64,000 nucleotides of DNA, taken from NCBI GenBank assembly GCA_963809485.1, contig CAWEJX010000007.1, positions 96,001-160,000 of the forward strand, read 5' to 3'. The first letter of the stretch is position 1. Each line of letters opens with the position of its first letter. Of this stretch, positions 1 through 64,000 are shown piece after piece. The notes under the pieces are model-generated. The model was not told the DNA's origin, did no database searches, and saw only the letters and a list, made by a program, of their open reading frames with translations. Origin of the DNA: an uncultured Acidobacteriota bacterium (GTDB lineage Bacteria > Acidobacteriota > UBA6911). Made by a program: the position numbers and the translations under genes.

Positions 1-2
1 AA

Positions 3-578
3 GAGCTCGGCTATGAAACCGGAAGCGGAATCATGGTAGGTATCCCCGGGCAGACCTGGGACTCGCTGGCGGATGACATCGAATGGTTCCGGCGGCTGGA
101 CCTCGACATGATCGGCTGCGGCCCTTTCGTGCCCCACCCGGAAACGCCCTCGGGCCGGGAGTACGATGATCATGTCCTTTCCAATCCGTCTCCGGCCCAG
201 GTGCTCAACACCAATCTGGTTACGTGCAAAGTCATGGCCCTCACCCGGCTTGTCTGCCCGGATGTGAACATACCCAGCACCACTGCGCTGGCCACGCTCG
301 ACCAGGAGGACGGGTACCGGCTGGGCCTGCAGCGCGGCGCCAATGTCCTGATGGTCAACCTCACGCCGATCAAATACCGCCGCCTTTATGAGATTTATCC
401 CGAGAAGGCCGGCATCGGTGAATTGCCCCAACCGCAGCGTGAGAGGGTCGACTCTATCCTGGCCGGGCTCGGACGCACAGCCGGAGAAGGAACCGGGGCA
501 TCAAGGAATTTCGAAGCGCGCCGTCCGGCGATCGCTTCACTGCAAAGAGGTGATTTATGTCAGCATTGCCGAAAATAG
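3..578 (+). CDS. hydE: [FeFe]-hydrogenase H-cluster radical SAM maturase HydE (5' partial)
   Basis: Frame is open from the window start (ELGYETGSGIMVGIPGQT). BioB-like C-terminal motifs GPFVPHPETP, PSTTALAT, GANVLMVNLTP and the HydE YxxY motif (YRRLYEIYP). Directly upstream of hydG. Confidence 0.9.
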   Translation, partial: ELGYETGSGIMVGIPGQTWDSLADDIEWFRRLDLDMIGCGPFVPHPETPSGREYDDHVLSNPSPAQVLNTNLVTCKVMALTRLVCPDVNIPSTTALATLDQEDGYRLGLQRGANVLMVNLTPIKYRRLYEIYPEKAGIGELPQPQRERVDSILAGLGRTAGEGTGASRNFEARRPAIASLQRGDLCQHCRK

Positions 579-1981
579 AAATTAGCAGGGGCGCTGTCGA
601 TTTCATCGACGACGCGTATTTGATGAGGCTGCTCCATGGCCCGGAGCCTGAGCGGGAGGAAGTTCAGGGGACGGTCGCAAAGAGCCTTGCCAAGCAGCCG
701 CTCACGGTCGAGGAAACGGCCACTTTGCTCAGGGTCAAGGACCCGGACCTGCTGGAAAACATTTTTCACACTGCCCGGACACTGAAAGAAACTGTCTACG
801 GTAACCGGATCGTTCTTTTTGCGCCTCTCTACGTCGGCAATGACTGCGTCAACGACTGCGCTTACTGCGGCTTCCAAAGCACGAATAAACTTGCAGTGCG
901 CCGCACCCTGACGCCCGAGGAATTGCGCGAACAGGTCCTGAAACTGGAAGCTGCCGGGCAAAAAAGGCTGATCCTGGTTTTCGGAGAACACCCGGGCTAT
1001 AACGCGAATTTCATCGCCGAGCAGGTTCGCACCGTATACAACACGCGCAGTGGGCACGGAGAAATCCGCAGAGTCAATATCAACGCCGCGCCCATGGATC
1101 ACGAAGGCTACCGAATCATCAAATCCTCGGGGATCGGCACCTACCAGATCTTTCAGGAAACCTACCATCACGAGACCTATGCCCGGGTGCACTCCCCGCG
1201 CACGCGCAAGGGCGATTACCTGTACCGCCTCGACGGGCTGAGCCGGGCCCTCGAGTCCGGCTGCGACGATGTCGGGATCGGCGTCCTCTTCGGCCTGTAC
1301 GACTGGCGCTTCGAAGTGCTGGGCCTTGTAGCGCACGCGATCCACCTTCGCGAACGATACGGGGTCGGACCTCATACCATCAGCTTCCCGCGCCTGCGGC
1401 CGGCCTGCGGGGTCGACTTCCCCGGCCTGGGCTCCGTCAGCGACAGCGACTTCAAGCGCGTGATTGCAACCCTGCGGCTGGCTGTGCCTTACACCGGGCT
1501 CATTCTCACGGCACGCGAAAACGCTTCCCTGAGACGCGAGCTTATGGGACTCGGCGTTTCCCAAATCGACGCCGGCAGCCGGATAGAGATCGGCGGGTAC
1601 ACCGAGCCGGAAGATAAGCAGATTACGGACCGCGAGCAATTCGAGCTCGGGGACACGCGGTCGCTGGACAAGGTTATGGGCGAGCTTCTGGAAGACGGTT
1701 ATCTGCCCAGTTTCTGCACAGCCTGCTACCGGCTCGGACGCACGGGCGAGCATTTCATGGAATTCGCGATTCCCGGGTTCATCAAGCGGTTCTGCACGCC
1801 CAACGCAATGACAACCCTCACGGAGTATCTCGTGGACTACGCTTCGCCCGAGACCCGGCGCGCCGGCGAGCAGCAAATCGAAAAGGAACTGGCAAAGCTT
1901 CCCGAGGGTCCTCAAAAAGCCGAACTCGAAAAGCGACTTAAGAAAATCAGAGAGACGGACGAGCGCGACCTCTATTTTTAG
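557..1981 (+). CDS. hydG: [FeFe]-hydrogenase H-cluster radical SAM maturase HydG
   Basis: CVNDCAYC radical SAM motif, ThiH-like YQIFQETY, GPHTISFPR, and C-terminal CX2CX22C (CTAC...RFC). Confidence 0.95.
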   Translation: MSALPKIEISRGAVDFIDDAYLMRLLHGPEPEREEVQGTVAKSLAKQPLTVEETATLLRVKDPDLLENIFHTARTLKETVYGNRIVLFAPLYVGNDCVNDCAYCGFQSTNKLAVRRTLTPEELREQVLKLEAAGQKRLILVFGEHPGYNANFIAEQVRTVYNTRSGHGEIRRVNINAAPMDHEGYRIIKSSGIGTYQIFQETYHHETYARVHSPRTRKGDYLYRLDGLSRALESGCDDVGIGVLFGLYDWRFEVLGLVAHAIHLRERYGVGPHTISFPRLRPACGVDFPGLGSVSDSDFKRVIATLRLAVPYTGLILTARENASLRRELMGLGVSQIDAGSRIEIGGYTEPEDKQITDREQFELGDTRSLDKVMGELLEDGYLPSFCTACYRLGRTGEHFMEFAIPGFIKRFCTPNAMTTLTEYLVDYASPETRRAGEQQIEKELAKLPEGPQKAELEKRLKKIRETDERDLYF

Positions 1982-2002
1982 CCGTGGGCCGGAAAGGATT
2001 TT

Positions 2003-2030
2003 GCACGTTACACGTTACACGTTGCACGTT
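2003..2030. repeat. Heptamer tandem repeat (RCACGTT)x4
   Basis: GCACGTT ACACGTT ACACGTT GCACGTT between hydG and aspA. Confidence 0.85.
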
Positions 2031-2042
2031 CCACAATTAAAT

Positions 2043-3455
2043 ATGAGCCCCTATCGGACAGAACATGATTTGCTGGGCATGCGGGAAGTGCCGGCGGATG
2101 CCCTGCACGGCATTTACACCGAAAGGGCCATCGAGAACTTTCCGCTGGCTCTGCGGCCGGTAAATCCTGCCCTGATCCATGCCTATGGAGCGGTGAAGCT
2201 CGCCTGCGCCCAGGTTAACCACGAACTGGGCTGGTGGGATGAAGACAAAGCCCGCGCCATTCAGACTGCGTGCCTGGAAATGATCGAGGGTCGGCTGGAT
2301 TCCAGCATCGTCGTCGACGCCCTTCAGGGCGGGGCGGGCACTTCCACCAACATGAACGTCAACGAAGTCCTGGCCAACCGGGCCCTGCAGATCCTCGGAA
2401 AGCCGCCGGGTGAGTACCAGACCATCAGCCCGATCGAAGATATCAACCTTCACCAGTCCACGAACGACACCTATCCGACTGCCCTCAAAGTGGCGGCCAT
2501 TCAACTGCTCCGGCTGCTCGAACGCGATGTGGTGAGCCTGCTCGAGGAATTCCAGCGCAAGGAACAGCAGTTCGCCCGCGTCGTCAAGGTTGGCCGGACC
2601 CAGCTGCAGGATGCCGTGCCGATCACCCTGGGACGTGAAATGGGTGCCTACGCGGAAGCATTTGCGCGCGACCGCTGGCGCATTTACAAGTGTGAAGAGC
2701 GGTTGCGGCTCGTCAACCTGGGCGGCACGGCCATCGGGACGGGGCTCTCGGCGCCGCGGCAATATATCTTCCGCGTCGTTGACCGGCTGAGGGAAATCAC
2801 GCGCCTGGGACTGGCACGGGCGGAAAACCTTGTCGAATGCACGCAGAACGCGGACGTTTTTGTCGAGGTCAGCGGCATTCTGAAAGCCTGCGCAGCGAAC
2901 CTGATCAAGGTTGCCACGGATCTTCGCCTCCTGTCCTCAGGGCCGGACGCGGGATTCGGGGAGATACGCCTGCCGCCGCGTCAGGCCGGCTCTTCCATCA
3001 TGCCCGGCAAAATCAATCCCGTCATCCCCGAAGCGGTAACCCAGGCGGCAATCGCCGTGATGGCCAACGACCAGGCTATCGCTCAGGCTTGCGCAATGGG
3101 AAACCTCGAGCTGAATCCCTTTCTCCCGCTGGTTGCGGACGCCCTGCTGGGAAACCTGGATCTGCTGCGAAACGCCTGCAGGATTTTCCGCGAGCACTGC
3201 GTGGCCGGCATCGAGGCCAATGAATCCCTTTGCCGCACGAGAGTCGAGGGAGCAACCGCCACATTAACCGCGATGGTCGAGCTTCTCGGCTATGAAAAAG
3301 CCCAGGAGATCGCCGCCCGGGCCCGAGCCCTGGGAAAACCTGTTCGTGAAGTTGTCCTGGAGAGCGGCCTGCTGTCGCCCGAACAATTCGACGCGCTTAT
3401 CTCGCCGGAAAGCCTCGCACGCCTCGGATCACCGCCACGAGAGGAAAAACCATGA
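2043..3455 (+). CDS. aspA: Aspartate ammonia-lyase (fumarase/aspartase family)
   Basis: GGAGTSTNMNVNEV, GRTQLQDAVP and the family signature GSSIMPGKINPVIPE. Stop overlaps the hydF start (ATGA). Confidence 0.9.
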   Translation: MSPYRTEHDLLGMREVPADALHGIYTERAIENFPLALRPVNPALIHAYGAVKLACAQVNHELGWWDEDKARAIQTACLEMIEGRLDSSIVVDALQGGAGTSTNMNVNEVLANRALQILGKPPGEYQTISPIEDINLHQSTNDTYPTALKVAAIQLLRLLERDVVSLLEEFQRKEQQFARVVKVGRTQLQDAVPITLGREMGAYAEAFARDRWRIYKCEERLRLVNLGGTAIGTGLSAPRQYIFRVVDRLREITRLGLARAENLVECTQNADVFVEVSGILKACAANLIKVATDLRLLSSGPDAGFGEIRLPPRQAGSSIMPGKINPVIPEAVTQAAIAVMANDQAIAQACAMGNLELNPFLPLVADALLGNLDLLRNACRIFREHCVAGIEANESLCRTRVEGATATLTAMVELLGYEKAQEIAARARALGKPVREVVLESGLLSPEQFDALISPESLARLGSPPREEKP

Positions 3456-4669
3456 AAGAAACACCCAAGGGGATGCGGCTGCACATCGGACTATTCGGAA
3501 GGCGCAACGTCGGCAAATCATCTCTTTTGAATGCCCTGACCCACCAGCAGGTTTCGATCGTGTCCGATGTACCGGGAACCACGACGGACCCGGTGGAGAA
3601 GCCGATGGAGCTTCTGCCTCTGGGGCCGGTGCTCTTCATCGACACGGCGGGCATCGACGACATCGGAGCCCTGGGGGAAATGCGCGCGGAGCGGACGCGA
3701 CAGGTTTTTGAGCGGACAGACCTGGGGATACTGGTTGCCGAATCGGATCGATGGGGGGAATTCGAGGAGGGCATTCTCGGCGAACTGGCGAAACGCCAGA
3801 CGCCCGTTATTGTCGTCATCAACAAATCCGATATTGCCGCGCCCGGCGTCGAAGTTGTGCAGGATCTGAAATCACGCAAGCTCGCCATCGTCGAAACAGT
3901 CGCCAGCGAGGGCAAGGGCATTCCGGGCCTGCGGGAGGCCCTGATTCGATCGGCTCCGGAGGCGTTTATGGATGCCCCCCCGATATTGGGGGACCTGATT
4001 TCGCCCGGCGAACTGGTTGTCCTGGTGGTTCCCATCGACCTGGAGGCTCCGCGCGGGAGGCTTATACTGCCGCAGGTCCAGTCGATACGCGACGTCCTGG
4101 ATCACGATTCCTACTGCATGGTGGTCAAGGAGCGCGAACTGCGCGATGCGCTGGGCCGGCTCAACCGGCCTCCGGCTCTGGTCGTGACGGATTCGCAGGC
4201 ATTCCTGAGAGTGGCGGGAGACGTGCCGTCCCAGGTTCCGCTGACGTCTTTCTCGATTTTGTTCGCCCGCCTGAAGGGCGATCTGAATGAATTCGTGCGC
4301 GGGGTTGAAGCGATCGACCGGCTGAAAACCGGAAACCGTGTGTTGGTGCTCGAGGCCTGCACGCATCACCCCATCGGCGAGGACATCGGCAGGGTGAAAA
4401 TTCCCCGCTGGATCCGGCAGTACACGGGAGTGGAACTCGAATTCGTTCACCGCCAGGGGCACGATTTCCCCGAGGACCTCAGCTCTTACGGACTTGTCGT
4501 TCACTGCGGCTCCTGCATGCTGAACAGGCGGGAAGTGATTTCCCGCGTTCTGCGCTGCCAGGAGGCCGGCGTGCCCATCACGAATTACGGGGTAGCCATC
4601 ACCTACTCGCTGGGCGTTCTGGACCGGGCCCTTTCGCCCTTCCCCGGATTCCGGAAGCCCTCCCTGTAA
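3452..4669 (+). CDS. hydF: [FeFe]-hydrogenase H-cluster maturation GTPase HydF
   Basis: GRRNVGKS P-loop, GTTTDPV, DTAG, NKSD, and Fe-S motif CTHH...HCGSC. Confidence 0.95.
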   Translation: MKETPKGMRLHIGLFGRRNVGKSSLLNALTHQQVSIVSDVPGTTTDPVEKPMELLPLGPVLFIDTAGIDDIGALGEMRAERTRQVFERTDLGILVAESDRWGEFEEGILGELAKRQTPVIVVINKSDIAAPGVEVVQDLKSRKLAIVETVASEGKGIPGLREALIRSAPEAFMDAPPILGDLISPGELVVLVVPIDLEAPRGRLILPQVQSIRDVLDHDSYCMVVKERELRDALGRLNRPPALVVTDSQAFLRVAGDVPSQVPLTSFSILFARLKGDLNEFVRGVEAIDRLKTGNRVLVLEACTHHPIGEDIGRVKIPRWIRQYTGVELEFVHRQGHDFPEDLSSYGLVVHCGSCMLNRREVISRVLRCQEAGVPITNYGVAITYSLGVLDRALSPFPGFRKPSL

Positions 4670-4697
4670 AGCGCTTATCCGATATCCTTCATTGATT

Positions 4698-4739
4698 GTC
4701 GGCGTTCGTCGGCGTTTTCATCAGCGTATGTCGGCGTTA
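4698..4739. repeat. Four copies of a ~10-mer (RTCRGCGT..), inverted partner of 7151-7190
   Basis: GTCGGCGTTC GTCGGCGTTTTC ATCAGCGTAT GTCGGCGTTA. Confidence 0.75.
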
Positions 4740-4876
4740 CCGGGCCATGGGACCTCCAATACCCGCAAGCTCCCCCGGGATGACTGAAATAGGCGTGAAT
4801 CGAAAATCGGGATGTACTATTATTTTTGCTGTTTGTTTGCAGCTTGAAGTCATTGAAAAGCAGGACTGGAATTGGA

Positions 4877-5452
4877 ATGGCAAACACAGTCACCGTAGGA
4901 TCGAGAATCAAAGCGATACGCGAATCCAAAAACATCACCGTGGAACAGGTCGCCGAAAGGTCGGGCCTGACGCCGGAGCAGGTGGGCAGGATCGAGGAAA
5001 ACAGGAATTTGCCTTCGCTGGCGCCGCTCATAAGGATTGCCCGCACTCTTGGAGTCCGCCTTGGAACTTTTCTGGACGACAACGACAGCCTGGGTCCCGT
5101 CATCTGCAGAAAGGAAGACCGGCCCGAGAGCATCAGTTTTTCCTCCGAAATGGCAAATTCCCGCAATGATCTGAAATTTTTCGCCCTTGCCCAATCCAAG
5201 ACCGGCAGGCATATGGAGCCGTTCCTGGTCGACATCGATTCAGCCTCCGAAGGCGGCTATCCGCTTTCCAGCCACGAAGGAGAAGAATTTTTATACGTTC
5301 TGGAGGGGGTGATCGAGGTTACGTACGGGAAAAACAAATTTATCGTCAATGCCGGCGAGAGCATATACTACGACTCCATCGTGGAGCACAACGTTCACGC
5401 AGCCGACAAATCCAGGGCCAAAATCCTGGGTGTTGTTTACACTCCGTTTTAA
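4877..5452 (+). CDS. XRE-family HTH regulator with cupin domain
   Basis: N-terminal HTH (GSRIKAIRE...PSLAPLIRIAR) and C-terminal cupin (HEGEEFLYVLEG...YDSIVEH). Typical partner of acyl-CoA ligases. Confidence 0.9.
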   Translation: MANTVTVGSRIKAIRESKNITVEQVAERSGLTPEQVGRIEENRNLPSLAPLIRIARTLGVRLGTFLDDNDSLGPVICRKEDRPESISFSSEMANSRNDLKFFALAQSKTGRHMEPFLVDIDSASEGGYPLSSHEGEEFLYVLEGVIEVTYGKNKFIVNAGESIYYDSIVEHNVHAADKSRAKILGVVYTPF

Positions 5453-5464
5453 TAATCAAAGCCT

Positions 5465-7114
5465 ATGGAACTCTTCAACAGGACGCTGGGCGACTGGCTG
5501 GAATACTGGGCCGACAGAGCCCCCGACAGGGAATACATCGTTTATTCCGACCGTGATTTGAGGTTTACGTGGAAGCAATTCAACAGGCGCGTGGATGCGG
5601 TAGCACTCGGGCTTCTCTCCATCGGCGTGAACAAAGGCGATCATGTCGGCATCTGGGCCCAGAACGTCCCCGAATGGCTGACGTACATGTACGCCTGCGC
5701 AAAAATCGGCGCTGTTTTTGTCACGGTGAACACCAATCACAAGCAGCACGAACTGGAATACCAGGTGGAGAATTCGGATATGCATACCCTGTGCATCACC
5801 GACGGCACCTGGGATTCCAAGTACGTGGACATGGTCTACGAAATGCTCCCCGAGCTCAAGCACTCCCAGCGCGGGCAGTTGAGGAGCGAGCGCTTCCCCA
5901 GGATGCGCAACGTCATCTACATCGGGCAGGAAAAATACCGAGGAATGTACAACGCGGCCGAGATTCAGCTGCTCGGCGAGAATGCGGATGAGCAGCCGCT
6001 GCTGGACATCAAAAAAACCGTGAAGCCGGACGATGTCATGATGATGCAATACACCTCGGGCACAACCGGATTCCCGAAGGGTGTGATGCTCTCGCACTAT
6101 AATCTGGCCAACAACGGGTATCTGACCGGCGAACACATGAGGTTCACCGAGAAGGACAAACTCTGCGTCTGCGTTCCGCTGTTTCACTGTTTCGGCGTCA
6201 CCCTGGCCACCACCAATTGTCTGACTCACGGCTGCACTCAGGTCATGGTGGAACGGTTCGATCCGCTCGTCGTCCTGGCGTCCGTCCACAAGGAACGCTG
6301 CACCGCGCTTTACGGGGTTCCCACGATGTTCATCGAGGAACTCAATCACCCGATGTTCAACATGTTCGACATGTCGTGTCTGCGCACCGGCATCATGGCC
6401 GGCTCGCTATGCCCGGTGGAGCTGATGCGAAGAGTGAGCGAGAAGATGTTCATGAGCATCACCAGCGTTTATGGACTGACAGAAACTTCCCCCGGAATGA
6501 CCCAGACCCGCATCGACGATCCGTTCGAGGTGCGTTGCCGGACAGTGGGCAGGCCGTATGAATTTACCGAGGTCGTCGTACTCAACCCCGAAACGAAACA
6601 AGAGTGCGCCGACGGCGAGCAGGGCGAAATATGCTGCCGCGGCTACCTGGTGATGAAGGGATACTATAAGAATCCGGAAGCCACGGCTGAAGCGATCGAC
6701 AAAAACGGCTACCTGCATTCGGGGGACCTCGGCTACAGGGATTCCGAAGGCAACTACAGGATCACCGGCCGCATCAAGGACATGATCATCCGCGGCGGAG
6801 AAAATATCTACCCGCGGGAGGTCGAGGAGTTTCTCTATCACCTGGAAGGCGTCAAGGATGTGCAGGTCGTGGGAGTCGCATCCGAAAAATACGGTGAAGA
6901 GGTAGGAGCCTTTATTATTCCAAAGCCCGGCGTCGAGCTGGACGACACCACCGTTGTCGAATTCTGCCGCGGCCAGATAGCCCGGCATAAAATACCGAAA
7001 TATGTTTTCTTTGTGGATAAATTCCCCCTGACGGGAAGCCGCAAAATCCAGAAATTCAAACTCAGGGAAATGAGTCTGGAGCTCCTCAAGGCCCGCGGCA
7101 TCACCCCTGAATGA
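5465..7114 (+). CDS. AMP-binding acyl-CoA synthetase
   Basis: [37 protein letters not shown]. Confidence 0.92.
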
Positions 7115-7150
7115 TTCCCCAAATGGACAAATGCGGCGCTCCTTTATTTT

Positions 7151-7190
7151 TAACGCTGACGTACGCCGATAAACGCTGACGTACGCTGAA
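7151..7190. repeat. Four copies of a 10-mer (ACGCYGAY..), inverted partner of 4698-4739
   Basis: TAACGCTGAC GTACGCCGAT AAACGCTGAC GTACGCTGAA. Confidence 0.8.
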
Positions 7191-7411
7191 AAAATATTAA
7201 TAAATACTATTTTCTCAGCATTTTATGTTGATTGGGTGAAGACTGCTCTGAAGAGCCTGCCTATTACATTTGATTCTTTATGGGAGTGCGGTAAAAATGT
7301 CCTGTCGCGAAACAGAATGCTTGTATCTATTATTCCTGAATAGTTTTCCTCTATCAGGAAGAGGCTGTAGCCGTCGAAAGTGACAAAAACCATAAGCGTT
7401 TTGAGGAGACA

Positions 7412-9027
7412 ATGATGAAGCGCCCAAATTTAAACCACGCGTCGTTGAGTTTATGGGCATCAAGCTTTCTTTTGTTTGCGTTCATCTCGACATACGCGGC
7501 AAACAACCGGGAAACCGCGTCGTGGACGCGCGCCGTGAAGACATCGAACGGCCCGGTGCGCGGCCGGATCGAACAGGGAGGGCTGCAGGTATTCCAAGGG
7601 GTTCGCTACGGCGCACCGCCGACGGGAGAACATCGATTCAAGCCGCCCCGGAAGCCCGCGTCCTGGACCGCGGTTGCGGCCGCCGCCAATTACGGCGCCC
7701 GCGCGATGCAGGCCACCGGCGGGCTGGGAACTGCGGCCGATGCGCCGAAGATCAGCGAAGACTGCCTCTTCCTCAACGTCTGGACCCCCGGCCTTGACGC
7801 AAAAAAACGCCCGGTCATGGTCTGGCTGCACGGCGGGGGATTCTCTTCAGGATCAGGCGGGGACGCGATCAGTGAAGGCCGTAATCTCGCACGCAAGGGT
7901 GACATCGTGGTTGTCTCGGTGAACCATCGGCTGAACGTTTTCGGTTTTCTTCAACTGAGCAGGGAATGGGGCCCTGATTACGTTTCCTCGGGCCAGGCCG
8001 GCATGCTCGATATCGTCCTGAGCCTCGAATGGGTGCGCGACAATATCCGGCAATTCGGCGGCGATCCCGGCAATGTAACGATATTCGGCGAGAGCGGCGG
8101 CGGACGCAAGGTCGCCATGCTGATGGCCATGCCCGCGGCAAAAGGGCTTTTCCACAAGGCCATCATTCAGAGCGGATCGGGCCTGGATGCGCCGTCCTAC
8201 GAGGAAGCGGTTACAATGGGCCGCGAGTTGCTGAAAAAGCTGGCGATCACGGAAGGCGACGTTAGGGCGCTTGCCGGGCAGACGCGAAGGCAATATTTGA
8301 CGCTCAGCCGCCGGAATCCTCAGGTGCCACACCCCCGGGACGTCTCACTGTGCCGACGGGGGGATTTGTACCCTGCGTCGATGGTGTCGCCCTGCCGCGC
8401 AAACCGTTTATCCCGGACGCGCCGCCGATTTCGTCCGGAGTCCCGCTGCTCATAGGCTCCAACAAGGACGAGATGACGATCTTCAGGTCCAGCGACCCGA
8501 AGTTCGGCACTTCCACGAATGACGAATTTGCGGCGCATGTTCGCAAGGCGCTGCCGGAAAAGGCGGAGGCGCTGATCCCAGCCCTGCGCTCCGCCTTTCC
8601 CGGCTATTCGCCCAGCCACCTGATGACGGCCGCCGATACGATGAAGGGCTATTGGATTGCCACGGTGTTCCAGGCCGAGCGCAAGGCGATGCAGGGCGCC
8701 GCGCCGGTTTACGTTTACCTGCTGGCCTGGGAAACGCCGGTTAATGATGGGCGGCTCCGGTCCCACCACGCGCTGGACCTTCCGCTGGTTTTCAACAATA
8801 TCGAGAGTTCCCGCAGTATGGTCGGTCCCGGTCCGGAGCCGCAGCGTCTGGCCGATCAGATGAGCGCCGCATGGATTGCGTTCGCGCGAACCGGCAATCC
8901 GAACGCGGGCGGTCTGCCCCGGTGGCCGGCCTACGACATCAAAAGCCGCGCAACGATGATATTCAATGTCGAAAGCAAGGTGCAGAACGATCCGTACGGC
9001 GAGATCCGCCAAATTTTGGTGAAATAG
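7412..9027 (+). pseudogene. Secreted type-B carboxylesterase, frameshifted near 8277
   Basis: Signal peptide, SEDCLFLNVW, HGGG and GESGG nucleophile in ORF 7412-8455. The acid (NKDE) and His (HHALDL) are in ORF 8350-9027. One extra G in the GGG run at 8276-8278 would join them. Confidence 0.85.
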
Positions 9028-9029
9028 GC

Positions 9030-9205
9030 ATCAGGGCGGGGCCACGATAGTTGCCGGTAGTGTCCCCGGTAAGAGCTCTAAAAAGCCGGACAAAATGAAA
9101 GGTCGAGTAGGCCGCTTCCGATGCGACATCCGAAATCGAGATTGCGCAGGTAAGATTCCGTTCCATGAATTCGACCGCTCGCAAGATGTTCGGCACGTAA
9201 CTCAT
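9030..9205 (-). pseudogene. Truncated AraC-family (Rob-like) regulator, N-terminal HTH only
   Basis: ILRAVEFMERNL...SDVASEAAYSTFHFVRLFRALTG, then similarity is lost where it meets the esterase 3' end. Confidence 0.75.
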
Positions 9206-9400
9206 GGCCCGTCTCTCCTTGATTTCTTCACTATAGCAGTGTCCTCAAAACCGGTTTTGATCGTTTTTGCTAAATAATCGGGATCCCGGGTCCGGCCATT
9301 ATTTCCCATTGGCGGGTTATCGGTGTAAAATCCTCAGCCATCAGACTTCGGTGTGACTGTTTTGGCCGCATCGGGGCTACACTTTCCAAATTGCCTGGGC

Positions 9401-9772
9401 CTACTTGGCTTCCGCTTTCTTCTTCTCGAATTTCATCCCGTCGTGGCACTGATGGCACAGCGGGGTATCGGCTTTATGCCCGTGATGGCAATCCGTGCAT
9501 TCGACATCGCTGGCTTCGGTCAAATGGTTGTTGTGCGGGTTTCTTTCATAGTCTTTGGTTCTCTCGGCCACCGCCTCCAGCGATGTGTGGCAAGCGAGGC
9601 AGGCTTTTTTCGGAGCGGCAGCCTTAGGCTGTGCCTCTCCGTGGCAGCCTGTGCACTCCATGCCCCGGTTTTTATGGCGATCTGCCGTAACGGCGCCTGC
9701 CTCCTGGGCGATGGCTATCCCGGTCCAGAAAACTGCGACTGCAGCAGTCAAACAGAGTACGCGTCTAATCAT
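9401..9772 (-). CDS. Small periplasmic tetraheme cytochrome c (flavocytochrome c heme subunit)
   Basis: Signal peptide, four CxxCH motifs (CTGCH, CLACH, CTDCH, CHQCH) and NPHNNH. Confidence 0.9.
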   Translation of the reverse strand: MIRRVLCLTAAVAVFWTGIAIAQEAGAVTADRHKNRGMECTGCHGEAQPKAAAPKKACLACHTSLEAVAERTKDYERNPHNNHLTEASDVECTDCHHGHKADTPLCHQCHDGMKFEKKKAEAK

Positions 9773-10062
9773 GTATCGAATTCCTTCCTGCCGCGAAACA
9801 TGTTCGCTCTTCAGCAATTATCACCGCTAAGTTGCACCTTGAGCCAATAAGAATATCAGAAGAACCCGCAATTGAAGATGGACTTCCTGCAGAATAGTTT
9901 CAATTTCAACGGATCTGCCGAAACAGACGTATCCCCTTTAGATCTGATAGTTTCAGGAATCCTGGCCCGAAACTCTCCCTAAATTTTTTATAGTGTGCGA
10001 ATCGCATGCCCGGGTGACAGGCATCAGCCTGCTGCCAGCGGCCTGGAACCGGCAACCTCTTT

Positions 10063-11696
10063 TTACTCCATGTCCTTGCCGGCCAGGTGCAGCCCGACGA
10101 GGCGGCCGAAGGTTACGCAGCGGCCGTGACTCAAACCGGGAAAGACCGTGGGATAGTCCACGGCAAACATGTCTCCCTGAACATTGCCCACTGCATAGAG
10201 CCCGCCCAGCGGTTCGTCACGCTCGTCCAGAACCTCAAGTTTTGTGTTTACCCGCAGGCCGCTGGTTGTCGCCAGGAGCGCGCTCTTCATCAGGCCGCCA
10301 TAGAAAGGCGGCTTCTCGATCGGGAACAGAAGCTCCTTGCGCTTGCCGAAGTCCTCGTCCACTCCCTTTTTCACGAGCTCGTTGTAGCGCGCAACCGTTT
10401 TTTTGAAGGCATCGGCCGGCACCTTCATTCTGGCCGCCAGTTCATCCAGCGTGTCCGACTTGAAGGCCAGCCCGGCCTTGATGTTTTCCTCCAGGGCTTC
10501 GATATCCTGGCCGGGCGACCACTCTTCATCCATGTCGCGGCCCGGGTGATCCCAGAAAAAGCCGCCGCCGATGGGGATCGTCTGCGGGACGTATTTCAGA
10601 AAATCGGAATCCAGTATTGTCCAACCGATTCCATCGGTCTGCATCATCATGCCCAGGCAGCATGCCTGGCACGCAAGGTCCTCGTTCTGGTAGCGCAAGC
10701 CGTGTTTGTTCACATGCAGGAAAAAGTAGGGCCAGGCTCCGCCCAGGGTGTGAATCATCGGGGCGTGGGTCCCTTTCTGCATGGCGGCGCCTGCCCACAG
10801 ACCCATCTTGTGCCCGTCACCCACGTTGGCGCCCAGCGGGGTATACACATTGTGGTTCACATAGGTCGCGATCGGGCAGTAGTGGCGCAGCATTTCCGGA
10901 TTGGATCCGTAGTCGCCCGTGGCCATCACAACGCCCCTCTTGGCGATGAAACGGGTGTAGTCGCCGGCCGTTCCGCCGATGACGCCGGTCACCGGTCCTT
11001 TTCCTTCGCGGATCAGGCGGACGCCGGGTGTCCTGTAGCGGAAATCGACGCCCTTCGTCTTGGCGTTTTTCTCCAGTGTTTCCACAACGTCTATGAAGGA
11101 CCCATCCTTCGTGTGAGGACCGCCCAGAATATGGTGGGTGGTCGGGTACTCGAAGTAGTTCGGACCCTTGTATTGAGCTGCCGACATTTTGGCCACCAGT
11201 CCCGCGGGCTCGGTCTGATCCAACATCCAGTCCAACACCTTGCCGCTATGCCGTGTCCAGATCCAGTAAAGCTCCTCTTTGACCTGCTTGTCGCAACTCT
11301 TGATCAGCTCGCGAATGGCTGTGGGAACGTCGATTTTGATGCCCATCTTTTTCTGAACACGGCTGTCGATGGCGGCGATATCGAAGCCGCGTGCCGAAAA
11401 CTTCTTCATCTTTTCAAGCACCACCACCTTGGCGCCGCCCTCGGCCGCCGACAGAGCAGTGACGATTCCCGCAACGCCGGCGCCGATCACCACCACGTCC
11501 GCGGTCACCGTTTTTTTGATTTCGCCGGCCGGAATAGGAGGGGGAGCGATCTCCCAGGACTTCCTGCAGTCAGACTGGGGCTGGCTTCCTTTTGCTCTGC
11601 CGACATCGGGCCGGATACGGCCATACCCGCCATCCCGGAGGCAACCGCCCCTTTTATAAATCCACGACGTCCTATCTTTGATTTCGTTTTGCTCAT
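10063..11696 (-). pseudogene. Tat-exported FAD-dependent reductase (flavocytochrome c/fumarate reductase flavin-subunit family), frameshifted at ~11560-11600
   Basis: Tat leader (GRRGFIKG) in ORF 11505-11711. Mature domain with VVIGAGVAG, VMATGDY, GLYAVGN and HGRCVTFGR is in another frame that stays open upstream through WEIAPPPIP. Confidence 0.8.
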
Positions 11697-11892
11697 CGCC
11701 CTCTCATCCATATCTCACTCTCTATTCCCTGACACCGGTTTACAAAGACACAAAACGACGACGGATGAACCCGCGCGTTAAGGCAGCCAATACATGATAT
11801 CGCATGAAAAGCAAACTTGAGAGCCGAAATTCAGGAGAGCAAAAACCGACTTCAAAGCCTCCAGGCATCACAGGTGTTGCGCAACCAGGCTC

Positions 11893-12054
11893 TCAGCCTA
11901 CCTTAGTAAACTGGTCCTTGCCCACGCCGCAAAGTGGGCAGACCCAATCGTCCGGCAGTTTTTCGAACGCCGTTCCCTTGGGCACGCCGCTGTCCGGATC
12001 GCCCTCCGCCGGGTCATAAATGTAGCCGCATGCATCACATTCGTATTTATCCAT
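11893..12054 (-). CDS. Rubredoxin
   Basis: [15 protein letters not shown]...[14 protein letters not shown]. Confidence 0.95.
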
Positions 12055-12552
12055 AAACACCTCATGGATATTCCTTGAATTTTGTGTCCGGGTCAAACGA
12101 GGCCACAACTATGGCACAACAATATTTGCCTTTGGAAGCCAATTCCGGTCAGATGTTCGTCAGCCCTTTTCAGCGTCCATCGGCGTTAATGGATGCGGTA
12201 GCGATCCGGCCTTGCAGGCTTCCCGGCAGCAGATCCGGGGGAATTCTGATGCACTCCAGCCTCTGGAGCTCTCCAGGAACCGTTCACGAGCCCGGATTCC
12301 CGCACAACCGTATCGTCCGCAGAATATGAGCGACATCCGCAGCATGCCCGAACGTATCTTCTTTTTCTTCAAACTGAATCCCATGTATTATAGCGTCCAC
12401 GGGGCATCGTGATATTTTGATCCGGATTGCCCCGTTCCGGCGCCGGCGGCAGACGGCCGTTTTATCGGGATATTGGCTTCCCGAGTTTGCCTTCAGGTTG
12501 CCGGGGTGCTTCTCTCCGCACAGTGCGGAGGTTTCGCAGAGACCTGGCATTC

Positions 12553-14823
12553 GTGAACAACACAGCCGTATCCGTTAAAAACGTCAGCAAGAAATACCGC
12601 CTGTATGACAGCCCGCAACAGCGGCTCAAGGAAGCCTTGCACCCGTTTCGCAAAAGGCTTCACCACGAGTTCCAGGCGCTCACGGACATTTCTTTCGATG
12701 TGCCGCGGGGTGAAACCTTCGGGATCCTCGGGCGCAACGGCAGCGGCAAAAGCACGCTCCTGCAGATCATCTGCGGCATTCTCCAGCCCACTTCCGGAAG
12801 CGTACTGACCAACGGCCGGATTTCGGCCGTACTCGAGCTGGGAGCCGGTTTCAACCCGGAATTCACGGGCAGGAACAACGTGTATATGAACGGCGCGATC
12901 CAGGGCTTCACCCGGGCGGAGATGGATGCCCGCATGGCGGACATCGAAAGTTTCGCCGACATCGGCGCCTTCATCGGGCAGCCGATGAAAACTTACTCCA
13001 GCGGCATGTACATCCGGCTGGCATTTGCCTGTGCCGTCAACATCAAGCCCGACATCCTGGTGGTGGATGAAGCCCTGAGTGTGGGGGACGTTTTTTTCCA
13101 GCAAAAATGCTACGCGCGGATCCGCGATATCATCGCGGACGGCACGACCTGCATATTCGTTTCGCACGATACCCAGGCGGTGATGAACATCTGCAGTCAG
13201 GCGATCCTGCTTCACGACGGTGCGCTCGCCTTCCAGGGATCTCCGGAGGAGGCAGTCAGCAGGTATTATGCCACCATGGGAAAGCGGGCGCCCGCGCTGC
13301 GCCCGATGGAAATGGAAGAAAAGGACGCCGGGCCGGGCGTTTCAGACCTCATGCTGCCGGAGGAAATTGAAAGGCACACCATCCTGGGGCCGGGCGTGAA
13401 CCGTTACGGAGCAGGCGGCCTGGTCGTGGCGGCTGCGCGGATCACCAACCGCGGGGGAATCGATACCCTCGAAGTCCCGATGATGGAGGCGCTGCATTTT
13501 CACATCCTGCTCCGCGCGAATGCGGAAATTTTCGACCCGAGCACCGGTATCCACCTGTACGACCGTCTCGGCAACCTTGTCTTCGCCACGGGAACGAGGC
13601 AGCTGCGTCACAGGCTGCCGGACATGAAGCCCGGCGAAGAACTCGTGGTACATCTCGAGATCACCTTCAGCGTCCAGCCGGGCGAGTACACATTCACCCT
13701 GGGAGCATCGGAGCCTTCAGACGACGGTCCGAACGTCGCCTACGCACAGGACCGCCTGCAGATGCTCGGGCCGATCCTTGTGACGGCCGACCTCAACAGG
13801 ATTCTGCCTTTTTACGGGATCGCCCGGTTGCCGATGAATGTATCCTACGGCCAGGCTTCCGGCGCGAACCGGGATGCCAAACCTGCGCCCGGCAAATCTG
13901 CGGGACGAACCTCAGCCGCCCGAATCTCATGGATGATGACGCACTGGTGCAGCTATCGATGCAGCTACTGCGGCGTGGAAACCTTTGCCGGGAAAGAACG
14001 CGGCAGGAAAGCCGCCCATGCATTTGATCACTACCCGGTTGAGGCATGGCTGGAAGCGTTCGCGAAATTTCCCCAGCGCGAACTCTATCTGAAAATCACC
14101 GGCGGCGAGCCATTCCTTGACAGGAGGAATCTGATCGCCTTCGTCAACGGTCTGAGCAAGCTGGACAATTTCCGCCGGATCCGTATCGATACTGCGGCCG
14201 TTTGGCATCCGCGAGCATTCGCGGGAATGGAGAAGGGCAAAATCCTGCTGAACGCAAGCTACCATCCGACCCAGGCAGGATTCGAGACTTTCTTTGAAAG
14301 GCTGAAGGAGATACGCGAAGACGGCTTTACGGTAGCGCTCGTGAACTATGTGCTCGCGCCGGAAAATTATGCGTTATTTCCCGATTGTTTTGAAAGGCTG
14401 GAAGGCGCCGGCTTCCTCGTCAATGTTGCAGCGATGATCCCGGCGGGAAAATATGCCGGACGGCATCAACGAGTCGCGGAAGAGATCGATCTCATTAGAA
14501 AGTACTCCCCCCCGATCGACGCCAAATACAGGCTCACCCAGCCGAGGACGAAAGGCCGTCCCTGCCTGCATCCTTCGGTCAGTTACATCATGAGCTTTGA
14601 TGGAGAAATAGCGGTCGAATGCGTCGGCAAGCCATCCAATATTTTCGAGGCCCCGATCCCGGATCTGCCCGAAGGTGCGGTCCAGTGTCCCAAAGAGCAC
14701 TGTTCCGGTTGCTTCGAAATGTATAGAGAACTCCTGGACGAACCCCTCGCGCGCCCCGGAACAAGCCTGGGCTACCTCAGCGAAATTGCTGATGAAATAC
14801 GCCGCTGGCGCCAGGGCGCCTGA
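12553..14823 (+). CDS. Wzt-type polysaccharide ABC transporter ATPase + Wzt C-terminal domain + radical SAM domain fusion
   Basis: Walker A GRNGSGKST, YSSGM signature, ILVVDE, VSHD, then a Wzt_C-like beta domain (LYDRLGNLVFAT...VQPGEYTF), a linker, CSYRCSYC, GGEP and a Cys-rich tail. One continuous ORF with probable GTG start at 12553. Confidence 0.85.
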   Translation: MNNTAVSVKNVSKKYRLYDSPQQRLKEALHPFRKRLHHEFQALTDISFDVPRGETFGILGRNGSGKSTLLQIICGILQPTSGSVLTNGRISAVLELGAGFNPEFTGRNNVYMNGAIQGFTRAEMDARMADIESFADIGAFIGQPMKTYSSGMYIRLAFACAVNIKPDILVVDEALSVGDVFFQQKCYARIRDIIADGTTCIFVSHDTQAVMNICSQAILLHDGALAFQGSPEEAVSRYYATMGKRAPALRPMEMEEKDAGPGVSDLMLPEEIERHTILGPGVNRYGAGGLVVAAARITNRGGIDTLEVPMMEALHFHILLRANAEIFDPSTGIHLYDRLGNLVFATGTRQLRHRLPDMKPGEELVVHLEITFSVQPGEYTFTLGASEPSDDGPNVAYAQDRLQMLGPILVTADLNRILPFYGIARLPMNVSYGQASGANRDAKPAPGKSAGRTSAARISWMMTHWCSYRCSYCGVETFAGKERGRKAAHAFDHYPVEAWLEAFAKFPQRELYLKITGGEPFLDRRNLIAFVNGLSKLDNFRRIRIDTAAVWHPRAFAGMEKGKILLNASYHPTQAGFETFFERLKEIREDGFTVALVNYVLAPENYALFPDCFERLEGAGFLVNVAAMIPAGKYAGRHQRVAEEIDLIRKYSPPIDAKYRLTQPRTKGRPCLHPSVSYIMSFDGEIAVECVGKPSNIFEAPIPDLPEGAVQCPKEHCSGCFEMYRELLDEPLARPGTSLGYLSEIADEIRRWRQGA

Positions 14824-14860
14824 CAACCTTGAACGGCATTGTCTTACCCGGCAATTCCGC

Positions 14861-16312
14861 TTAGCGACCGCGCATAAACAACGTAAATCCTTTGAGAGTG
14901 TACAGGGTCCAGGCAGGATCCCGGCTCGCCTGATCTCTGAAACCGGCGCATGGATCGAAGACCGGACTGTTGAAGCAAACGACAATACGGCGCTTTATGC
15001 CTGGCTTCGCCAGAGATCCGAGGGCGGGATTCAAATCTGTATAAATGTATTCCTTTAATTGGGGATAATAATATCCAAGCAGAGGATATATCTGCGGAAC
15101 CGAGACTATATCTCCTGGGTGTAGATTCCTGCGGAGAAATGCCGCTGCGCCGCGCCAATCCACGGGCTCATGATGAGCGTGCACGTAGCTGGTCCAGATG
15201 GACCCGCACATCAATAACACGGCAAATGCGGTCGCGTAAGCACCGGCTTTGGCCGGGGGATGCGCAAGAACCGCAAACCGTTTCCCAAGGTGGAACAGCC
15301 CGTATCCGCACAGGAGAACAATGGGAGGGAGGACATGCAGCAAATGACGAATCGAAAAGAAATAGCCTGCCCATATCTCAATTCCAAACAGCAGGGGGAC
15401 GGGCACAATCAGCCAGGTCAGAAGCCAAATCAGTTTGTATTTCTGGTTGTGGCGCATGAGCGCCCGAATGCCGAGAATTGTGCCAGCCATAAGCAGTGCG
15501 GAAACAGGATAACTGCGATCACCCAATTCCTTAATAATCAGCAACGGCAGTTTGGGATCCATTATTGCGGATGAGGGCGCAAGGGCCGGTCTGTAAAACG
15601 TGTATTGGATCCACGGGACAAAAGCTATCAGAGAGAGGACGCCAACGACGCACCAGATCAAATAATCCGATATGGGGATGGGCCCGAAAGCGGCGCCGGC
15701 TCTCGTCAGTGCTCGTTCCGGCGGATCCGTAGAATCAGGTTTAAGCAAAAGCGTGAAGCCAATAGCTGCAAATTGCGCGGTCAGTATCAAAGCGCCAAGA
15801 TAGCTGGTATAGAGAATCAGGATGTCTGCGGCCAATATCGGGATCCAGCCGGACCATCGCCGGCGCTGTCCGAACAAATGCCGGAATAGCAGATCATAGG
15901 AGATCAGAGACATCAAAAGCAGCAAAGAGTATGGTCGAGCCTCCTGGCTGAAGTGGACCGCCAGTGGGAAGAATGCAGACAGCAAAGCCGAAAAGACAGC
16001 TACCCGCGCGCCAAATAAAAAGAAAGCGAGACGATAGAAATATACTATTGCCAAAGTCCCGAAAAGGGCTGCATGGAAACGTATCGCCCATGTGGAATCC
16101 CCCGCAAGCCAGGTAACACCTCTCTGCATCAGGAAATCCAGAGGTGCAGCCAAATCCATCCCGTTCCGCAGCCTCGAAAGAATCTCCAACGGGGCAGCAT
16201 TCTGAATCATTGCAGCCTGCATTAGTTCATCAATCCATAGTTGACGGGAGCCCAAAAAAAGGAGCCTGTGCAGGAAACCGATTCCAATAATCAGGCCGAT
16301 GGCTTTCTTCAT
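14861..16312 (-). CDS. GT-C fold membrane glycosyltransferase (PMT/ArnT-like)
   Basis: LWIDE motif after the first TM helix, SQEARPYS, many TM helices, DWRGAA start of a periplasmic domain. Confidence 0.8.
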   Translation of the reverse strand: MKKAIGLIIGIGFLHRLLFLGSRQLWIDELMQAAMIQNAAPLEILSRLRNGMDLAAPLDFLMQRGVTWLAGDSTWAIRFHAALFGTLAIVYFYRLAFFLFGARVAVFSALLSAFFPLAVHFSQEARPYSLLLLMSLISYDLLFRHLFGQRRRWSGWIPILAADILILYTSYLGALILTAQFAAIGFTLLLKPDSTDPPERALTRAGAAFGPIPISDYLIWCVVGVLSLIAFVPWIQYTFYRPALAPSSAIMDPKLPLLIIKELGDRSYPVSALLMAGTILGIRALMRHNQKYKLIWLLTWLIVPVPLLFGIEIWAGYFFSIRHLLHVLPPIVLLCGYGLFHLGKRFAVLAHPPAKAGAYATAFAVLLMCGSIWTSYVHAHHEPVDWRGAAAFLRRNLHPGDIVSVPQIYPLLGYYYPQLKEYIYTDLNPALGSLAKPGIKRRIVVCFNSPVFDPCAGFRDQASRDPAWTLYTLKGFTLFMRGR

Positions 16313-16566
16313 AGCAAGGCGTGCTTCAATATTGGATTCTGGAGCCTTATGGCTGTTGTAAGAATTCGGGTTCGATAAAATGTCAGGCCCCTATGCTTTT
16401 GCATGTAGATTTTGTGATCTGAAATTCCGTCCAAGGCTCATTTCCCGGGGAATCCAGGCCATTAAAATCCGGCTGCAGCTTTCAGTGGTCCGGGCCCAAT
16501 GTGGTGCCTGCAATATAAAATGCATTTGCCCGATGACTATCCGGAATGCCTTGTGTCCTTCCTGAA

Positions 16567-17799
16567 TTATTTCCGGGCTCTTGCTGCAAGTGCCCTGTTC
16601 CCGAGCTCCGGAAGAAAAAGGACCGGCGCAATGATCAGGACGCTGCAAAGAGCCGCCAGCCCGAAGAGGACCGTAACATTCGGGCCTGCCAGCGGGGTAA
16701 TGATAAAGGTCGGGATCAGGACGGCGCCGAACACCTGCAGGCTGGAAATGATGCCGCCCGCGCTGCCCGCATAAACAGCGCCGATTTCAGGCAACAGCAT
16801 GGGAAGCGAGAAAATCAGCGGCGCGATGGCAGTCTGCATGAAACCTGCCAGGATCAGGGCGATGACGAGGGCCGCGCCCACCGGCAGTTGCCAGGACCAG
16901 AACGCGCCTGCGGCGCCCAGCAGGGCGATAAGGATCAGGTATGGTTTCATGACACCCATGCGGTTGCAGATCAACGGACCCATGAAGCTGCCGAAGATGC
17001 CTCCGAAAGTGCCCAGGGAGCCATAGAAGCCTGCCTTTACCGGATCGATGCTATGCAGGTCATGCAGCACGTTCGGGAGAAAAGTATTAAAGGTCATCGA
17101 GCAGCCCATGACAAAGAACAGGCAGATGCCGCCCATCCAGATGCTTTTGCTGCGGGCAGCCTTGCCGAGATACTGGATTGCGGGCAGGACCGGCAGGTCG
17201 GGCGCTCCTTCAGGCTTGTTCCTGGCGAGCAGCGCCCAAAGGATAAGAATGACAAGGCAGACCACACCTGAAAAAATAAAGGCGCTGCCTTCCGAGGGAA
17301 AGAGCGCCGTAGTGGCCGTCCCCAAAAAACTGGCGAGCATGGGGCTGATCATGTAGAGACCCACAACGGTGCCCATCTGCTCAGGAGGGAACCAGGCGCC
17401 GAACAGCTTTGCGAGGTTGCTGGTCAGAAGAGACGAGGCGATTCCAACCAGGAGCATCAGGAATAGAAACGGCCAGAACGACGTTACGCCGTAGCGGAAG
17501 GTGCAGCCGATTGCGGCGAGGACCAGGCCGACGGTGATGACTTTCTTCATGCCATAACGGTCGGCCAGGGTGCCTCCAAGGATACTGATTATGATGGAAC
17601 CCGTCATCGGGCCGGCCATCAGCGCTGCAAACTGTGACGTCGATATGTGCAGAGCGGGCATAAGTTTATATGCCAGCGGCGGGAGTTGGAATTGCGCATA
17701 GCTGCCGATGAATCCGGCCAGCATCGCGACACCCAGGATCACCCACCTGTAAGGTACTATGACCGGCTTCCCAAAATCGCTCATTTTTTGGCGCCTCAT
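16567..17799 (-). CDS. MFS transporter
   Basis: About 12 TM helices and motif A GTLADRYGMK. Confidence 0.9.
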   Translation of the reverse strand: MRRQKMSDFGKPVIVPYRWVILGVAMLAGFIGSYAQFQLPPLAYKLMPALHISTSQFAALMAGPMTGSIIISILGGTLADRYGMKKVITVGLVLAAIGCTFRYGVTSFWPFLFLMLLVGIASSLLTSNLAKLFGAWFPPEQMGTVVGLYMISPMLASFLGTATTALFPSEGSAFIFSGVVCLVILILWALLARNKPEGAPDLPVLPAIQYLGKAARSKSIWMGGICLFFVMGCSMTFNTFLPNVLHDLHSIDPVKAGFYGSLGTFGGIFGSFMGPLICNRMGVMKPYLILIALLGAAGAFWSWQLPVGAALVIALILAGFMQTAIAPLIFSLPMLLPEIGAVYAGSAGGIISSLQVFGAVLIPTFIITPLAGPNVTVLFGLAALCSVLIIAPVLFLPELGNRALAARARK

Positions 17800-18030
17800 C
17801 TCTCAGATATTCTTCAGGATATTCGGATATCGGACCGCGTCTGTTTTTAGGATAGTTGACCTTACATCGTGTCAAGCGTCCTTTGCAAGGCTTTGCCCAA
17901 ATTTCCGGAGCTTTTTCGATATCCGGGCCCTATCGCCATTGAAATATGCTACTACCGACATGGACAAACTATGCCATAATCACCATCATTCTAGGGCTTT
18001 CCACAACAGTTTCGGAAAGGAGAAGGTCAA

Positions 18031-19506
18031 TTGTTCAGGCACATTCCCAAAGGAACCCATGTCGGAAGGCGTGATTTCATCAGGACCACAACCATGGCGG
18101 GCATGGCGGCGAAACTTCCGGGGACTTCCCTTATGGGTCAGGAGTCCGGGGATTCACCGAAGCCCGGGCCTGACGGAACGAAAAGAAGGTTGCTTTGCCT
18201 GACCGACTCCCCGCCTGCATTGGAAAAGTTCTTCGAATCGGTACGGGCAATTAAGGAAGCCGATCTCCTTGTGAATCCGGTCAAGGTTAGTTTTCAAAAG
18301 CCGCAGGAAGTGATCGACTCCATCCGGGGCAACGAGGCGGATATCATTCTTATGTGCCTGCCGCGTTTCACCTTCAGCTTCGGAAAGCTTTATGACTCTC
18401 TGGGAGATCCGGGCATCCCAATGGTGATTTTTGCGCAGAGTCCCGACCTGATCCTGATTGATGCCAATTTTGCGGCATCACTGAGGGCCAATGGCGCAAA
18501 GGTGTTGTTCGCCACTTCACAGGCGCAGGCCATCGAGATGCTGCAAGCCGTCGCTGCTCCCAGGATTCTCGAAGGCAAGCGGGCTGTCATCTATGGCAGA
18601 CCGTTTGACTCGACCAGCGTGCCGGCGCGCAACCTGAATGAGGATTACGTCAACAGGCGGACAGGGGTCAGGATCCAGTACCGTCCGATGGATGAGCTGA
18701 TACAGCTTTATAAACTCACGGACGAAGCCGGCGCCGTAAAGGAAGCGGAGAGGTGGAAAAAGGAGGCGGCGGCAGTCGTTGAGCCTTCGGACAAGACCAT
18801 TCTTGACGCGAGCAGGCTCTATGTCCTGCTGCGCTCGATTATCGAAAAAGAGGGATTATCCGCGGTCTCCATCGACTGCCTGGGCCTCCTCTTTAATCCC
18901 AATCCTCCGTTGCCGTACCCGTGTCTTCCATTTGCGCGGCTGCGCGACGAAGGATTCACCGCCGCGTGTGAAGCCGACGTATGCGGGCTGCTGTCCTCAA
19001 TGTTTTTGCAGGAGATCAGCCGGAAGCCTTCGTTTTTATGCAACGTGCTGTCGGTGAACATGCAGCAGTCGAGCACCGCGCTCAGCCACTGCGTTGCTCC
19101 GTTGAAGCTGATGGGGCGTGAAGCTTCCCCGCTGCCGTACAAGCTCCGCGACTATCACGGTATGGGAAAAGGTGTTGTGCCCGAAGTGGCGTTCCCGGTA
19201 GGAATCGAGGTGATCGCGGGCGCATTCACCAAGGATTTGAAAAACTTCGTGCTCTGGCCCGGAAGGATCCAGGTAGGAGCGAAGACCGACACGGATACGC
19301 CCGCCCCGGCATCTCCCGCCGGCTTCAGGCGCATGACCTGCTCGAATTACGTGGAAGTAAAAATCAGGGATGCCGATCGTTTTCTGCAGAACATCGCGGG
19401 CATCCACCACATCATGATTTCCGGGAATTACACAACGGCCATGCAAGACGCGCTGCTTGCCATGAATGTGGGCCTTATCGGTCCTTCAGATTTCACCGCG
19501 CCGTAA
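18031..19506 (+). CDS. Tat-signal protein with L-fucose/L-arabinose isomerase-like C-terminal region
   Basis: GRRDFIR twin-arginine motif; SIDCL, ACEADV, LSHC and GIHHIMISG resemble fucose-isomerase-like proteins. Confidence 0.6.
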   Translation: MFRHIPKGTHVGRRDFIRTTTMAGMAAKLPGTSLMGQESGDSPKPGPDGTKRRLLCLTDSPPALEKFFESVRAIKEADLLVNPVKVSFQKPQEVIDSIRGNEADIILMCLPRFTFSFGKLYDSLGDPGIPMVIFAQSPDLILIDANFAASLRANGAKVLFATSQAQAIEMLQAVAAPRILEGKRAVIYGRPFDSTSVPARNLNEDYVNRRTGVRIQYRPMDELIQLYKLTDEAGAVKEAERWKKEAAAVVEPSDKTILDASRLYVLLRSIIEKEGLSAVSIDCLGLLFNPNPPLPYPCLPFARLRDEGFTAACEADVCGLLSSMFLQEISRKPSFLCNVLSVNMQQSSTALSHCVAPLKLMGREASPLPYKLRDYHGMGKGVVPEVAFPVGIEVIAGAFTKDLKNFVLWPGRIQVGAKTDTDTPAPASPAGFRRMTCSNYVEVKIRDADRFLQNIAGIHHIMISGNYTTAMQDALLAMNVGLIGPSDFTAP

Positions 19507-19507
19507 A

Positions 19508-19554
19508 GAAATTGGGGAAATTGGGGGAAATTGGAAATTGGGGACATCCCATAA
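19508..19554 (+). repeat. Stuttered repeat ending in GGGACATCCCAT
   Basis: GAAATTGGG/GAAATTGGGG/GAAATTG/GAAATTGGGGACATCCCATAA. Confidence 0.8.
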
Positions 19555-19666
19555 TGGTTCTGAAGCCGATCGGACTTCAAGCAAAAAGACCGTTGCCGAT
19601 AATGAGCCTTATTCCACTTCCTATCTGCTAAAATAGTAGACAATCACAAAGACAGGAGACCCCACC

Positions 19667-19927
19667 ATGGAAGAATCCGAACCAACCAAAGAGGAGTTGC
19701 TGAAACGCATCGCGGAGTTGGAGCAGCAGGCCCAGACCAGGAAACCGGTGAGCCTGGAGTTTCGGGTCAGTGAAAAAGGGGGTATCAGCGTTTACGGCCT
19801 GGGGCGGTTCCCCGTAACGCTTTATTACGAGCAGTGGATGAGGCTGCTGGACCGCGCCGCGGAACTGCGGGACTTTATCGAAGAAAACAAAAGCAGACTG
19901 AAAATGAAGCCCCGCGCCGGTGAATAA
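19667..19927 (+). CDS. Small conserved hypothetical protein (coiled coil plus possible PC4-like fold)
   Basis: Good RBS (AGGAG). N-terminal amphipathic helix, then FRVSEKGGISVYGLGRFPVTLYYEQWMRLL. Confidence 0.75.
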   Translation: MEESEPTKEELLKRIAELEQQAQTRKPVSLEFRVSEKGGISVYGLGRFPVTLYYEQWMRLLDRAAELRDFIEENKSRLKMKPRAGE

Positions 19928-19932
19928 CTGGT

Positions 19933-19989
19933 GAATGACCGGGAATGAGAATGACGGGAGAAATGACGGGAATGACGGGACACCCACTT
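19933..19989 (+). repeat. Stuttered repeat ending in GGGACACCCAC
   Basis: GAATGACCGG/GAATGA/GAATGACGGGA/GAAATGACGG/GAATGACGGGACACCCAC. Confidence 0.8.
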
Positions 19990-20261
19990 CCTATTAAGTT
20001 CGCAGGGCTCCGGCTGTAGTCCTGGATCAAAATGCATTCGCTGCCAAGCTTTGTGGGCGAAGACGCCCGGTTGAGGTATCGACGAGGATGCCCATTGGTG
20101 TCTGGCTTGGGGACTCTCTAACCGCTATTCAGGAACCGGCTGAGATCAAAATTGCATCAAAATTCGACATCCGGGCCGGTTGGAATCCTGGAGCACTGTT
20201 GGATTTTCTTCCCACACCTTAATGAATCCACATCGCTCTCAGATAGCCACAGGAGGCAGGC

Positions 20262-21305
20262 ATGAGAGTCTTTCTCACAGGAGCAACCGGTTTCATCGGA
20301 CAACACCTTGCCGGAGCGCTTATCAAGCGCGGCTGGAGCGTGATCGCTCTTGTGCGCAAACCTGACAGCCCGCAATCGCAGGCCGTGCGAAGAGTTGGCG
20401 TGCAACTGGCACCAGGGGACATCACCGTGCGAGAATCGATGCGGGCGCCCATGAGCGGCGCAGATATCGTGGTACACAATGCCGCAGCCTATCAATTGGG
20501 TACAGACAGGTCAGAGAAGCAGAGCATGCGGTCGGCAAACGTCGATGGCACGGAGAACGTACTGGGTCTTGCCCATGAACTAAAAATTCCGCGCACCGTT
20601 TACGTATCCACGGTTCTGGCGACGGGGGAGACCGGAACCGAGATGCGCGATGAAACCTATAAGCGGCAATATCCGTGCCGCTCAACCTATGAACAGACGA
20701 AAATGGAAGCCCACGAAACTGCCGGCAGATACAGGGAGAGAGGGCTTCCGCTTATCATCGTTTGCCCGGGCCCTGTGATCGGCGCGAATGACCACTCCGT
20801 CTGGGGCTATTTCCAGCGCATGTACGTAAATCGCGTTCTGCCGCCCATGGCATGGGCCCCCGGGTCGATCTTCTGTTGCGTTTCAGTGGAGGATCTGGCC
20901 GAAGGCATAGCGCTGGCAGCTGAAAAGGGCCGGATCGGGGAAACATATCTGCTGTGCGGAGAAGCTCAGTCTTTTGGCGAGATCCTCAAACTATGGAGCA
21001 GGAAACCTGGTGCCTTCCATACAAAAATCTGGCTTCCGGCTCCTCTTGCGGCTCCAATGTTTGCACTCCTGGAGCCGATACAGAGAATGGTTGGCTTACC
21101 CGCCGTCCTCTCACGTGAAACCGCCCGAACCGCGGCGACAAATATGCATTATTCCGGCGAAAAGGCAAAACGGGAGTTGGGCTGGAAGCATTGCTCTGCG
21201 GAAGAGATGTGGTTGCGCACTATTGATAGGGAAACTCAATTTCTGGCCAGACGCAAAACTCAGAAATTGGTTCAGCGCCTCAAGCCGCTGGATTTCGCTG
21301 AATAA
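20262..21305 (+). CDS. NAD-dependent epimerase/dehydratase (extended SDR)
   Basis: TGATGFIG, HNAA, YEQTK (YxxxK). Confidence 0.9.
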   Translation: MRVFLTGATGFIGQHLAGALIKRGWSVIALVRKPDSPQSQAVRRVGVQLAPGDITVRESMRAPMSGADIVVHNAAAYQLGTDRSEKQSMRSANVDGTENVLGLAHELKIPRTVYVSTVLATGETGTEMRDETYKRQYPCRSTYEQTKMEAHETAGRYRERGLPLIIVCPGPVIGANDHSVWGYFQRMYVNRVLPPMAWAPGSIFCCVSVEDLAEGIALAAEKGRIGETYLLCGEAQSFGEILKLWSRKPGAFHTKIWLPAPLAAPMFALLEPIQRMVGLPAVLSRETARTAATNMHYSGEKAKRELGWKHCSAEEMWLRTIDRETQFLARRKTQKLVQRLKPLDFAE

Positions 21306-21490
21306 GGGATTGGCGCATGCCTTCAGGGACCGCATGGCCCACCGCCGTCTCAATTATCCCGCAAGGCTGCATCATAACTTGCGACTAGCCGGGCGGAGGC
21401 GGCCTTCCGGCCGCTCCTGCAAAATGTGGATCCCCCTTCCCAATAAACCGCTTGTTCAGGTGACATTCCGGCCCGATCTCACAAAGCCAA

Positions 21491-23020
21491 TTACCTATAT
21501 TTGGGTTCACGCCGGGGCACAGCAGGCCGGTTGGCTCCGTGCGAGGGTTTGAGAGGCGGACGCGACATTACTGAAGGAGCGGGGAATCGCGGCATGCATT
21601 CGGCCTGGGAGGAGCCGAACTCCATGGCGCCGATGTCCGGGGCGCTGCCGCCGGGGCGCTCGCGGTTGAAGTAGTCCAACGTGTTTCCGGCTATGGTGGC
21701 GCCGGCGTCCACTGTCAGGCTGTCGGGGTTCACCAGATCAAAATCCGATACGGTGGTTCCCGCGATGTCGGCAAAGCCGAGATTGACATAATTGGGATCC
21801 TCGGGACCCGAGTAGCTGACAAAAAGATTGTTGCTTCCATCAAACGCCGAGTCAATCAACCAGTTCCGGGGCCTGGAGATGCCGTCCAGAACATACAGGT
21901 TATTGGTCAGGTGCACGGTTCCGGGGACAAGCTGGCCGCCGCTCATACCCGATGACTCGGCGGTGAAGATGATCCAGAGAATTCCTGCGTTGCGCGATCC
22001 CGGATGCTGGATGAGGGTGTTGCTGTAAAAGTGAACATTTTCAAGGTTGGTGTTGTTCACTTGAAGCAGGCCCATCCAGGCACTGTCGACGATCAGGTTG
22101 TTGTGGAAGGACAAATCCTTGAAAAGCCCTTTGCCCCGATCGCCAAAGTACGAGGCGGCTTCAAAGAAGCCGCAGTTGTTGTAGGAGAAATTGTGGTGCA
22201 CGTGAACATTTTCGATGGTGCCTCCGGATGATGCGGAAACCTCGGTGGCGCCGCCGTCGCAATCGCCGTTGCTTCCCACCCATCTGGCGGGGCCTGTGCA
22301 GTTGATGAACGAATTGTAGGACACCTCATTGTTTGAGGCATTGATGAAAATGCCTTCGGCGCCGCCCACCAGGTTCGGATCCACGCCCGGATTTTCGTCG
22401 ATACCCATGATGAGGTCGTGAACGTAGTTGCCGCGAACGAGAGAGCCTTCGGCGCCCAGCATGATGCCGATATCGCAGTCGTCGATTCCATTGTTTATAA
22501 ACGTTGTTGCGGCTCCCAGAAAGGCGGTGATGCCCCCGACGATGCCTTTGGTGATCCCGTCCCGGTCGAAGTCAAAATCATGCACCATGGTGTTGTCGCC
22601 CCGGGCACCCGAGAAATGCAGGCCGTCGATAGTGAGAGGCTTAAACGAGAGCACAACGGGGCCTCTTCCGGGTTCGCTCGACACTCTGAAATGGGGCAGA
22701 GGATCGTTTTGGGGACCGTAGTTGGTGTATACCTTTGCGTTGTAGCCGAAGCGGACGTTGTTAAAGTAAGTCGGAATGGCCAATTTTTCGTTGAAGACGC
22801 TGCCGCGTTTGAAGCGAACCACGGTGCAGGAAGCATGGATGGCTGATTGGGATTTCACCGGAGTGGCTTCCGAAAGACCGTTGTTCGTGTCGTTCCCGTT
22901 CACGCTGTCCACGTAACAGGTTGTTTCGCCTTCGTCGTAGGCATCTTCCACCGTGCAGGTTTGATAGCGATCGGTATAAACAAAGGCAGCGGTATGATAT
23001 ACAGGTGATATACAGGACAC
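21491..23020 (-). CDS. Right-handed beta-helix (pectin-lyase-like) protein, probably 5' truncated
   Basis: YVDSVNGNDTNNGLSEATP, Asn-rich beta-helix repeats, C-terminal PDIGAME. No signal peptide, and the ORF starts inside the stutter repeat. Confidence 0.7.
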   Translation of the reverse strand: MSCISPVYHTAAFVYTDRYQTCTVEDAYDEGETTCYVDSVNGNDTNNGLSEATPVKSQSAIHASCTVVRFKRGSVFNEKLAIPTYFNNVRFGYNAKVYTNYGPQNDPLPHFRVSSEPGRGPVVLSFKPLTIDGLHFSGARGDNTMVHDFDFDRDGITKGIVGGITAFLGAATTFINNGIDDCDIGIMLGAEGSLVRGNYVHDLIMGIDENPGVDPNLVGGAEGIFINASNNEVSYNSFINCTGPARWVGSNGDCDGGATEVSASSGGTIENVHVHHNFSYNNCGFFEAASYFGDRGKGLFKDLSFHNNLIVDSAWMGLLQVNNTNLENVHFYSNTLIQHPGSRNAGILWIIFTAESSGMSGGQLVPGTVHLTNNLYVLDGISRPRNWLIDSAFDGSNNLFVSYSGPEDPNYVNLGFADIAGTTVSDFDLVNPDSLTVDAGATIAGNTLDYFNRERPGGSAPDIGAMEFGSSQAECMPRFPAPSVMSRPPLKPSHGANRPAVPRREPKYR

Positions 23021-23080
23021 CCATTAACCAGCATCAAACGGAACGTAAGCAGGACGCAAGCACGCAAGCAGGACACCCAT
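22995..23080 (+). repeat. Two stuttered repeats, each ending in GGACACCCAT
   Basis: TGATATACAGG/TGATATACAGGACACCCATT and ACGTAAGCAGG/ACGCAAGC/ACGCAAGCAGGACACCCAT. Confidence 0.8.
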
Positions 23081-23169
23081 GAAAAAAGGGTGTATAAATC
23101 AGGAGCTTTTAAAGTATCGTTTTAAGAATCATCCTGCAAACGCGAAACGAAGCGCATAAGGAGACCTAT

Positions 23170-23667
23170 ATGGACAGGGTAAAGCTCGCCGCTGTGTCGG
23201 CATTTGTGCTTGTAGCGGTAACTGTTTCCCTCTCATTCTCCGCCGAAAAGGATATCGTGCGTGCGAAAGACCGTGTGGAGATTGAGCAATTGATGTGGCG
23301 CTACATTCAGGCGCTTGACTCGGGTAATGCTGAAGCCTATGCAGCCCTGTTCGCGCCGGACGGGCAGTTCGGCAGGGGTGCCACGGCTGTCAAAGGACGG
23401 GAGGCACTGAAGAAAATGGTCTCAGATGCCAGGCAAAAACTGGATGCCGAGAAACAGAGCGGCAAGAAAATGCCGCGCATGTTTCACATCGTGACAAATC
23501 CCCATATTGAATTCATCGACAAAGACCATGCGCGTTACTATGCCTATTGGATGGGGGCCTTCGCGTCGGGAGGAGGAATTACCTCGGCCGGCCGTGAGGT
23601 CAATGAGCTTGTGAGGTTGAATAAGCAGTGGTTCATAAGCGTGCGTGATGTAGATCCTCAGGATTGA
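23170..23667 (+). CDS. Secreted SnoaL/NTF2-like domain protein
   Basis: Signal peptide; DRVEIEQLMWRYIQALDSG...ALFAPDG...HIVTNPHI. Confidence 0.8.
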   Translation: MDRVKLAAVSAFVLVAVTVSLSFSAEKDIVRAKDRVEIEQLMWRYIQALDSGNAEAYAALFAPDGQFGRGATAVKGREALKKMVSDARQKLDAEKQSGKKMPRMFHIVTNPHIEFIDKDHARYYAYWMGAFASGGGITSAGREVNELVRLNKQWFISVRDVDPQD

Positions 23668-23805
23668 GGAAGCAGGAATCGCGCGCACATTCCGGTACTG
23701 GAGGGATAAGCAGGAGAGTTGTTGGCCCAAATATGAAAGATCTTTTGAGAAGCCCTTCTATTTGCTTGATATTGGCGTTTTCGATCCTCTGCTAAGTCAG
23801 CAAGG

Positions 23806-23868
23806 GGAAGGAGGAAGGTTGACACCCATAATCTGCTTGTTGCCCACAATCTGCCTGTTGTCATCTGC
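23806..23868 (+). repeat. Stuttered repeat around GACACCCAT
   Basis: GGAAGGA/GGAAGGTT-GACACCCATAATCTGCTTGTTG/CCCACAATCTGCCTGTTG/..ATCTGC. Confidence 0.6.
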
Positions 23869-23925
23869 TATTCTTTTTAGTCTCCAACTTTTGTTCAAGC
23901 CCCCCAGCATTCCCCAGGATTCTTC

Positions 23926-24140
23926 TGGTTACCGCACTCTTTCAAGGCTTTCGGGTGTAGAATTGTGCTAAGTCATTAAGAGCAAATCAGGATGAGCAAT
24001 ACCGCTGCGGATACAACAGGACTCTTAGCATATGATGGATGGTTACCGCACTCTTTCAAGGCTTTCGGGTGTAGAATTGTGCTAATTCATTAAGAGCAAA
24101 TCAGGATGAGCGATACCGCTGCGGATACCAACCAGGACTC
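23926..24140 (+). repeat. ~99 bp near-perfect direct duplication (period 114 bp)
   Basis: TGGTTACCGCACTCTTTCAAGG...CAGGACTC at 23926-24024 and 24040-24140. Confidence 0.9.
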
Positions 24141-24780
24141 CCTTTCAGGCATGACGGCATCCGGACGATGGTTTGTGCTTCTGTCACCGCTGGCGGTTAT
24201 AGGGCTCGGGCATTTGACAACGCGTCTGTTTTCACATTTCATCGATGCTGGGCATGGCTCTGCGATCGTGATTGTCATCATGTAATTATTAGTATTCTGG
24301 GCATGGGCTCCTTTGCAGATCGTGTATTGGTTCGCCATGGCCATGGTAATTTATTGGAGCGGTGGATTAGGCGAGGTAATCTCTGCTTATAAAAGGATTA
24401 GCGGATGGCGATGGTGGTTGGCTGGAATCGCAGTCGGCCTGATGACATGTCCTGTACTCCTGCATAATTTCGGCTTGCTTCGTGACTTTCAACTTGTGAT
24501 GCCCTGGTTGCTTCTGGCTTTTATCAACCCATTCTTCGAGGAAAGTTATTGGCGTGGATTGTTTGGTCAGGTAACAAGCGCTAGCCGGCTTTTTTTTGCA
24601 TGCTTGTACCCCACCATTTTTTTACAGCAGGGCATCCGCTGCAGTGGGGCGTATTTTCGGTTGTCTGACGCAGATGGGAAATGATCGCATCCATGCTTAT
24701 CATGGGCATGGTTTGGAGCGCCATTTACCTATATACCCGAAGCCTTAAGGCAGCGACCTTTTCGCCTATGTTAGTCGACA
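24106..24780 (+). pseudogene. Degraded CPBP (CAAX/Abi) intramembrane metalloprotease
   Basis: INPFFEESYWRG (EExxxR motif) in ORF 24313-24684; hydrophobic segments continue in other frames. End coordinate approximate. Confidence 0.65.
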
Positions 24781-24853
24781 GCGCAATGGCATCCGGTGGG
24801 TATATACTCTATCCGACAACGATAGGACATACGGTTTTCGGATTCGAAAAGAA

Positions 24854-26623
24854 ATGATCAAAATCCCTTTGTATCCGCACACCCGCTACACTTCGGCGAC
24901 CATGCCAAAGTCACAAGCTTCAAAATGGATTGCGGTTCTGGCAATCTTCGTTTTAATCGAAATTGTATTTTGCCCGTGGCCTCAAGTTTCGGCGAAAGAT
25001 ACGAGTTTTAAGAGGATTATAAGGGGTACCGTCCGTGACGACCAAGCTACTCTTCCCGGCGCCGTGGTCCGAATCCAGACAACGCAGCATAGCACGGTAA
25101 CCGGTGCCGAGGGAGAATTTAAACTGGCTGTACCCAAGATTTTCAGCGGTCCAGTTAAACTCACAGCCTGGGCTAAAGGATATTTCATTGGAGGGCCGGT
25201 TGAAGCCTCGCCTGGGCAAAACAATGTGACGATTACGCTTCATCCACACAGTAAATGGGACAATCGCGAATACAAATGGTTGCCTTCCTTCCGATCTGCA
25301 GGTTCCGGCGAAAATCAGGGCTGCTCCGAATGTCACTTTCGAGGCAAGGTTGATTCAGGACCCACTCTTCCCGTTGACGAATGGCTCGAGGACGCTCATT
25401 CCCAATCCGCCGTCAACCCACGTTTCCTCACTATGCATGCCGGAACAGACATGTCAGGTCGCCGGAGCGCCGCAACCGCGTATAAGCGTCTAAGTGACTC
25501 CAGCCTAGTTCCTCTTCCCCCAAATCCTGCAGAGCCCTATTATGGACCGGGGTTTAAGCTCGACTATCCGAACCATACCGGCAATTGCGGTGCCTGTCAT
25601 GTTCCCTTGGCGGCGGTCAATTCACCGCTAAATGTCAATCCTGTTTCAATCCAGGATGTCGAGGCCGAAGGCGTCAACTGCGACTTTTGCCATAAAATTT
25701 GGGATGTCCACCTCGATCAAGCCACAGGGCTTCCTTTTCCCGACCAACCCGGGGTGCTTGCCTACGAATTCCGGAGACCGTTTCAGGGACATCAGTTCTT
25801 TGCCGGGCCCCTGGACGACATCGCGCCTGGCGAGGACACCTATTCAAAGCTTCAGAAGAGCAGCCAGTTCTGTGCTCCGTGCCATTTTGGAGTTTTTGGT
25901 GATACGGTTGTTTACGATTCCTTCGGGGAGTGGCTGCGAAGCCCTTACAGTCGAGAAGAGACAGGAAAGACTTGCCAGGATTGCCATATGCCGAGGTCGA
26001 AGGCCGAATTCTTTGCCCACGCCGGAAAGGGCGGGCTTAAGCGCGATTCCAATACCATCGCCAGCCACAGGATGACTGGGACCAGAGACCTGGACCTTCT
26101 CCAGAACGCCGTTTCAATGTACCTTGAAGCGGAATACTTGCACGAAGGGATCCGGGTCAGAACGACGGTTGTTAACGATCGCACAGGTCACCACGTCCCA
26201 ACGGATACCCCGCTTCGGCATCTAATACTTATGGTCCGAGCGTGGGATAGCGATGGTTTTGCGCTGCCTCTCAAGGCGGGTCCCGTCCTTCCGGAGTGGT
26301 GCGGTTCTGGTAATCCGGCAGATGGCTACTACGCCGGGCTTCCCGGAAAGGTGTACGCCAAACTGCTCGAAGAGACATGGACTGGAGTATCCCCAACCGC
26401 TGCCTATTGGAACGCAACCCGAATAGTAATGGACACCCGGCTTGGAGCGTTTGAATCCGATGTCGGTGAATTCCTGTTTTCTGCTCCTGACTCGGGAAAT
26501 GGACGAATCGAGGCTGTCCTTCTCTACCGGAGGGCCTATAAGAAGCTTATGGATCTCAAGGGCTGGAGTGATCCCGACATCGTTATGGAGTCAGCTGCGG
26601 TCTCGGTCTCTCAAAAGCACTGA
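24854..26623 (+). CDS. Multiheme (5 CxxCH) cytochrome c with N-terminal carboxypeptidase-regulatory-like domain
   Basis: CSECH, CGACH, CDFCH, CAPCH, CQDCH; signal/TM segment; IRGTVRD...PGAVVRI...G.F.L beta-sandwich; GHHVPT. Confidence 0.85.
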   Translation: MIKIPLYPHTRYTSATMPKSQASKWIAVLAIFVLIEIVFCPWPQVSAKDTSFKRIIRGTVRDDQATLPGAVVRIQTTQHSTVTGAEGEFKLAVPKIFSGPVKLTAWAKGYFIGGPVEASPGQNNVTITLHPHSKWDNREYKWLPSFRSAGSGENQGCSECHFRGKVDSGPTLPVDEWLEDAHSQSAVNPRFLTMHAGTDMSGRRSAATAYKRLSDSSLVPLPPNPAEPYYGPGFKLDYPNHTGNCGACHVPLAAVNSPLNVNPVSIQDVEAEGVNCDFCHKIWDVHLDQATGLPFPDQPGVLAYEFRRPFQGHQFFAGPLDDIAPGEDTYSKLQKSSQFCAPCHFGVFGDTVVYDSFGEWLRSPYSREETGKTCQDCHMPRSKAEFFAHAGKGGLKRDSNTIASHRMTGTRDLDLLQNAVSMYLEAEYLHEGIRVRTTVVNDRTGHHVPTDTPLRHLILMVRAWDSDGFALPLKAGPVLPEWCGSGNPADGYYAGLPGKVYAKLLEETWTGVSPTAAYWNATRIVMDTRLGAFESDVGEFLFSAPDSGNGRIEAVLLYRRAYKKLMDLKGWSDPDIVMESAAVSVSQKH

Positions 26624-26862
26624 GATTTTAGGAGATATGCATCAAAAAGGCATCACGTTTGTGACTAAGAACTTCCCAACATGATATCGGGCGATTTGAT
26701 TGAGATGCCAACTGCACGAGCCCTGCGCTTGACGTAAAACTGGAATGTGAACCCGATTTTGACCGCAGCCCCGGAAGCCATCGATTCACAGCCCTGCAAT
26801 TTTGAGCCCACTAATCACCAAATTGCCTGGAAAGCCCCAGGTATTCGCATCTGATTCTCCGA

Positions 26863-27116
26863 TAATCTGTAATCTGTAAATGTATTCTGTGGGTGTATTG
26901 TGTGGGTGTCCCCATTATCCCAGTGTGGGTGTCCCCGATATTTCCCCGATATTCCTTTCCCCGATATTCGGTGGGTGTCCCCGATATGTTCCGGTGGGTG
27001 TCCCCGATATCCGTCCCCGATATCCGTCCCCGATATCCCGATATCCTTCCTCTCCGATATCCTTCCCCATATTCGGTGTCCCCGATATTCCCGATATCCC
27101 CGATATCACCCGATAC
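26863..27116 (-). repeat. Large stuttered array: four GTGGGTGTCCCC plus about a dozen CCGATAT units
   Basis: Reverse complement reads (ATATC)GGGGACACCCAC at 26902, 26925, 26971 and 26994, with truncated copies around them. Confidence 0.9.
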
Positions 27117-27161
27117 TCACTGTTGGGGCGTTAGTCATTTCCAGCACCGTGGAAATCGAGG

Positions 27162-27713
27162 CTAGGCTGATTTATCGAGCTTCTTGAAAATTGAGACCGC
27201 GACGGGTTCAAACAGCGTGGCGTAGGCAGTGCCGATCATGAAAAAAATCGCTCCCCAGAGCCAATTAATGTTCGATGGATTCGCATTCTCCTTGAGCGCA
27301 AACCAGATGCCGTAAGTTCCGAGAGCAAACGCGGCCATATTGAACCACGTGTCCTTCAGCACCACCACATGAACGAGAGTAAGCAAATACGTTACAAGCA
27401 ACGCGCAGATGCCGAATGCAACGATAGCACCCAACCCCCAGCCTAAGAGCAAATCCAGGAGGCCGAAAAAGCATACTCCGTAGGCTGGCCCGCAGGCGGC
27501 GCTGCACAGCATATTCGGCAAAGTCTTGAACGACCCTCGTTGGGCCACGACAAGACCAAGCCCCGCAAACGCGCACCACAGAAGATTGAACAGCGGATGC
27601 ATCTTGCTCGCATCCATCGGATTGAAATTGAATAGGACCGCCCAGACAATGCAAAAGAAAGTAATGCCGATCGTAACCGTAGTGGCAAGAATGAAAAAGA
27701 ATTTCTTCGACAT
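27162..27713 (-). CDS. Membrane protein (DUF1097-like)
   Basis: Several hydrophobic helices, W.AFAG motif, RBS GGGGG upstream of ATG 27713. Confidence 0.6.
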   Translation of the reverse strand: MSKKFFFILATTVTIGITFFCIVWAVLFNFNPMDASKMHPLFNLLWCAFAGLGLVVAQRGSFKTLPNMLCSAACGPAYGVCFFGLLDLLLGWGLGAIVAFGICALLVTYLLTLVHVVVLKDTWFNMAAFALGTYGIWFALKENANPSNINWLWGAIFFMIGTAYATLFEPVAVSIFKKLDKSA

Positions 27714-28057
27714 CGTTATCCCCCCTGTTTCTGCAAATAGAATATCCCTGGTACGCAACGAATATGAAAACCTGTTGATGCCGCTGACTGGCCGGGAATC
27801 GGCTACCGAAAATCGCTCCCATTATCGCACGTTTGCAGGCAATCCATGCAGGATCATGAGCAATTTCAGAACGGCCGCCGCCACGCCCCTGCCATCCGCA
27901 TTGCGGATCGATTGGTACCTTGCGGAACTCTGCTTCAGAGCCGTCATCCCTGCCTTTTAGGATTCCACTTCCTCCTTCCGTTTCAGCAGCCTATAATGAG
28001 GCCCAAGAACCACCAATTTCTGCCATGCGGCATGGAAATTTTCGCTCGGAGGAATTC

Positions 28058-30700
28058 ATGCCCGAAATCGGCCAAAACCTTTCGCACTATACCCTCGTGA
28101 GGAAGATCGGCGAGGGCGGTATGGGGGAAGTTTTTCAGGCGAGGGATCAGAGACTAGGCAGGGATGTGGCCATTAAAGTCCTGACGAGGGAGTTCGCCAG
28201 GGACACCGACCGGATCGCCCGATTCCAGCGCGAAGCCATACTGCTTGCTTCTCTTAACCATCCCCACATCGCCGCCATATACGGGCTGGAGGAATCCGGC
28301 GGAACCGATTTCCTTGTTCTTGAACTGGTCGAAGGCGAAACGCTGGCGGACCGGATAAAGACCGGTCCTATCCCTTTCGAGGAATCCCTGAGATTGGCCC
28401 TCCAGATCGCTGAGGCTCTCGAAGCCGCACATGAAAAAGGCGTTATCCACAGAGACCTCAAGCCGGCAAACATCAAGGTGACTCCCAAAGGCACGGTGAA
28501 GGTGCTCGACTTCGGATTGGCGAAAGCCTTCGCCGGTGACAGAACCGAGGACCCTTTGGGCTCCGCCGCATTAAACAGGCCGGCGACACAGTCAGGTGTC
28601 ATCCTTGGAACGGCCGCATATATGTCCCCCGAGCAGGCGCGGGGCGAGAGAGTAGACCAGAGAGCCGACATCTGGACCTTTGGCGTGGTGCTGTATGAGA
28701 TGTTGACCGGCGGGCAGCTATTTGGCGCCGCGACCTTTCCGGAAACAATCGCTGCCGTGCTGACAAAAGAGCCTGAATTGGAGAAAATTCCCGCCGCAGT
28801 GCGTCCTTTGCTACGCCGGTGCCTTCAAAAGGACTCCAACAGGCGCCTGCGCGACATCAATGACGTGAAACTAGAGCTGGAAGAAGTTTTGGCAATTCCG
28901 AATGAGATGCCGGCTCCTTCGGTCGCTGTTGCGGAGCATCGGACGAAGCTGCGGATGATGCTTCCCTGGCTGGCGGCTGCACTGATTGCAGGCGGAATTA
29001 TTGCCGGCTCGACCGTTTGGAGGCTCAAGCCTCCAGAGCCTCATCCCATCGCGCGCTTTTCCTGCAGCCTCCCTGCAGATCAGACTTTTGTGCCCGACAC
29101 GCAGGTCATCGCCATTTCCCCGGACGGCAGCCGTTTTGTGTGCGCGACCAACCAGGGCCTATATTTGCGCATGATGGACCAGCTCCAGGGGAGGATCATT
29201 CCCGGAACGGAGGGCCAGGTCGGCAATCCATTCTTTTCGCCGGATGGACAATGGGTGGGATTTTGGTCCGAACGCGACCGGCACCTGAAGAAAATTCCAG
29301 TCAGCGGCGGATCACCGGTGACAATCTGCGCTGCAGCCCAGATCAACAACGTCCAGTGGAGTGCGCACAATGTAATTTTGTATGACGAAGATGCCAGACG
29401 CATCATGCGGGTTTCCGCGAACGGAGGCACTCCGGAAAAGATCCTTGAAAGCAAAAACGAGCACCTTTTTGCACCACAACTCCTGCCCGATGGGACAAAC
29501 CTGCTTTTGGCACTGAGCTCCGTTACCCGATATAGAGACCTGAAGGTTGCCGTGCAGTCTCTCGAATCGGGCACCCGTAAGGAACTGTTCGCGGGATGGG
29601 GAGCGCGCTTTCTCCATACCGGACACCTCGTGTACGTCCAGGGAGGAACCTTGTTCGCCGTTCCCTTCGACGCAGACAGGCTTGAGGTGACGGGAGATCA
29701 TGTTCCCATGGTCCAGGGTATTGCCGGGGCTCCGCCGAGATACGCCGTTTCTGATTCCGGCGCACTGATTTATATGCAGAGTGAAGGAGAATCAAGCGAG
29801 AAACGCCTTCTATTCTGGGTAGACCGGAACGGCAAAGAGGAAGCCCTCGACGCGCCGCCCCGCGCCTATGTGTATGCTCATCTCTCCCCCGATGCGACGC
29901 GGGTAGCCCTCGATATTCGTGACCAGGAAAATGACATCTGGATCTGGGACCTGGTCGGCAGGACGCTGGCCCGTCTCACTTTTGATCCCGGTATGAATTG
30001 GGGCGGGATCTGGACTCCTGATGGAAAAAGGCTGGTCTATAGCACCGAGCGAAATGGCGCGGCGAACATCTGGCTGAGGCCGGCGGACGGTTCCGGCTCG
30101 CCCGAGCCGCTGACCAATATGCCCGAGGCGGGACTGTTCGCGGAATCATTTTCACCCGACGGCAAGCAGCTCCTGATAACCGGACAAATCCCCCCGGTAA
30201 ACATAAGCCTCCTGAGCATTGGCGCCAGTGCGGCGCCCAAGCCATTGCTGGAAAGCAAATTCGACCAATTCAATGCCCAAATCTCACCGGACAGTCGCTG
30301 GGTGGCTTACCAGTCCGATGAAACGGGCCGCACGGAGATCTACGTGCGTCCCTTCCCGAATGTCAATACCGGACGTTGGCAGATTACGACCGAGGGGGGC
30401 ACGCGGCCCTCGTGGAACAAAAACGGGCGCGAAATCTTTTACTATCTGCCTCCGGGGACCATGATGCTGGTTCCTGTTGAAACGGGGACATCCTTCAAGG
30501 CCGGCGTGCCCAGAGTCCTCTTCAAAGGAGAATATCCGGCCCCGGTAAACAGAACGCAGTACTCCGTCACCCCCGACGGCAGGCGGTTCCTGATGATCAA
30601 GGATGCGGGCGCTAAATCCGGCATCGCCGCACTGCAACAGCAGGTAAACATAGTCCTCAACTGGACCGATGAACTGAAGCAATGGGTGCCGGTGAAATGA
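28058..30700 (+). CDS. Hanks-type Ser/Thr protein kinase with TM helix and TolB/PD40 beta-propeller
   Basis: GEGGMGEV, VAIK, HRDLKPAN, DFG, YMSPEQ, then many SPDG repeats. Confidence 0.93.
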   Translation: MPEIGQNLSHYTLVRKIGEGGMGEVFQARDQRLGRDVAIKVLTREFARDTDRIARFQREAILLASLNHPHIAAIYGLEESGGTDFLVLELVEGETLADRIKTGPIPFEESLRLALQIAEALEAAHEKGVIHRDLKPANIKVTPKGTVKVLDFGLAKAFAGDRTEDPLGSAALNRPATQSGVILGTAAYMSPEQARGERVDQRADIWTFGVVLYEMLTGGQLFGAATFPETIAAVLTKEPELEKIPAAVRPLLRRCLQKDSNRRLRDINDVKLELEEVLAIPNEMPAPSVAVAEHRTKLRMMLPWLAAALIAGGIIAGSTVWRLKPPEPHPIARFSCSLPADQTFVPDTQVIAISPDGSRFVCATNQGLYLRMMDQLQGRIIPGTEGQVGNPFFSPDGQWVGFWSERDRHLKKIPVSGGSPVTICAAAQINNVQWSAHNVILYDEDARRIMRVSANGGTPEKILESKNEHLFAPQLLPDGTNLLLALSSVTRYRDLKVAVQSLESGTRKELFAGWGARFLHTGHLVYVQGGTLFAVPFDADRLEVTGDHVPMVQGIAGAPPRYAVSDSGALIYMQSEGESSEKRLLFWVDRNGKEEALDAPPRAYVYAHLSPDATRVALDIRDQENDIWIWDLVGRTLARLTFDPGMNWGGIWTPDGKRLVYSTERNGAANIWLRPADGSGSPEPLTNMPEAGLFAESFSPDGKQLLITGQIPPVNISLLSIGASAAPKPLLESKFDQFNAQISPDSRWVAYQSDETGRTEIYVRPFPNVNTGRWQITTEGGTRPSWNKNGREIFYYLPPGTMMLVPVETGTSFKAGVPRVLFKGEYPAPVNRTQYSVTPDGRRFLMIKDAGAKSGIAALQQQVNIVLNWTDELKQWVPVK

Positions 30701-30784
30701 CACGGGAAGCTTCGGAATCACCCATTTCGGCACACCTGTCCTGTTTCAATTTCTGTGATGCGCTCTGTTCCAAATGGAGGAATA

Positions 30785-31324
30785 ATGAGAAGACTGTTAG
30801 TTTTTGTCCCCATGATTTTTTTATCCTGTTTTAGTGTCGGCTGTCAGCAGAACGGAAAGGCAGCGGGAGAAACAGTGGCAAACTCAGATACTTCATCCTG
30901 GCAAGTCACGCAGGTCGGCGTCGTCGTCAAGGACGTCAAACAGGTGGCAGAACGGCTGGCATCCCTCGGAATCGGACCCTTTCAGGAGATGGAGCTGCCC
31001 CCGGACAGGCAGGAGCTGTTCCGCGGCAAGCCGGCGCTCGCCGATGCCAGGATCATGGGCGCGACATTGGGAGGCATTCAGCTCGAACTGATCCAACCGC
31101 TGGCCAAAGAGTCGCCGCACCGCGAGTTTCTTGAAAGCAAAGGCGAGGGCATCCAGCACATCATGGTTGCCGTGGACGATATCGAAAAGGAGATCAAGCG
31201 GCTGACGGACAAAGGCTGCACCGTTTTGCTCGATATACGCATGCCCGGAGGGCACCACGGCGCATACATCGACCTGCACGCCGGCGGCATTATCGTGGAA
31301 ATGTTCCAGAAGAGACCCAAATAA
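30785..31324 (+). CDS. VOC (methylmalonyl-CoA epimerase/glyoxalase-like) family lipoprotein
   Basis: Lipobox-like SVGC; QVGVVVKD, LELIQP, GEGIQHI, IVEM. Confidence 0.8.
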   Translation: MRRLLVFVPMIFLSCFSVGCQQNGKAAGETVANSDTSSWQVTQVGVVVKDVKQVAERLASLGIGPFQEMELPPDRQELFRGKPALADARIMGATLGGIQLELIQPLAKESPHREFLESKGEGIQHIMVAVDDIEKEIKRLTDKGCTVLLDIRMPGGHHGAYIDLHAGGIIVEMFQKRPK

Positions 31325-31398
31325 GCCCGGCTGCCACACCGAACCGGCAGCCTGTTGCCGCATCTCTGAAGCTTTTAAGACATCCCCGTATCACGCAT

Positions 31399-31908
31399 TC
31401 ACTGAATCGATGGGGTCTCATCGGCTGTCGGCCCATAGATGGGGGGCAAGGGAACATTCTGCAATCGAAGATAAACGGACAACTGTCCGCGATGATGGAT
31501 CATGTGATTCAATATCATGGTGCGAATAACCGAGGTTCGAGGCATTTCAAAGATGATCTGCTCGCCCATTCTCAGGCGCCAAGAAGCCAACAGCCTTTCG
31601 TCCGGCTGCTTCTTCAAAGCTTCAACAGCGGTGGCGAGCGCCTGATCAAACAATTCCAAAATGCCGGCACGACTGTCGGGTTCCGGCGTTCCAAAACTTG
31701 ACGAAACGATATCGTAATCATCCTGATGCAAAACAGAATTCAGCAATTGGACAAGCCTGGCGATGTGGACAGCCAAATGCCCCATGGACATGGATTTTTC
31801 ATGCGGCTTCCATGCGAGTGTACTCTCAGGCAAGCGTTCCAGCAGTCTTCGGGTTGTGGCCGATTCCTGTTGCAGTTCCGTCAAGAAAGGTTGATTTAAG
31901 CTCATCAT
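31399..31908 (-). CDS. DinB/YfiT family protein
   Basis: WKPHEKSMSMGHLAVHIA...NHMIHHRGQLSVYLR...PPIYGP. Confidence 0.9.
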   Translation of the reverse strand: MMSLNQPFLTELQQESATTRRLLERLPESTLAWKPHEKSMSMGHLAVHIARLVQLLNSVLHQDDYDIVSSSFGTPEPDSRAGILELFDQALATAVEALKKQPDERLLASWRLRMGEQIIFEMPRTSVIRTMILNHMIHHRGQLSVYLRLQNVPLPPIYGPTADETPSIQ

Positions 31909-31990
31909 TTCTCCTCTCATCTTCCGGTAATTCTATAGTTTGCCGCGTCCATTTACTATAAAGGCTCCCTCGCTGAACTGCTACCTGATA

Positions 31991-32041
31991 AAGCGGGCAG
32001 GCTCCAATTGCGACTGAAAGTCGCCTGAAGCTTGCCCGCTT
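31991..32041. terminator. Nested stem-loop downstream of the kinase gene
   Basis: AAGCGGGCAGGC...GCTTGCCCGCTT outer stem with inner GCGACT-GAA-AGTCGC. Confidence 0.5.
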
Positions 32042-32063
32042 GCATCCATCGCCATTCTAACTG

Positions 32064-34979
32064 TCAATGTATGAATCGCGCGAGCAGCCCGGTTTTCGGC
32101 TCGAAGCCTTTCAGCATCCAGAGATTGGATTTTTGCTTTAAGACGGCGTAGACGAAGCTTCTCCCATCCGGAGCAAGGCTGAACCGGATGCCCGGAGTGA
32201 GATAAGTGGAGGGGGAGAAATCTTTTCCCAGGTCACCCAGCACCTTTTCCACGCCTATGGCAATATCCACGGAGAACAAAATGCTGCGCTTGCCGTCGCT
32301 CCGTATGCCGTAAACGATTTTTCCATCAGCAGAAAACATATAATAGGCGCTGCCCTTGCTGCCCAGGGGCCGCGTTCTTTTGCCGTCCGGAGATATCAAT
32401 TCCTCGCCGAAGGCGATCCAGTCCCCGGCCGGAGACCAGGAGGGTATCTGGCCACATGGGTTTTCCCTGAGCATACTCGGCGCCGCCTGGCCGGTGGTTT
32501 TTACTTTCATCAGGTTTACCTTCCCGTTTTTGGCGCCCCTATAACAGAACCACATACCATCCGGTGACCAGGAGCCGGGCTGCTCGTGAGCATGGAGATC
32601 ATTTGTAAGAGTCGTTGGAGGACCTCCGGATATGGCGGAAATCCAGAGCCGGGAGGCTCCCTTTCCATCTATCCGGGTGTAGACGACACGATCCGCATTT
32701 GGCGAAAGCGCCGGGCCCCAGAACCATTGGGTGGTTTCTTCGGAAGGAAAGCTCCGTGCCGTAACCAGCGGGCGGTCAATATCACCTTTGCGCAGCCAGA
32801 TCTCAGGTGGCCCATTTCGGTCCGTGACATAGACGAGCGCCGGCTGCTTTGCAGCCCATGCGGGCATATATTCATTGCGCTCCGTGGCGATAAGCTCCCG
32901 CGGAGGGGAACCATCCAGACCGGCCAAGACAACATCGAAGTTATAGCTCTGCTCCGTGAAGACTATCTGTTGCCCGTCCGGTGAAACAGCGGGAGAGATG
33001 CGGTTGCTGGTTCCGCTGGTCAGAGCCTGGCGGCGGCCGGACCCGACATCAGCCAACCAAAGTTGCGCAAAGCCATCGGGTGTGGCCTGGGTGGAAAGCA
33101 CAATACGGCGGCTATCGGGCATCCAGGAGAAGGATGGTGTCCCTCCGTATCTTGGCAGGTCTCGAAAAACGAGGTGTGGAGGATTTTGGGTATCAGGCGG
33201 GTAAGGAATCAGCCAGCCTTCTTCTCCCCTCCCGCCCTCTTCCGGTTTGAAGAAAAGCAGTATGTTTTTTCCATCGGGGGAAAAGTGCAAACAAGGCAGG
33301 TTGACGAACAAAGCTGAGGCCAAGGGGTCGGGGGAGTATTTTTTCAGTTTCCAGTCCGGGGGAGTGCCGATCCATATGCCATAGCGCCCGTCCTCGCCCT
33401 TGCGCATCGCTGCAAGAGCTTTTCCATCGGGCGAGAGCTCAATAGCGGTTGTGATTTCGCCCAGGAAACTGAAACTTAAAAATGGCTCGGGCTCGCCGCC
33501 AACGGCTGCCACGGACCATATGCCGGCCGGATTTCGATCGCTCCCAAAGTGGATCCGGCGGCTGTCAGGGGACCACCTGCTAGCGAAGTATGCACCTTCG
33601 GGAATTTGGGTAATCTGCACCGGCACAGAGGAATCAAGATAGCGAATGAAGATCTGGCTGGCGTTTTCAGTGCAGCACCCCTCATAGGCAAAAGCCTTGC
33701 CGTCGGGCGACCAGCTTCCTCCTGATTGCCCCCTTGGATCAAAGGCAAGCGGCGTGAAACGGTAGGCCGACTGGTCCGGCATCGGCGGCGGCGCAAAGTA
33801 CAACCATGCTCCCAACGCCAATCCCAATCCCACAAGGAACGCTATCGCGGGAACCAGCCATTTCACTCGCCGCGGCTTGGTTGCGGCGCCCTGCAGCGCC
33901 GATGCTTCGGAAAAATGGTCGCGCAGGTTGCGCAGCTCTTGATACAGATCCCGGGAAGAGTCATAGCGGTCCGCCGGATTCTTGGCAAGGCACCGGTCGA
34001 TGGTCCATCTCAGCGGACCCGGCATGGAATGCTCGATCGGCGGCGGCTCCTCAGTCAGGATGGCCGAAATCGTTTGCACCGCTTCGGGCTTGTCGAACGC
34101 TTTCTTCCCCGATGCCATTTCATACAGAATCAGGCCAAAAGAAAACTGGTCGGAGCGGTGATCAACCGGTTTGCCGCTTGCCTGCTCGGGGCTCATGTAA
34201 TGCACCGTCCCCAGGATCATTCCGGGCTTGGTCTGGCTGTCGGCCAAGCTTTCAGTGCCTGCTGCTGCGGATGCATTGCTTTGCCGGGCGAGGCCGAAGT
34301 CCAGAATTTTCACGCGCCCGTCCGGAGAGAGCATTATGTTGGCAGGTTTGAGATCGCGATGAGTGATTCCTTCCGCATGAGCCGCCGCCATACCATCAGC
34401 AATCTGTACCGCGATGTCGAGCAGTTTTCGCGCTGCCACAGGCCCGCGCAAAATCAGGTCCCTGAGCGTCTCGCCTTCCACCAGTTCGAGGACGAGGAAT
34501 TGTGTTCCATCCGATTCTTCCAACCCATGTATGGCCGCAATATTGGGATGATTGAGTGACGCCAGAAGTTTGGCTTCGCGCTGGAACCGTGCAATACGGT
34601 CCGAATCGCTCGCGAACTCCCGGGGTATAACTTTGATCCCCACGATGCGGCCGAGGCTGAGATCCTTCGCCTGATACACCTCGCCCATGCCGCCGCGGCC
34701 CACTCTTTTCACAATCCGATAATGCAGGAATGTTTGACCGGCAAAATCCGGAGGCTGTTCCGCTCGATCTTCAGCAATCTCTCTTGCGGCAATCTCCACG
34801 GCCGGAGCCTCTATGAAGTCCTCCGCCTCAGACCGGCTGGAAAGAAGCGAGCCAACCTCTCCTCGCAGGATTTCATCTCCCTCACAGGCCTTCTTCAGAA
34901 AAGCCTCCCGCTCCCTGGGATCCTGCTGCCGGGCCAAATGGTAGAGCCGCTCGATCTCCTGCCATCTTTCAGAAGTCAT
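32064..34979 (-). CDS. Hanks-type Ser/Thr protein kinase with TolB/PD40 propeller (ECF-associated)
   Basis: ERWQEIERLY...C.GD..LR.EV.SLL N-terminus typical of ECF-linked kinases; GRGGMGEV, HRDLKPAN, DFG. Start overlaps the sigma stop (ATGA). Confidence 0.93.
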   Translation of the reverse strand: MTSERWQEIERLYHLARQQDPREREAFLKKACEGDEILRGEVGSLLSSRSEAEDFIEAPAVEIAAREIAEDRAEQPPDFAGQTFLHYRIVKRVGRGGMGEVYQAKDLSLGRIVGIKVIPREFASDSDRIARFQREAKLLASLNHPNIAAIHGLEESDGTQFLVLELVEGETLRDLILRGPVAARKLLDIAVQIADGMAAAHAEGITHRDLKPANIMLSPDGRVKILDFGLARQSNASAAAGTESLADSQTKPGMILGTVHYMSPEQASGKPVDHRSDQFSFGLILYEMASGKKAFDKPEAVQTISAILTEEPPPIEHSMPGPLRWTIDRCLAKNPADRYDSSRDLYQELRNLRDHFSEASALQGAATKPRRVKWLVPAIAFLVGLGLALGAWLYFAPPPMPDQSAYRFTPLAFDPRGQSGGSWSPDGKAFAYEGCCTENASQIFIRYLDSSVPVQITQIPEGAYFASRWSPDSRRIHFGSDRNPAGIWSVAAVGGEPEPFLSFSFLGEITTAIELSPDGKALAAMRKGEDGRYGIWIGTPPDWKLKKYSPDPLASALFVNLPCLHFSPDGKNILLFFKPEEGGRGEEGWLIPYPPDTQNPPHLVFRDLPRYGGTPSFSWMPDSRRIVLSTQATPDGFAQLWLADVGSGRRQALTSGTSNRISPAVSPDGQQIVFTEQSYNFDVVLAGLDGSPPRELIATERNEYMPAWAAKQPALVYVTDRNGPPEIWLRKGDIDRPLVTARSFPSEETTQWFWGPALSPNADRVVYTRIDGKGASRLWISAISGGPPTTLTNDLHAHEQPGSWSPDGMWFCYRGAKNGKVNLMKVKTTGQAAPSMLRENPCGQIPSWSPAGDWIAFGEELISPDGKRTRPLGSKGSAYYMFSADGKIVYGIRSDGKRSILFSVDIAIGVEKVLGDLGKDFSPSTYLTPGIRFSLAPDGRSFVYAVLKQKSNLWMLKGFEPKTGLLARFIH

Positions 34980-35563
34980 TGCGATTTCCTCGCCGCATGC
35001 TTCATTTCCCGGTAAAGCCATCCCTTGGCCAGATCCCAGTCGCGCCACACGGTGTCGGCGGAGATCTTCAGCACTTCCGCGGCTTCCTCCAGACTTAACC
35101 CCCCGAAGAATCGAAGTTCGACCACTTGCGCCTTCCTGGGATCAACTTCCGCAAGCGCCGTCAGCGCATCGTCCAGTTCAACCAGGTTTGCATCCGGACG
35201 CAACGCGAACAGTGAGGCTTGATCCAGCGGCAGTTGGCGGAAATTGCCGCCTCGTTTCTGAGAATTTTTGGAGCGCGCATAGTGAACCAGAACCTGGCGC
35301 ATCAACTTGGCGGAGATTGCAAAGAAATGCGCGCGGTCCTGCCAATTCACTTTGGGCGCATCGAGCAGCTGCAGGTAGACCTCATTGATCAGTGCCGTGG
35401 TTTGGAGAGTGTGCCCGGCATGCTCATGCATCATGTATCGATGGGCGCGGCGGTGCAACTCATCGTGGACCAGGGGAACGAGCTTGTCCAGGGCCGCCGC
35501 TTCACCCCGGCACCACAACTGGAGCAGCTGAGTAACCTCCTGCGGAGAACATGGTTTTTCCAT
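34976..35563 (-). CDS. ECF sigma factor, TIGR02999/ECF43-like
   Basis: VTQLLQLW..G..AALDKLVPLV..EL, HTLQTTALINE, WQDRAHFFA, VVELRFFGGL. Confidence 0.9.
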   Translation of the reverse strand: MEKPCSPQEVTQLLQLWCRGEAAALDKLVPLVHDELHRRAHRYMMHEHAGHTLQTTALINEVYLQLLDAPKVNWQDRAHFFAISAKLMRQVLVHYARSKNSQKRGGNFRQLPLDQASLFALRPDANLVELDDALTALAEVDPRKAQVVELRFFGGLSLEEAAEVLKISADTVWRDWDLAKGWLYREMKHAARKSQ

Positions 35564-35839
35564 GCCACCCCCTCAGAGAAAAGCCGCTATCTTTAGAATT
35601 GGTCCTAATTATACATCAAATCGCTGTGATCAGGTTTTCGGTAATCGTCTGCCGGCCGCAGAAAAGACCTCCTTTCGTTCAGAAAATTGAGTCCCGTTTG
35701 CCCATTAAGCGATTAGGGCGGCATGAGGAAGCCCCGAAGAGGAATCGCCTCAATAGCAGGCGGCGCCCGGATATCACCCGCCCCTGTTGCGATCCCGCTG
35801 GTTTGGGTTCCTGGAAATCCGAAGAAAGGGGGGTGCCCT

Positions 35840-37201
35840 TTGCGATTTCATGGATGGCTGTATTCCGCCGGCCTGTTGTTTTTGAGTTGTGCAAATCAGG
35901 TAGTCGCAGATCCCGGATTGCCTGTCTCCAACAGCTTTCTTGGAAAACAGCAGAACACTCAGGAATCCTCGACTGCCATCGCGACTTTACGAAAGGCTGC
36001 CGAACAGGGTGATGCCAGATCACGGTTTGAACTGGCATCAGATTATTTCCACGGACGCGGCGTTCGACAAGACTACGCTGAAGCATTGAAGTGGTTTCGA
36101 AAAGTCGCAGATCAAGGCTATGCCGAGGCGCAGTACAGTTTGGCGGTGATGTATGCCGAGGGCAGGGGCGTTTCCCAAGACTACTCTAAGGCTGTGAAAT
36201 GGTATCGAAAAGCTGCCAATCAAGGTTATGCCGAGGCGGAATACAATTTGGCGATGGTGTATGTTGAAGGCAAGGGCGTTACAAGGGACTACGCTGCGGC
36301 GGTGAAATGGTATCGCAAGGCCGCATATCATGGCCTTGCCAGGGCGCAATACAATCTGGCGGTGATGTATATCCAAGGCAGAGGTGTAGCACAGGATTAT
36401 GCTGAGGCAGCGAGATGGTATCGCAAAGCTGCCGATCAAGGCATTGCTGAGGCGCAACACAATCTGGGATTGACGTATCGTGAAGGCAGGGGTGTCACAC
36501 GAGACTACGCCGAGGCAGCGAGATGGTATCGAAAGGCCGCCAATCATGGCGTTGCGGAGGCTCAGCACAGCTTGGGAGTAATGTATGGTGAAGGCATGGG
36601 TCTAACGCAGGACTACGCTGGGGCGGTGCAATGGTATCGCAAGGCCGCCAATCATGGCCTTGCCAGGGCGCAATTCAATCTGGCGAAGATGTATGTTCAA
36701 GGCAGAGGTGTCCCACAGGACTACGCTGAGGCCGTGCAATGGTATCGCAAGGCTGCCGATCAAGGTGATACTGAGGCGCAGAACAATTTGGCGGTAATGT
36801 ATGCCCAAGGCAGGGGTGTTGCGCAGGACTATGCTGAAGCCGCGAAATGGTATCGCAAGGCTGCGGAGCAGGGTGATGCGGTGGCGCAGCACAACCTGGG
36901 ATTTGCGTATCGTGAAGGCAGGGGTGTAACCCAGGACTGCGCGGAGGCCATGAAATGGTATCGCAAGGCTGCAGATCAAGGCGTCAGTGAAGCGCAGCAC
37001 AGCCTGGGAGCGATGTACTTCAATGGCACGGGTGTCCCGCAGGATTATGTTCAGGCCCACATGTGGCTCAATTTGTCCACGGCCCAGGGATCAAAAGGTG
37101 AAGCATTATTGCTCAGCACGATCACCCCAAAAATGACGCCCAGACAAATAGCGGAAGCCCAGCAGCTGGCACGGGAATGGAAGCCCAAAGCGGCGAAGTG
37201 A
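35840..37201 (+). CDS. Sel1-like repeat lipoprotein (~10 repeats of 36 aa)
   Basis: Repeated AQYNLAVMY..GRGV.QDYAEA..WYRKAA.QG with 108-bp DNA periodicity. Probable TTG start with lipobox LSC. Confidence 0.9.
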   Translation: MRFHGWLYSAGLLFLSCANQVVADPGLPVSNSFLGKQQNTQESSTAIATLRKAAEQGDARSRFELASDYFHGRGVRQDYAEALKWFRKVADQGYAEAQYSLAVMYAEGRGVSQDYSKAVKWYRKAANQGYAEAEYNLAMVYVEGKGVTRDYAAAVKWYRKAAYHGLARAQYNLAVMYIQGRGVAQDYAEAARWYRKAADQGIAEAQHNLGLTYREGRGVTRDYAEAARWYRKAANHGVAEAQHSLGVMYGEGMGLTQDYAGAVQWYRKAANHGLARAQFNLAKMYVQGRGVPQDYAEAVQWYRKAADQGDTEAQNNLAVMYAQGRGVAQDYAEAAKWYRKAAEQGDAVAQHNLGFAYREGRGVTQDCAEAMKWYRKAADQGVSEAQHSLGAMYFNGTGVPQDYVQAHMWLNLSTAQGSKGEALLLSTITPKMTPRQIAEAQQLAREWKPKAAK

Positions 37202-37363
37202 TACGCTCGCACCCGGTTCCGGGCATGCGCCGGACCACGAGGGCCGCGCACGACACAATGAACAATGCGAACAAAATGCAAGTTGAGGTTTCAGGGCAGG
37301 GAAAAGGGGTTGCCGCAAAGCCGCCGGTCAAAAGCAATAGAGAAAGGGATCACTAATTTTTTG

Positions 37364-37522
37364 CTATTTCTTTTTCAGCCCATGTGATAGCCGATTTCAG
37401 CAATTCGGGGATGGGCAGTTCGTACGGGCACCTGGGTTCACACTCTCCGCATTGGGTACATTCCCTCGCTTTTTCAATGAGACTGGCTGCCATCCCGTCC
37501 GCCCCAATCGCAGTTCCTCCAT
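37364..37522 (-). pseudogene. Internally deleted aldo/keto reductase with C-terminal 4Fe-4S motif
   Basis: MEELRLGRTG (AKR N-terminus) joined out of frame to EKARECTQCGECEPRCPYELPIPELLK...stop. Not in the ORF track. Confidence 0.75.
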
Positions 37523-37537
37523 GCTGTTCTCCGGTCC

Positions 37538-38515
37538 TTAGGTCTCCTCGGTGTCGTCAAGTATTTTCGTGACGCCGTCTTGCACCTTAATCCTGGGATG
37601 CTGTTTTCTTCTGTTGAGAGGCTCTTTCGTGCCTTCCGCTCCGGATGGGAACAGAATCCTGAATCGCCTTAGTTCTTTGTATTTCATCATCGACTCGGCA
37701 AGCTTGGCGAAATATATCCTGGTCGATTTCTCCCGGATATCCATAGGTTCCCAGTTAACCTCAATGGCGCCCGCAGGACATACTTCCTCACAAAACCATA
37801 TATGGCACGGGCCGCAGGCTTTATGAGAGATGATAATTTTGTCATCCATGGTTATCGCATGATTGGGGCAATGATCCACGCATTCTACACATGAAGTACA
37901 TTTTCTCAGATCAACGACAGGTTTTAGTTTTTCCCAGTCTGACAGGGGAATACTCAGGTCTTTGGGGAGTTCCTCCGGACGCGGCTTGGTTCCGTACAAC
38001 TTGTCATACTTGTCTTTTCGTGGCAACCGGGGGATAAGCCCTCGCTCGCCTTTGGAAATTTTTATTGTTCTTCCCAGTATTTCCTTCCCGAATTCCTTCG
38101 CCTCCTCGATGTCGATGCTGTCAGGATGCCCATCGGTGTAGTATGGCCGGGCGATATACGGCATAAAAGCGCTGCCAAACCAATCATTCCAGCCTGTTAC
38201 CTTCAATCCCTTTTTTTTCAGCGCGGTTACCATTTCAGCGATAAAGCCGCAGGGGCACGTCCCGTGGGTACAGAACGTAAACGCGTACCTTCCTTTCAAC
38301 CGGGGCAGGTCTTTCATGAATTCAGTGACGATGGGGGGCTCCCGGTAGCCAATGGCAGGCGCGCCGATACCGATTAGTTCATAGTCGAGAAGGTCCTGGC
38401 CTTTTACCTTTTCCATGGAGACCAGATCACAGTCCCGCCCAATCCCTTGCTTAATCGCGGCCGCAATTCTCTTGGTGTTTCCTGTCATTGAATAATAAAT
38501 CACAATGCTTCTCAT
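37538..38515 (-). CDS. Flavodoxin-domain/4Fe-4S ferredoxin fusion (EFR1-like)
   Basis: YYSMTGNT flavodoxin loop, GHPD, CTSCVECVDHCP and CGPC...CEEVCP. Confidence 0.85.
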   Translation of the reverse strand: MRSIVIYYSMTGNTKRIAAAIKQGIGRDCDLVSMEKVKGQDLLDYELIGIGAPAIGYREPPIVTEFMKDLPRLKGRYAFTFCTHGTCPCGFIAEMVTALKKKGLKVTGWNDWFGSAFMPYIARPYYTDGHPDSIDIEEAKEFGKEILGRTIKISKGERGLIPRLPRKDKYDKLYGTKPRPEELPKDLSIPLSDWEKLKPVVDLRKCTSCVECVDHCPNHAITMDDKIIISHKACGPCHIWFCEEVCPAGAIEVNWEPMDIREKSTRIYFAKLAESMMKYKELRRFRILFPSGAEGTKEPLNRRKQHPRIKVQDGVTKILDDTEET

Positions 38516-38689
38516 GATACGTTTCTCCAAAATTGATGGAAACCCGGTGGCCGAAGTGGATTGAAGTCTATGAGTGACCGGGATGGGAGTCAAGGCTCGA
38601 CCTCTGCTTCCCGGGAAATGCCCGAAATCACCCGCTCCGTCAGCGGAATCCCGGCAGCATCAAGCCGCAATTGGTTGCCTTCCTCCCAT

Positions 38690-39307
38690 TCAGTACTTGC
38701 CATACTCTTTTGCAGCCTCCATCATGGCGCGCAGGTTCTCCGGATTGACCTGGCTGACCCAGGCGCCGCCCGCGAGAATAAAGCCGCCCCCTGGGGCGCA
38801 AGCTTCGATGACCTTTCGGCAATATTCCTTCACTTCCCTGGGGCCTCCGGTGACCATCAACGAGGAGGGAATATTTCCGGAGATGCAGCATGTCCTCCCT
38901 AGAATCGTCTTGGCTTTGGCCATGTCGGTTTTGTCGAACAGCCAGCCGACGACGCCTTTCGGGAATTCGTTGACAGATTCCAGCCGTGAATCGTAGGTCC
39001 CTTCGGCGAACAGTTCCGACCGGATCCCTTCTTTATCAAGCGCATCCACGACCTTCTTGAGGGACGGCCAGTAGAACTTTTCAAACTGCTTCGGCGACAT
39101 GAAACCATCGGCGCCTTTGTGCAGAGGAAAGCCTGCCGAGTGCGCCCGAGTCGCATTTGCGGCGGCAATGGTCTGACGGATTGTAAAACCAGTGACAGCG
39201 TCGATCGCCTCCAGCAACTGCTCGGGGCGCCGGAACATGTCCATAATGATGCCCTTGGTGCCTCTTTGCTTTTTCCCTGAGTTTTGCATCTTAAGCATCA
39301 AATGCAT
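38690..39307 (-). pseudogene. C-terminal half of a uroporphyrinogen decarboxylase/MtaA-like family protein
   Basis: RGTKGIIMDMFRRPE, FMSPKQFEKFYWPSLK, CISGNIP, APGGGFILA. The N-terminal half is absent. Confidence 0.75.
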
Positions 39308-39487
39308 TAAGCGGATCGAGCTTCGGATTTGGCCTTGCGCTCGGAGCTTTATGGAAGAACTTGGTTATCTCTTTTACGTCGAAAGCCGGCCAAACATCAA
39401 AAACAATCGGCCCTCATGGGAATTCATGCCGATCGGCAGCCTGCTGCAACCTTTGAGTTACCCGTTCCCCTTTGAGTTCCTGTCGCC

Positions 39488-39532
39488 AAAACCGGAAACG
39501 GGAAACGTGAAACGCGTGATCGGCAAAGGCGC
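39488..39532. repeat. 45-bp inverted repeat, left copy (GAAACGN heptamers)
   Basis: Reverse complement matches 42328-42372 at 40/45 positions. Confidence 0.85.
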
Positions 39533-39556
39533 AAGCAAGCTTGCACACTGCAAGGA

Positions 39557-42286
39557 TCAGATGACGCCCGATTTCTTAAGCTTACTCAGTCTGGAAGGTC
39601 CAAGGCCCAGATACTTGAGATAGATGTATTCATTGTCATAGCCCACCGGGCGGCACACCCATTTTGTCCGGATGGGCGTCTCGGTCATTTTATGTTGTGC
39701 CTGAGCTACAACAACCTCGCCATAAAGAGGATCTTTAACAGGAGCAAATATTCCCCGGTCCAGCCAGTTGCTGTCTTTCATGGCTTCTTCAGGGGAACAG
39801 ACCGGCGCGAGCACCGGCGTGATAGGAGCCAGGCGGCCTTTCCTGGCGTATTCCACAGACATGTCCACCAGTTCCTGCTTGGTGTATTTGGATGTCTCCG
39901 CAAAAATCAAAGGCGCCCATTTCAATTGCTCATCCTTTTGTATAAAGGCTGTCGGAGTCGTCCAGCTCGCGGCTCCCCACTCATCCCATTTTCCCATCAT
40001 GTCGGCAAATGCCTGCCACATTTCCAACCTTAATCCGCCCAGAAAAATGGTCCCATCCCTGGTGGGCGCGAAACAGTAGACCCAGCTCGTAATATCCAGC
40101 TGTCCAAAGCGCTCGGCAATCGCTCCGTGTTCCTGATACCACAACGCAGCCCAGCCGTCAAAACAGGCGTAAGCTTCAGCCGTCGCGACATCGAGCGCCT
40201 GTCCCTCTCCGGTCATTCGCCTCCAACGCAGGGCGGCCAGAATGCCGACTGCCATAAAAGTTCCCGGTGAAGCCCAGCCGATCCAGGGGCCGGCCTTTGT
40301 GGGAACTGCCCAGGGGCATTCACTATAAGTCATACCATCGGGCATGATTTCTCCTGTAGCCGACTGTATTCCCGATCTGGCCTGAGCGACATTGTCATAA
40401 TCCGGCATCCCTCTCCGGCTCATCGGCCCGAACTGTCCATAGGCTGTGAGCGAAGCGAATATCAGCCTGGGATTGATCTCTTTTAGTTGTTCATAACCAA
40501 TCCCCCACTCATCCATGGTTCCCGGCGGATAGGTTTCTATCAGCACATCCGTCTGGCTGACCAAACCTTTAAGGATCTCCCTGGCTTCGGGCTCCTTGAG
40601 ATTCAGCGTGATGTGAAACTTGTTTCTGCCCTCCGTCAAATAGTTAAGACCTTCGCCTTTGTGGAGCATACCGTAGGGAGTGCAGGTCCTGATGAAATCG
40701 CCTTCGGGGGGTTCTATTCTCAAAACCGAGGCGCCAAATTCCGCCAGCATGGAAGAGCAGTAGCATCCTGCAAAACTCTTATAACTTAAATCCAACACGG
40801 TGATATCGTTCACGGCCTCAGGTTTTGTTTTTGCAATCCGGGGATCATCTCTCTCTCTCATCCATTCCGCGACAGCCGACTGCCTGCTTCCTGCCGAACC
40901 CGCCTTTTTTTCCTGGCGCGATCCCGCCGGGCCGGCCGCCAACTGCCATGGCGGATCTTTCGTCATGATGAGGCCCGACTTGCCATCCCAATTCTGCGGG
41001 GGCCGGCGTTTCTGGATGTCCGCCCATTTGCCCAAAGCGCCGCACTGATACAACTGCCTGATCTCGTCTCCGCTCTTCCCCAGATGATTCATCATGATGA
41101 ATTCATTATCGAAACCTACCGGCCTTGCCGACCACCGCACCCTCGGCGGCGTCTTTGACATCATCACGGGAAATTCATGGACGAAGTAGCGTCCCAGAAC
41201 AGGATCATCCACCTCGGTCATGTATCCGCGCTCGCGGAAGTGCCGGTCTTCGACGACATCCTTGTTCGTGTAGAGGCGGGATGCGGCAAAACCATGTGTC
41301 TCGGCCAATCGCTCAACTTCATCAGGGGTTTTGGTTATCGTCCAGTCAGCGATGATTCTGATCAATTCCGAGGCGTGATCTTCCTGCAGTCGGGTCAGGT
41401 GGTCTTTAAACCTGGCGTCTTCAGCCAATCCCGGTTTGCCCATCGCAATGCATAGTCCCCTGAACTCTTCCGGGGCCGGCGCTGCGATGACGACGAAGTC
41501 GCCGCCAGCGCAACAGAATGTATCGGCAGGACAGATGGATGCATCACGGTTGCCGCCGGGCATGGCGGACTTGCCGGTGATCTGCTGGTAAGGCCACACC
41601 CAGGACATTGCCCGCATAATCGCTTCGGTCTGCGACAGCTCAATAAACTGACCCTTGCCCGTCCGGTCCCGGTAATGAAGGGCCGCCATAACGGCCATTT
41701 CGCCCATCAGCGCGCCGTAACTGTCGCAAATAAAAAGGCGGCTCTTCAGCGGCGCCCGATTTGGAAAACTCGACATCCACGCATATCCGGAGAAGGCCTG
41801 GGCGGCGCCATCATTGGAAGGCCGGTTCTCCATCGCATACTGGCCCCACTGTCCAAAGCCATTTTTGGAGATGTAAATAATGCCCGGATTGATCTCCTGG
41901 ATCTGTTGATACCCGACATTCCAGCCGTCCATGACTCCCGGTCTCAGGTTATCTTCGATGATGTCGGCTCCGGACGCGAGTTCCCGGAACACCTTCTGCG
42001 CCTCAGGTTTGTGCAGATCAAGTCCCACCCAGTATTTATTGGGATTATCATGCACAAATCCGGGACCATTCTCCCTGAACAAATTCGCGAAGGGAGCCAT
42101 GTCACGATGCGTATCTCCCATAGGAGGGATTTCAAACTTGATGACTTCAGCACCCATCTCAGCCAGGAAAGCCGATCCCAAAGGACCCAGGATAAGAGTG
42201 CAAACCTCCAGCACCCTGATTCCCTTTAACGGCAAAGGCTTGGAGTGCTTCTTTTCTCTATAGTCCGTCCACGTTTTTTCTGCCAT
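39557..42286 (-). CDS. Tandem two-domain class III (CaiB/BaiF) CoA-transferase
   Basis: Two CaiB domains (PLKGIRVLE...LAEMGAEVIKFE; DITVLDLS...LAEFGASVLRIEPPEGD), each with INP.I/L and D..AQA.SG. Confidence 0.9.
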   Translation of the reverse strand: MAEKTWTDYREKKHSKPLPLKGIRVLEVCTLILGPLGSAFLAEMGAEVIKFEIPPMGDTHRDMAPFANLFRENGPGFVHDNPNKYWVGLDLHKPEAQKVFRELASGADIIEDNLRPGVMDGWNVGYQQIQEINPGIIYISKNGFGQWGQYAMENRPSNDGAAQAFSGYAWMSSFPNRAPLKSRLFICDSYGALMGEMAVMAALHYRDRTGKGQFIELSQTEAIMRAMSWVWPYQQITGKSAMPGGNRDASICPADTFCCAGGDFVVIAAPAPEEFRGLCIAMGKPGLAEDARFKDHLTRLQEDHASELIRIIADWTITKTPDEVERLAETHGFAASRLYTNKDVVEDRHFRERGYMTEVDDPVLGRYFVHEFPVMMSKTPPRVRWSARPVGFDNEFIMMNHLGKSGDEIRQLYQCGALGKWADIQKRRPPQNWDGKSGLIMTKDPPWQLAAGPAGSRQEKKAGSAGSRQSAVAEWMRERDDPRIAKTKPEAVNDITVLDLSYKSFAGCYCSSMLAEFGASVLRIEPPEGDFIRTCTPYGMLHKGEGLNYLTEGRNKFHITLNLKEPEAREILKGLVSQTDVLIETYPPGTMDEWGIGYEQLKEINPRLIFASLTAYGQFGPMSRRGMPDYDNVAQARSGIQSATGEIMPDGMTYSECPWAVPTKAGPWIGWASPGTFMAVGILAALRWRRMTGEGQALDVATAEAYACFDGWAALWYQEHGAIAERFGQLDITSWVYCFAPTRDGTIFLGGLRLEMWQAFADMMGKWDEWGAASWTTPTAFIQKDEQLKWAPLIFAETSKYTKQELVDMSVEYARKGRLAPITPVLAPVCSPEEAMKDSNWLDRGIFAPVKDPLYGEVVVAQAQHKMTETPIRTKWVCRPVGYDNEYIYLKYLGLGPSRLSKLKKSGVI

Positions 42287-42327
42287 GGCGATGGTCAGCC
42301 CTCCATTGTCTGTTTTGCGTGCGAAGC

Positions 42328-42372
42328 GCGCCTTTGCCGTGCACGCGTTTCGCGTTTCCGGTTTCCCGTTTT
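42328..42372. repeat. 45-bp inverted repeat, right copy
   Basis: GCGCCTTTGCCGTGCACGCGTTTCGCGTTTCCGGTTTCCCGTTTT. Confidence 0.85.
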
Positions 42373-42403
42373 CAAATACAGGATCTCAACGGGAAACGGG
42401 AAA

Positions 42404-42436
42404 TCCAAAAGCGGCGGGAAGCTGCCGCACTCAAAA
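42404..42436. repeat. REP-like palindrome
   Basis: AAAAGCGGCGGGAAGCTGCCGCACTCAAAA, a GCGGC/GCCGC stem resembling REP elements. Confidence 0.5.
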
Positions 42437-42584
42437 CATCGCTCAAAAATCCTTTGCTGCACCTAAAATTCGCCGCATCGTCCGAGCTGCCGCTTCCCTT
42501 GCGCTTTGCCACAAGCCGGCACCGACACATCGGGCGCGGTCGTGTGCTCCCGGATGGCAGCGGCGGCAGGTCTGTGGATATCAG

Positions 42585-42983
42585 CTATTTTGTCGACGAA
42601 AAAGCGGCGGATCTATTTTCCTGTCCACGGACGCACCGCACGCGATAGGCGCTGCTTTTATAGTAGCTAAGGATATAGGCCCCATCAAACATGACGATCC
42701 AGGCGCTATAGGTGTTCGGAGCGAATGTTGTTGACGACCAGTAGCTCAGAGTATCCCTGAAGGGAACCTCTTCCCGCACAGTCGGGCGCATTCTCTCAAA
42801 TAGGGTTTTTCGATCGATCAGAGTTTCAAGCTCAGCCGCCGTCGGCAATCGCCAATCATTCCTGCCGTCCAGCGTCAACGACCGCGCGTACTCCCGGGCT
42901 TCGTACCAGGTCATTTCCCCCGGGGAATCGAGCTGCCACTCCAATCCGGTTTCCGGGTCCTTCCACGTCAGCATCATGATCAA
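42585..42983 (-). CDS. DUF1566 (Lcl C-terminal) domain protein
   Basis: DPETGLEWQ, MTWYEA..YA..L...G..DWRLPT..EL, YWSST, VRCVR. Confidence 0.85.
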   Translation of the reverse strand: MIMMLTWKDPETGLEWQLDSPGEMTWYEAREYARSLTLDGRNDWRLPTAAELETLIDRKTLFERMRPTVREEVPFRDTLSYWSSTTFAPNTYSAWIVMFDGAYILSYYKSSAYRVRCVRGQENRSAAFSSTK

Positions 42984-43041
42984 TAGTCAAAGGAGCAGGA
43001 ACGAATGTCCGCGGGGAACACCGGGGGCTGTTCCTCTCCTG

Positions 43042-44958
43042 TTACGGGACGATTCTTTGCAGCCCCTGATCGATACCGCTCGGGAAGGTGGACTCATCTC
43101 CCCAATAAATGCAATGGGCCGGGCAAGCCCAGGTGCATGCCGGAGCTTCGTTTCTGCCGCGCTTCTCAACGCAAAGGTCGCACTTTACCGCTTTCAGGGT
43201 CAGGTGGTTGAACTGCATGACGCCGTATGGGCAGGCCTGCACGCAGGAAGTGCCGCAGGTAATGCATCGCTTCGCTTCCTGCAGAGCAGCCTCTTCCGTA
43301 AGCCCGAGCTGAACTTCATCGGAGCCCATCCGTTCCCGGGGCGGCAACCAGGGGACCTGAACGCGAGGCGCCGGATCATACTTTTCCTTCTGCGGTTGTG
43401 TGATAGGCGTCAGCTTTGCATCTCTCGCTTCTCTGCCCGTGTAAAGATCCAGACCTCTCAGATATCGATCGATGGAAACGGAGGCTTCTTTCCCGCAGCC
43501 GATGGCCTCCACGACGGTCTTGGGTCCATAACAGGCATCCCCGCCTGCGAAGACACCAGGAATCGCCGTTTCCAGCGTTATGGGATCGACTACAAACTGG
43601 CCCGCTTCGCTGGTTGCAATGCCTTGTTCCTTCGCAAAGGCTATGTCCGCCGCCTGGCCAATAGCGACAATGACCGTGTCGGCCTCCAGCAGGGTCAGAT
43701 CCGCCTCATTGTATTTGGGACTGAAGGCGCCCTTTTCATCAAATACTGAAACGCAACGTTTGAATTCAATCCCGAACAGCCGGCTGTCTTTTTGCAAAAA
43801 CCTATTCGGCCCAAGGCCGTTGACAATCTTAATTCCTTCCTCGATTGCCTCGTTGATCTCGCGTTCCCATGCAGGCATCTCAGCGCGCTGCTCCAGAGCT
43901 GCGAGCGTGACCTCGGCTGCGCCTCTGCGGATTGCCGTCATTGCGACGTCCATGGCTACATTGCCGCCGCCCACGACAATGACTTTGCGCCCGAGCGAAA
44001 CAGGAATTCCCAAAGACACATCGCGGAGAAAATCTATCCCGTTCACTACCCCGGGCATATCTTCGTTGGCCACATTCAATCGGATGTTCTGATGAAGGCC
44101 TGTCGCCAGAAAGAAAGCTTTGTACCCTTCCTTCTTAAGGCTCTCGAAGGTCACATCTTTGCCGAAGGTCACTCCGGTTCTGATTTCCACGCCCATCTTC
44201 TTGATCACACCGATGTCGTTGGCCAGCGTTTTTCTGGGAAGGCGATAGAGCGGGATTCCGACGGCCATCATGCCGCCGGCGACCGGGAGCTTTTCGAACA
44301 CCGTCGTCCTGTATCCGTTCTTGGCAAGGAAATAGGCTGCTGCGAGTCCGGCCGGACCGGAGCCGGCAATGGCTACCTTTGCCTCTCTCGTCTGGTTAAT
44401 TTTGGGCACATACGCGTCGCCGTTCGCGCGATCCTGATCGGCCAAAAACCTCTCGATGGAACGGATGGATACCGGGTCATCAATCTGTTTCCGATTGCAG
44501 TCTGTTTCGCACGGGAAGGTGCAGACTCTGCCGCAGATGGACGGGAACGGGCTGGTTTCCTTCAGCAGCCGCAGCGCTTCCTGGTATTTGCTCCTCGCCA
44601 CGAGCCCGATGAATCCCTGGATATCGTTTCCTGCCGGGCAATTGAATTTACATGGAGAGGTTTGCTGCTTCTCCGCTCCCGACTTGCCGGTCACGGCATT
44701 GCAGCCATTGCATTTTTCAGGATCTTGAAGCACGACGCCGGTTTCCGGATCTCTCCGGATGGCTTCTTCCGGACAAGACAGCGCACAAGGTGCATCTTCG
44801 CAATGGTGACAGTAATACTGCATGAACAACGGCGCCCTTTCCAAAACCTTTACCACCCTCGGGCCGACCGGAAGCCCGTGCTCCTGCTTGCATGCGACCT
44901 CGCAGGTGTGGCAACCGCAGCAATCCACCTGGCTGAATATCAATGATATTTTGCTCAT
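43042..44958 (-). CDS. DmsB-like 4Fe-4S protein with inserted GltD/NfnB-like FAD/NAD(P)H oxidoreductase module
   Basis: CCGCHTC..AC, CHHCEDAPC..SCP, then PCKFNCP, CGRVC..PCE..C, GSGPAG, GGGNVAMD, then CVQACPYG, KCDLC, PAC..ACP. Start overlaps the upstream stop (ATGA). Confidence 0.85.
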   Translation of the reverse strand: MSKISLIFSQVDCCGCHTCEVACKQEHGLPVGPRVVKVLERAPLFMQYYCHHCEDAPCALSCPEEAIRRDPETGVVLQDPEKCNGCNAVTGKSGAEKQQTSPCKFNCPAGNDIQGFIGLVARSKYQEALRLLKETSPFPSICGRVCTFPCETDCNRKQIDDPVSIRSIERFLADQDRANGDAYVPKINQTREAKVAIAGSGPAGLAAAYFLAKNGYRTTVFEKLPVAGGMMAVGIPLYRLPRKTLANDIGVIKKMGVEIRTGVTFGKDVTFESLKKEGYKAFFLATGLHQNIRLNVANEDMPGVVNGIDFLRDVSLGIPVSLGRKVIVVGGGNVAMDVAMTAIRRGAAEVTLAALEQRAEMPAWEREINEAIEEGIKIVNGLGPNRFLQKDSRLFGIEFKRCVSVFDEKGAFSPKYNEADLTLLEADTVIVAIGQAADIAFAKEQGIATSEAGQFVVDPITLETAIPGVFAGGDACYGPKTVVEAIGCGKEASVSIDRYLRGLDLYTGREARDAKLTPITQPQKEKYDPAPRVQVPWLPPRERMGSDEVQLGLTEEAALQEAKRCITCGTSCVQACPYGVMQFNHLTLKAVKCDLCVEKRGRNEAPACTWACPAHCIYWGDESTFPSGIDQGLQRIVP

Positions 44959-47076
44959 TTGGCTTCCTCCCATTCTTCGTCGCAGGGGGAAATGTTGCAC
45001 AAGCAGACCCTGAGGTTCGTGGAGCCCATATTGGGATCGCAGGTTTCGAAGGCGTTGTTTGTGATGATATTGGAGCTCGAGATATCCCAACCGTGTCCCG
45101 GATCTTTCATCTCCGGATACCACCATCCGTGCTCCGCGGCGATGACGTTCGGAAGAAGTCCTTCCGTAATTTTAGCCTTTTGTTTGATGCGTCCCCGCGG
45201 CGATTCGATCCAGACCCATTGACCGTCCTTGATTCCATGCTTTTTTGCGGTTTCAGGATGGATTTCGCAGATCGGCCATGGCCGTATTTCCCTCAACCAC
45301 GGGATCATGCGCATCTCGGTATGGAAGAATGTCGGCGTCCTGAGTCCCGAGTTGAAAATGTACGGATATCTCTTCGCCACTTCAGGCGTTGAAACCGGGC
45401 TTTCGGGAATCTCCTGATACTTGGGCACCGGATCGCGCCCCCACCTTTCCAATATGGTGGACGACAATTCCAGTTTTCCGGTAGGCGTTGAAAAACCTCT
45501 TTCCTTATATTTGCCGTAAACCATTTCGCCGTGCAGATAATCCTTCTCCTTGAATTGTTCCCAATTCAGGCCGGAAGGTTCCAGCAGGTAGGTCAGCGAA
45601 TCCTCGACGGTCGGGAACCACTGCTGCCCCATTCGCTTGCCGAGCTCGAGGAAGATTTTGTGATCCTGCCACGCTTCGCCGATATCCACGCACTTCACCC
45701 GGGCAAACACATAGCCGTGCCGCTTCCAGTTGTCGGCGACATAATTCTGTTCCAGCCAGGTTCCTGCCGGCAGGAAGATGTCCGCCAGTTCGGCTGTCGG
45801 AGTCAGGAAATGATCGATGACTACCAGAAATCCCAGCTGCTGCAAGGCGAGATAAGCCTGTTTCGCGTTGGCCCGGGATACGACCGGATTGGTCCCGCAG
45901 AGGAGCCCTGCTTTAAGCTGATACGGCGTCCCATAGACAATGGAGTCCCACGCTTTTTTCGGATTGATAAACTGCACTCGGGCGCCCAGGAAAAACTCCA
46001 TGCCGCCCAGCCGCTTCTGCTGCACTTCTCTCGACAGGCTTTTGTGGCAGGAAAACTCGGCGACCGTCCTGACCGGCGGATTCACAAAAAGGACATTTCC
46101 TCCGGGCGTATCCAGATTACCCGTAATTCCCATCAATCCGATCGCGGTGCGGGTGAAGTCCGTGCAGTTGTTGTTTTGTTCCGTGGGCACACCCCAATGG
46201 ATCGCCGCCGGTTTTGTGGTCGCATAGAGCCGCGCGGCGGCCCGGATCTTTTCCTTGTCCACCCACGTGATTTTCTCCACCTTATCCAGAGCGATAATCC
46301 TTCATGACCCGCTCTTTAAAGGCATCCCAACCGTGAACGTAGGTTTGCACGAAATCCTTGTCGTAGAGCTCCTCTTCGATAATTACATGGTGGAAACCGA
46401 GAGCCAGGGCGCAATCGGTGCCGGGACGAATCTGCAGCCAGATATCGGCCTTCCCTCCATAGAAAGATTTCCGGGGATCGATGCTGATCAGCTTAGCGCC
46501 GTTCTTATAGGCCCGGTAAAAGTTCTCTCCCTTGTATTCATCCGCGTTGGTCCACATGGGATTGCTTGCCCACATGACAATGAGCTTGGGCTCGCCGACG
46601 TAATAGTCGACAACCGGAAGGTTGCCGCAGGTAATGAGGCTTGTGGATACCCTGGAGACATAACACATATGCCCGGCCGTCAAAACGTTGGGCGTTCCCA
46701 ACAGATTCGCGAAGCGGTACATGTGGCTTTCATAATCCCTGCCGGTTCCCTGCCCGACCACGATATATTCCGGCCCGTATTTATCGACAACTTCCTGGAA
46801 CCTGGTTGCGACGGTATCCAGCGCCTCATCCCAGGTGATTCGCTCCCACTGCCCGCTCGGCTTCGGCCCCACGCGTTTCATCGGATAAAGGATCCTGTCC
46901 GGATGATAGGCCAGCTGTGTGACGGACAGCCCTTTGGTACACATGGTGCCGTGGCTGATGGGATCGTCGGGATTCCCTTCAACCTTGATCACCTTGCCGT
47001 CTTTTACGTAGGCAAAACAGCCGCAAGCGCCGTGGCAACAGCGGCAATGCGTTCGGATCTTTTTTATCTCTTCCAT
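44955..47076 (-). pseudogene. Mo/W-bisPGD oxidoreductase (acetylene-hydratase-like branch), frameshifted at ~46285
   Basis: CRCCHGAC...MCTKG Fe-S motif, GHMC putative Cys ligand, IRPGTD, TAELADIFLP, FSTPTGKLE, IHPETA. No Tat leader. Removing one base at GATTATCGCTCTGGATAAG restores D-Y-x-L-D-K-V-E. Confidence 0.85.
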
Positions 47077-47102
47077 TGGATGTCCTCCTCGGCTTCCTCA
47101 TC

Positions 47103-47138
47103 TTAGTGAGGTTGGCCCTGGAGAGCCGTCCTCACTAA
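47103..47138. other. Intergenic stem-loop between metF and the Mo/W enzyme
   Basis: TTAGTGAGG...CCTCACTAA. Confidence 0.45.
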
Positions 47139-47147
47139 TAATTCCTT

Positions 47148-48083
47148 TCAGACTTTCGGTCTCGGCAACAGCCCGGCCCTCTCAGCGATTTCCGGGATCT
47201 TTTGCTCCCATTCGATGGCCATGAGGTGAACTCCTGCAACACCTCGAATTTCTTTCAAAAGGGAGATCTGTTCGCAGGCGATCTGAATTCCTTCACCCGC
47301 TTCCCTATCCTTCGGGACACCTCGGAGACGAGACACAATTTCATCCGGAATTTCCATCCCGGGCACATCCTTCTGCATGTATTCAGCCATCCGGACGCTT
47401 TTCAGCGGCGTGATGCCGGCGATAAGGTAAACCTCCCCCAGCAGCCCCATGTCCGAAGCGCGCAGGATGAACTCACCGAATCTCGTCATGTTGTAGATGC
47501 ACTGAGTCTGTATAAAATCGGCCCCCGCCCGAATCTTCTTGGCCAGCCGACGGACGCTGAATTCGAATGGGTCCGCGAAGGGATTTATGGCCGCGCCGAT
47601 GAACATCCGCGGCGGACCGTCGATGGGTTCTCCGCCGGCAAATTTACCCTCGTCGCGCATCGTTTTGACCATCCGGATGAGCTGTATGGAATCAATGTCG
47701 AAAACTCCCATGGCATCCGGATGATCCCCGAAATCCTGATGATCCCCGGAAAGGCACACCATGTTCCGAATGCCATTGGCATAGGCCGCCAGGATATCGC
47801 TCTGCATGGCCAGCCGGTTTCGATCGCGGCAGACCATCTGATAATTCGGCTCCAGACCTTCCTGTAGCGCGATGATTGAAGCGCCCCAGCTCGACATGCG
47901 AACCATGGCGGTGGGATTATCGGTAATGTTGACGGCGTCTACGCAATTCCGAAGGTATCTTGCTTTCTCGCGGATCTTGATCGCATTGGCCCCGCGCGGC
48001 GGACCCAGCTCGCCGGTGAATGCGAATTCGCCCGACCTGAGCACTCGTTCCAGGTTGCTGCCTGATTTCATCGTCGCATTCAT
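47148..48083 (-). CDS. metF: Methylenetetrahydrofolate reductase (MetF, MetV-associated type)
   Basis: GELGPPRG, NITDNP, CRDRNRLAMQSD, LSGDH, KKIRAGADFIQTQ. Confidence 0.9.
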   Translation of the reverse strand: MNATMKSGSNLERVLRSGEFAFTGELGPPRGANAIKIREKARYLRNCVDAVNITDNPTAMVRMSSWGASIIALQEGLEPNYQMVCRDRNRLAMQSDILAAYANGIRNMVCLSGDHQDFGDHPDAMGVFDIDSIQLIRMVKTMRDEGKFAGGEPIDGPPRMFIGAAINPFADPFEFSVRRLAKKIRAGADFIQTQCIYNMTRFGEFILRASDMGLLGEVYLIAGITPLKSVRMAEYMQKDVPGMEIPDEIVSRLRGVPKDREAGEGIQIACEQISLLKEIRGVAGVHLMAIEWEQKIPEIAERAGLLPRPKV

Positions 48084-48115
48084 GGACGCAATTCGTGTGG
48101 ATTCGTGGCTGCCTT

Positions 48116-48403
48116 TCAGCCGCCGGCGGCCAGCATCATGATGGTTATGCGATCACCGTCCTGCAGGGGCCTCTGCATCTGGTCGGACCGAATCCACTCC
48201 TCTTTGTTGCGCAGGACCTTGAAGATCATGTCCAGGCTGCCGGTTTCGTCGAGAAGGAATTTTTTGACATCCTTTCCGTATTTGTCCGTTATCTGGCGGA
48301 TCAAGCCTTCAACGGTCTGGCCCGAGTAATCCATTGTGATCGTCTTGCTGCCGACCATTTTTACCACATTGGGCAGGCTGAGGAATTCGATCGTAATCGC
48401 CAT
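48116..48403 (-). CDS. MoaD/ThiS-family sulfur carrier
   Basis: Ubiquitin-like size, LQDGDRITI, C-terminal GG. Confidence 0.85.
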   Translation of the reverse strand: MAITIEFLSLPNVVKMVGSKTITMDYSGQTVEGLIRQITDKYGKDVKKFLLDETGSLDMIFKVLRNKEEWIRSDQMQRPLQDGDRITIMMLAAGG

Positions 48404-48915
48404 CACTGAACCTCGAGAAGCGAGGAAGCCTTCCGATCCGCGGCCTGGAGCCTCCGGGCCGCCTCCCTCCCTTTTTGCAGGCCCAGGTCCCTGGGCTCGA
48501 CAAAACTGACTGCGGCGACATCGCAGAAGCGAACGCACTGCGGCTCGCCGTCACAAAGATCGCACTTGATCACCTTTCGGTCGGTAGAGACGAAGTGCAT
48601 CGCCCCAAATGGGCATACGGACACGCAGGTGCGGCAACCGATACATTTTTCATAATCCACATCCACCCGCGCCATGTCCGCGTTGCGCGAGAGCGCTTTG
48701 GCCGGACAACCGATTACGCAGGGAGCATCCTCGCATTGCTGGCAGGATACGGGCACATAGATCCCCTCGGATTCCCATTTGATGATGCGTATCCGGCTGC
48801 GCATGGGATTGGACACGTGATCATGTTTTACGGAGCAGACAAGCTCGCACAGCCTGCATCCCGTGCACTTTTCATAATCCACTTTCAGGACTTTGCTGTT
48901 CTTTGGCATGGACAA
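48403..48915 (-). CDS. 4x[4Fe-4S] ferredoxin subunit (AOR partner)
   Basis: CTGCRLCELVC, CQQCEDAPC..GCP, CIGCRTCVSVCP, KCDLC...C..C. Confidence 0.9.
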   Translation of the reverse strand: MSMPKNSKVLKVDYEKCTGCRLCELVCSVKHDHVSNPMRSRIRIIKWESEGIYVPVSCQQCEDAPCVIGCPAKALSRNADMARVDVDYEKCIGCRTCVSVCPFGAMHFVSTDRKVIKCDLCDGEPQCVRFCDVAAVSFVEPRDLGLQKGREAARRLQAADRKASSLLEVQ

Positions 48916-48937
48916 TTTTCCTCACGGTTGCCGCCGG

Positions 48938-50878
48938 CTACAGCTGGCGGGAAGGCTCGCCCTCCAGTCCAAGCCTTTTCAATGTTTCCGGTTTGGGAAT
49001 GCCGTCTTGATCGAGCCCTTTGTGCGCGTAAAACTCGTCCAGCATTTGGACAAACTTATCTTTGTCGATCTTTATTCCCACCACGCCGGGAGCTCCCCGC
49101 AGGCAGGGCTCATCAAAATAGCGATGGCTGAGCGTGTCTCCCTTTCTCGGGTCGTTGCGCGTCAAGCCTTCGCGCAGGTTGAAAAGCCTTTCAATCATGT
49201 TGCATCGCTCGGCTACCTCCCAAATCTGAACCGGCGATAATTCCAGCCCTGTGTTATAAAAAACCACCTTGGCCCAGTCCTCGAAGTTGGGATGCGTCGC
49301 TCCCAGAAACACCGTGTGATATTTGCATATGCCGAGGCAATCGACCGCCATGTAGCAGTTTTCCTGCCAGAAGACCTGCCAGGATTTGCCCTCGTAGGCT
49401 GTGTGCTCCGAGCTCAGCGGTCCATCATAAGGAACCGGGCTCGAATAGATCTTCCTCAGCACAGGCTCCGGCAGGTGATAGAGATCGATGGCCGGCCGGC
49501 TTCTCAGGTGATCGGACCCGCGCGATGCTGTGGCGATATTCAACGCCAGGGCCGGAGTCGCGCGCTCGTCGGAGTGCAGGTTGTTCATCCCCTTGACCTG
49601 GACCAGGTAGTCGAAGGAATTCTTGCCGATTTTTTCGGAAGCCGGGATCCCGCCGTCGGCCAGAGTATCTCCGAGCCAACCCTTCCGGAAACAAATGCGG
49701 TGGATCATCTCGATGAGCGCTTCATCATTGCCGAAGCGCAGATCGAGTCCGCCAGTTTGCTCCTTCGTCAGGATGCCGAGCTCGAACAGCTCCATGGCCC
49801 ACGAGATCATGCTCCCCGTCTCCAGGTTGTCCAGGCCATATTGATTGACAAGATAATTGCCTGTCATGACGGTCTCGGCATTCCGGCAATCCGGCTCCGC
49901 GCCGAATGCGCCCAGAGACGTGTACTCAGGGCCTTCATCGTATTTCCCGGCGTAAGGGCCTGAGGGCAGCTTGTAGCGGGCGCGGCAGTGGACCTGGCAC
50001 GCATAGCAGCTGGCCATGTGGTAGGGGCCCATGGTTGCCGTCGCGATCTCATCCAGGTGCTCCGGCTCGATATCATCGGCATATTCGCACTGGTTATATT
50101 GGAAATTGCGCGAGCGCACACCGCCCCAGGAGTTGGTCGCGCCCCAAATGAAGGGCGTTCCCAAAGTCCCTTGCGTCTGGTTGACTTTGGAGCTCGTGAT
50201 CTGATCGATAAACCTCTTGTTATATTCGAGGGCTTCGACAGGACGGGCGATCTTAATATCCATGGAGCCGCGGGCGGCAACCGCCTTGAGATTCTTGGAA
50301 CCCATAATGCAGCCCATGCCGGTCCTGCCGCCGGAATTTTTGATGCCGGTCCTGACGTTCGCAAACCGCACCAGGTTTTCTCCGGCAGGGCCGATCACAA
50401 GGCTTTTTACTTCAGGATCCGCAAGCTCTTCTTGAATAGCCCATTGGGTTTCGGTTGCGCTTTTGCCCCAGATATTCTTCGCGTCCCGGATCTCGATCTC
50501 GCCATCATGGATAAAAAGGTAAACAGGCTTAGCTGCTTTGCCCCTGATGACCAGGTGGTGGAATCCGGCCCATGCAAGCTCGGGAGCAAAAAAGCCCCCC
50601 ATGTTCGTGGAACCCAGGAAGCCTGTCAGCGCCGATTTGGCCATGACATGCGTACGTGTCGTGGCGGAAGCGCATGTGGCCGTGAGAAGCCCGCCGGAAA
50701 TCAGCAGGACATTATCCGGTCCCAGCGGGTCGACTCCTTGGGTGGTGTGGTTGTAGAGCAGATAGGCATCCAATCCTCGTCCGCCGAGAAATCTCCTGCG
50801 AATTTCCAAAGGGATCGGCTTGACCTGAATATCGCCGGTTGTCAGATCGATATAGGCGATCTTTCGATTGAGTGCCAT
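48938..50878 (-). CDS. Tungsten-dependent aldehyde:ferredoxin oxidoreductase family protein
   Basis: LGGRG, IGPAGENLV, GRTGMG..MGSKNLKA, CYACQVHC, EGPEY, GLD, DCLGIC, ERLFNLREG. Confidence 0.92.
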   Translation of the reverse strand: MALNRKIAYIDLTTGDIQVKPIPLEIRRRFLGGRGLDAYLLYNHTTQGVDPLGPDNVLLISGGLLTATCASATTRTHVMAKSALTGFLGSTNMGGFFAPELAWAGFHHLVIRGKAAKPVYLFIHDGEIEIRDAKNIWGKSATETQWAIQEELADPEVKSLVIGPAGENLVRFANVRTGIKNSGGRTGMGCIMGSKNLKAVAARGSMDIKIARPVEALEYNKRFIDQITSSKVNQTQGTLGTPFIWGATNSWGGVRSRNFQYNQCEYADDIEPEHLDEIATATMGPYHMASCYACQVHCRARYKLPSGPYAGKYDEGPEYTSLGAFGAEPDCRNAETVMTGNYLVNQYGLDNLETGSMISWAMELFELGILTKEQTGGLDLRFGNDEALIEMIHRICFRKGWLGDTLADGGIPASEKIGKNSFDYLVQVKGMNNLHSDERATPALALNIATASRGSDHLRSRPAIDLYHLPEPVLRKIYSSPVPYDGPLSSEHTAYEGKSWQVFWQENCYMAVDCLGICKYHTVFLGATHPNFEDWAKVVFYNTGLELSPVQIWEVAERCNMIERLFNLREGLTRNDPRKGDTLSHRYFDEPCLRGAPGVVGIKIDKDKFVQMLDEFYAHKGLDQDGIPKPETLKRLGLEGEPSRQL

Positions 50879-50879
50879 G

Positions 50880-51137
50880 CTACTTTTCCTCCTCCCGCTT
50901 CTTCAGGGCTTCCTCGGCAAGCTTTCGATTGGCGTCCCATACGGGTCCTCGGATCCTTGGAAAGTCCGGACGAATCCAATGAACGCGAAACTCCATGCCG
51001 CACGCGGGGCACTTCACCTGTGCCTGTCCGGCCTCCGGCTGCAGGCGTCCCATGCAACTTGGGTTGTGGCATCGGAATTGTCCGTAGGTCCTTGTTTTTC
51101 TCAAAGCCTCGGCGGTCGAAACATCCTCATCAGCCAT
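50880..51137 (-). CDS. Small zinc-ribbon protein
   Basis: CHNPSC...CPAC; first gene of the AOR operon. Confidence 0.7.
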   Translation of the reverse strand: MADEDVSTAEALRKTRTYGQFRCHNPSCMGRLQPEAGQAQVKCPACGMEFRVHWIRPDFPRIRGPVWDANRKLAEEALKKREEEK

Positions 51138-51153
51138 GGCTCCCTCTCCGGCA

Positions 51154-51169
51154 GTTCATTATGAAGAAC
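51154..51169. promoter_or_regulatory. Putative IclR operator 1
   Basis: GTTCATTATGAAGAAC (GTTC-N8-GAAC). Confidence 0.5.
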
Positions 51170-51303
51170 AAAATTGAAATCACAATAACATGGCCGATCC
51201 CGGCCATGTCAATAATAAAATAATTTATGGAAATAACTTAATAAATGCAATAATTTGTTGTTGACACAAATCCATATCCTGATTCATATTCTCATTCCAG
51301 ATC

Positions 51304-51319
51304 GTTCTCTATAGAAAAC
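51304..51319. promoter_or_regulatory. Putative IclR operator 2
   Basis: GTTCTCTATAGAAAAC, downstream of TTGACA at 51261. Confidence 0.5.
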
Positions 51320-51339
51320 AATTGCCGGAGCAAGTCCGC

Positions 51340-52113
51340 ATGTACCAGGCGCCGATTGTTACCAAAGCTTTCCGTATCCTTGAGCTTGTCGCCAGGAAGG
51401 ACAAGCTGATGACAATCAGCGATCTCTCCCGGGAATTGGGTATCAATAAAAGCACTGTACACGGGATTGCCCACGCTCTTGAAAAAGCAGGCGCCATCGT
51501 CCGGGACAAAAAGACAAAGCGCTATATGCTCGGCATGGCGCTTTTTGAATTGGCCCGGGCAGGCTACGTTCGAATCGATCTTAAAGATATTGCCAGGCCG
51601 GTCATGGAAGATTTGATGCGATCGACGCAGCAGTCGGTGTTCCTGGGCATCCGCTCCGGCGATCACGTTTCCATCATAGATATCGTCGAGTCGGCGCAGG
51701 ATTTAAAGATCACCTCTCCTGTAGGGACACGGGTGCCTTTGTTGGCGGGAGCCATCGGGAAAGCATTCCTCGCATTAATGGAAGAAGGCCAGGCCGCCTC
51801 ATTGATACGCACTCTGGGCCTGCGCAGGTATACGGAAAATACGATTACGGACCCGAACCTCTATATGAAGAAAGTCGGCGAGGCGCGCGCAGCGGGATAC
51901 GGGCTGGACGATGAAGAATATATTCAGGGGGTCCGGGCCGTTGCTGCGGTCATTCAAAATTCCGGGCCGCGGCCGTCGGCCGTCTGGGTGGTCGGATTCA
52001 GTCCGAGCATGAGTGCGGAAAAGCTGCCGGTGATTGCGCTGGAAACGAAACGCACGGCAGAGGCAATTTCTCAGAAGATCGATCTCCGCTCGTACAACGG
52101 ACAGGAACGATGA
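51340..52113 (+). CDS. IclR family transcriptional regulator
   Basis: KAFRILE...ISDLSRELGINKSTVH, GAIGKAFLA, YTENTITD, GYGLDDEEY..GVRAVA. Confidence 0.92.
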   Translation: MYQAPIVTKAFRILELVARKDKLMTISDLSRELGINKSTVHGIAHALEKAGAIVRDKKTKRYMLGMALFELARAGYVRIDLKDIARPVMEDLMRSTQQSVFLGIRSGDHVSIIDIVESAQDLKITSPVGTRVPLLAGAIGKAFLALMEEGQAASLIRTLGLRRYTENTITDPNLYMKKVGEARAAGYGLDDEEYIQGVRAVAAVIQNSGPRPSAVWVVGFSPSMSAEKLPVIALETKRTAEAISQKIDLRSYNGQER

Positions 52114-52505
52114 TCTATTTCCAGGTAAACAGCAAGTGCAACGGGTGTCTTGCCTGTGTCCGGAACTGTCCGGCCCGGGCGCTTGATGCCAAAGAAGCAG
52201 GAGGCACGCAGACGCTGTTCCATAACATGGCGCTCTGCGCGCGATGCGCCACCTGTTGGAGAATATGCCCCGAGCATGCGATCGAGTTCCAGCACCTGCT
52301 CCAAAACCAATGGGACGAAGTCGTCACACATTACCTTGTGCGATGCAAAGAATGCGGTGAAGTCGTCTACGCGGAGCGCTTGAAGGACAGCCTCGAGCCG
52401 AAAGTCCGCGAACTGGTCGAACCGCTGTGTACCCGCCACAAGCTGGAGCGGCAGGCAAAGGCACTGGCAGGGAGGCAGCGACGGGTCAGCGGGACAGCAT
52501 CATGA
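52110..52505 (+). CDS. 2x[4Fe-4S] ferredoxin-like protein
   Basis: CNGCLACVRNCP, CARCATCWRICP, plus CKEC. Confidence 0.85.
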   Translation: MIYFQVNSKCNGCLACVRNCPARALDAKEAGGTQTLFHNMALCARCATCWRICPEHAIEFQHLLQNQWDEVVTHYLVRCKECGEVVYAERLKDSLEPKVRELVEPLCTRHKLERQAKALAGRQRRVSGTAS

Positions 52506-53197
52506 TCGTAGGAGATTTGAAAGAGATCAGCGAGATTGCATCTTCCATCGCCGGCTACTCGAAGGTGCTGGTTCTCGGATGCGGCGGCTGCGTGACTGTT
52601 TGCAGGTCGGGCGGCGACGCCGAAGCCCAGGATCTGTCGCGCCGGCTTTCCCATCCCGAGCATTACAGGGGTGTGCCTCCCGAGCTTATGGTTGGCACCA
52701 TCGAGAGGCAATGCGAGAATGATCTGATCAAATCCTTCCTCCAGATTCCCGAAGGCACCGACGCGATTTTGTCCCTGGCGTGCGGAGCCGGAGTGCAGAT
52801 TGTCGCCGATGCTTTCGAGCCGTTGCCTGTTCTTCCGGCGCTAACCACCACTTTTATGGGTGGAGCCGATGAACCCGGCGTCTGGCGCGAAAAGTGCCGT
52901 GGATGCGGAGACTGTCTGCTGGCCTGCACGGCGGGCATTTGCCCGATTACGCTTTGTGCGAAGCGCCTGCTGAATGGTCCCTGTGGAGGTTCCCGCGGCG
53001 GATACTGCGAAGTGGGATCGGAAACTCCTTGCGCCTGGGCAAAAATTTACGTGCGGCTCGAAAAGCAAGGCCGGCTGCATCTGCTGGACGAGATCCGAAT
53101 GCCGCGCGACTGGCGCAAAGCCGGCTATCGGACGGCGCGGGAGCGCCGGCGGACCGGCGTGGAATTATTTGGCGGCGGTCCACATACCAATTCCTGA
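52502..53197 (+). CDS. metV: Methylene-THF reductase small subunit MetV
   Basis: GCGGCVTVC, RQCE, ACGAGVQ, CRGCGDC, CAKRLLNGPCGG, CAW. Confidence 0.85.
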   Translation: MIVGDLKEISEIASSIAGYSKVLVLGCGGCVTVCRSGGDAEAQDLSRRLSHPEHYRGVPPELMVGTIERQCENDLIKSFLQIPEGTDAILSLACGAGVQIVADAFEPLPVLPALTTTFMGGADEPGVWREKCRGCGDCLLACTAGICPITLCAKRLLNGPCGGSRGGYCEVGSETPCAWAKIYVRLEKQGRLHLLDEIRMPRDWRKAGYRTARERRRTGVELFGGGPHTNS

Positions 53198-53325
53198 GAA
53201 GATTGACGATTTCATCAAGTGCCGGCTGCAATCCTCGGAAGGTGCGGGAATTGTTTTAGCGTCAGTGATTGCGTTTTGGATCATGGGCAAGACGGATGGG
53301 CTGGAAGACGATGGAGGCGTTGGCG

Positions 53326-53841
53326 ATGGATATTACTCAAGAAAAGATTTCCGCATGGATGGACATGTATTTTGCAGCGGTCCGCGAATGCATCGGCCCT
53401 CTCGAAAAGGTGCCGGAACTCGGAAAACTGTTTACAGAGGATTTTGAGTTCGTCTACTACACGCCGCCGGCAACCGCGGAGTTTACGGGAGGAAGAACTT
53501 CTCGCGAAGGACTTCTCATGCAAATGGTGCATCCCGGTCTCCGCGAGATCATTGAGCCCTGCTATTATGCGATCAACCTGGAAAAACTGATCGTTTGTGT
53601 CCGTTTCAACGACAGGACCGTGGATGAGGCGAGCGGCAAGGACATCGTGCCTCCCTTCCAGGCAAGTGCTCACTACACCCTCGTGCCGGCGGAGGACACG
53701 GGATTCAAGATCAAGCTGCTGGAATATTGGACGGAGAACCAGACTCCCGAGAACATTGCCATCACTCAGGCGGCCTGGTTCAGGAACAGCAAGCCCGCAT
53801 TCGAAAGCATCATCTTTGATTGGCTGAAAGCCAGGTACTAG
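53326..53841 (+). CDS. Hypothetical protein, possible NTF2-like fold
   Basis: RBS GGAGG and the pattern LFTEDFEF...SRE...KIKLLEYW. Confidence 0.55.
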   Translation: MDITQEKISAWMDMYFAAVRECIGPLEKVPELGKLFTEDFEFVYYTPPATAEFTGGRTSREGLLMQMVHPGLREIIEPCYYAINLEKLIVCVRFNDRTVDEASGKDIVPPFQASAHYTLVPAEDTGFKIKLLEYWTENQTPENIAITQAAWFRNSKPAFESIIFDWLKARY

Positions 53842-53856
53842 ACATCGCGTAGCCTC

Positions 53857-54081
53857 TTGAAGACCGGCGTGACCGGCGGCTTTAGCACTTTTATCGGCTT
53901 CTCGACAAAGAAACGCCGCGGCGCGATCGTTCTCGCTAGCTTTCTTTCACGGTCCGGCGGCGGAGGGCCGGTCGATGGGACTGTACTCAATATCGGTATG
54001 GAATTGATCAATCCAGGTTTTAATCTGGGCAATGTTGACGCGCTGTATCGCTGGATCGGCTTACTCATCCGGCAGCGTTGA
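53857..54081 (+). pseudogene. C-terminal remnant of a serine beta-lactamase-like hydrolase
   Basis: KTGVTGGFSTFIGF...RGAIVLAS resembles the KTG/HTG box region. Confidence 0.5.
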
Positions 54082-54190
54082 GCTTGCGGTCGAGGTACGC
54101 TTATGCGTCTGCCATTGCGCAGGGGCTTGAGCTTGATGAAGCTTTACTCCTGTCATCGACCGGCGGCCCGGGGCTGCGCCCAGTCTTACC

Positions 54191-55210
54191 CTACCCCTGT
54201 GCCATGCTGCGCTTCCTTGCGTTTGCCGCCAACTGCCATCCAAAACACAGTAGTTGCAGCACCGTGATGGCGGCAATAACGCAAAAGGCCACATGAATTC
54301 CAAGGTTCAGTGAAACCAATGCGCCGGCGTACCGCGCGCTGTCTGCCGTACTGCGCAACGTGAAGTACGTGTGACCCGGCGCAAACAGCATGATGAACTG
54401 CGGGATCAGCGCCAGGGCCGCAAATACCACCCGGTTGATGCCGGCCGTGTGCGGCCACAGTCCGAGCGCCAGCTCGATGCCGCGCCACACGATCTGAAGA
54501 GCGCTCGTCGCCGCTACCCACCAGTAGAATGTCCAACAGACCGGCGCGATCTCGAACGGGATTTGTTTCAAGTAGGCGGCGCCCGGCCCGAGCAGGAGAT
54601 AGGGATAGATCGGCGCCAGCAGCCAGAAGGCAAGGCCCACAATGCTGAAGGCCAGTCCGGCAATCGCTTGCGCGCGCGTGCGCGGCTTCGGTCCCGAAGG
54701 TCTCCGATCGAGCGGCGGGAGCGAACGTGGAGACCACTCCGGCAGCCCCGGCGGCAGCTTTTTGGAGATACGAACGGCCACAAACTCGGCGACGGCAAAG
54801 CTCAAGGTGATGAATGCTGCGAAGCCCAGCAACTGCCAGGGCAAGCGGCCTGCGGCGCGCAGCGACACGCTGCCGGGATGCTCATTTCCTGCGGCCTGAA
54901 TCACGCTAACCACCACATAGATCACGATGAACCAGAGGGATGCCGTTCTTATCACCAGCCGGTAGATGGGGAAGAGCGCTGGGCCGATCAGATACTGCTG
55001 TGGCTGGTAGCGAGCTGCCATCTGCATGGGAGAACCCAACTGCTTCACCCAGGCTTCGGCTTCCTCCCCGGTCATCGGGCGGCCAAGCGCGGACTCCTTG
55101 TCCTCCAACTGCTCCTCCAAGTTGGCGCGCAACTCGGCCAGAAGGTCGTCCTGCCGCTTCAAGGGCAGGTGCTTGCGTACAGCTTCAAGATAGCGGTCAA
55201 GCAGTTCCAT
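54191..55210 (-). CDS. PadR-associated membrane protein
   Basis: LLDRYLEAVRKHLP...DDLLAELRANL...LGSP..MAARY, followed by TM helices. Confidence 0.8.
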   Translation of the reverse strand: MELLDRYLEAVRKHLPLKRQDDLLAELRANLEEQLEDKESALGRPMTGEEAEAWVKQLGSPMQMAARYQPQQYLIGPALFPIYRLVIRTASLWFIVIYVVVSVIQAAGNEHPGSVSLRAAGRLPWQLLGFAAFITLSFAVAEFVAVRISKKLPPGLPEWSPRSLPPLDRRPSGPKPRTRAQAIAGLAFSIVGLAFWLLAPIYPYLLLGPGAAYLKQIPFEIAPVCWTFYWWVAATSALQIVWRGIELALGLWPHTAGINRVVFAALALIPQFIMLFAPGHTYFTLRSTADSARYAGALVSLNLGIHVAFCVIAAITVLQLLCFGWQLAANARKRSMAQG

Positions 55211-55223
55211 AGCGTGTTCCTTC

Positions 55224-55553
55224 TTACAGAATGTTGTCCATTGAGGCGTTGATCGTTTGCCACTCCTGCAGAAGCCGGGCGAGAATGCCTGAGCCCTCGG
55301 CAGAGAGCTTGTAGAAGCGCTTTTTGCGCTTGTCTTCCTCGCGCCACTCGCTCACCAGCAAGCCCTGAGATTCCAGCCGGCGAAGCAGCGGATAGAGCGT
55401 GCTTTCCTCAATTTCCAGGCCACGCCCTACCAGGGCTTTGCGGAGCGTATATCCGTAATGCTCCCGGCGGAGCTTGGCAAGGACTGCCAATGACAGGCAC
55501 CCGCGGCGGAGCTCAAGTCGAAGATTTTCAAAGAGGTTTTCTTCTACGGTCAT
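55224..55553 (-). CDS. PadR family transcriptional regulator
   Basis: ELRRGCLSLAVL, HYGY, ESTLYPLLRRLE, RFYKLS. Confidence 0.92.
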   Translation of the reverse strand: MTVEENLFENLRLELRRGCLSLAVLAKLRREHYGYTLRKALVGRGLEIEESTLYPLLRRLESQGLLVSEWREEDKRKKRFYKLSAEGSGILARLLQEWQTINASMDNIL

Positions 55554-55565
55554 ACAATGGCCCCC

Positions 55566-55602
55566 ATACTGTATGTAATATACTGTATGTCACATAGTGT
55601 AT
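55566..55602. promoter_or_regulatory. Putative PadR operator
   Basis: ATACTGTATGT at 55566 and 55580, followed by ACATAGT, just upstream of padR. Confidence 0.6.
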
Positions 55603-56003
55603 GGAATCAAGTATTATTTTAGATTTCCTTGCACCAATGAGCCTTTAATAAAGGATTAATAAAAGAAATTCTGGATCCTTTGCCAGCCTGCAGTGCTTCG
55701 AAGCACTCATCGAGGAGATCGGAGAACGTCCTCACACTCCCGGAGACCGTGACTATCTTCGGATGAAGGTTAAAAACTGGCGGAGCAATGGCAGCATGCG
55801 CGTGAACAAAACCGCCAAACACGGCTGCCTGCTTCCTCCGGAGACGCGAGGATGCTGTCGTTTTCCATGATTTTATGCGTTAAAAAAAGAGGGTGATAAA
55901 GGGGGAAAGCAGGGGGGAGATAGGGGGGAGATAGGTTAACTGATGGATGCCTGGGCGGTCAGCTTCAGGGCATTGTTCGCCGACCCCTTAGAATAGATTG
56001 CTT

Positions 56004-56354
56004 TCAGCCCTTGGGCGTGATCTTGCTGGTGTAGGACTGGGCGACAATCTTGCCATTCTGCACGACGAACGTGTCCGTACCCAGGTCGTACACGTTATCG
56101 GGCGTCTCTGCGTGCCACAGGATGTAACCGCAGTCGCCCACAACGGACTGCAGTTTCATGCTGAACGCTGAGCCAGGCTTCTCAAATTCCGCAATCAACG
56201 CCTGGAACATCGGCCTGATTGCGTCGACGCCCCTAAGCGGTCCATTTGCGGTGAACATGACGGCATCGGCTGCATAGTCGGAGAGGACGCCGTTGAGGTC
56301 GCGCTCACTAAAATATTTCAAGTGGCGGTCCAGGATGTCTTTTGTTGCAATCAT
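56004..56354 (-). CDS. SnoaL/NTF2-like protein
   Basis: HLKYFSERDLNGVLSDYAADA...GTDTFVVQNGKIVAQ. Confidence 0.85.
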   Translation of the reverse strand: MIATKDILDRHLKYFSERDLNGVLSDYAADAVMFTANGPLRGVDAIRPMFQALIAEFEKPGSAFSMKLQSVVGDCGYILWHAETPDNVYDLGTDTFVVQNGKIVAQSYTSKITPKG

Positions 56355-56395
56355 TTCTCATTCCTCCTTTGTTGTTTTGTTTCCATTTGCCAGCT

Positions 56396-57793
56396 TCAGA
56401 TATCCGCAGGCACAATGTTTTGATTCACCCGGAATAGGTTGTCGGGATCGTACTTTGCCTTGATTTGACGCAGCCGCCCATAGTTCGCGCCGTACGTTGC
56501 TTCCACCCGCCCCGCGCCTTCTTCCATCATGAAGTTGATGTAGGCGCCAGGCGCCGAAAGCGGGTGCAGCGTATTCCAATATGTTTTTGCCCAGCGGGTG
56601 ATCCTTTCTTTGTTCGCCGGATCTGGGTCGACGCCGATGATCACTTCCGCCCATTTTGTTTTCCTGTAGCTGAAGGCCGTATCGCCCTCGGCCGTGCGGT
56701 GCACCGCTCCGTTGACGGGGTAGAGGTGCATGCTTGAGAGCATAGTCGGCAGCTGCGAGCCGTGGTTCACGTGCAGCGTAATGGCTTCGTCGCTGAGACA
56801 GTCCACGAAGTCGGCTTTCCAGTACCATTGCAGGCCCGGCGGATACAGATTGTCGAACAGGCGCTGCAAAAAGGGGAACGGCATCGGTCCAACGGCTTCC
56901 AGGAGCGGTTTACCCCAGCTCTCGGCCGGCTTGAGGATTTTTCGGGTGCGTTCCTCGTCCGCCAGGGAACACCACACCACGCCACAGACTTTTCGCATGT
57001 GGAGCTCCGCCGGAAACAGGTCCACAGGAGGCACTGTGAGAAAGGCAAAAAAGCCGTTCACTTCTTCCGGCGCGTTCGTGATGAAATCCTCGTACGCTCT
57101 CATCACAGCAGGCGCGTCTTCCAGCGCCCAGAACATCGGCCCGGCAATTACGCTGCCAACCGGGTGCAGCCGGAACTTGAATGAGGTCCCGACGCCAAAG
57201 TTGCCGCCCCCTCCGCGCACTGCCCAAAAAAGGTCCTGGTTTTGCTGATCATTCGCGGTTACGAAGCTCCCGTCGGCAAGCACCATATCCACACTCAGCA
57301 GGTTATCGATCGTCAAGCCCCATTTCCGCGATAAATGCCCGATGCCACCGCCGAGTGTCAGTCCGCCCACCCCGGTAGTGGAAATGATGCCGCTCGGCGC
57401 AGCCAGCCCGAATGCATGTGTGGCATGATCCACATCACCCCACACGCATCCGCCCGAGACCTGCGCGATTTTGGCCTGAGGATCCACCTGCACGCTGCGC
57501 ATGCGCGACAGGTCGATCACCAGGCCGTCGTTGCAGCTCCCAAGGCCCGGCCCGTTGTGACCGCCTCCGCGGACTGCAAGAAGGATTCCCTTTTCGCGCG
57601 CGTAGTTCACGCATGCCATCACGTCGGCCGCATCCACGCAGCGCGCAATCACCGCCGGTTTCTTGTCAATCATTGCGTTGAAGAGCTTCCGCGCCTCGTC
57701 GTAACCGGCATCCCCCCGCTGGATTGTCTCTCCTCGCAGATTTGCTTTTAGAGCGCTAAGGTCTTCCGCGCTTCCCTTCAATTCTGGATTCAT
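56396..57793 (-). CDS. FAD-linked oxidase (VAO/BBE family, 6-hydroxy-D-nicotine oxidase-like)
   Basis: RGGGHN (His for covalent FAD), GLTLGGG, RGGGGNFG, YINF, KYDPDNLF. Confidence 0.92.
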   Translation of the reverse strand: MNPELKGSAEDLSALKANLRGETIQRGDAGYDEARKLFNAMIDKKPAVIARCVDAADVMACVNYAREKGILLAVRGGGHNGPGLGSCNDGLVIDLSRMRSVQVDPQAKIAQVSGGCVWGDVDHATHAFGLAAPSGIISTTGVGGLTLGGGIGHLSRKWGLTIDNLLSVDMVLADGSFVTANDQQNQDLFWAVRGGGGNFGVGTSFKFRLHPVGSVIAGPMFWALEDAPAVMRAYEDFITNAPEEVNGFFAFLTVPPVDLFPAELHMRKVCGVVWCSLADEERTRKILKPAESWGKPLLEAVGPMPFPFLQRLFDNLYPPGLQWYWKADFVDCLSDEAITLHVNHGSQLPTMLSSMHLYPVNGAVHRTAEGDTAFSYRKTKWAEVIIGVDPDPANKERITRWAKTYWNTLHPLSAPGAYINFMMEEGAGRVEATYGANYGRLRQIKAKYDPDNLFRVNQNIVPADI

Positions 57794-57823
57794 AAATTCC
57801 CTCCCTTTCCGTAATTGGCCTAA

Positions 57824-57839
57824 GACAGACAAGTCTGTT
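57824..57839. promoter_or_regulatory. Putative TetR operator upstream of the oxidase
   Basis: GACAGAC-AA-GTCTGTT, matching 58462-58477. Confidence 0.75.
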
Positions 57840-57859
57840 TCAGACCGACGCAAAGAAAA

Positions 57860-58444
57860 TCACCGTAAAATCCGTTTCGCCGCATCGATGGCCTCATAGA
57901 AGGGCTCGGCATCATGGTAGATCTGTGCCATGGCCAAAGCTCCCGCCAGGATCAGCATGAAGTCGTCGGCAGCCTTGTGGGTGTCCCGGCCTTTCCAAGC
58001 GGCGCCGCGCTTTATCTTCAACTCCTGCATAAGCCGCCCGATCAACTGGCGTACATTCCGGTAGTGGCTTTTACATTCCTGCCGCACGGGATTGGCGTGA
58101 TGCGGAATTTCGGACGCCATATTCAAATAGGCGCAGCCGCGGAAGTCCCGCTCCTGGGACCAGGGGATCAGGAACTCGAACAGACCGATCAACTTCTCAT
58201 AGGGTCCCGGGTAGCCTTGGATCCCGTTTTCCATAAGCTTGGTTTCTTCCTTATTCATGATCTTCACGTAGGCAAGAGCCAGGGATTCTTTCGAGGGGAA
58301 ATGGTCATAAAACGTTGCCTTTGCCACGCCCGATTTCTTGATGATCTCGTTGATTCCCGTTGCACGATACCCGTTCCGGTAGAAAAGATCCCGAGCCGTG
58401 TTTAGGATCCGTTTGCGCGCTTCACTGTCCTTTTCCATTGTCAT
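57860..58444 (-). CDS. TetR/AcrR family regulator
   Basis: RILNTARDLFYRNGYRATGINEI..SGVAKATFYDHFPSKE; RGC motif. Confidence 0.92.
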   Translation of the reverse strand: MTMEKDSEARKRILNTARDLFYRNGYRATGINEIIKKSGVAKATFYDHFPSKESLALAYVKIMNKEETKLMENGIQGYPGPYEKLIGLFEFLIPWSQERDFRGCAYLNMASEIPHHANPVRQECKSHYRNVRQLIGRLMQELKIKRGAAWKGRDTHKAADDFMLILAGALAMAQIYHDAEPFYEAIDAAKRILR

Positions 58445-58461
58445 GTCAAAATTGTGAACCA

Positions 58462-58477
58462 GACAGACTGGTCTGTC
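58462..58477. promoter_or_regulatory. Putative TetR autoregulatory operator
   Basis: Perfect inverted repeat GACAGAC-TG-GTCTGTC. Confidence 0.8.
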
Positions 58478-58816
58478 AAGTGGTGCGTATTGCGGCACCG
58501 TGCCGAAAAGAAAACAAGAAGGTCCGGCGACCGTATGGGGCAAGAAACGGAGGATGGCACCGGAAGAAGATTGTCCTTCCGGCTGCCGACGTAAGACACG
58601 ACAGAAGGGCGACCGGACCACCCCGCCCGGTCGACCATCTCCAGCCCATCAAGTGGAAAAGGCGAACCGTCTATATCTGCGTCGACTGGTCGGCGACCAC
58701 GGCATAACCGCGGGCTAACCTTTGGACCTTGCCTTCAGAGCACAGTTGTCTTAAGGCTTCAACGACACGTTGATTGCGCACCTGCAGTTTTGCCCGGAGT
58801 GTTAAGCAAGGATCGA

Positions 58817-59133
58817 ATGGCCCGTTTCAGGGCCAGGGCGATCGAGGACATGGTCGGGATAAAGCGGACGGCGCTGTACGGAAAGCTGAACCAGCTTGTA
58901 CGGAGCGGACAGATCAAGAAGGACGGAAATCTCTACTATGTCTCGAATGTAGAATAACTTGGGAAGATTTTGGGTTTTCCGTCCAGTTTCCGCGTCCGGT
59001 TTTTCCGTGAATTCGGACGGACGCGGAAAGCTCAATGAACGGAGAGGGATACCGGCGGACAACCGTCCGCGGAAAATTCCGTCCGCTTCACCCTCCCTTT
59101 AGGGGGTGAACGGAGCGGAAAGCGGAGCGGAAA
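58817..59133 (+). mobile_element. Possible remnant of a mobile-element replication module (wHTH fragment plus iteron-like repeats)
   Basis: 46-codon ORF 58817-58957 (IEDMVGIKRTALYGKLNQLVRSGQIKKDG), then many TTCCG/CGGAA repeats and TTCACCC..CCCTTTAGGG..GGGTGAA. Confidence 0.45.
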
Positions 59134-59169
59134 TGAGATTGTTTGGAAAATTGCTGGGGAAGGCCCACC

Positions 59170-59790
59170 TCAATGCTTCGGATTCAGCCATTTAAGAGGG
59201 ATAAACATCGACACATTTCGCTGATATTCCCGGTATATGTCGCCGAATTCGAGTACAAGCTTTTTTTCCTCCAGGAGGGTTCCAATTACCAGATACGCAG
59301 AAAGAACGGCATTGACAACTATGGTCGCCACATTCAAATCGTTTGCCCATATAAGAATGAATACGGCCAAGTACCACGGATGGCGGATGAGTCCCAAAAC
59401 TCCACTGGAATCAAGTTCGCCGCTTTTTGTCATTGCACCGGCCAGACGATTGCTTCGGATTTGCTGCAAACCGATAAATAGACTCATGCTGTAATGTCGG
59501 GCTCCGCCTATAATGAGCACGGCGGCCAGAAGCGCCAAGGAATAACGAGCCATTCGCCAATTTCCCTCCCAGACAAAGACAACTGAGCCTCTAAATCGAG
59601 GGGAATCTGAAAATAGGAGTAGAGGAATCAACGTTCCAATAGAAAAGAGATTAAATAATATCCGGGAAAAACAATACTTGGTTCCAAGAACGCGCTGGAA
59701 AAAGCGTGTCGCCCTTACGGAAATCAACCAACTGTGAACCGCACAATAGGCGATCCACAACAATGCAAGCACTATGTGATCGGTTCGCAT
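59170..59790 (-). CDS. NnrU/isoprenylcysteine carboxyl methyltransferase-like membrane protein
   Basis: HSWL, TM helices, IRHPWY, EEKKL..EFG..YREYQRNV.MFIP. Confidence 0.8.
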   Translation of the reverse strand: MRTDHIVLALLWIAYCAVHSWLISVRATRFFQRVLGTKYCFSRILFNLFSIGTLIPLLLFSDSPRFRGSVVFVWEGNWRMARYSLALLAAVLIIGGARHYSMSLFIGLQQIRSNRLAGAMTKSGELDSSGVLGLIRHPWYLAVFILIWANDLNVATIVVNAVLSAYLVIGTLLEEKKLVLEFGDIYREYQRNVSMFIPLKWLNPKH

Positions 59791-59856
59791 AGCAGCTTTT
59801 CTACACCGAATGCCGCGAGACGGGAAGTTTTTTTGAAATATTGCTTGACAATCCAT

Positions 59857-59885
59857 TTGCTTGATACAATTATTGTATTATGCAA
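59857..59885. promoter_or_regulatory. Putative MarR operator in the divergent promoter
   Basis: TTGCTTGATACAAT-T-ATTGTATTATGCAA (12/14 inverted match), with TTGACA at 59845. Confidence 0.7.
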
Positions 59886-59905
59886 CTATATTGCAGGGGG
59901 AGCAA

Positions 59906-60391
59906 TTGGAGATCAAATCCATCGAGCGGTTCAGGGCGAAGCTTCGGGAAATAGAGCGCGCCGTGTGGATCCAAACCAAAAGTGAAGCTCTCTGTTGCGG
60001 CGTCACGATGGCGCAGTGCCATGCAATCCTGGAGATAGGCGAAGCGGGAGAATTGAATTTGAAGGATTTATCCGCCCGCTTAGGACTTGATAACAGCACC
60101 CTTAGCCGGACCGTCGAGAGTTTGGTTCAGGACGGGCTTGCGGAAAGAACTCCAAGCACGGAGGACAGACGCGCGACGGTTATACGATTGAATGAAAAAG
60201 GCCGTGCGGCCCGCGACCGTATCAATACCACCTGGAATCGGATCTGCCAGGATATGTTTAAAGGCATTCCGCAGGAGAAACACGCGCAGCTTGTCGAATC
60301 CGTATCGATAGTTGCAGAGCTGCTTGCCGGTTGCTGTATAGATCAATGCTATATAAAAAAATCTGCTACTAAAGAGAGAGCTCGTGTTTGA
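59906..60391 (+). CDS. Cys-rich MarR family regulator
   Basis: CCGVTMAQCH, LDNSTLSRTVESLV, EDRR, C-terminal CC..C. Probable TTG start. Confidence 0.88.
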   Translation: MEIKSIERFRAKLREIERAVWIQTKSEALCCGVTMAQCHAILEIGEAGELNLKDLSARLGLDNSTLSRTVESLVQDGLAERTPSTEDRRATVIRLNEKGRAARDRINTTWNRICQDMFKGIPQEKHAQLVESVSIVAELLAGCCIDQCYIKKSATKERARV

Positions 60392-60437
60392 GGTTATATA
60401 TTGGGGTTTTGCAATAATTTTTGGGAGGTAACCACAG

Positions 60438-61286
60438 ATGAATTCCACAGAAATAAAACAGATCGTTAAAGAGAAGTATGGACAGGCGGCGGTGCAGGCA
60501 AAATCCGGCGGGCGCAGCTGTTGCGGATCTTCGAGCTGCTGCAGTTCCGTAGACCCTATTATAAAAGATCTATACTCATCGGACGAGATGGCGGAGCTTC
60601 CGGAAAAGGCTGTTCTGGCATCGCTTGGGTGCGGCAATCCCACGGCTCTCGCGGAGCTAAAGCCTGGCGAAACAGTCCTTGATCTTGGTTCAGGGGGCGG
60701 CATTGATGTTCTATTGTCTGCCAGGCGTGTGGGGCCAAATGGCAAGGCCTATGGTCTCGACATGACAGACGAAATGCTCTCGTTGGCGCATGAAAACCAG
60801 CGCCAGGCCGGCGTCAAGAACGTCGAATTTCTGAAGGGAGAAATCGAAAATATTCCCCTGCCCGACAACTCCGTGGATGTGATCATTTCCAATTGCGTGA
60901 TCAACCTTTCTGCGGATAAGGATAGCGTTCTGCGTGAGGCGTTTCGAGTCCTGAAGCCGGGCGGACGCTTCGCTGTCTCAGATGTTGTTGTGCTGGGAGA
61001 TATCCCGGCAGATATCAGGAAGAATGTTGAGCTTTGGGCTGGCTGCGTTGCCGGCGCATTGCATCAGGATGAGTATCGTTCTAAGCTTGCAAAAGCGGGC
61101 TTCGAGAAGATGGATGTCGAGCCAACTCGCATTTATCAGGGGCAGGACGTCAGGGATCTTCTATCCGGGACGAATCTGGACGCGGAGTCCATAATTGCTC
61201 AGGTTGATGGTAAGTTCGCCAGCGCTTTCGTTCGCGCTCAAAAACCGGCTGCGGCATGCTGTGGATCAGATTGCTGCCGTGGATAG
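60438..61286 (+). CDS. arsM: Arsenite S-adenosylmethionine methyltransferase
   Basis: SLGCGNP, LDLGSGGGID, SNCVINL, WAGCVAGA, terminal CC pairs. Confidence 0.92.
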   Translation: MNSTEIKQIVKEKYGQAAVQAKSGGRSCCGSSSCCSSVDPIIKDLYSSDEMAELPEKAVLASLGCGNPTALAELKPGETVLDLGSGGGIDVLLSARRVGPNGKAYGLDMTDEMLSLAHENQRQAGVKNVEFLKGEIENIPLPDNSVDVIISNCVINLSADKDSVLREAFRVLKPGGRFAVSDVVVLGDIPADIRKNVELWAGCVAGALHQDEYRSKLAKAGFEKMDVEPTRIYQGQDVRDLLSGTNLDAESIIAQVDGKFASAFVRAQKPAAACCGSDCCRG

Positions 61287-61352
61287 TCAGCCATCTCACC
61301 GCTTCGCCATACAGACGGTATTTGGAAACTCGCAGAGGGGAGGAATCTGTCG

Positions 61353-61895
61353 ATGAGAAAGCCATATCTTTTTAATCCGCTCTTTCATCTATCGGCAACG
61401 CTTTTGTTCGTTGGGATCATGCTTGGATCTCCTGAGAGCGGAAGGCTCGCGATGGCTGCAGAAAAATTGGCCGGGGACCAAGCTTCGGAGTCGAAACAGG
61501 CTGATCCGCCCCAAAAACCGATAGTTCATCCCGAAGTACCCAGAATTCCGGCGTTGGAAGTCAAAGAAATGCTCGCCAAGAAGGCAGATTTTGTAATCGT
61601 GGATACGAATCCTGCGGATTTCTTCGATATGTGGCACATTCCGACGGCTATCAACATACCCTATATAATAATGATGCATAATCCGGGTAAACGCGAGAGC
61701 ATGGTTTCGGCTCTCCCCAAAGATAAACTGATTGTGCTTTATTGCCTATGCGAGGAAGGTGCCGACAGCTCTGAGGTGGCATTGATACTGAGAAGTATGG
61801 ATTTCCGCCGGGATAAGATAAAAGTGCTGGAAGGCGGCATGATCAAGTGGGATGAGGCGGGCTATCCTATGATTAAAAACGAAGTGCCCGAGTAG
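61353..61895 (+). CDS. Exported rhodanese-like protein
   Basis: Signal-like N-terminus, HIPTAINIP, YCLCEEG, VLEGG..KW..AGYP. Confidence 0.85.
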   Translation: MRKPYLFNPLFHLSATLLFVGIMLGSPESGRLAMAAEKLAGDQASESKQADPPQKPIVHPEVPRIPALEVKEMLAKKADFVIVDTNPADFFDMWHIPTAINIPYIIMMHNPGKRESMVSALPKDKLIVLYCLCEEGADSSEVALILRSMDFRRDKIKVLEGGMIKWDEAGYPMIKNEVPE

Positions 61896-62069
61896 ACCGG
61901 TTTGGATCAGGCGGGTTTAGATCTCAAAGCAAACTTAGAAAACATCAAGCCTAAATGGAAGGCCTTTCACCCCGCTATATAGCACGAATGCGAATGGAGC
62001 TTTAAATTCCCTGTTTGGCCACAACTCCGGGCGATCTCAAACCCGTGTTCCCTGGACAGTGATCCTTCG

Positions 62070-62480
62070 CTATGTATTGGCAAGTACCTTGTCGACTTCA
62101 GTGGCGATTTTTTCGGCAACCGACTCGACAGCGTCTTTGTCTACTTGCGATGCATTGCGAGATGAACGGCTGCAACTCGCAGCGGTTGTTCTCAGAATTT
62201 CTGAGACCACGATTTCGCCGGTTACAGGGCCACTGTGCTTTTCGGTGCCCCATTTGGCACATTGCTTCGTGCAGCCATCGATAGCGATGGTTGGGTGTGT
62301 TTTTGCGAAATTCCGTTCGCCCTCCTCCCCGGCCAGGAACAACGGCAGGCATAGGGTCACTGTTTTGCCTGGTCGCAGAGATTCCAGCACGCGCCGAACC
62401 GCCAGGCGGGCTATTGTTCCTTCGGGAATCGCTTCGCCGCTGCATGAGATAATTCCTGCCTTCGTGATTTCTTTGCTCAC
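62070..62480 (-). CDS. DGC-domain putative zinc-binding protein
   Basis: SCSG, LCL, IDGC..QC. Confidence 0.85.
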   Translation of the reverse strand: MSKEITKAGIISCSGEAIPEGTIARLAVRRVLESLRPGKTVTLCLPLFLAGEEGERNFAKTHPTIAIDGCTKQCAKWGTEKHSGPVTGEIVVSEILRTTAASCSRSSRNASQVDKDAVESVAEKIATEVDKVLANT

Positions 62481-62902
62481 TGGATTCCCTCCTTGCCGCT
62501 CCGCAGACTCGCTGCCTTATCAGCGACTTCAGCAGCAATTTCTCTGGCAATACTCCAGCCTTCATCATTCAGTTCGGTTGGACTGCCGGGTTTGGCGCCG
62601 GGGTGCTTCTTTAGGGTCTCGACAACTTCAACTGCAACAGGATTTCCCCCCGCGATCTTTACGTTCTTTTCGGCGCACGCCTTAGGGCAGCCATCGATGG
62701 TAATGCAGTGCTGAGTTTTCACAGCATCAACTACTTCAGCTTCTCCTTTCACGAGCAAACCCAAGCACACTGTTTCTGTTTGTTCCGGCGCAATTTCATC
62801 TATGACCAGGTATGTTGCTTCACGTGTCAGCAACCCATGGACTTTGCCAATCCCGCTGCACGGAATCACCAAAACTGGCTTTTTGTTCTCTCCAGACCCC
62901 AT
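62477..62902 (-). CDS. DGC-domain putative zinc-binding protein
   Basis: PCSG, VCL, IDGCPKAC. Confidence 0.85.
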   Translation of the reverse strand: MGSGENKKPVLVIPCSGIGKVHGLLTREATYLVIDEIAPEQTETVCLGLLVKGEAEVVDAVKTQHCITIDGCPKACAEKNVKIAGGNPVAVEVVETLKKHPGAKPGSPTELNDEGWSIAREIAAEVADKAASLRSGKEGIQ

Positions 62903-62960
62903 CCAACACCCCCCTTCCAATACCTTGTTGCGTTCCGGCCCCAAACCGGGATCGATAACG

Positions 62961-63458
62961 TCATTCAGGAACTTCCTGTTTGATCATTGGATAACCCGAT
63001 TCATCCCACTTGATCAAACCGCCCTCCAAAACCTTGATTTTGTCACTGTCGTAACCCAAGCGCTTCAATTCCAATGCCATTCGGGCGCTATCGGTGCCCT
63101 CTTCACACAAGCAATAGATGACGATCAATTTATCCATCGGCAGGGCTACCAGCATCATTTCGCGATCGGTTGGATTCCCGGTGGAAATATACGGAATGTT
63201 AACAGCCGTCGGGATATGCCACATTTCATAGTTCTCTGAAGGCTGGGTGTCCAGGATGACAATATCCGCCTTTTTTGCGAGCATTGCCTTGACCTCCAAT
63301 GCGGCAATCCGCGGAACCTCGGGATGCGTCAGTGTTACCTTGGGCGATGCGCCGGTCTTAGTCTCGGAAGCTTCCGGCTGTGAGAAAAGGCTTCCGACCA
63401 AGGACGCACAAAGAGTTAGAAACATCATCGCTTCCAGCAATCTCACAGAAATCCTCAT
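62961..63458 (-). CDS. Exported rhodanese-like protein (paralog of 61353-61895)
   Basis: HPEVPRI.ALEVK.MLAKKAD, YCLCEEG, GYPMIK.EVPE. Confidence 0.85.
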   Translation of the reverse strand: MRISVRLLEAMMFLTLCASLVGSLFSQPEASETKTGASPKVTLTHPEVPRIAALEVKAMLAKKADIVILDTQPSENYEMWHIPTAVNIPYISTGNPTDREMMLVALPMDKLIVIYCLCEEGTDSARMALELKRLGYDSDKIKVLEGGLIKWDESGYPMIKQEVPE

Positions 63459-63507
63459 TTTTGTTCATTCTCCGGTCAAATTGGAGCCTCGAAAACTTTA
63501 TTGAGGT

Positions 63508-64000
63508 TTAGGGACACTGGATGACACCTTGTGCCCACAGGCAGCCACCGCATGCGGGTATAGGGCTGCCGATGCAGTCCTCCTGGTTTGATTCGAACAA
63601 TTCACAGCCGCCGCAAATGATGCATGGAGAGAAATTGAATTCCTGTAGCCGCCTGCGTAACGCGAGATACTCCGGCTTGTTCCATATTTGTTCGATACTT
63701 CGATTCAGCACATTTCCCACAACGTGGCGTTTTATGGATCGCTGGTAACTATAGAGATACATCTTATGCTCGTGCATCAATGCCAGGCAGGGACTAACAT
63801 CGCCATCCCATCGGATAGCCAAAGCCCCCTTTTCGACAAAAGGACAGCGGTTATTGCTTGCGGCCAGATTGCCTCCGGCAAAGTTCAACGCATGGTCACC
63901 GCGCAATACCTGGAAAATCGCCTCGCGAGTCGCAGGACCGACATCCATCTTTGGAAATTCAAGATAGCGCAATAATGGCGCAGAGGTATAAATGGAATCG
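63508..64000 (-). CDS. Radical SAM/SPASM protein, tungsten-oxidoreductase maturase-like (5' partial)
   Basis: CPF...IRWDGDVSPC, C..CGGC...DC...CGGCLWAQGVIQCP C-terminus. Confidence 0.75.
   Translation of the reverse strand, partial: DSIYTSAPLLRYLEFPKMDVGPATREAIFQVLRGDHALNFAGGNLAASNNRCPFVEKGALAIRWDGDVSPCLALMHEHKMYLYSYQRSIKRHVVGNVLNRSIEQIWNKPEYLALRRRLQEFNFSPCIICGGCELFESNQEDCIGSPIPACGGCLWAQGVIQCP

Follow-up and report, generated by a model that had tools for sequence, protein, structure and literature searches.

Why do unrelated accessory genes in an uncultured acidobacterial genome meet at intergenic sites that share one short core, each with truncated copies of different local DNA beside it? 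The question arises in a 64,000-nt stretch of contig CAWEJX010000007.1 (hereafter the window), for which a preliminary description proposed a sequence-specific nicking or recombination enzyme acting in trans, and possibly a cassette system. We consider it probable (roughly 0.6) that the sites are recognition words of an HUH nuclease of TnpA-Y1 subclass 2.3, with a cycle of nicking, extension and resealing as the model for how the repeats arise.

Motif-anchored stutters in the window and across the genome

Every core is present where it had been placed (19542, 19978, 23015, 23071 and 23820, and 26911-27003), and the adjoining local repeats, or stutters, are equally evident (Table 1), except that the 5' 'GGAAGG' stutter proposed at 23821 is weak and was not called by our tests; the stutter there lies on the 3' side. 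The cores of site 6 are GGACACCCA at 27003, 26980, 26934 and 26911 (-), and its outermost unit, GAGTATCGGG (27109-27118), is the same as the unit in the congeneric genome G006. Where contigs from two other sequencing runs span site 1, they show 7 and 26 gap letters. The truncation of one gene at a site is real: homologues of the gene at 21491-23020 carry longer N-termini, with 72-215 residues before TCYVDS in all four parsed homologues versus 34 in the window, and a signal-peptide-like leader in three of the four. All stuttered sites of the window are oriented toward the position of a nuclease relic (see below), and several coding matches to the motif near that relic (25709, 26431) are without stutter. 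An Rfam scan of 19000-28000 gave no matches.

Table 1. Sites, genes and rearranged segments at the locus (window coordinates).
Feature	Position	Strand	Description
Site 1	19506..19550	+	Four AAATTGG(GG) copies, then core GGACATCCC at 19542
Decayed site	19630..19646	+	Core mutated to AGACAATCA; no stutter; absent from the preliminary description
86-aa gene	19667..19927	+	No assigned function; stop codon inside outermost repeat of site 2
Site 2	19922..19986	+	About five diverging GAATGACG/T copies, then GGACACCCA at 19978
NAD-dependent epimerase/dehydratase gene	20262..21305	+	Passenger; PF01370, E 9e-28
5'-truncated secreted-type protein gene	21491..22994	-	Choice-of-anchor Q domain at cut-off; truncation point at, or immediately before, start of site 3
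Site 3	22995..23023	+	Two TGATATACAGG copies, then core GGACACCCA at 23015
Site 4	23042..23079	+	ACG(T/C)AAGC(AGG) copies, then core GGACACCCA at 23071
SnoaL-like gene	23170..23667	+	Passenger; PF13577, E 1e-20
Relic interval	23740..23902		160 bp with site 5: TGACACCCA at 23820 (+), 3'-side stutter
Stump, other end of element	23900..23928	-	Unit GGAATGCTGG common to G006; core gone; absent from the preliminary description
Direct duplication	23929..24140	+	About 115 bp, just outside stump; single copy in G006
Site 6 array	26863..27118	-	Four cores, about 15 diverging (G)ATATCGGG units, plus 3' stutters
0.83-kb segment	27119..27950	-	198-aa membrane-type gene; joined exactly at 5' start of outermost site 6 unit

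GGACAYCCM occurs 13 times in the window versus 2.36 +/- 1.49 times in shuffles. Across the genome, where a stutter was scored as a local repeat of at least 8 nt ending at the core, 32 of 93 GGACACCCA sites carry one on the 5' side, versus 0.385% of 20,000 positions drawn at random and 13 of the 2,980 places where 60 permuted 9-mers occur; these counts confirm the observation. One-letter variants are mostly without stutter (genome-wide, 2/99 for GGACATCCC and 0/41 for TGACACCCA), and the commonest form of the site, TGGACACCCA, accounts for 50 of the 93. The earlier view of the repeats as local copies anchored on the motif, and not a dispersed family, is right, and the repeated unit is shown to originate from the host DNA. 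De novo ranking of k-mers was at first dominated by an IS200-derived repeat family; scored by distinct flanks, the k-mers yielded GGACACCCA plus a second motif. Median motif density is 7.7 per Mb in 15 genomes with a strong nuclease match versus 1.3 per Mb in 16 others, the two exceptions having nuclease gene stubs or a gene leader at contig ends.

A nuclease gene missing from the window

At the equivalent of the relic interval G006 has 1.9 kb containing an intact gene for a 371-aa subclass 2.3 nuclease, a 320-bp second copy of the 5' end of that gene, and sites that face inward. Comparison of the two sequences suggests that the window is a relic in which the nuclease was formerly encoded at 23740-23930 and its own gene has since been lost. 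Because the orthologous region encodes the enzyme amid the sites, the agent is not simply one acting in trans from afar.

Stutter length varies between relatives, as had been supposed: site 2 has three repeat copies in G006 versus about five in the window, at site 1 G006 has two copies of the same unit versus four in the window and a different upstream gene, and the G006 orthologue of the decayed site at 19630 has two intact cores with stutters. Gene-scale differences between the two genomes abut sites, again in line with the earlier account of gene gain and loss. The truncated secreted-type gene and the 0.83-kb segment are absent from G006, the left synteny break starts where the stutter of site 1 starts, and the break at site 6 likewise lies at the start of the repeat. 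An excess of synteny breaks at sites is present (5/7 versus 55/194 motif-free spacers) but weak once the window's own locus, which supplies four of the five, is discounted. At the single empty orthologous site, about 150 unrelated bases replace the element and there is no clean junction; the flanks of two nuclease copies in G000 have no adjoining orthologues in G006, and therefore give no empty site.

The nuclease family and its loci

The agent of the stutters is most likely an HUH/RAYT-type nuclease of TnpA-Y1 subclass 2.3, an assignment made from motifs, spacing, tail and copy number; GGACACCCA is likely its recognition site. Protein P0001 (371 aa) carries N70-H71-F72-H73, RFWESRF and Y178-VDLNP, which match the NH[YF]H, WE and YVDLNP motifs of subclass 2.3, with 105 aa from H73 to Y178 and a long C-terminal tail. 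Across 72 homologues the HUH and Tyr residues vary little or not at all (H73 and Y178 invariant), and Y283 is a second invariant tyrosine. P0001 has no Pfam family at E 0.01 and a partial match to NF047646, and a PF01797 profile search missed the subclass 2.3 genes. The best match to its predicted structure is E. coli TnpA-REP (Z 11.6, rmsd 3.0, 158 aligned); sequence search against solved structures gave no match. The family is large, forming 1,225 clusters when grouped at 50% identity (E up to 1e-30); the viral contigs searched contained no full-length member, and 10 of 13 plasmid-collection matches were included.

The genome contains eight subclass 2.3 loci, of which four are intact and either identical or 92-94% identical to P0001; a contig scan of genomes with a single protein query found three loci only. 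Each retained end at the eight loci has an inward core or one-letter variant, and all 20 copies of GGACACCCAY within 1 kb of the genome's nuclease genes are oriented toward the gene. In metagenomic flanks the motif faces inward in 59 of 70 upstream and 40 of 56 downstream cases (outward in 1 and 6), the most frequent inward words across 80 loci being GACACCC and ACACCCA. Related cores flank gammaproteobacterial homologues (35-43% identity); distant homologues (about 30%) in G023 and G026 are without the motif, and their loci (L032, L033 and L035) were excluded from the duplication-geometry counts. The ends of an element lie on opposite strands as inverted copies of one core, and similarity between non-orthologous ends stops, by eye, about 9 nt outside it. 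A 2.1-type gene in the same genome has matching stutter geometry at its own motif (11/37 sites). No tyrosine recombinase or reverse transcriptase of the kind that had been suggested as a partner recurs beside the nuclease in 104 loci.

The preliminary description is thus borne out in part: local copying, a likely HUH/RAYT agent, variable length and abutting gene differences stand, whereas action solely in trans, a cassette system and a general enrichment of breaks are contradicted or lack support.

Geometry of the duplications

The duplications have an established geometry: they restart 7-11 nt 5' of the core, their ends vary, and junction homology is often absent. Among the 51 tandem duplications free of overlap, the start lies at -7 to -11 in 46 and the end at -1 to +2 in 38, and the first base is not fixed. 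After removal of two ambiguous L130 rows from 20 long duplications (22-60 nt), all 18 that remain restart at -6 to -14 and end at +12 to +50 (P ~1e-7 if starts were uniform, the rows being partly dependent on one another); for duplications of 38-320 bp the restart lies at -8 to -15. Periods of 22-28 nt make up half of the long set, and some long duplications are 99-100% identical. Mirror stutters on the other strand restart at -6 to -11 in 12 of 18 short rows, judged clean by eye.

Junction overlap is absent in 51 of 110 duplications, at most 1 nt in 79 and at least 8 nt in 13, and these last indicate that slippage adds to established arrays, which contain nested, diverging and inverted local fillers. 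Overlap at motif duplications is no lower than at background duplications, a comparison that did not discriminate, and is slightly higher than background at periods of 8-16 nt (p 0.005-0.008).

A proposed nick-extend-reseal model and its alternatives

The best model we can infer is one of nicking, extension and resealing, with one-sided rearrangements as by-products. The enzyme would bind the pseudo-palindrome TGG-ACAC-CCA and nick the strand bearing the motif some 8-10 nt 5' of GG, at a position set by distance and not by sequence, remaining on the 5' end as a phosphotyrosine. A host polymerase would extend the free 3'-OH by strand displacement, usually for 9-12 nt, as far as the enzyme bound at GG(A), and sometimes for 20-320 nt; resealing of the extended end to the held 5' end would then leave a tandem duplication whose start is fixed and whose end varies, and repeated rounds would build arrays and multiply cores. 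Resection of the 3' end, or entry of another 3'-OH, could produce a one-sided deletion or a new neighbour at the same joint. A weaker mirror nick on the opposite strand would account for 3' stutters and could remove the interior of an element, leaving gene-less end pairs. The unit as a whole would be a slowly mobile IS-like element with tips about 9 nt outside the core, which may also scar chance motif matches in nearby host DNA. Cleavage, its strand and the present activity of the nuclease are inferred from sequence. The coding matches without stutter, the unclean empty site, the level of junction overlap and the narrow basis of the mtaB contrast (below) weigh against the model.

The same enzyme might instead nick the two strands in a staggered manner (about -9 on the top strand; about +2, or +16 beyond the core, on the bottom strand), with fill-in and rejoining, the stutters being footprints, akin to target-site duplications, of integration or excision events aborted at the ends of the element itself. 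We regard this as possible, albeit rather unlikely. The two fairly fixed ends of the short duplications and the restart of the mirror stutters speak for it, as do the 22-28 nt periods, which would span -9 to +16; duplications of 34-320 bp, however, keep the -9 start and have no fixed end, no direct repeats flank whole elements at the loci inspected, and Ku, considered for blunt joining by NHEJ, was not found in the 96% complete genome. Sequence by itself does not distinguish a top-strand nick with extension from a staggered double nick with fill-in, and the 22-28 nt periods fit the latter too.

Less probable still is that a bound protein which does not cut acts as a replication roadblock, at which polymerase slippage or template switching creates stutters and breaks. 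Such a process could explain the local fillers in arrays, the 13 long overlaps and an overlap level not below background, but it sits poorly with the many junctions that have an overlap of one nucleotide or none, with a fixed end 9 nt outside the core that coincides with rearrangement joints and (by eye) with the point at which non-orthologous element ends cease to be similar, and with the conservation of the HUH and Tyr residues.

An integron-like cassette array or gene-capture system, in which two directly repeated sites bound each passenger gene, is highly improbable and largely refuted. Sites nested between unrelated accessory genes, all facing the nuclease position, recall such an array, and similar nesting surrounds nuclease loci at G000 C4 and C6 and in G024. 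Yet each of the three gene-scale differences between the window and G006 that lie outside the relic is bordered by a site on a single side, and the gained or lost segments therefore do not form a cassette array; no partner recombinase recurs among neighbours (the largest cluster spans two of the 104 loci), and the break excess is weak elsewhere. Assembly artefact at the low-complexity ends of a repeated element is scarcely credible, since, despite a 21-contig assembly and the near-identity of some long duplications, the same geometry recurs in congeneric genomes, in complete replicons of Gammaproteobacteria and at 80 independent loci from metagenomes, the units of different genomes are orthologous but have diverged, and insertions in mtaB preserve the reading frame.

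Stutters within mtaB and wider implications

Stutters appear to arise even within an ordinary housekeeping gene. In mtaB of two genomes, codons that match the motif have gained in-frame stutters (+12 nt in G000, +90 nt in G006), with a nuclease gene 1 kb away in both; the seven other parsed orthologues (12 genomes compared, three unparsed) have neither motif nor stutter. The contrast is based on two close relatives, in which motif and nuclease proximity are confounded.

For subclass 2.3 these results propose RGACAYCCA as candidate substrate; they predict that the cut falls about 9 nt 5' of GG on either strand and that the product is a fixed-start tandem duplication. If the preferred nick-extend-reseal reading is right, it would be an HUH enzyme needing neither hairpin nor guide pairing, a sequence-directed source of insertions able to alter core genes in frame, and an explanation for the common odd, stuttered intergenic DNA of environmental genomes. 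A bolder and quite doubtful extension is that subclasses 2.1 and 2.3 form an undescribed motif-programmed system for local DNA rewriting, with ruler cutting of duplex DNA, kept by the host as a generator of diversity and thus more than a by-product of transposition. Its nick-extend-reseal cycles would lengthen loops in proteins, remodel promoters and leaders, and exchange accessory genes that lie up to about 20 kb from the nuclease.

Comparison with known systems

In a literature search that left most subscription papers outside reach, no description of motif-anchored stutters made by a subclass 2.3 nuclease was found, and the listed text matches to GGACACCCA were all unrelated. About a quarter of the surveyed species carry Class 2 Y1 (RAYT-like) nucleases, and the available text on subclass 2.3 reports no REP-like flanking sequence, gives no function, and describes a HuH-to-Y distance of about 110 aa through a beta3-alphaC insertion with a poor PF01797 match (Quentin et al., 2018; PMC6006769). 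As far as these accessible sources go, no substrate or activity is known for subclasses 2.1 and 2.3 (PMC6006769; PMC3733652). The present family resembles subclass 2.3 as there outlined in its NH[YF]H, WE and YVDLNP motifs, long HuH-to-Tyr spacing, long C-terminal tail, several copies per genome and gammaproteobacterial relatives, and goes beyond that outline in its conserved inward non-hairpin motif, gene-less end pairs and motif-anchored duplications (PMC6006769).

TIRYTs (TIRtrons) likewise place a Y1 gene between inverted non-REP repeats, which also occur singly and in pairs at other genomic positions (consensus GGGGWSAS; Di Nocera et al., 2013; PMC3733652). In the available text they map mainly to subclass 2.1, with none of 26 in 2.3 (Quentin et al., PMC6006769), and the C-terminal HTH or Bac_DnaA_C domain typical of 2.1 was not found in P0001 (Pfam, E 0.01). 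Five G-preceded copies in the 26913-27083 array match GGGGWSAS, whereas most sites (TGGACACCCA, 50/93) do not. Here only a 9-10 nt core is common to the ends, in place of long TIRs, and the accessible part of the TIRYT account mentions no flank duplications or action on host genes (PMC3733652).

E. coli TnpA-REP, the closest solved fold, nicks through a 5'-phosphotyrosine and transfers to a free 3'-OH, and according to the portion available its authors consider that any 3'-OH could resolve the intermediate (PMC3479197). It is single-copy, binds GTAG hairpins and cuts at CT, whereas here the gene is multi-copy and mobile, no hairpin requirement is apparent and the cut is probably set by distance (PMC3479197). 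Known relatives cut ssDNA at guide-defined sequences adjacent to hairpins, so distance-set cutting would be unprecedented, which counts against the model. A REP/RAYT unit (REPtron), with GT[AG]G-footed hairpins and a single-copy gene, was rejected in view of the inward words, site-specific flanks and multi-copy gene found here; so was an IS200/IS605 element, which has a short TnpA, Y---Q and same-strand subterminal hairpins, where we find 371 aa, Y---NP and inverted ends.

IS91 rolling-circle enzymes have two catalytic tyrosines. IS91 itself, as far as the available text goes, targets a tetranucleotide and has two different ends, oriIS and terIS (PMC13181058), and was rejected as a match given the same inverted core at both ends here. 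The two share an HUH enzyme, the lack of a target-site duplication, one-ended events that rearrange adjacent DNA and a similar nick-and-extend logic; the present elements differ in their symmetric inverted copies of one word, their IS200/RAYT fold group and micro-duplication as the main product (PMC13181058).

Stuttered motifs in the window and the genome

All six stuttered sites of the preliminary description (sites 1–5 at 19506–19550, 19922–19986, 22995–23023, 23042–23079 and 23820; site 6, a minus-strand array at 26863–27118) are present, and the repeated unit does vary from site to site as it had claimed; at 23821 the core is there but the 5′ stutter is weak and was not called by the repeat test. 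The window holds 13 copies of GGACAYCCM against 2.36 expected, and the whole genome (G000; 6.04 Mb, 21 contigs, with the window at C7:96001–160000) carries 93 of GGACACCCA. A 5′ stutter (a local repeat of at least 8 nt ending at the core) is found at 32 of these 93 versus 0.385% of 20,000 random positions, and a 3′-side local repeat at 11 versus 0.77%; in a permuted-word control, a local repeat occurs at 13 of 2,980 sites. The feature is real, and its putative activity, hitherto undescribed, is directly testable. A minimal gene-less unit (C20:1127716–1127790) consists of two inward-facing stuttered cores just 74 bp apart.

The nuclease and its motif

Copies of P0001, a 371-residue putative HUH nuclease, are bracketed in the genome by inward-facing motif clusters. 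Because its NHFH, RFWESRF and YVDLNP motifs are those given for TnpA-Y1 subclass 2.3 by the available text of Quentin et al., 2018 (PMC6006769), which describes genes of this subclass as lacking identifiable REP-like flanks, we place P0001 in that subclass. Its AlphaFold model (pLDDT 89) best matches E. coli TnpA-REP (Foldseek E 9e-4; Z 11.6). There are eight such loci in the genome (four intact, one 3′-truncated, one frameshifted, two partial); all 20 copies of GGACACCCAY within 1 kb of them face the gene, as do 3 of 5 at 1–25 kb, and 38 lie farther off. A second tyrosine, residue 283 in a subclass-specific C-terminal domain, is invariant in 72 of 72 homologues and is possibly catalytic. Where one 2.3 gene has lost its 5′ half, a different type of stutter, (GGCCA)n then (GGTGCA)n, occupies C7:496750–496830 and adjoins a toxin–antitoxin-like pair and a transposase fragment (both assigned by eye).

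The motif belongs to the nuclease family. Among the best 80 of 579 metagenomic loci (37–70% identity), an inward-facing relaxed core lies in the 200 nt upstream at 59 of the 70 with enough flank (outward at 1) and in the 200 nt downstream at 40 of 56 (outward at 6). Congeneric and same-class loci have the same layout with site-specific stutters, and gammaproteobacterial loci (10 of 13 matches) mostly carry core variants recognisable by eye. Median motif density is 7.7/Mb in the 15 genomes with a strong nuclease match versus 1.3/Mb in the other 16, the 31 genomes including kin and hence not being independent; two outliers with no assembled nuclease gene hold gene stubs (G005) or a gene leader (G010) at contig ends. 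G010 also contains, at loci L276–L305, numerous pairs of inward-facing stuttered cores with no gene between them, 90–250 bp apart and with unrelated interiors. No neighbouring gene recurs beside the nuclease in 104 loci.

Geometry of the duplications

The pooled set of 556 distinct RGACAYCCA sites combines those of G000 itself with those of congeneric, gammaproteobacterial and metagenomic sequence, and it includes chance matches in coding regions. A tandem copy is found at 165; in 135 cases it is short, usually with a period of 9–12 nt. Junction overlap is nil in 51 of 110 exact duplications. Counted from the GG of the core, the start falls between −7 and −11 in 46 of these 51 and the end between −1 and +2 in 38; the first base is variable (G 23, T 12, A 12, C 4). 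For long duplications running through the core (18 of 20, two ambiguous rows being dropped), the restart always lies between −6 and −14 and the end falls anywhere between +12 and +50; in a still longer set of 38, 121, 131, 153, 205 and 320 bp, the restart lies between −8 and −15. On the opposite strand, mirror stutters have their restart between −6 and −11 (in the 12 of 18 short rows that were judged clean) and, together with the 5′ stutters, form a pattern symmetric around TGG-ACAC-CCA. G010 supplies an independent set that fits this geometry: 12 of its 43 sites are duplicated, and in 11 of these the start lies between −6 and −13.

HUH enzymes retain the 5′ end of a nick as a phosphotyrosine and release a 3′-OH, and we infer a process of nicking, extension and resealing in which the nick would lie some 9 nt to the 5′ side of the core. 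Displacement synthesis from that 3′-OH, then resealing, would leave a duplication with a fixed start and a variable end, and a resected end or an incoming foreign 3′-OH would give a one-sided break at the nick point; for TnpA-REP, the authors note in the available text of PMC3479197 that any 3′-OH could enter and be joined. Counting against nicking, extension and resealing, junction overlap in the 110 exact duplications was no less than that of background duplications, and long overlaps occur in 13 of the 110. Staggered double nicks with fill-in would also account for the short and the 22–28-nt duplications but fail for longer ones. A pure roadblock by bound protein explains less simply both the overlap-free joints and the coincidence of duplication starts with rearrangement joints.

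Stutters in a host gene

The gene mtaB, which encodes a tRNA methylthiotransferase (TIGR01579, above cut-off), has a 2.3 gene at a distance of about 1 kb in both G000 and the congeneric genome G006. Its Gly-His-Pro codons read GGACACCC[AG] in both, with in-frame stutters at those codons. Matches to mtaB were obtained in 12 of 30 genomes, three of the 12 being unparsable; in seven other genomes the loop is plain, and motif, stutter and nuclease are all absent from the fetched locus. As read from two close relatives, mtaB shows the repeated unit to be host DNA: in this core gene the process has acted on a chance match to the motif. Non-orthologous element copies also agree (by eye) over 7–8 nt beyond the core, so an element end can carry the unit along with it.

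Coordinates of mtaB and of loci with GGGGTCGGACCACGATAAA-type ends
Feature	Genome	Position	Description
mtaB	G000	C7:494526-495851	core gene, in-frame loop expansion, +4 residues
mtaB	G006	C1:15858-17261	core gene, in-frame loop expansion, +30 residues, three cores
GGGGTCGGACCACGATAAA-type locus	G000	C20:1132539-1133378	nuclease/end-pair locus
GGGGTCGGACCACGATAAA-type locus	G000	C7:643861-648053	nuclease/end-pair locus
GGGGTCGGACCACGATAAA-type locus	G000	C7:581042-581286	nuclease/end-pair locus
GGGGTCGGACCACGATAAA-type locus	G000	C5:91729-91973	nuclease/end-pair locus
GGGGTCGGACCACGATAAA-type locus	G000	C4:390204-390447	nuclease/end-pair locus
GGGGTCGGACCACGATAAA-type locus	G000	C20:1133494-1133741	nuclease/end-pair locus

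A probable relic element and rearrangements at the sites

G006 is collinear with the window region at 84–96% identity. An interval of 160 bp in the window (23740–23902) corresponds to 1.9 kb with an intact 2.3 gene in G006, and at 23900–23928 one element end survives in the window as its repeat unit, the core gone; because this coreless unit is retained, the nuclease gene was probably present in the common ancestor and then lost from the window. All the stuttered window sites face this spot (23740–23928). At sites 1, 2 and 6 the unit is common to the window and the G006 orthologues with unequal copy number, and at 19630, where the window core is mutated, the stutter is absent whereas the G006 orthologue with an intact core is stuttered. 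When contigs of two further public runs are aligned across site 1, they show 7 and 26 gap letters, a low-depth result that is no more than suggestive.

Genes had been proposed to be gained or lost at the sites. Outside the relic, three gene-scale differences between the window and G006 do abut the 5′ side of site 1, of sites 3 and 4, and of site 6, where the junction of an extra 0.83-kb window segment coincides exactly with the outermost unit's first base; the far end of each has no site, which argues against cassettes bounded by sites at both ends. Synteny breaks, which were expected to be enriched, fall at 5 of 7 motif spacers versus 55 of 194 other intergenic spacers across 437 kb (p 0.026), a support that is weak because four of the five belong to the window locus. 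Among 30 of the 34 G006 motif loci, collinearity with G000 holds across the site at the nine unstuttered loci of coding type, and the majority of stuttered ones fall at breaks. As to mobility, the nuclease copy on contig C4 of G000 has no counterpart at the orthologous site of G006, which is occupied by about 150 unrelated bases, and its nearest G006 relative is located elsewhere.

Just outside the element stump lies a direct duplication of about 115 bp (23929–24140), single-copy in G006, and downstream of it an Rce1/CPBP-like gene (24090–24786) that is broken in the window and open over 262 residues in G006. The multiheme cytochrome c gene at 24854–26623, with a carboxypeptidase-regulatory-like domain, contains two unstuttered motif variants (25709, 26431). 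In G006, a gene for an 810-residue glycine-rich repeat protein (C36:36300–38860; L066:14303–16735), beside an IS200-derived repeat end, stands in place of the 3′ part of a sugar-isomerase-like gene, of which the window has an intact version (18031–19506); paralogues are found elsewhere in G000.

Relation to known systems

No published description of the 2.3 motif or its stutters was found in the available text of the relevant papers, whose figures or supplements may list such flanks; the word 'tandem' is absent from the available part of the Bertels and Rainey preprint. By the features tested, the 2.3 unit is not a REPtron, an IS200/IS605 or IS91 element, or an integron. Besides the 2.3 nuclease, G000 has a second one, of subclass 2.1/TIRYT type, whose separate motif, GGGGTCGGACC, is stuttered with the geometry seen at 2.3 sites (11 of 37 sites). 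The ends of this type are GGGGTCGGACCACGATAAA; gene-less inward pairs of them hold a spacing of 244–249 bp despite diverged interiors, and their flanks stutter in the same manner. The TIRYT repeat consensus in the available text of Di Nocera et al., 2013, GGGGWSAS, is matched by G-preceded copies of the 2.3 motif, and in its way of working the 2.3 unit resembles a TIRtron or a one-ended rolling-circle element.

Follow-up and report, generated by a model that had tools for sequence, protein, structure and literature searches.

The gene cluster at positions 39557 to 53197 of the window, a 64-kb stretch from an uncultured Acidobacteriota bacterium (UBA6911; assembly GCA_963809485.1, contig CAWEJX010000007.1, positions 96,001 to 160,000 of the forward strand), is probably a composite of two independently conserved, uncharacterized modules and one nonconserved neighbor, a CoA-transferase. 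Module A consists of iclR-fd-metV diverging from Zn-ribbon-AOR-FeS-moaD-metF and forms one regulated unit. Module B comprises an acetylene-hydratase-like enzyme, an FeS-flavoprotein, and a DUF1566 protein and is elsewhere a separate conserved operon.

Layout of the Locus

Pfam/NCBIfam profile searches recovered all the genes named in an earlier, sequence-only reading of this DNA. The features are listed in window numbering:

51340–52113, plus: iclR regulator (HTH_IclR and IclR_C; the ORF opens with TTG at 51322, the first Met being at 51340)
52110–52505, plus: 2x[4Fe-4S] ferredoxin, 131 aa, with a Cys-bearing C-terminal extension
52502–53197, plus: MetV-like FeS protein (PF12225, 115.7 bits)
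51304–51319, unstranded: operator box 2, GTTCTCTATAGAAAAC, proximal to iclR
51154–51169, unstranded: operator box 1, GTTCATTATGAAGAAC, palindrome, 17 nt before the start codon of the Zn-ribbon gene
50880–51137, minus: Zn-ribbon protein, 85 aa (no Pfam family above cut-off)
48938–50878, minus: AOR, tungsten-type catalytic subunit, WorL-like (AFOR_N and AFOR_C)
48403–48915, minus: four-cluster FeS subunit, WorS/AorA-like (Fer4 families; four Cys motifs, 16 Cys in total)
48116–48403, minus: MoaD/ThiS-like protein with a Gly-Gly C terminus (ThiS; TIGR01687 moaD_arch)
47148–48083, minus: MetF, methylene-THF reductase flavoprotein (PF02219, 129.5 bits)
44955–47076, minus: bis-MGD Mo/W enzyme, whole split gene
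46282–47076, minus: Mo/W enzyme, N-terminal ORF (Fe4S4 domain and first half of the Molybdopterin domain)
46288–46295, minus: frameshift site in the Mo/W gene (one extra base in comparison with intact relatives)
44955–46280, minus: Mo/W enzyme, C-terminal ORF (Molybdopterin profile positions 182–352 and Molydop_binding)
43042–44973, minus: FeS-flavoprotein (PRK12771 at 475 bits, NCBIfam; Pfam)
42585–42983, minus: Lcl_C/DUF1566 protein (PF07603, 90 bits)
42411–42428, minus: terminator-like hairpin within the 298-nt gap before the CoA-transferase
39557–42286, minus: tandem (fused) family III CoA-transferase, 909 aa (two PF02515 stretches)
38690–39307, minus: URO-D-family (methyltransferase-type) remnant, 5'-truncated (URO-D profile positions 155–346 only)

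Conservation of the Gene Neighborhoods

The search with the AOR gave 429 relatives, and 80 loci, 78 to 90% identical, were kept; the module A core was found in all 80. The search with the acetylene-hydratase-like enzyme confirmed 576 relatives, the best 80 of which were kept. The genes had earlier been taken to make up a single pathway, and the neighborhoods speak against a conserved one: the 80 AOR loci contain the Mo/W gene in three cases, DUF1566 in one, and the CoA-transferase in none, and of the 25 Mo/W loci whose upstream sequence extends for 3 kb or more, only 2 have AOR and MetF. Modules A and B adjoin only in the source genus and are rearranged in one other MAG (L035). Within at least four loci of the genus (the window, L102, L131, and L004), the two are tightly spaced on one strand. 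A genuine functional link between them is conceivable, and module B, which in the source genus follows module A in the same orientation, may share its transcript.

The tandem CoA-transferase is a conserved partner of neither module and is a recent neighbor. Among the 80 Mo/W loci it was found once, in the near-identical strain L102. The genome has two paralogs of it, and the 323 fused-length homologs found at E ≤ 1e-50 are named only "CaiB-like."

It is unlikely that the whole stretch encodes a single, dedicated route of catabolism, such as one for aromatic aldehydes and acids that derive from lignin and bear methoxyl or hydroxyl groups. AOR would then oxidize the aldehyde, the CoA-transferase activate the acid, and the Mo/W enzyme dehydroxylate it, with MetFV handling the methyl-THF from O-demethylation. 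The leftward genes are indeed all codirectional with short gaps, and the A–B arrangement recurs in L002, L004, L102, and L131 and, in another order, in L035. The acetylene-hydratase-like family is found beside an acyl-CoA ligase in 12 loci and beside URO-D-family methyltransferase-type genes in five, in addition to the remnant in the window; URO-D paralogs are numerous in the genome, which also has five MetF/MetV sets; and according to the part of PMC7028382 available to us, acetylene hydratase has its closest relatives in the catechol dehydroxylases. Against a single pathway stand, besides the low cooccurrence counts, the closest AOR relative (L001, 90%), which extends 8 kb past metF without any of these genes, and the position of the CoA-transferase. 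The latter is separated from the other genes by 298 nt and the terminator-like hairpin (itself weak evidence, as the hairpin scan overall found 16 sites vs. 16.8 in shuffles), is preceded by two extra genes in L102, is absent after DUF1566 in L004, L131, and G290, and has no operator box upstream.

Proposed Regulation of Module A

Two GTTC-N8-(G/A)AAC boxes had been reported in the shared promoter, and both are real. The pattern has 6 matches in the 64 kb vs. 3.9 expected, and two of them lie within the 185-bp intergenic region. Across 36 orthologous intergenic regions between IclR and Zn-ribbon genes, GTTC-N8-GAAC was perfect in 28, had one mismatch in 6, and was absent from 2. A promoter-like site, TTGACA-18-CATATT, is located at 51261–51290, just upstream of box 2, and all eight aligned Acidobacteriota intergenic regions retain the two boxes as well as both TTGACA elements. 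Of the 80 AOR loci, 57 had a divergent IclR gene; of the 53 with at least 3.5 kb of upstream sequence, 47 did. The proposed divergent control by IclR thus gains support from an operator that is conserved across phyla at the sequence level.

Similar operators are known from group 1 of the IclR family (NpdR and PcaR type), where a GTTC/GAAC palindrome in a divergent promoter likewise lies beside the regulator gene; in our comparison, the NpdR operator GTTCMRYATMRTGAWS, as given in the available part of PMC8222616, matched the consensus predicted here at 15 of 16 positions. There would be two back-to-back promoters, each with the 16-bp palindrome a short way downstream, where an IclR-type repressor would bind. 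The repressor would control the operon that includes its own gene, iclR-fd-metV, as well as Zn-ribbon-AOR-FeS-moaD-metF. Within the former, ATGA overlaps connect iclR to fd and fd to metV.

Active Site and Subunits of the AOR

The best PDB match of the AOR was the Pyrococcus furiosus enzyme (1aor; 312 bits over the full length), followed by lower scores for the Aromatoleum aromaticum enzyme (8c0z; 261 bits) and BamB (218 bits). Thr243, His448, and the cluster cysteines of the P. furiosus AOR align with the window AOR. In 81 of 81 clade members, Thr243 and His448 are retained, and Glu313 and Tyr427 are replaced by Thr and Ser, respectively; Glu is found at the 313 position in all five solved relatives. 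The active site is hence noncanonical, with two of the four second-shell residues shared by known aldehyde oxidoreductases replaced. Aldehyde oxidation, as assumed earlier, is made uncertain by the two replacements, and the reaction may be of another type.

The P. furiosus AOR is a homodimer without partner subunits, whereas the module A enzyme would be a heteromeric tungsten-type oxidoreductase with a WorL-like catalytic subunit, a four-cluster WorS-like "wire," and, by prediction, a Zn-ribbon subunit. Genes for the FeS subunit and the Zn-ribbon protein were each found in 78 of the 80 AOR loci, and a ferredoxin gene in 39. A moaD/ThiS gene was on the same strand in 16 loci and a ThiS gene on the opposite strand in 22; the MoaD-like protein resembles WorX/AorD and probably serves cofactor maturation. 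The Zn-ribbon protein has four invariant cysteines (C-x4-C...C-x2-C) and an invariant PRIRGPVW motif, and every one of its Atlas neighbors is annotated as "hypothetical protein." Its modeled complex with AOR had an ipSAE of 0.88 vs. 0.00 for the best control, a mark that 58 of 80 complexes of known structure reached, as did 2 of 110 mismatched pairs; agreement between runs was at least 88% of contacts, with a partner pLDDT of at least 80. The protein is accordingly predicted by modeling to be a small AOR subunit.

The closest known layouts are those of AorABC(DE) of A. aromaticum and the WOR Class II/III enzymes (WorL and WorS), in which the gene for the AOR-family subunit similarly precedes those for a four-cluster FeS subunit and a MoaD-like protein. 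In contrast to these, the locus here adds the near-universal Zn-ribbon gene, carries the substitutions of Glu313 and Tyr427, is under IclR control via a conserved palindrome, and has no AorC-type FAD subunit, with a ferredoxin/MetV pair and MetF instead.

Association with MetV and MetF

The earlier proposal that the AOR is linked to MetV and MetF is supported, and the link appears nonaccidental. MetV was found in 38 of the 80 AOR loci and in 32 of the 53 with enough upstream sequence. In the phylogeny, 39 AOR-linked MetVs made up one side of a branch separating them from 15 other MetVs (support 87/92; 88% of bootstrap trees), a small outgroup drawn from other loci of the same six genomes. MetF adjoins AOR in 11 of the 80 loci. 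The AOR-linked MetFs show two different gene orders and, in a quick tree, form two clades, each sister to nonlinked MetFs, and MetF has therefore joined the locus at least twice. The separation of the two genes into opposite arms also holds, with metV and metF 4.4 kb apart. In this, and in its MetV coming from a separate AOR-associated group whose members lack a neighboring MetF in many genomes, the locus differs from the MetVF methylene-THF reductase of acetogens (e.g., Clostridium ljungdahlii), with which it shares MetF (PF02219) and MetV (PF12225).

Reduced ferredoxin is reported to be the electron donor for reductases of the MetVF type (PMC8515935 and PMC8760232, both as available in part). 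From AOR, electrons would most likely flow along the FeS wire and, by way of the dedicated pair of ferredoxin and MetV, reach the flavoprotein MetF. Five Desulfobacterota genomes have an AOR-linked MetV without MetF within 10 kb and MetF–MetV pairs elsewhere, so the MetV-like protein may serve another acceptor. Other lineages have other redox partners at the same position, such as HdrA-like flavoproteins or a 341-aa Fer4 protein; MetFV thus represents one among several ways in which this AOR is wired.

It is quite improbable that MetF and MetV are nearby by chance. MetFV would then be an ordinary enzyme of one-carbon metabolism, and the AOR a ferredoxin oxidoreductase of WOR Class II that detoxifies aldehydes broadly. 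The combination of WorL, WorS, and MoaD does match the Class II layout in the accessible part of PMC13328260, MetF is at the locus in few cases, and the genome, with five MetF loci including the window copy, has four other MetF/MetV sets. Chance proximity is nevertheless difficult to reconcile with the distinct group of AOR-linked MetVs, the recruitment of MetF from two clades in two gene orders, and the translational coupling of fd and metV to the regulator controlling the AOR operon, and the residues replaced throughout the clade argue against an ordinary aldehyde oxidoreductase.

The Acetylene-Hydratase-Like Enzyme of Module B

The designation "acetylene-hydratase-like" is right by similarity: using the intact 707-aa ortholog (L004:6164–8287), the acetylene hydratase of Pelobacter (Syntrophotalea) acetylenicus (2e7z) scored 403 bits and the next structure 212. 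The two enzymes have in common the N-terminal Fe4S4 motif and the metal-ligand Cys (Cys141-equivalent), and both are cytoplasmic, with no Tat signal seen. The N-terminal motif C-R-C-C-H-G-A-C nevertheless places His at the position of Asp13, which, according to the part of PMC12096430 available, is specific to the hydratase subfamily and essential. All 77 family members have Asp13 replaced by His, Ile14 by Gly, and Ile142 by Tyr. In addition, translation of the gene is coupled to that of an FeS-flavoprotein of the NAD(P)H type, making the hydration proposed earlier unlikely.

The FeS-flavoprotein, whose start we placed at Met52 of a 694-aa ORF as in L102, is a fusion of a ferredoxin-like domain, at the N terminus, and a GltD-like NAD(P)H/FAD module. 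In the loci of close relatives, the Mo/W gene was followed by a full-length FeS-flavoprotein in 13 of 23 cases and by an FeS-only protein in 10, Lcl_C/DUF1566 was the conserved third gene (17 of the 23 loci with at least 2.6 kb downstream), and an IclR-like gene was upstream in 17 of 25. This coupling to FeS or FeS-flavoprotein and DUF1566 genes sets the enzyme apart from acetylene hydratase and leads us to expect a redox reaction. Judged from sequence, module B appears to be a separate NAD(P)H-linked redox enzyme and not a hydratase. CoA activation, another element of the original proposal, is in part upheld: an AMP-forming ligase is directly upstream of the Mo/W enzyme in 12 of the 80 relatives' loci, whereas the CoA-transferase in the window is no conserved partner. 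The probable role of module B is the reduction of a carboxylic acid in activated form, which may be aromatic; catechol dehydroxylases such as Dadh and Cldh from gut Actinobacteria may serve as a functional analogy only.

The Split Mo/W Gene and the URO-D Remnant

The Mo/W gene is split into two ORFs in different frames by one extra base near 46290, a feature unremarked in the sequence-only reading. The extra base is missing from the alignments of the intact L002, L004, L102, and L131, and contigs of four soil or wetland runs omit one letter at 46292 or 46294 at nearly all depth. The AOR of L102 is 99% identical to that of the window. An assembly error or a private mutation is more likely than a feature of the system. 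Decay of the cluster, with the Mo/W gene a true pseudogene, URO-D truncated, DNA lost between DUF1566 and the CoA-transferase, and the left part nonfunctional, is very improbable: the one-base insertion, the URO-D remnant, the absence from the window of approximately 2 kb with two genes of L102, and an in-frame TGA in the ortholog of G290 (same genus) where L004 has Arg would fit it, but save for the one base, both Mo/W halves share 99% identity with the unbroken protein of L102, and several other genes of the 21-contig assembly are similarly split, as fits indel errors.

The URO-D remnant was absent from the sequence-only reading. Its N-terminal part was not found in any frame, and the tblastn match to a 444-aa paralog, wider than the ATG-delimited ORF, covers 38694–39341 and paralog residues 228–443.

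Gene content and genomic setting

The window, positions 96001-160000 of contig C7, lies in a 6.0-Mb genome (21 contigs, 95.7% complete, 7.3% contamination) with 5 MetF loci, 5 MetV loci and 27 matches to the AOR family. The genes named by the sequence-only reading were confirmed when ORFs were listed and scanned for families; that reading had missed the split of the Mo/W gene and the truncation of a URO-D-family gene. The plus-strand genes iclR, fd and metV are joined by ATGA stop/start overlaps.

Genes of the locus (window coordinates, strand, product)
39557-42286, minus: tandem family III CoA-transferase, 909 aa; CoA_transf_3 in two stretches, 606 bits
42585-42983, minus: Lcl_C/DUF1566 protein (family scan)
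43042-44973, minus: GltD-like FeS-flavoprotein (family scan)
44955-47076, minus: bis-MGD Mo/W enzyme, two ORFs in different frames
47148-48083, minus: MetF; PF02219, 129.5 bits
48116-48403, minus: MoaD-like protein (family scan)
48403-48915, minus: four-cluster FeS protein; four Cys motifs, 16 Cys in total
48938-50878, minus: AOR; AFOR_N 236.5 bits and AFOR_C 334.3 bits, over the full length
50880-51137, minus: Zn-ribbon protein, 85 aa (ORF listing and family scans)
51340-52113, plus: IclR; HTH_IclR and IclR_C
52110-52505, plus: 2x[4Fe-4S] ferredoxin (Fd); ATGA overlap with its neighbors
52502-53197, plus: MetV; PF12225, 115.7 bits

The flanks are unrelated to the cluster (Ser/Thr kinases, a Sel1-repeat protein, PadR, TetR and a BBE-type oxidase), and an Rfam scan of the whole window gave no family at gathering score and no riboswitch. 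Among the flanking genes, a pair of large Ser/Thr protein kinases, paralogous to each other and bearing PD40 beta-propeller repeats (27920-30700, plus; 32064-35048, minus), surrounds a glyoxalase-family gene. One 798-aa ORF (12427-14823, plus) combines an ABC-transporter ATPase, Wzt_C and a radical-SAM domain; this is an unusual fusion unless two genes have been read through as one. The URO-D-family (methyltransferase-type) gene at 38690-39307 (minus) is 5' truncated: what remains matches residues 228-443, the C-terminal half, of a paralog of 444 aa that is 80% identical and lies elsewhere on the same contig; the N-terminal part is absent in every frame, and the genome holds at least nine such paralogs.

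Conservation of the gene set

A scan with the AOR found 429 relatives in species-representative genomes, of which we kept 80 loci (78-90% identical) and counted companion genes by tblastn with the window proteins. The closest loci are from Acidobacteriota MAGs; the others carry labels of Desulfobacterota-type lineages, Aminicenantes, Fibrobacterota and others.

Companion genes at the 80 AOR loci
Zn-ribbon: 78
FeS: 78, adjacent to the AOR
IclR: 57; 47 of the 53 with at least 3.5 kb upstream
Fd: 39
MetV: 38; 32 of the 53 with at least 3.5 kb upstream
MoaD: 16
MetF: 11
FeS-flavoprotein: 4
Mo/W enzyme: 3
DUF1566: 1
CoA-transferase: 0

The genes from iclR, fd and metV across to the divergent Zn-ribbon, AOR, FeS, moaD and metF (module A) were widely conserved as neighbors, though to differing extents, at the 80 loci, but the whole set was not conserved together. 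The sequence-only reading had proposed a single pathway, and of this the tie between AOR and MetV/MetF was strengthened by a distinct MetV group and repeated joining of MetF, whereas the rarity of the Mo/W enzyme, DUF1566 and CoA-transferase at AOR loci speaks against the remainder. The parts of the locus stand side by side only in one acidobacterial genus and, in another gene order, in the MAG containing L035. What the locus joins, we infer in part, are an IclR-controlled, noncanonical tungsten enzyme wired to MetV/MetF and an operon for an acetylene-hydratase-like reductase (module B: Mo/W enzyme, FeS-flavoprotein and DUF1566), beside an unconserved CoA-transferase.

In other lineages, the space between IclR and the Zn-ribbon gene is taken by HdrA-like flavoproteins with an HdrC-like protein or by a 341-aa Fer4 protein. 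At many Desulfobacterota-type loci (e.g., L061:4741-6171 and L077:12669-14093), an EutA-like ATPase (20 loci) and a 474-aa protein without a Pfam match (14 loci) come after the AOR-FeS pair; neither is found in the window. A shortened second AOR paralog of 517 aa, with full AFOR_N and partial AFOR_C, is present at L023:7210-8763 (minus) and also at L019 and L069, and in some loci this paralog sits between IclR and the FeS-Fd-MetV genes.

The interval between DUF1566 and the CoA-transferase differs even between near-identical strains. A CoA-transferase follows DUF1566 only in the window and at L102, the locus of a near-identical strain, and is absent from this position in the same-genus loci L004 and L131 and in the same-genus genome G290. 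L102 has two additional genes there (L102:11678-13986), encoding proteins of 265 aa with a weak DUF4079 match and 181 aa with a weak Rieske match, in place of the 298 nt of the window (42287-42584), and the interval is thus an indel of ~2 kb. The 298-nt gap preceding the CoA-transferase contains a terminator-like hairpin (42411-42428), a weak hint as the terminator scan performed at chance overall. The two CoA_transf_3 stretches place the protein in family III; its fused-length homologs, 323 at E <= 1e-50, are named only "CaiB-like", and the genome has two paralogs.

A noncanonical AOR with a predicted Zn-ribbon partner

The AOR belongs to the AOR/WOR family, with AFOR_N and AFOR_C at full length and matches to nine solved family structures, the best being the Pyrococcus furiosus enzyme (PfAOR, PDB 1aor) at 312 bits. 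A BamB-like ring reductase (class II benzoyl-CoA reductase, marked by a Cys322 tungsten ligand and the partner genes BamDEFGHI) appears less likely, as PfAOR-type structures score higher than BamB (218 bits) and the partner genes are absent from the window. The adjacent small subunit with four [4Fe-4S] motifs agrees with the WorL and WorS pair of WOR Class II. A 2025 review describes four second-shell residues, Thr243, Glu313, Tyr427 and His448 in PfAOR, as conserved in known AORs (PMC12096430). Our clade keeps Thr243 and His448, but Glu313 is replaced by Thr and Tyr427 by Ser in 81 of 81 sequences; the Glu313 position is Glu in all five solved family members compared. The window AOR thus lacks the full signature of AORs sensu stricto and, judged by these residues, is probably not a standard aldehyde oxidoreductase. 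The aldehyde oxidation proposed in the sequence-only reading is accordingly uncertain.

The Zn-ribbon protein, in which four Cys and the motif PRIRGPVW are invariant, has no assigned family. A complex with the AOR is predicted: the model reached an ipSAE of 0.88, the best control 0.00, and this mark was attained in 58 of 80 solved complexes and in 2 of 110 mismatched pairs. At least 88% of contacts are shared between runs, and the partner pLDDT is at least 80. The predicted interface takes in AOR residues 243-251, beside the Thr243 equivalent.

The authors of the WOR classification paper count only five of 92 tungsten oxidoreductase clades as having a known physiological role (PMC13328260). 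With 429 relatives among species-representative genomes, the branch described here is widespread; its conservation across phyla is unusually high, and it deviates from the catalytic signature that is generally accepted.

Association with MetV and MetF

Both components of a MetVF-type reductase are present but not in one operon: as the sequence-only reading had noted, metV and metF lie in opposite arms, here 4.4 kb apart and on opposite strands, while at three of the other four sets in the genome they are adjacent or fused. The 39 AOR-linked MetVs in a 54-sequence tree formed one side of a branch (support 87/92, 88% of bootstrap trees), the other 15 MetVs coming from elsewhere in the same genome and from five Desulfobacterota genomes. 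In a quick tree of 32 MetFs, the 14 AOR-linked sequences fell into two clades, and the sister group of each consists of MetFs without an AOR link. The gene orders of the two clades differ, the Acidobacteriota type ending in FeS-MoaD-MetF and the other reading IclR|MetF-Fd-MetV-Zn-ribbon-AOR (L032, L033, L042 and L049). MetF thus appears to have joined the AOR locus independently at least two times, and a dedicated MetV lineage together with such repeated arrivals argues for a functional connection to the AOR. On the other hand, ten loci whose sequence extends 8 kb or more to each side have an AOR-linked MetV without any MetF, which speaks against a simple MetV/MetF picture; the five of these genomes that were searched have their own MetF-MetV pairs elsewhere.

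As MetVF enzymes are reported to use reduced ferredoxin (PMC8515935, PMC8760232), it is plausible that electrons would pass from the AOR through the FeS protein as a wire to Fd/MetV and on to MetF. We found no description of an AOR-MetV/MetF link in the literature searched, including the main text of the WOR classification paper (PMC13328260). If conserved, such a link to a MetV/MetF-type folate reductase would couple a tungsten enzyme to one-carbon metabolism in a new way and would point to a new source of electrons for MetVF enzymes, the donor of which is under debate.

A conserved palindrome in the divergent promoter region

The motif GTTC-N8-RAAC occurs six times in the window, 3.9 being expected, and the two boxes that the sequence-only reading placed in the shared promoter are indeed both inside the 185-bp intergenic region. 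Across 36 divergent IclR|Zn-ribbon intergenic regions (the window and 35 loci), GTTC-N8-GAAC was perfect in 28, had one mismatch in 6 and was missing from 2, the commonest form being GTTCATTATAATGAAC; by our own arithmetic, ~0.003 perfect sites are expected per 200-bp region. An alignment of eight Acidobacteriota regions showed conservation of both boxes and of two back-to-back TTGACA elements, each box lying just 3' of a promoter-like site. The IclR protein has the HTH_IclR and IclR_C domains of its family and a putative palindromic operator near its own gene, and the motif resembles operators given for the IclR proteins NpdR and PcaR (PMC8222616). The protein would be expected to repress via the palindromes. 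A perfect inverted repeat with 9-bp arms between the two promoters (51186-51211) was dropped as a regulatory element, as of the 8 aligned relatives only the window and L102 have it.

An acetylene-hydratase-like family with altered catalytic residues

For structure comparison, we used an intact ortholog of the split Mo/W gene. Its best match was acetylene hydratase (2e7z, 403 bits; next structure 212 bits), and the Cys141 metal ligand and N-terminal Fe4S4 Cys motif of that enzyme are kept in 77 of 77 family members. In the same 77 sequences, however, the catalytic Asp13 (next to Cys12), described as essential and specific for the hydratase subfamily (PMC12096430), is replaced by His, Ile14 by Gly and Ile142 by Tyr, and the family thus lacks this mark of the subfamily.

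In a genome sample of the phylum, 3 of 401 genomes, including the window's own, matched the enzyme at E <= 1e-100. As this was too few for context, we used a metagenome scan, in which 576 relatives were confirmed and the best 80 kept; context was counted in the 40 loci among these 80 with at least 68% identity. The Mo/W gene is followed by a full FeS-flavoprotein in 13 and an FeS-only protein in 10, and DUF1566 follows in 17 of the 23 whose downstream sequence is long enough. Upstream, 17 of 25 have an IclR-like gene with 33-37% identity to the window IclR. The AOR and MetF are present in only 2 of 25 (L102 and L131), and module B is thus conserved as an operon apart from module A. In one sister lineage, DctM-UPF0261-IclR-AMP-ligase is directly upstream; an AMP-ligase ortholog is found in 12 of the 80 loci and URO-D-family genes are nearby in five. 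From this operon context we expect a redox step on an activated carboxylic acid, probably a reduction. Of the hydration or dehydroxylation suggested initially, the likeness to acetylene hydratase stands but the loss of Asp13 goes against hydration, and context favors a reductive step. The best functional analogy, drawn from the literature, is with the catechol dehydroxylases (Dadh/Cldh), which are reported to stand closest to acetylene hydratase (PMC7028382). With at least 576 metagenomic relatives, the His-for-Asp13 family is a large group that could hold missing reductive steps of anaerobic aromatic degradation.

Two other acetylene-hydratase/Psr-like paralogs of the same genome (C7:434678-440181 and C19:52348-58640) lie within 3-4 kb of single-domain family III CoA-transferases, a hint that this pairing of enzyme types recurs in the genome.

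A possible combined role

New here are the frameshift, the MetV subfamily, the repeated MetF recruitment and the definition of a family that has His for Asp13 and a DUF1566 protein as partner. For annotation, neither the AOR nor the acetylene-hydratase-like protein should be named after its nearest characterized relative. A more specific scheme, to which we give only a small chance, would make the Zn-ribbon AOR branch a tungsten enzyme with a nonaldehyde reaction, plugged into the folate C1 pool via Fd/MetV and MetF. In this acidobacterial genus it would have merged with an acetylene-hydratase-like reductase of CoA-activated aromatic acids, perhaps a dehydroxylase, as one IclR unit for methoxylated or hydroxylated aromatics, with oxidation of methyl-THF from O-demethylation supplying or accepting the electrons of both metal enzymes.

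A frameshift in the Mo/W gene

The Mo/W gene is divided into two ORFs by a single additional base close to 46290. At this site L002, L004, L131 and L102 have an uninterrupted ortholog, the L102 AOR being 99% identical to that of the window. Contigs of four soil or wetland metagenome runs omit one letter, at 46292 or 46294, in nearly all depth (5.18 + 5.93 of 11.1-17.2 in X1, 21.65 of 21.7 in X2, 32.9 of 33 in X3 and 13 of 13 in X5); these runs represent related populations rather than a proven source, the best word share of the window in any run being 0.19, none reaching half and no RNA run being among those listed for the stretch, and do not separate an assembly error from a private mutation. 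Given the intact relatives, the run contigs without the extra base and further genes of the assembly split likewise, we read the split as an assembly error or private mutation rather than a programmed event. Selenocysteine or programmed frameshifting was rejected, as the ORFs are in different frames and relatives simply have one base less.

In G290, the ortholog (L100:268-2385) has an in-frame TGA at residue 526, which is Arg in L004 and is not a metal-ligand position. Together with the window, the acetylene-hydratase-like gene is thus broken in two of the examined genomes of the genus. Elsewhere in the window, a carboxylesterase ORF (7412-9027, plus) matches its profile at positions 3-244 of 515 only, and the continuation is a second ORF in a different frame (8350-9027), probably another frameshift in the assembly.
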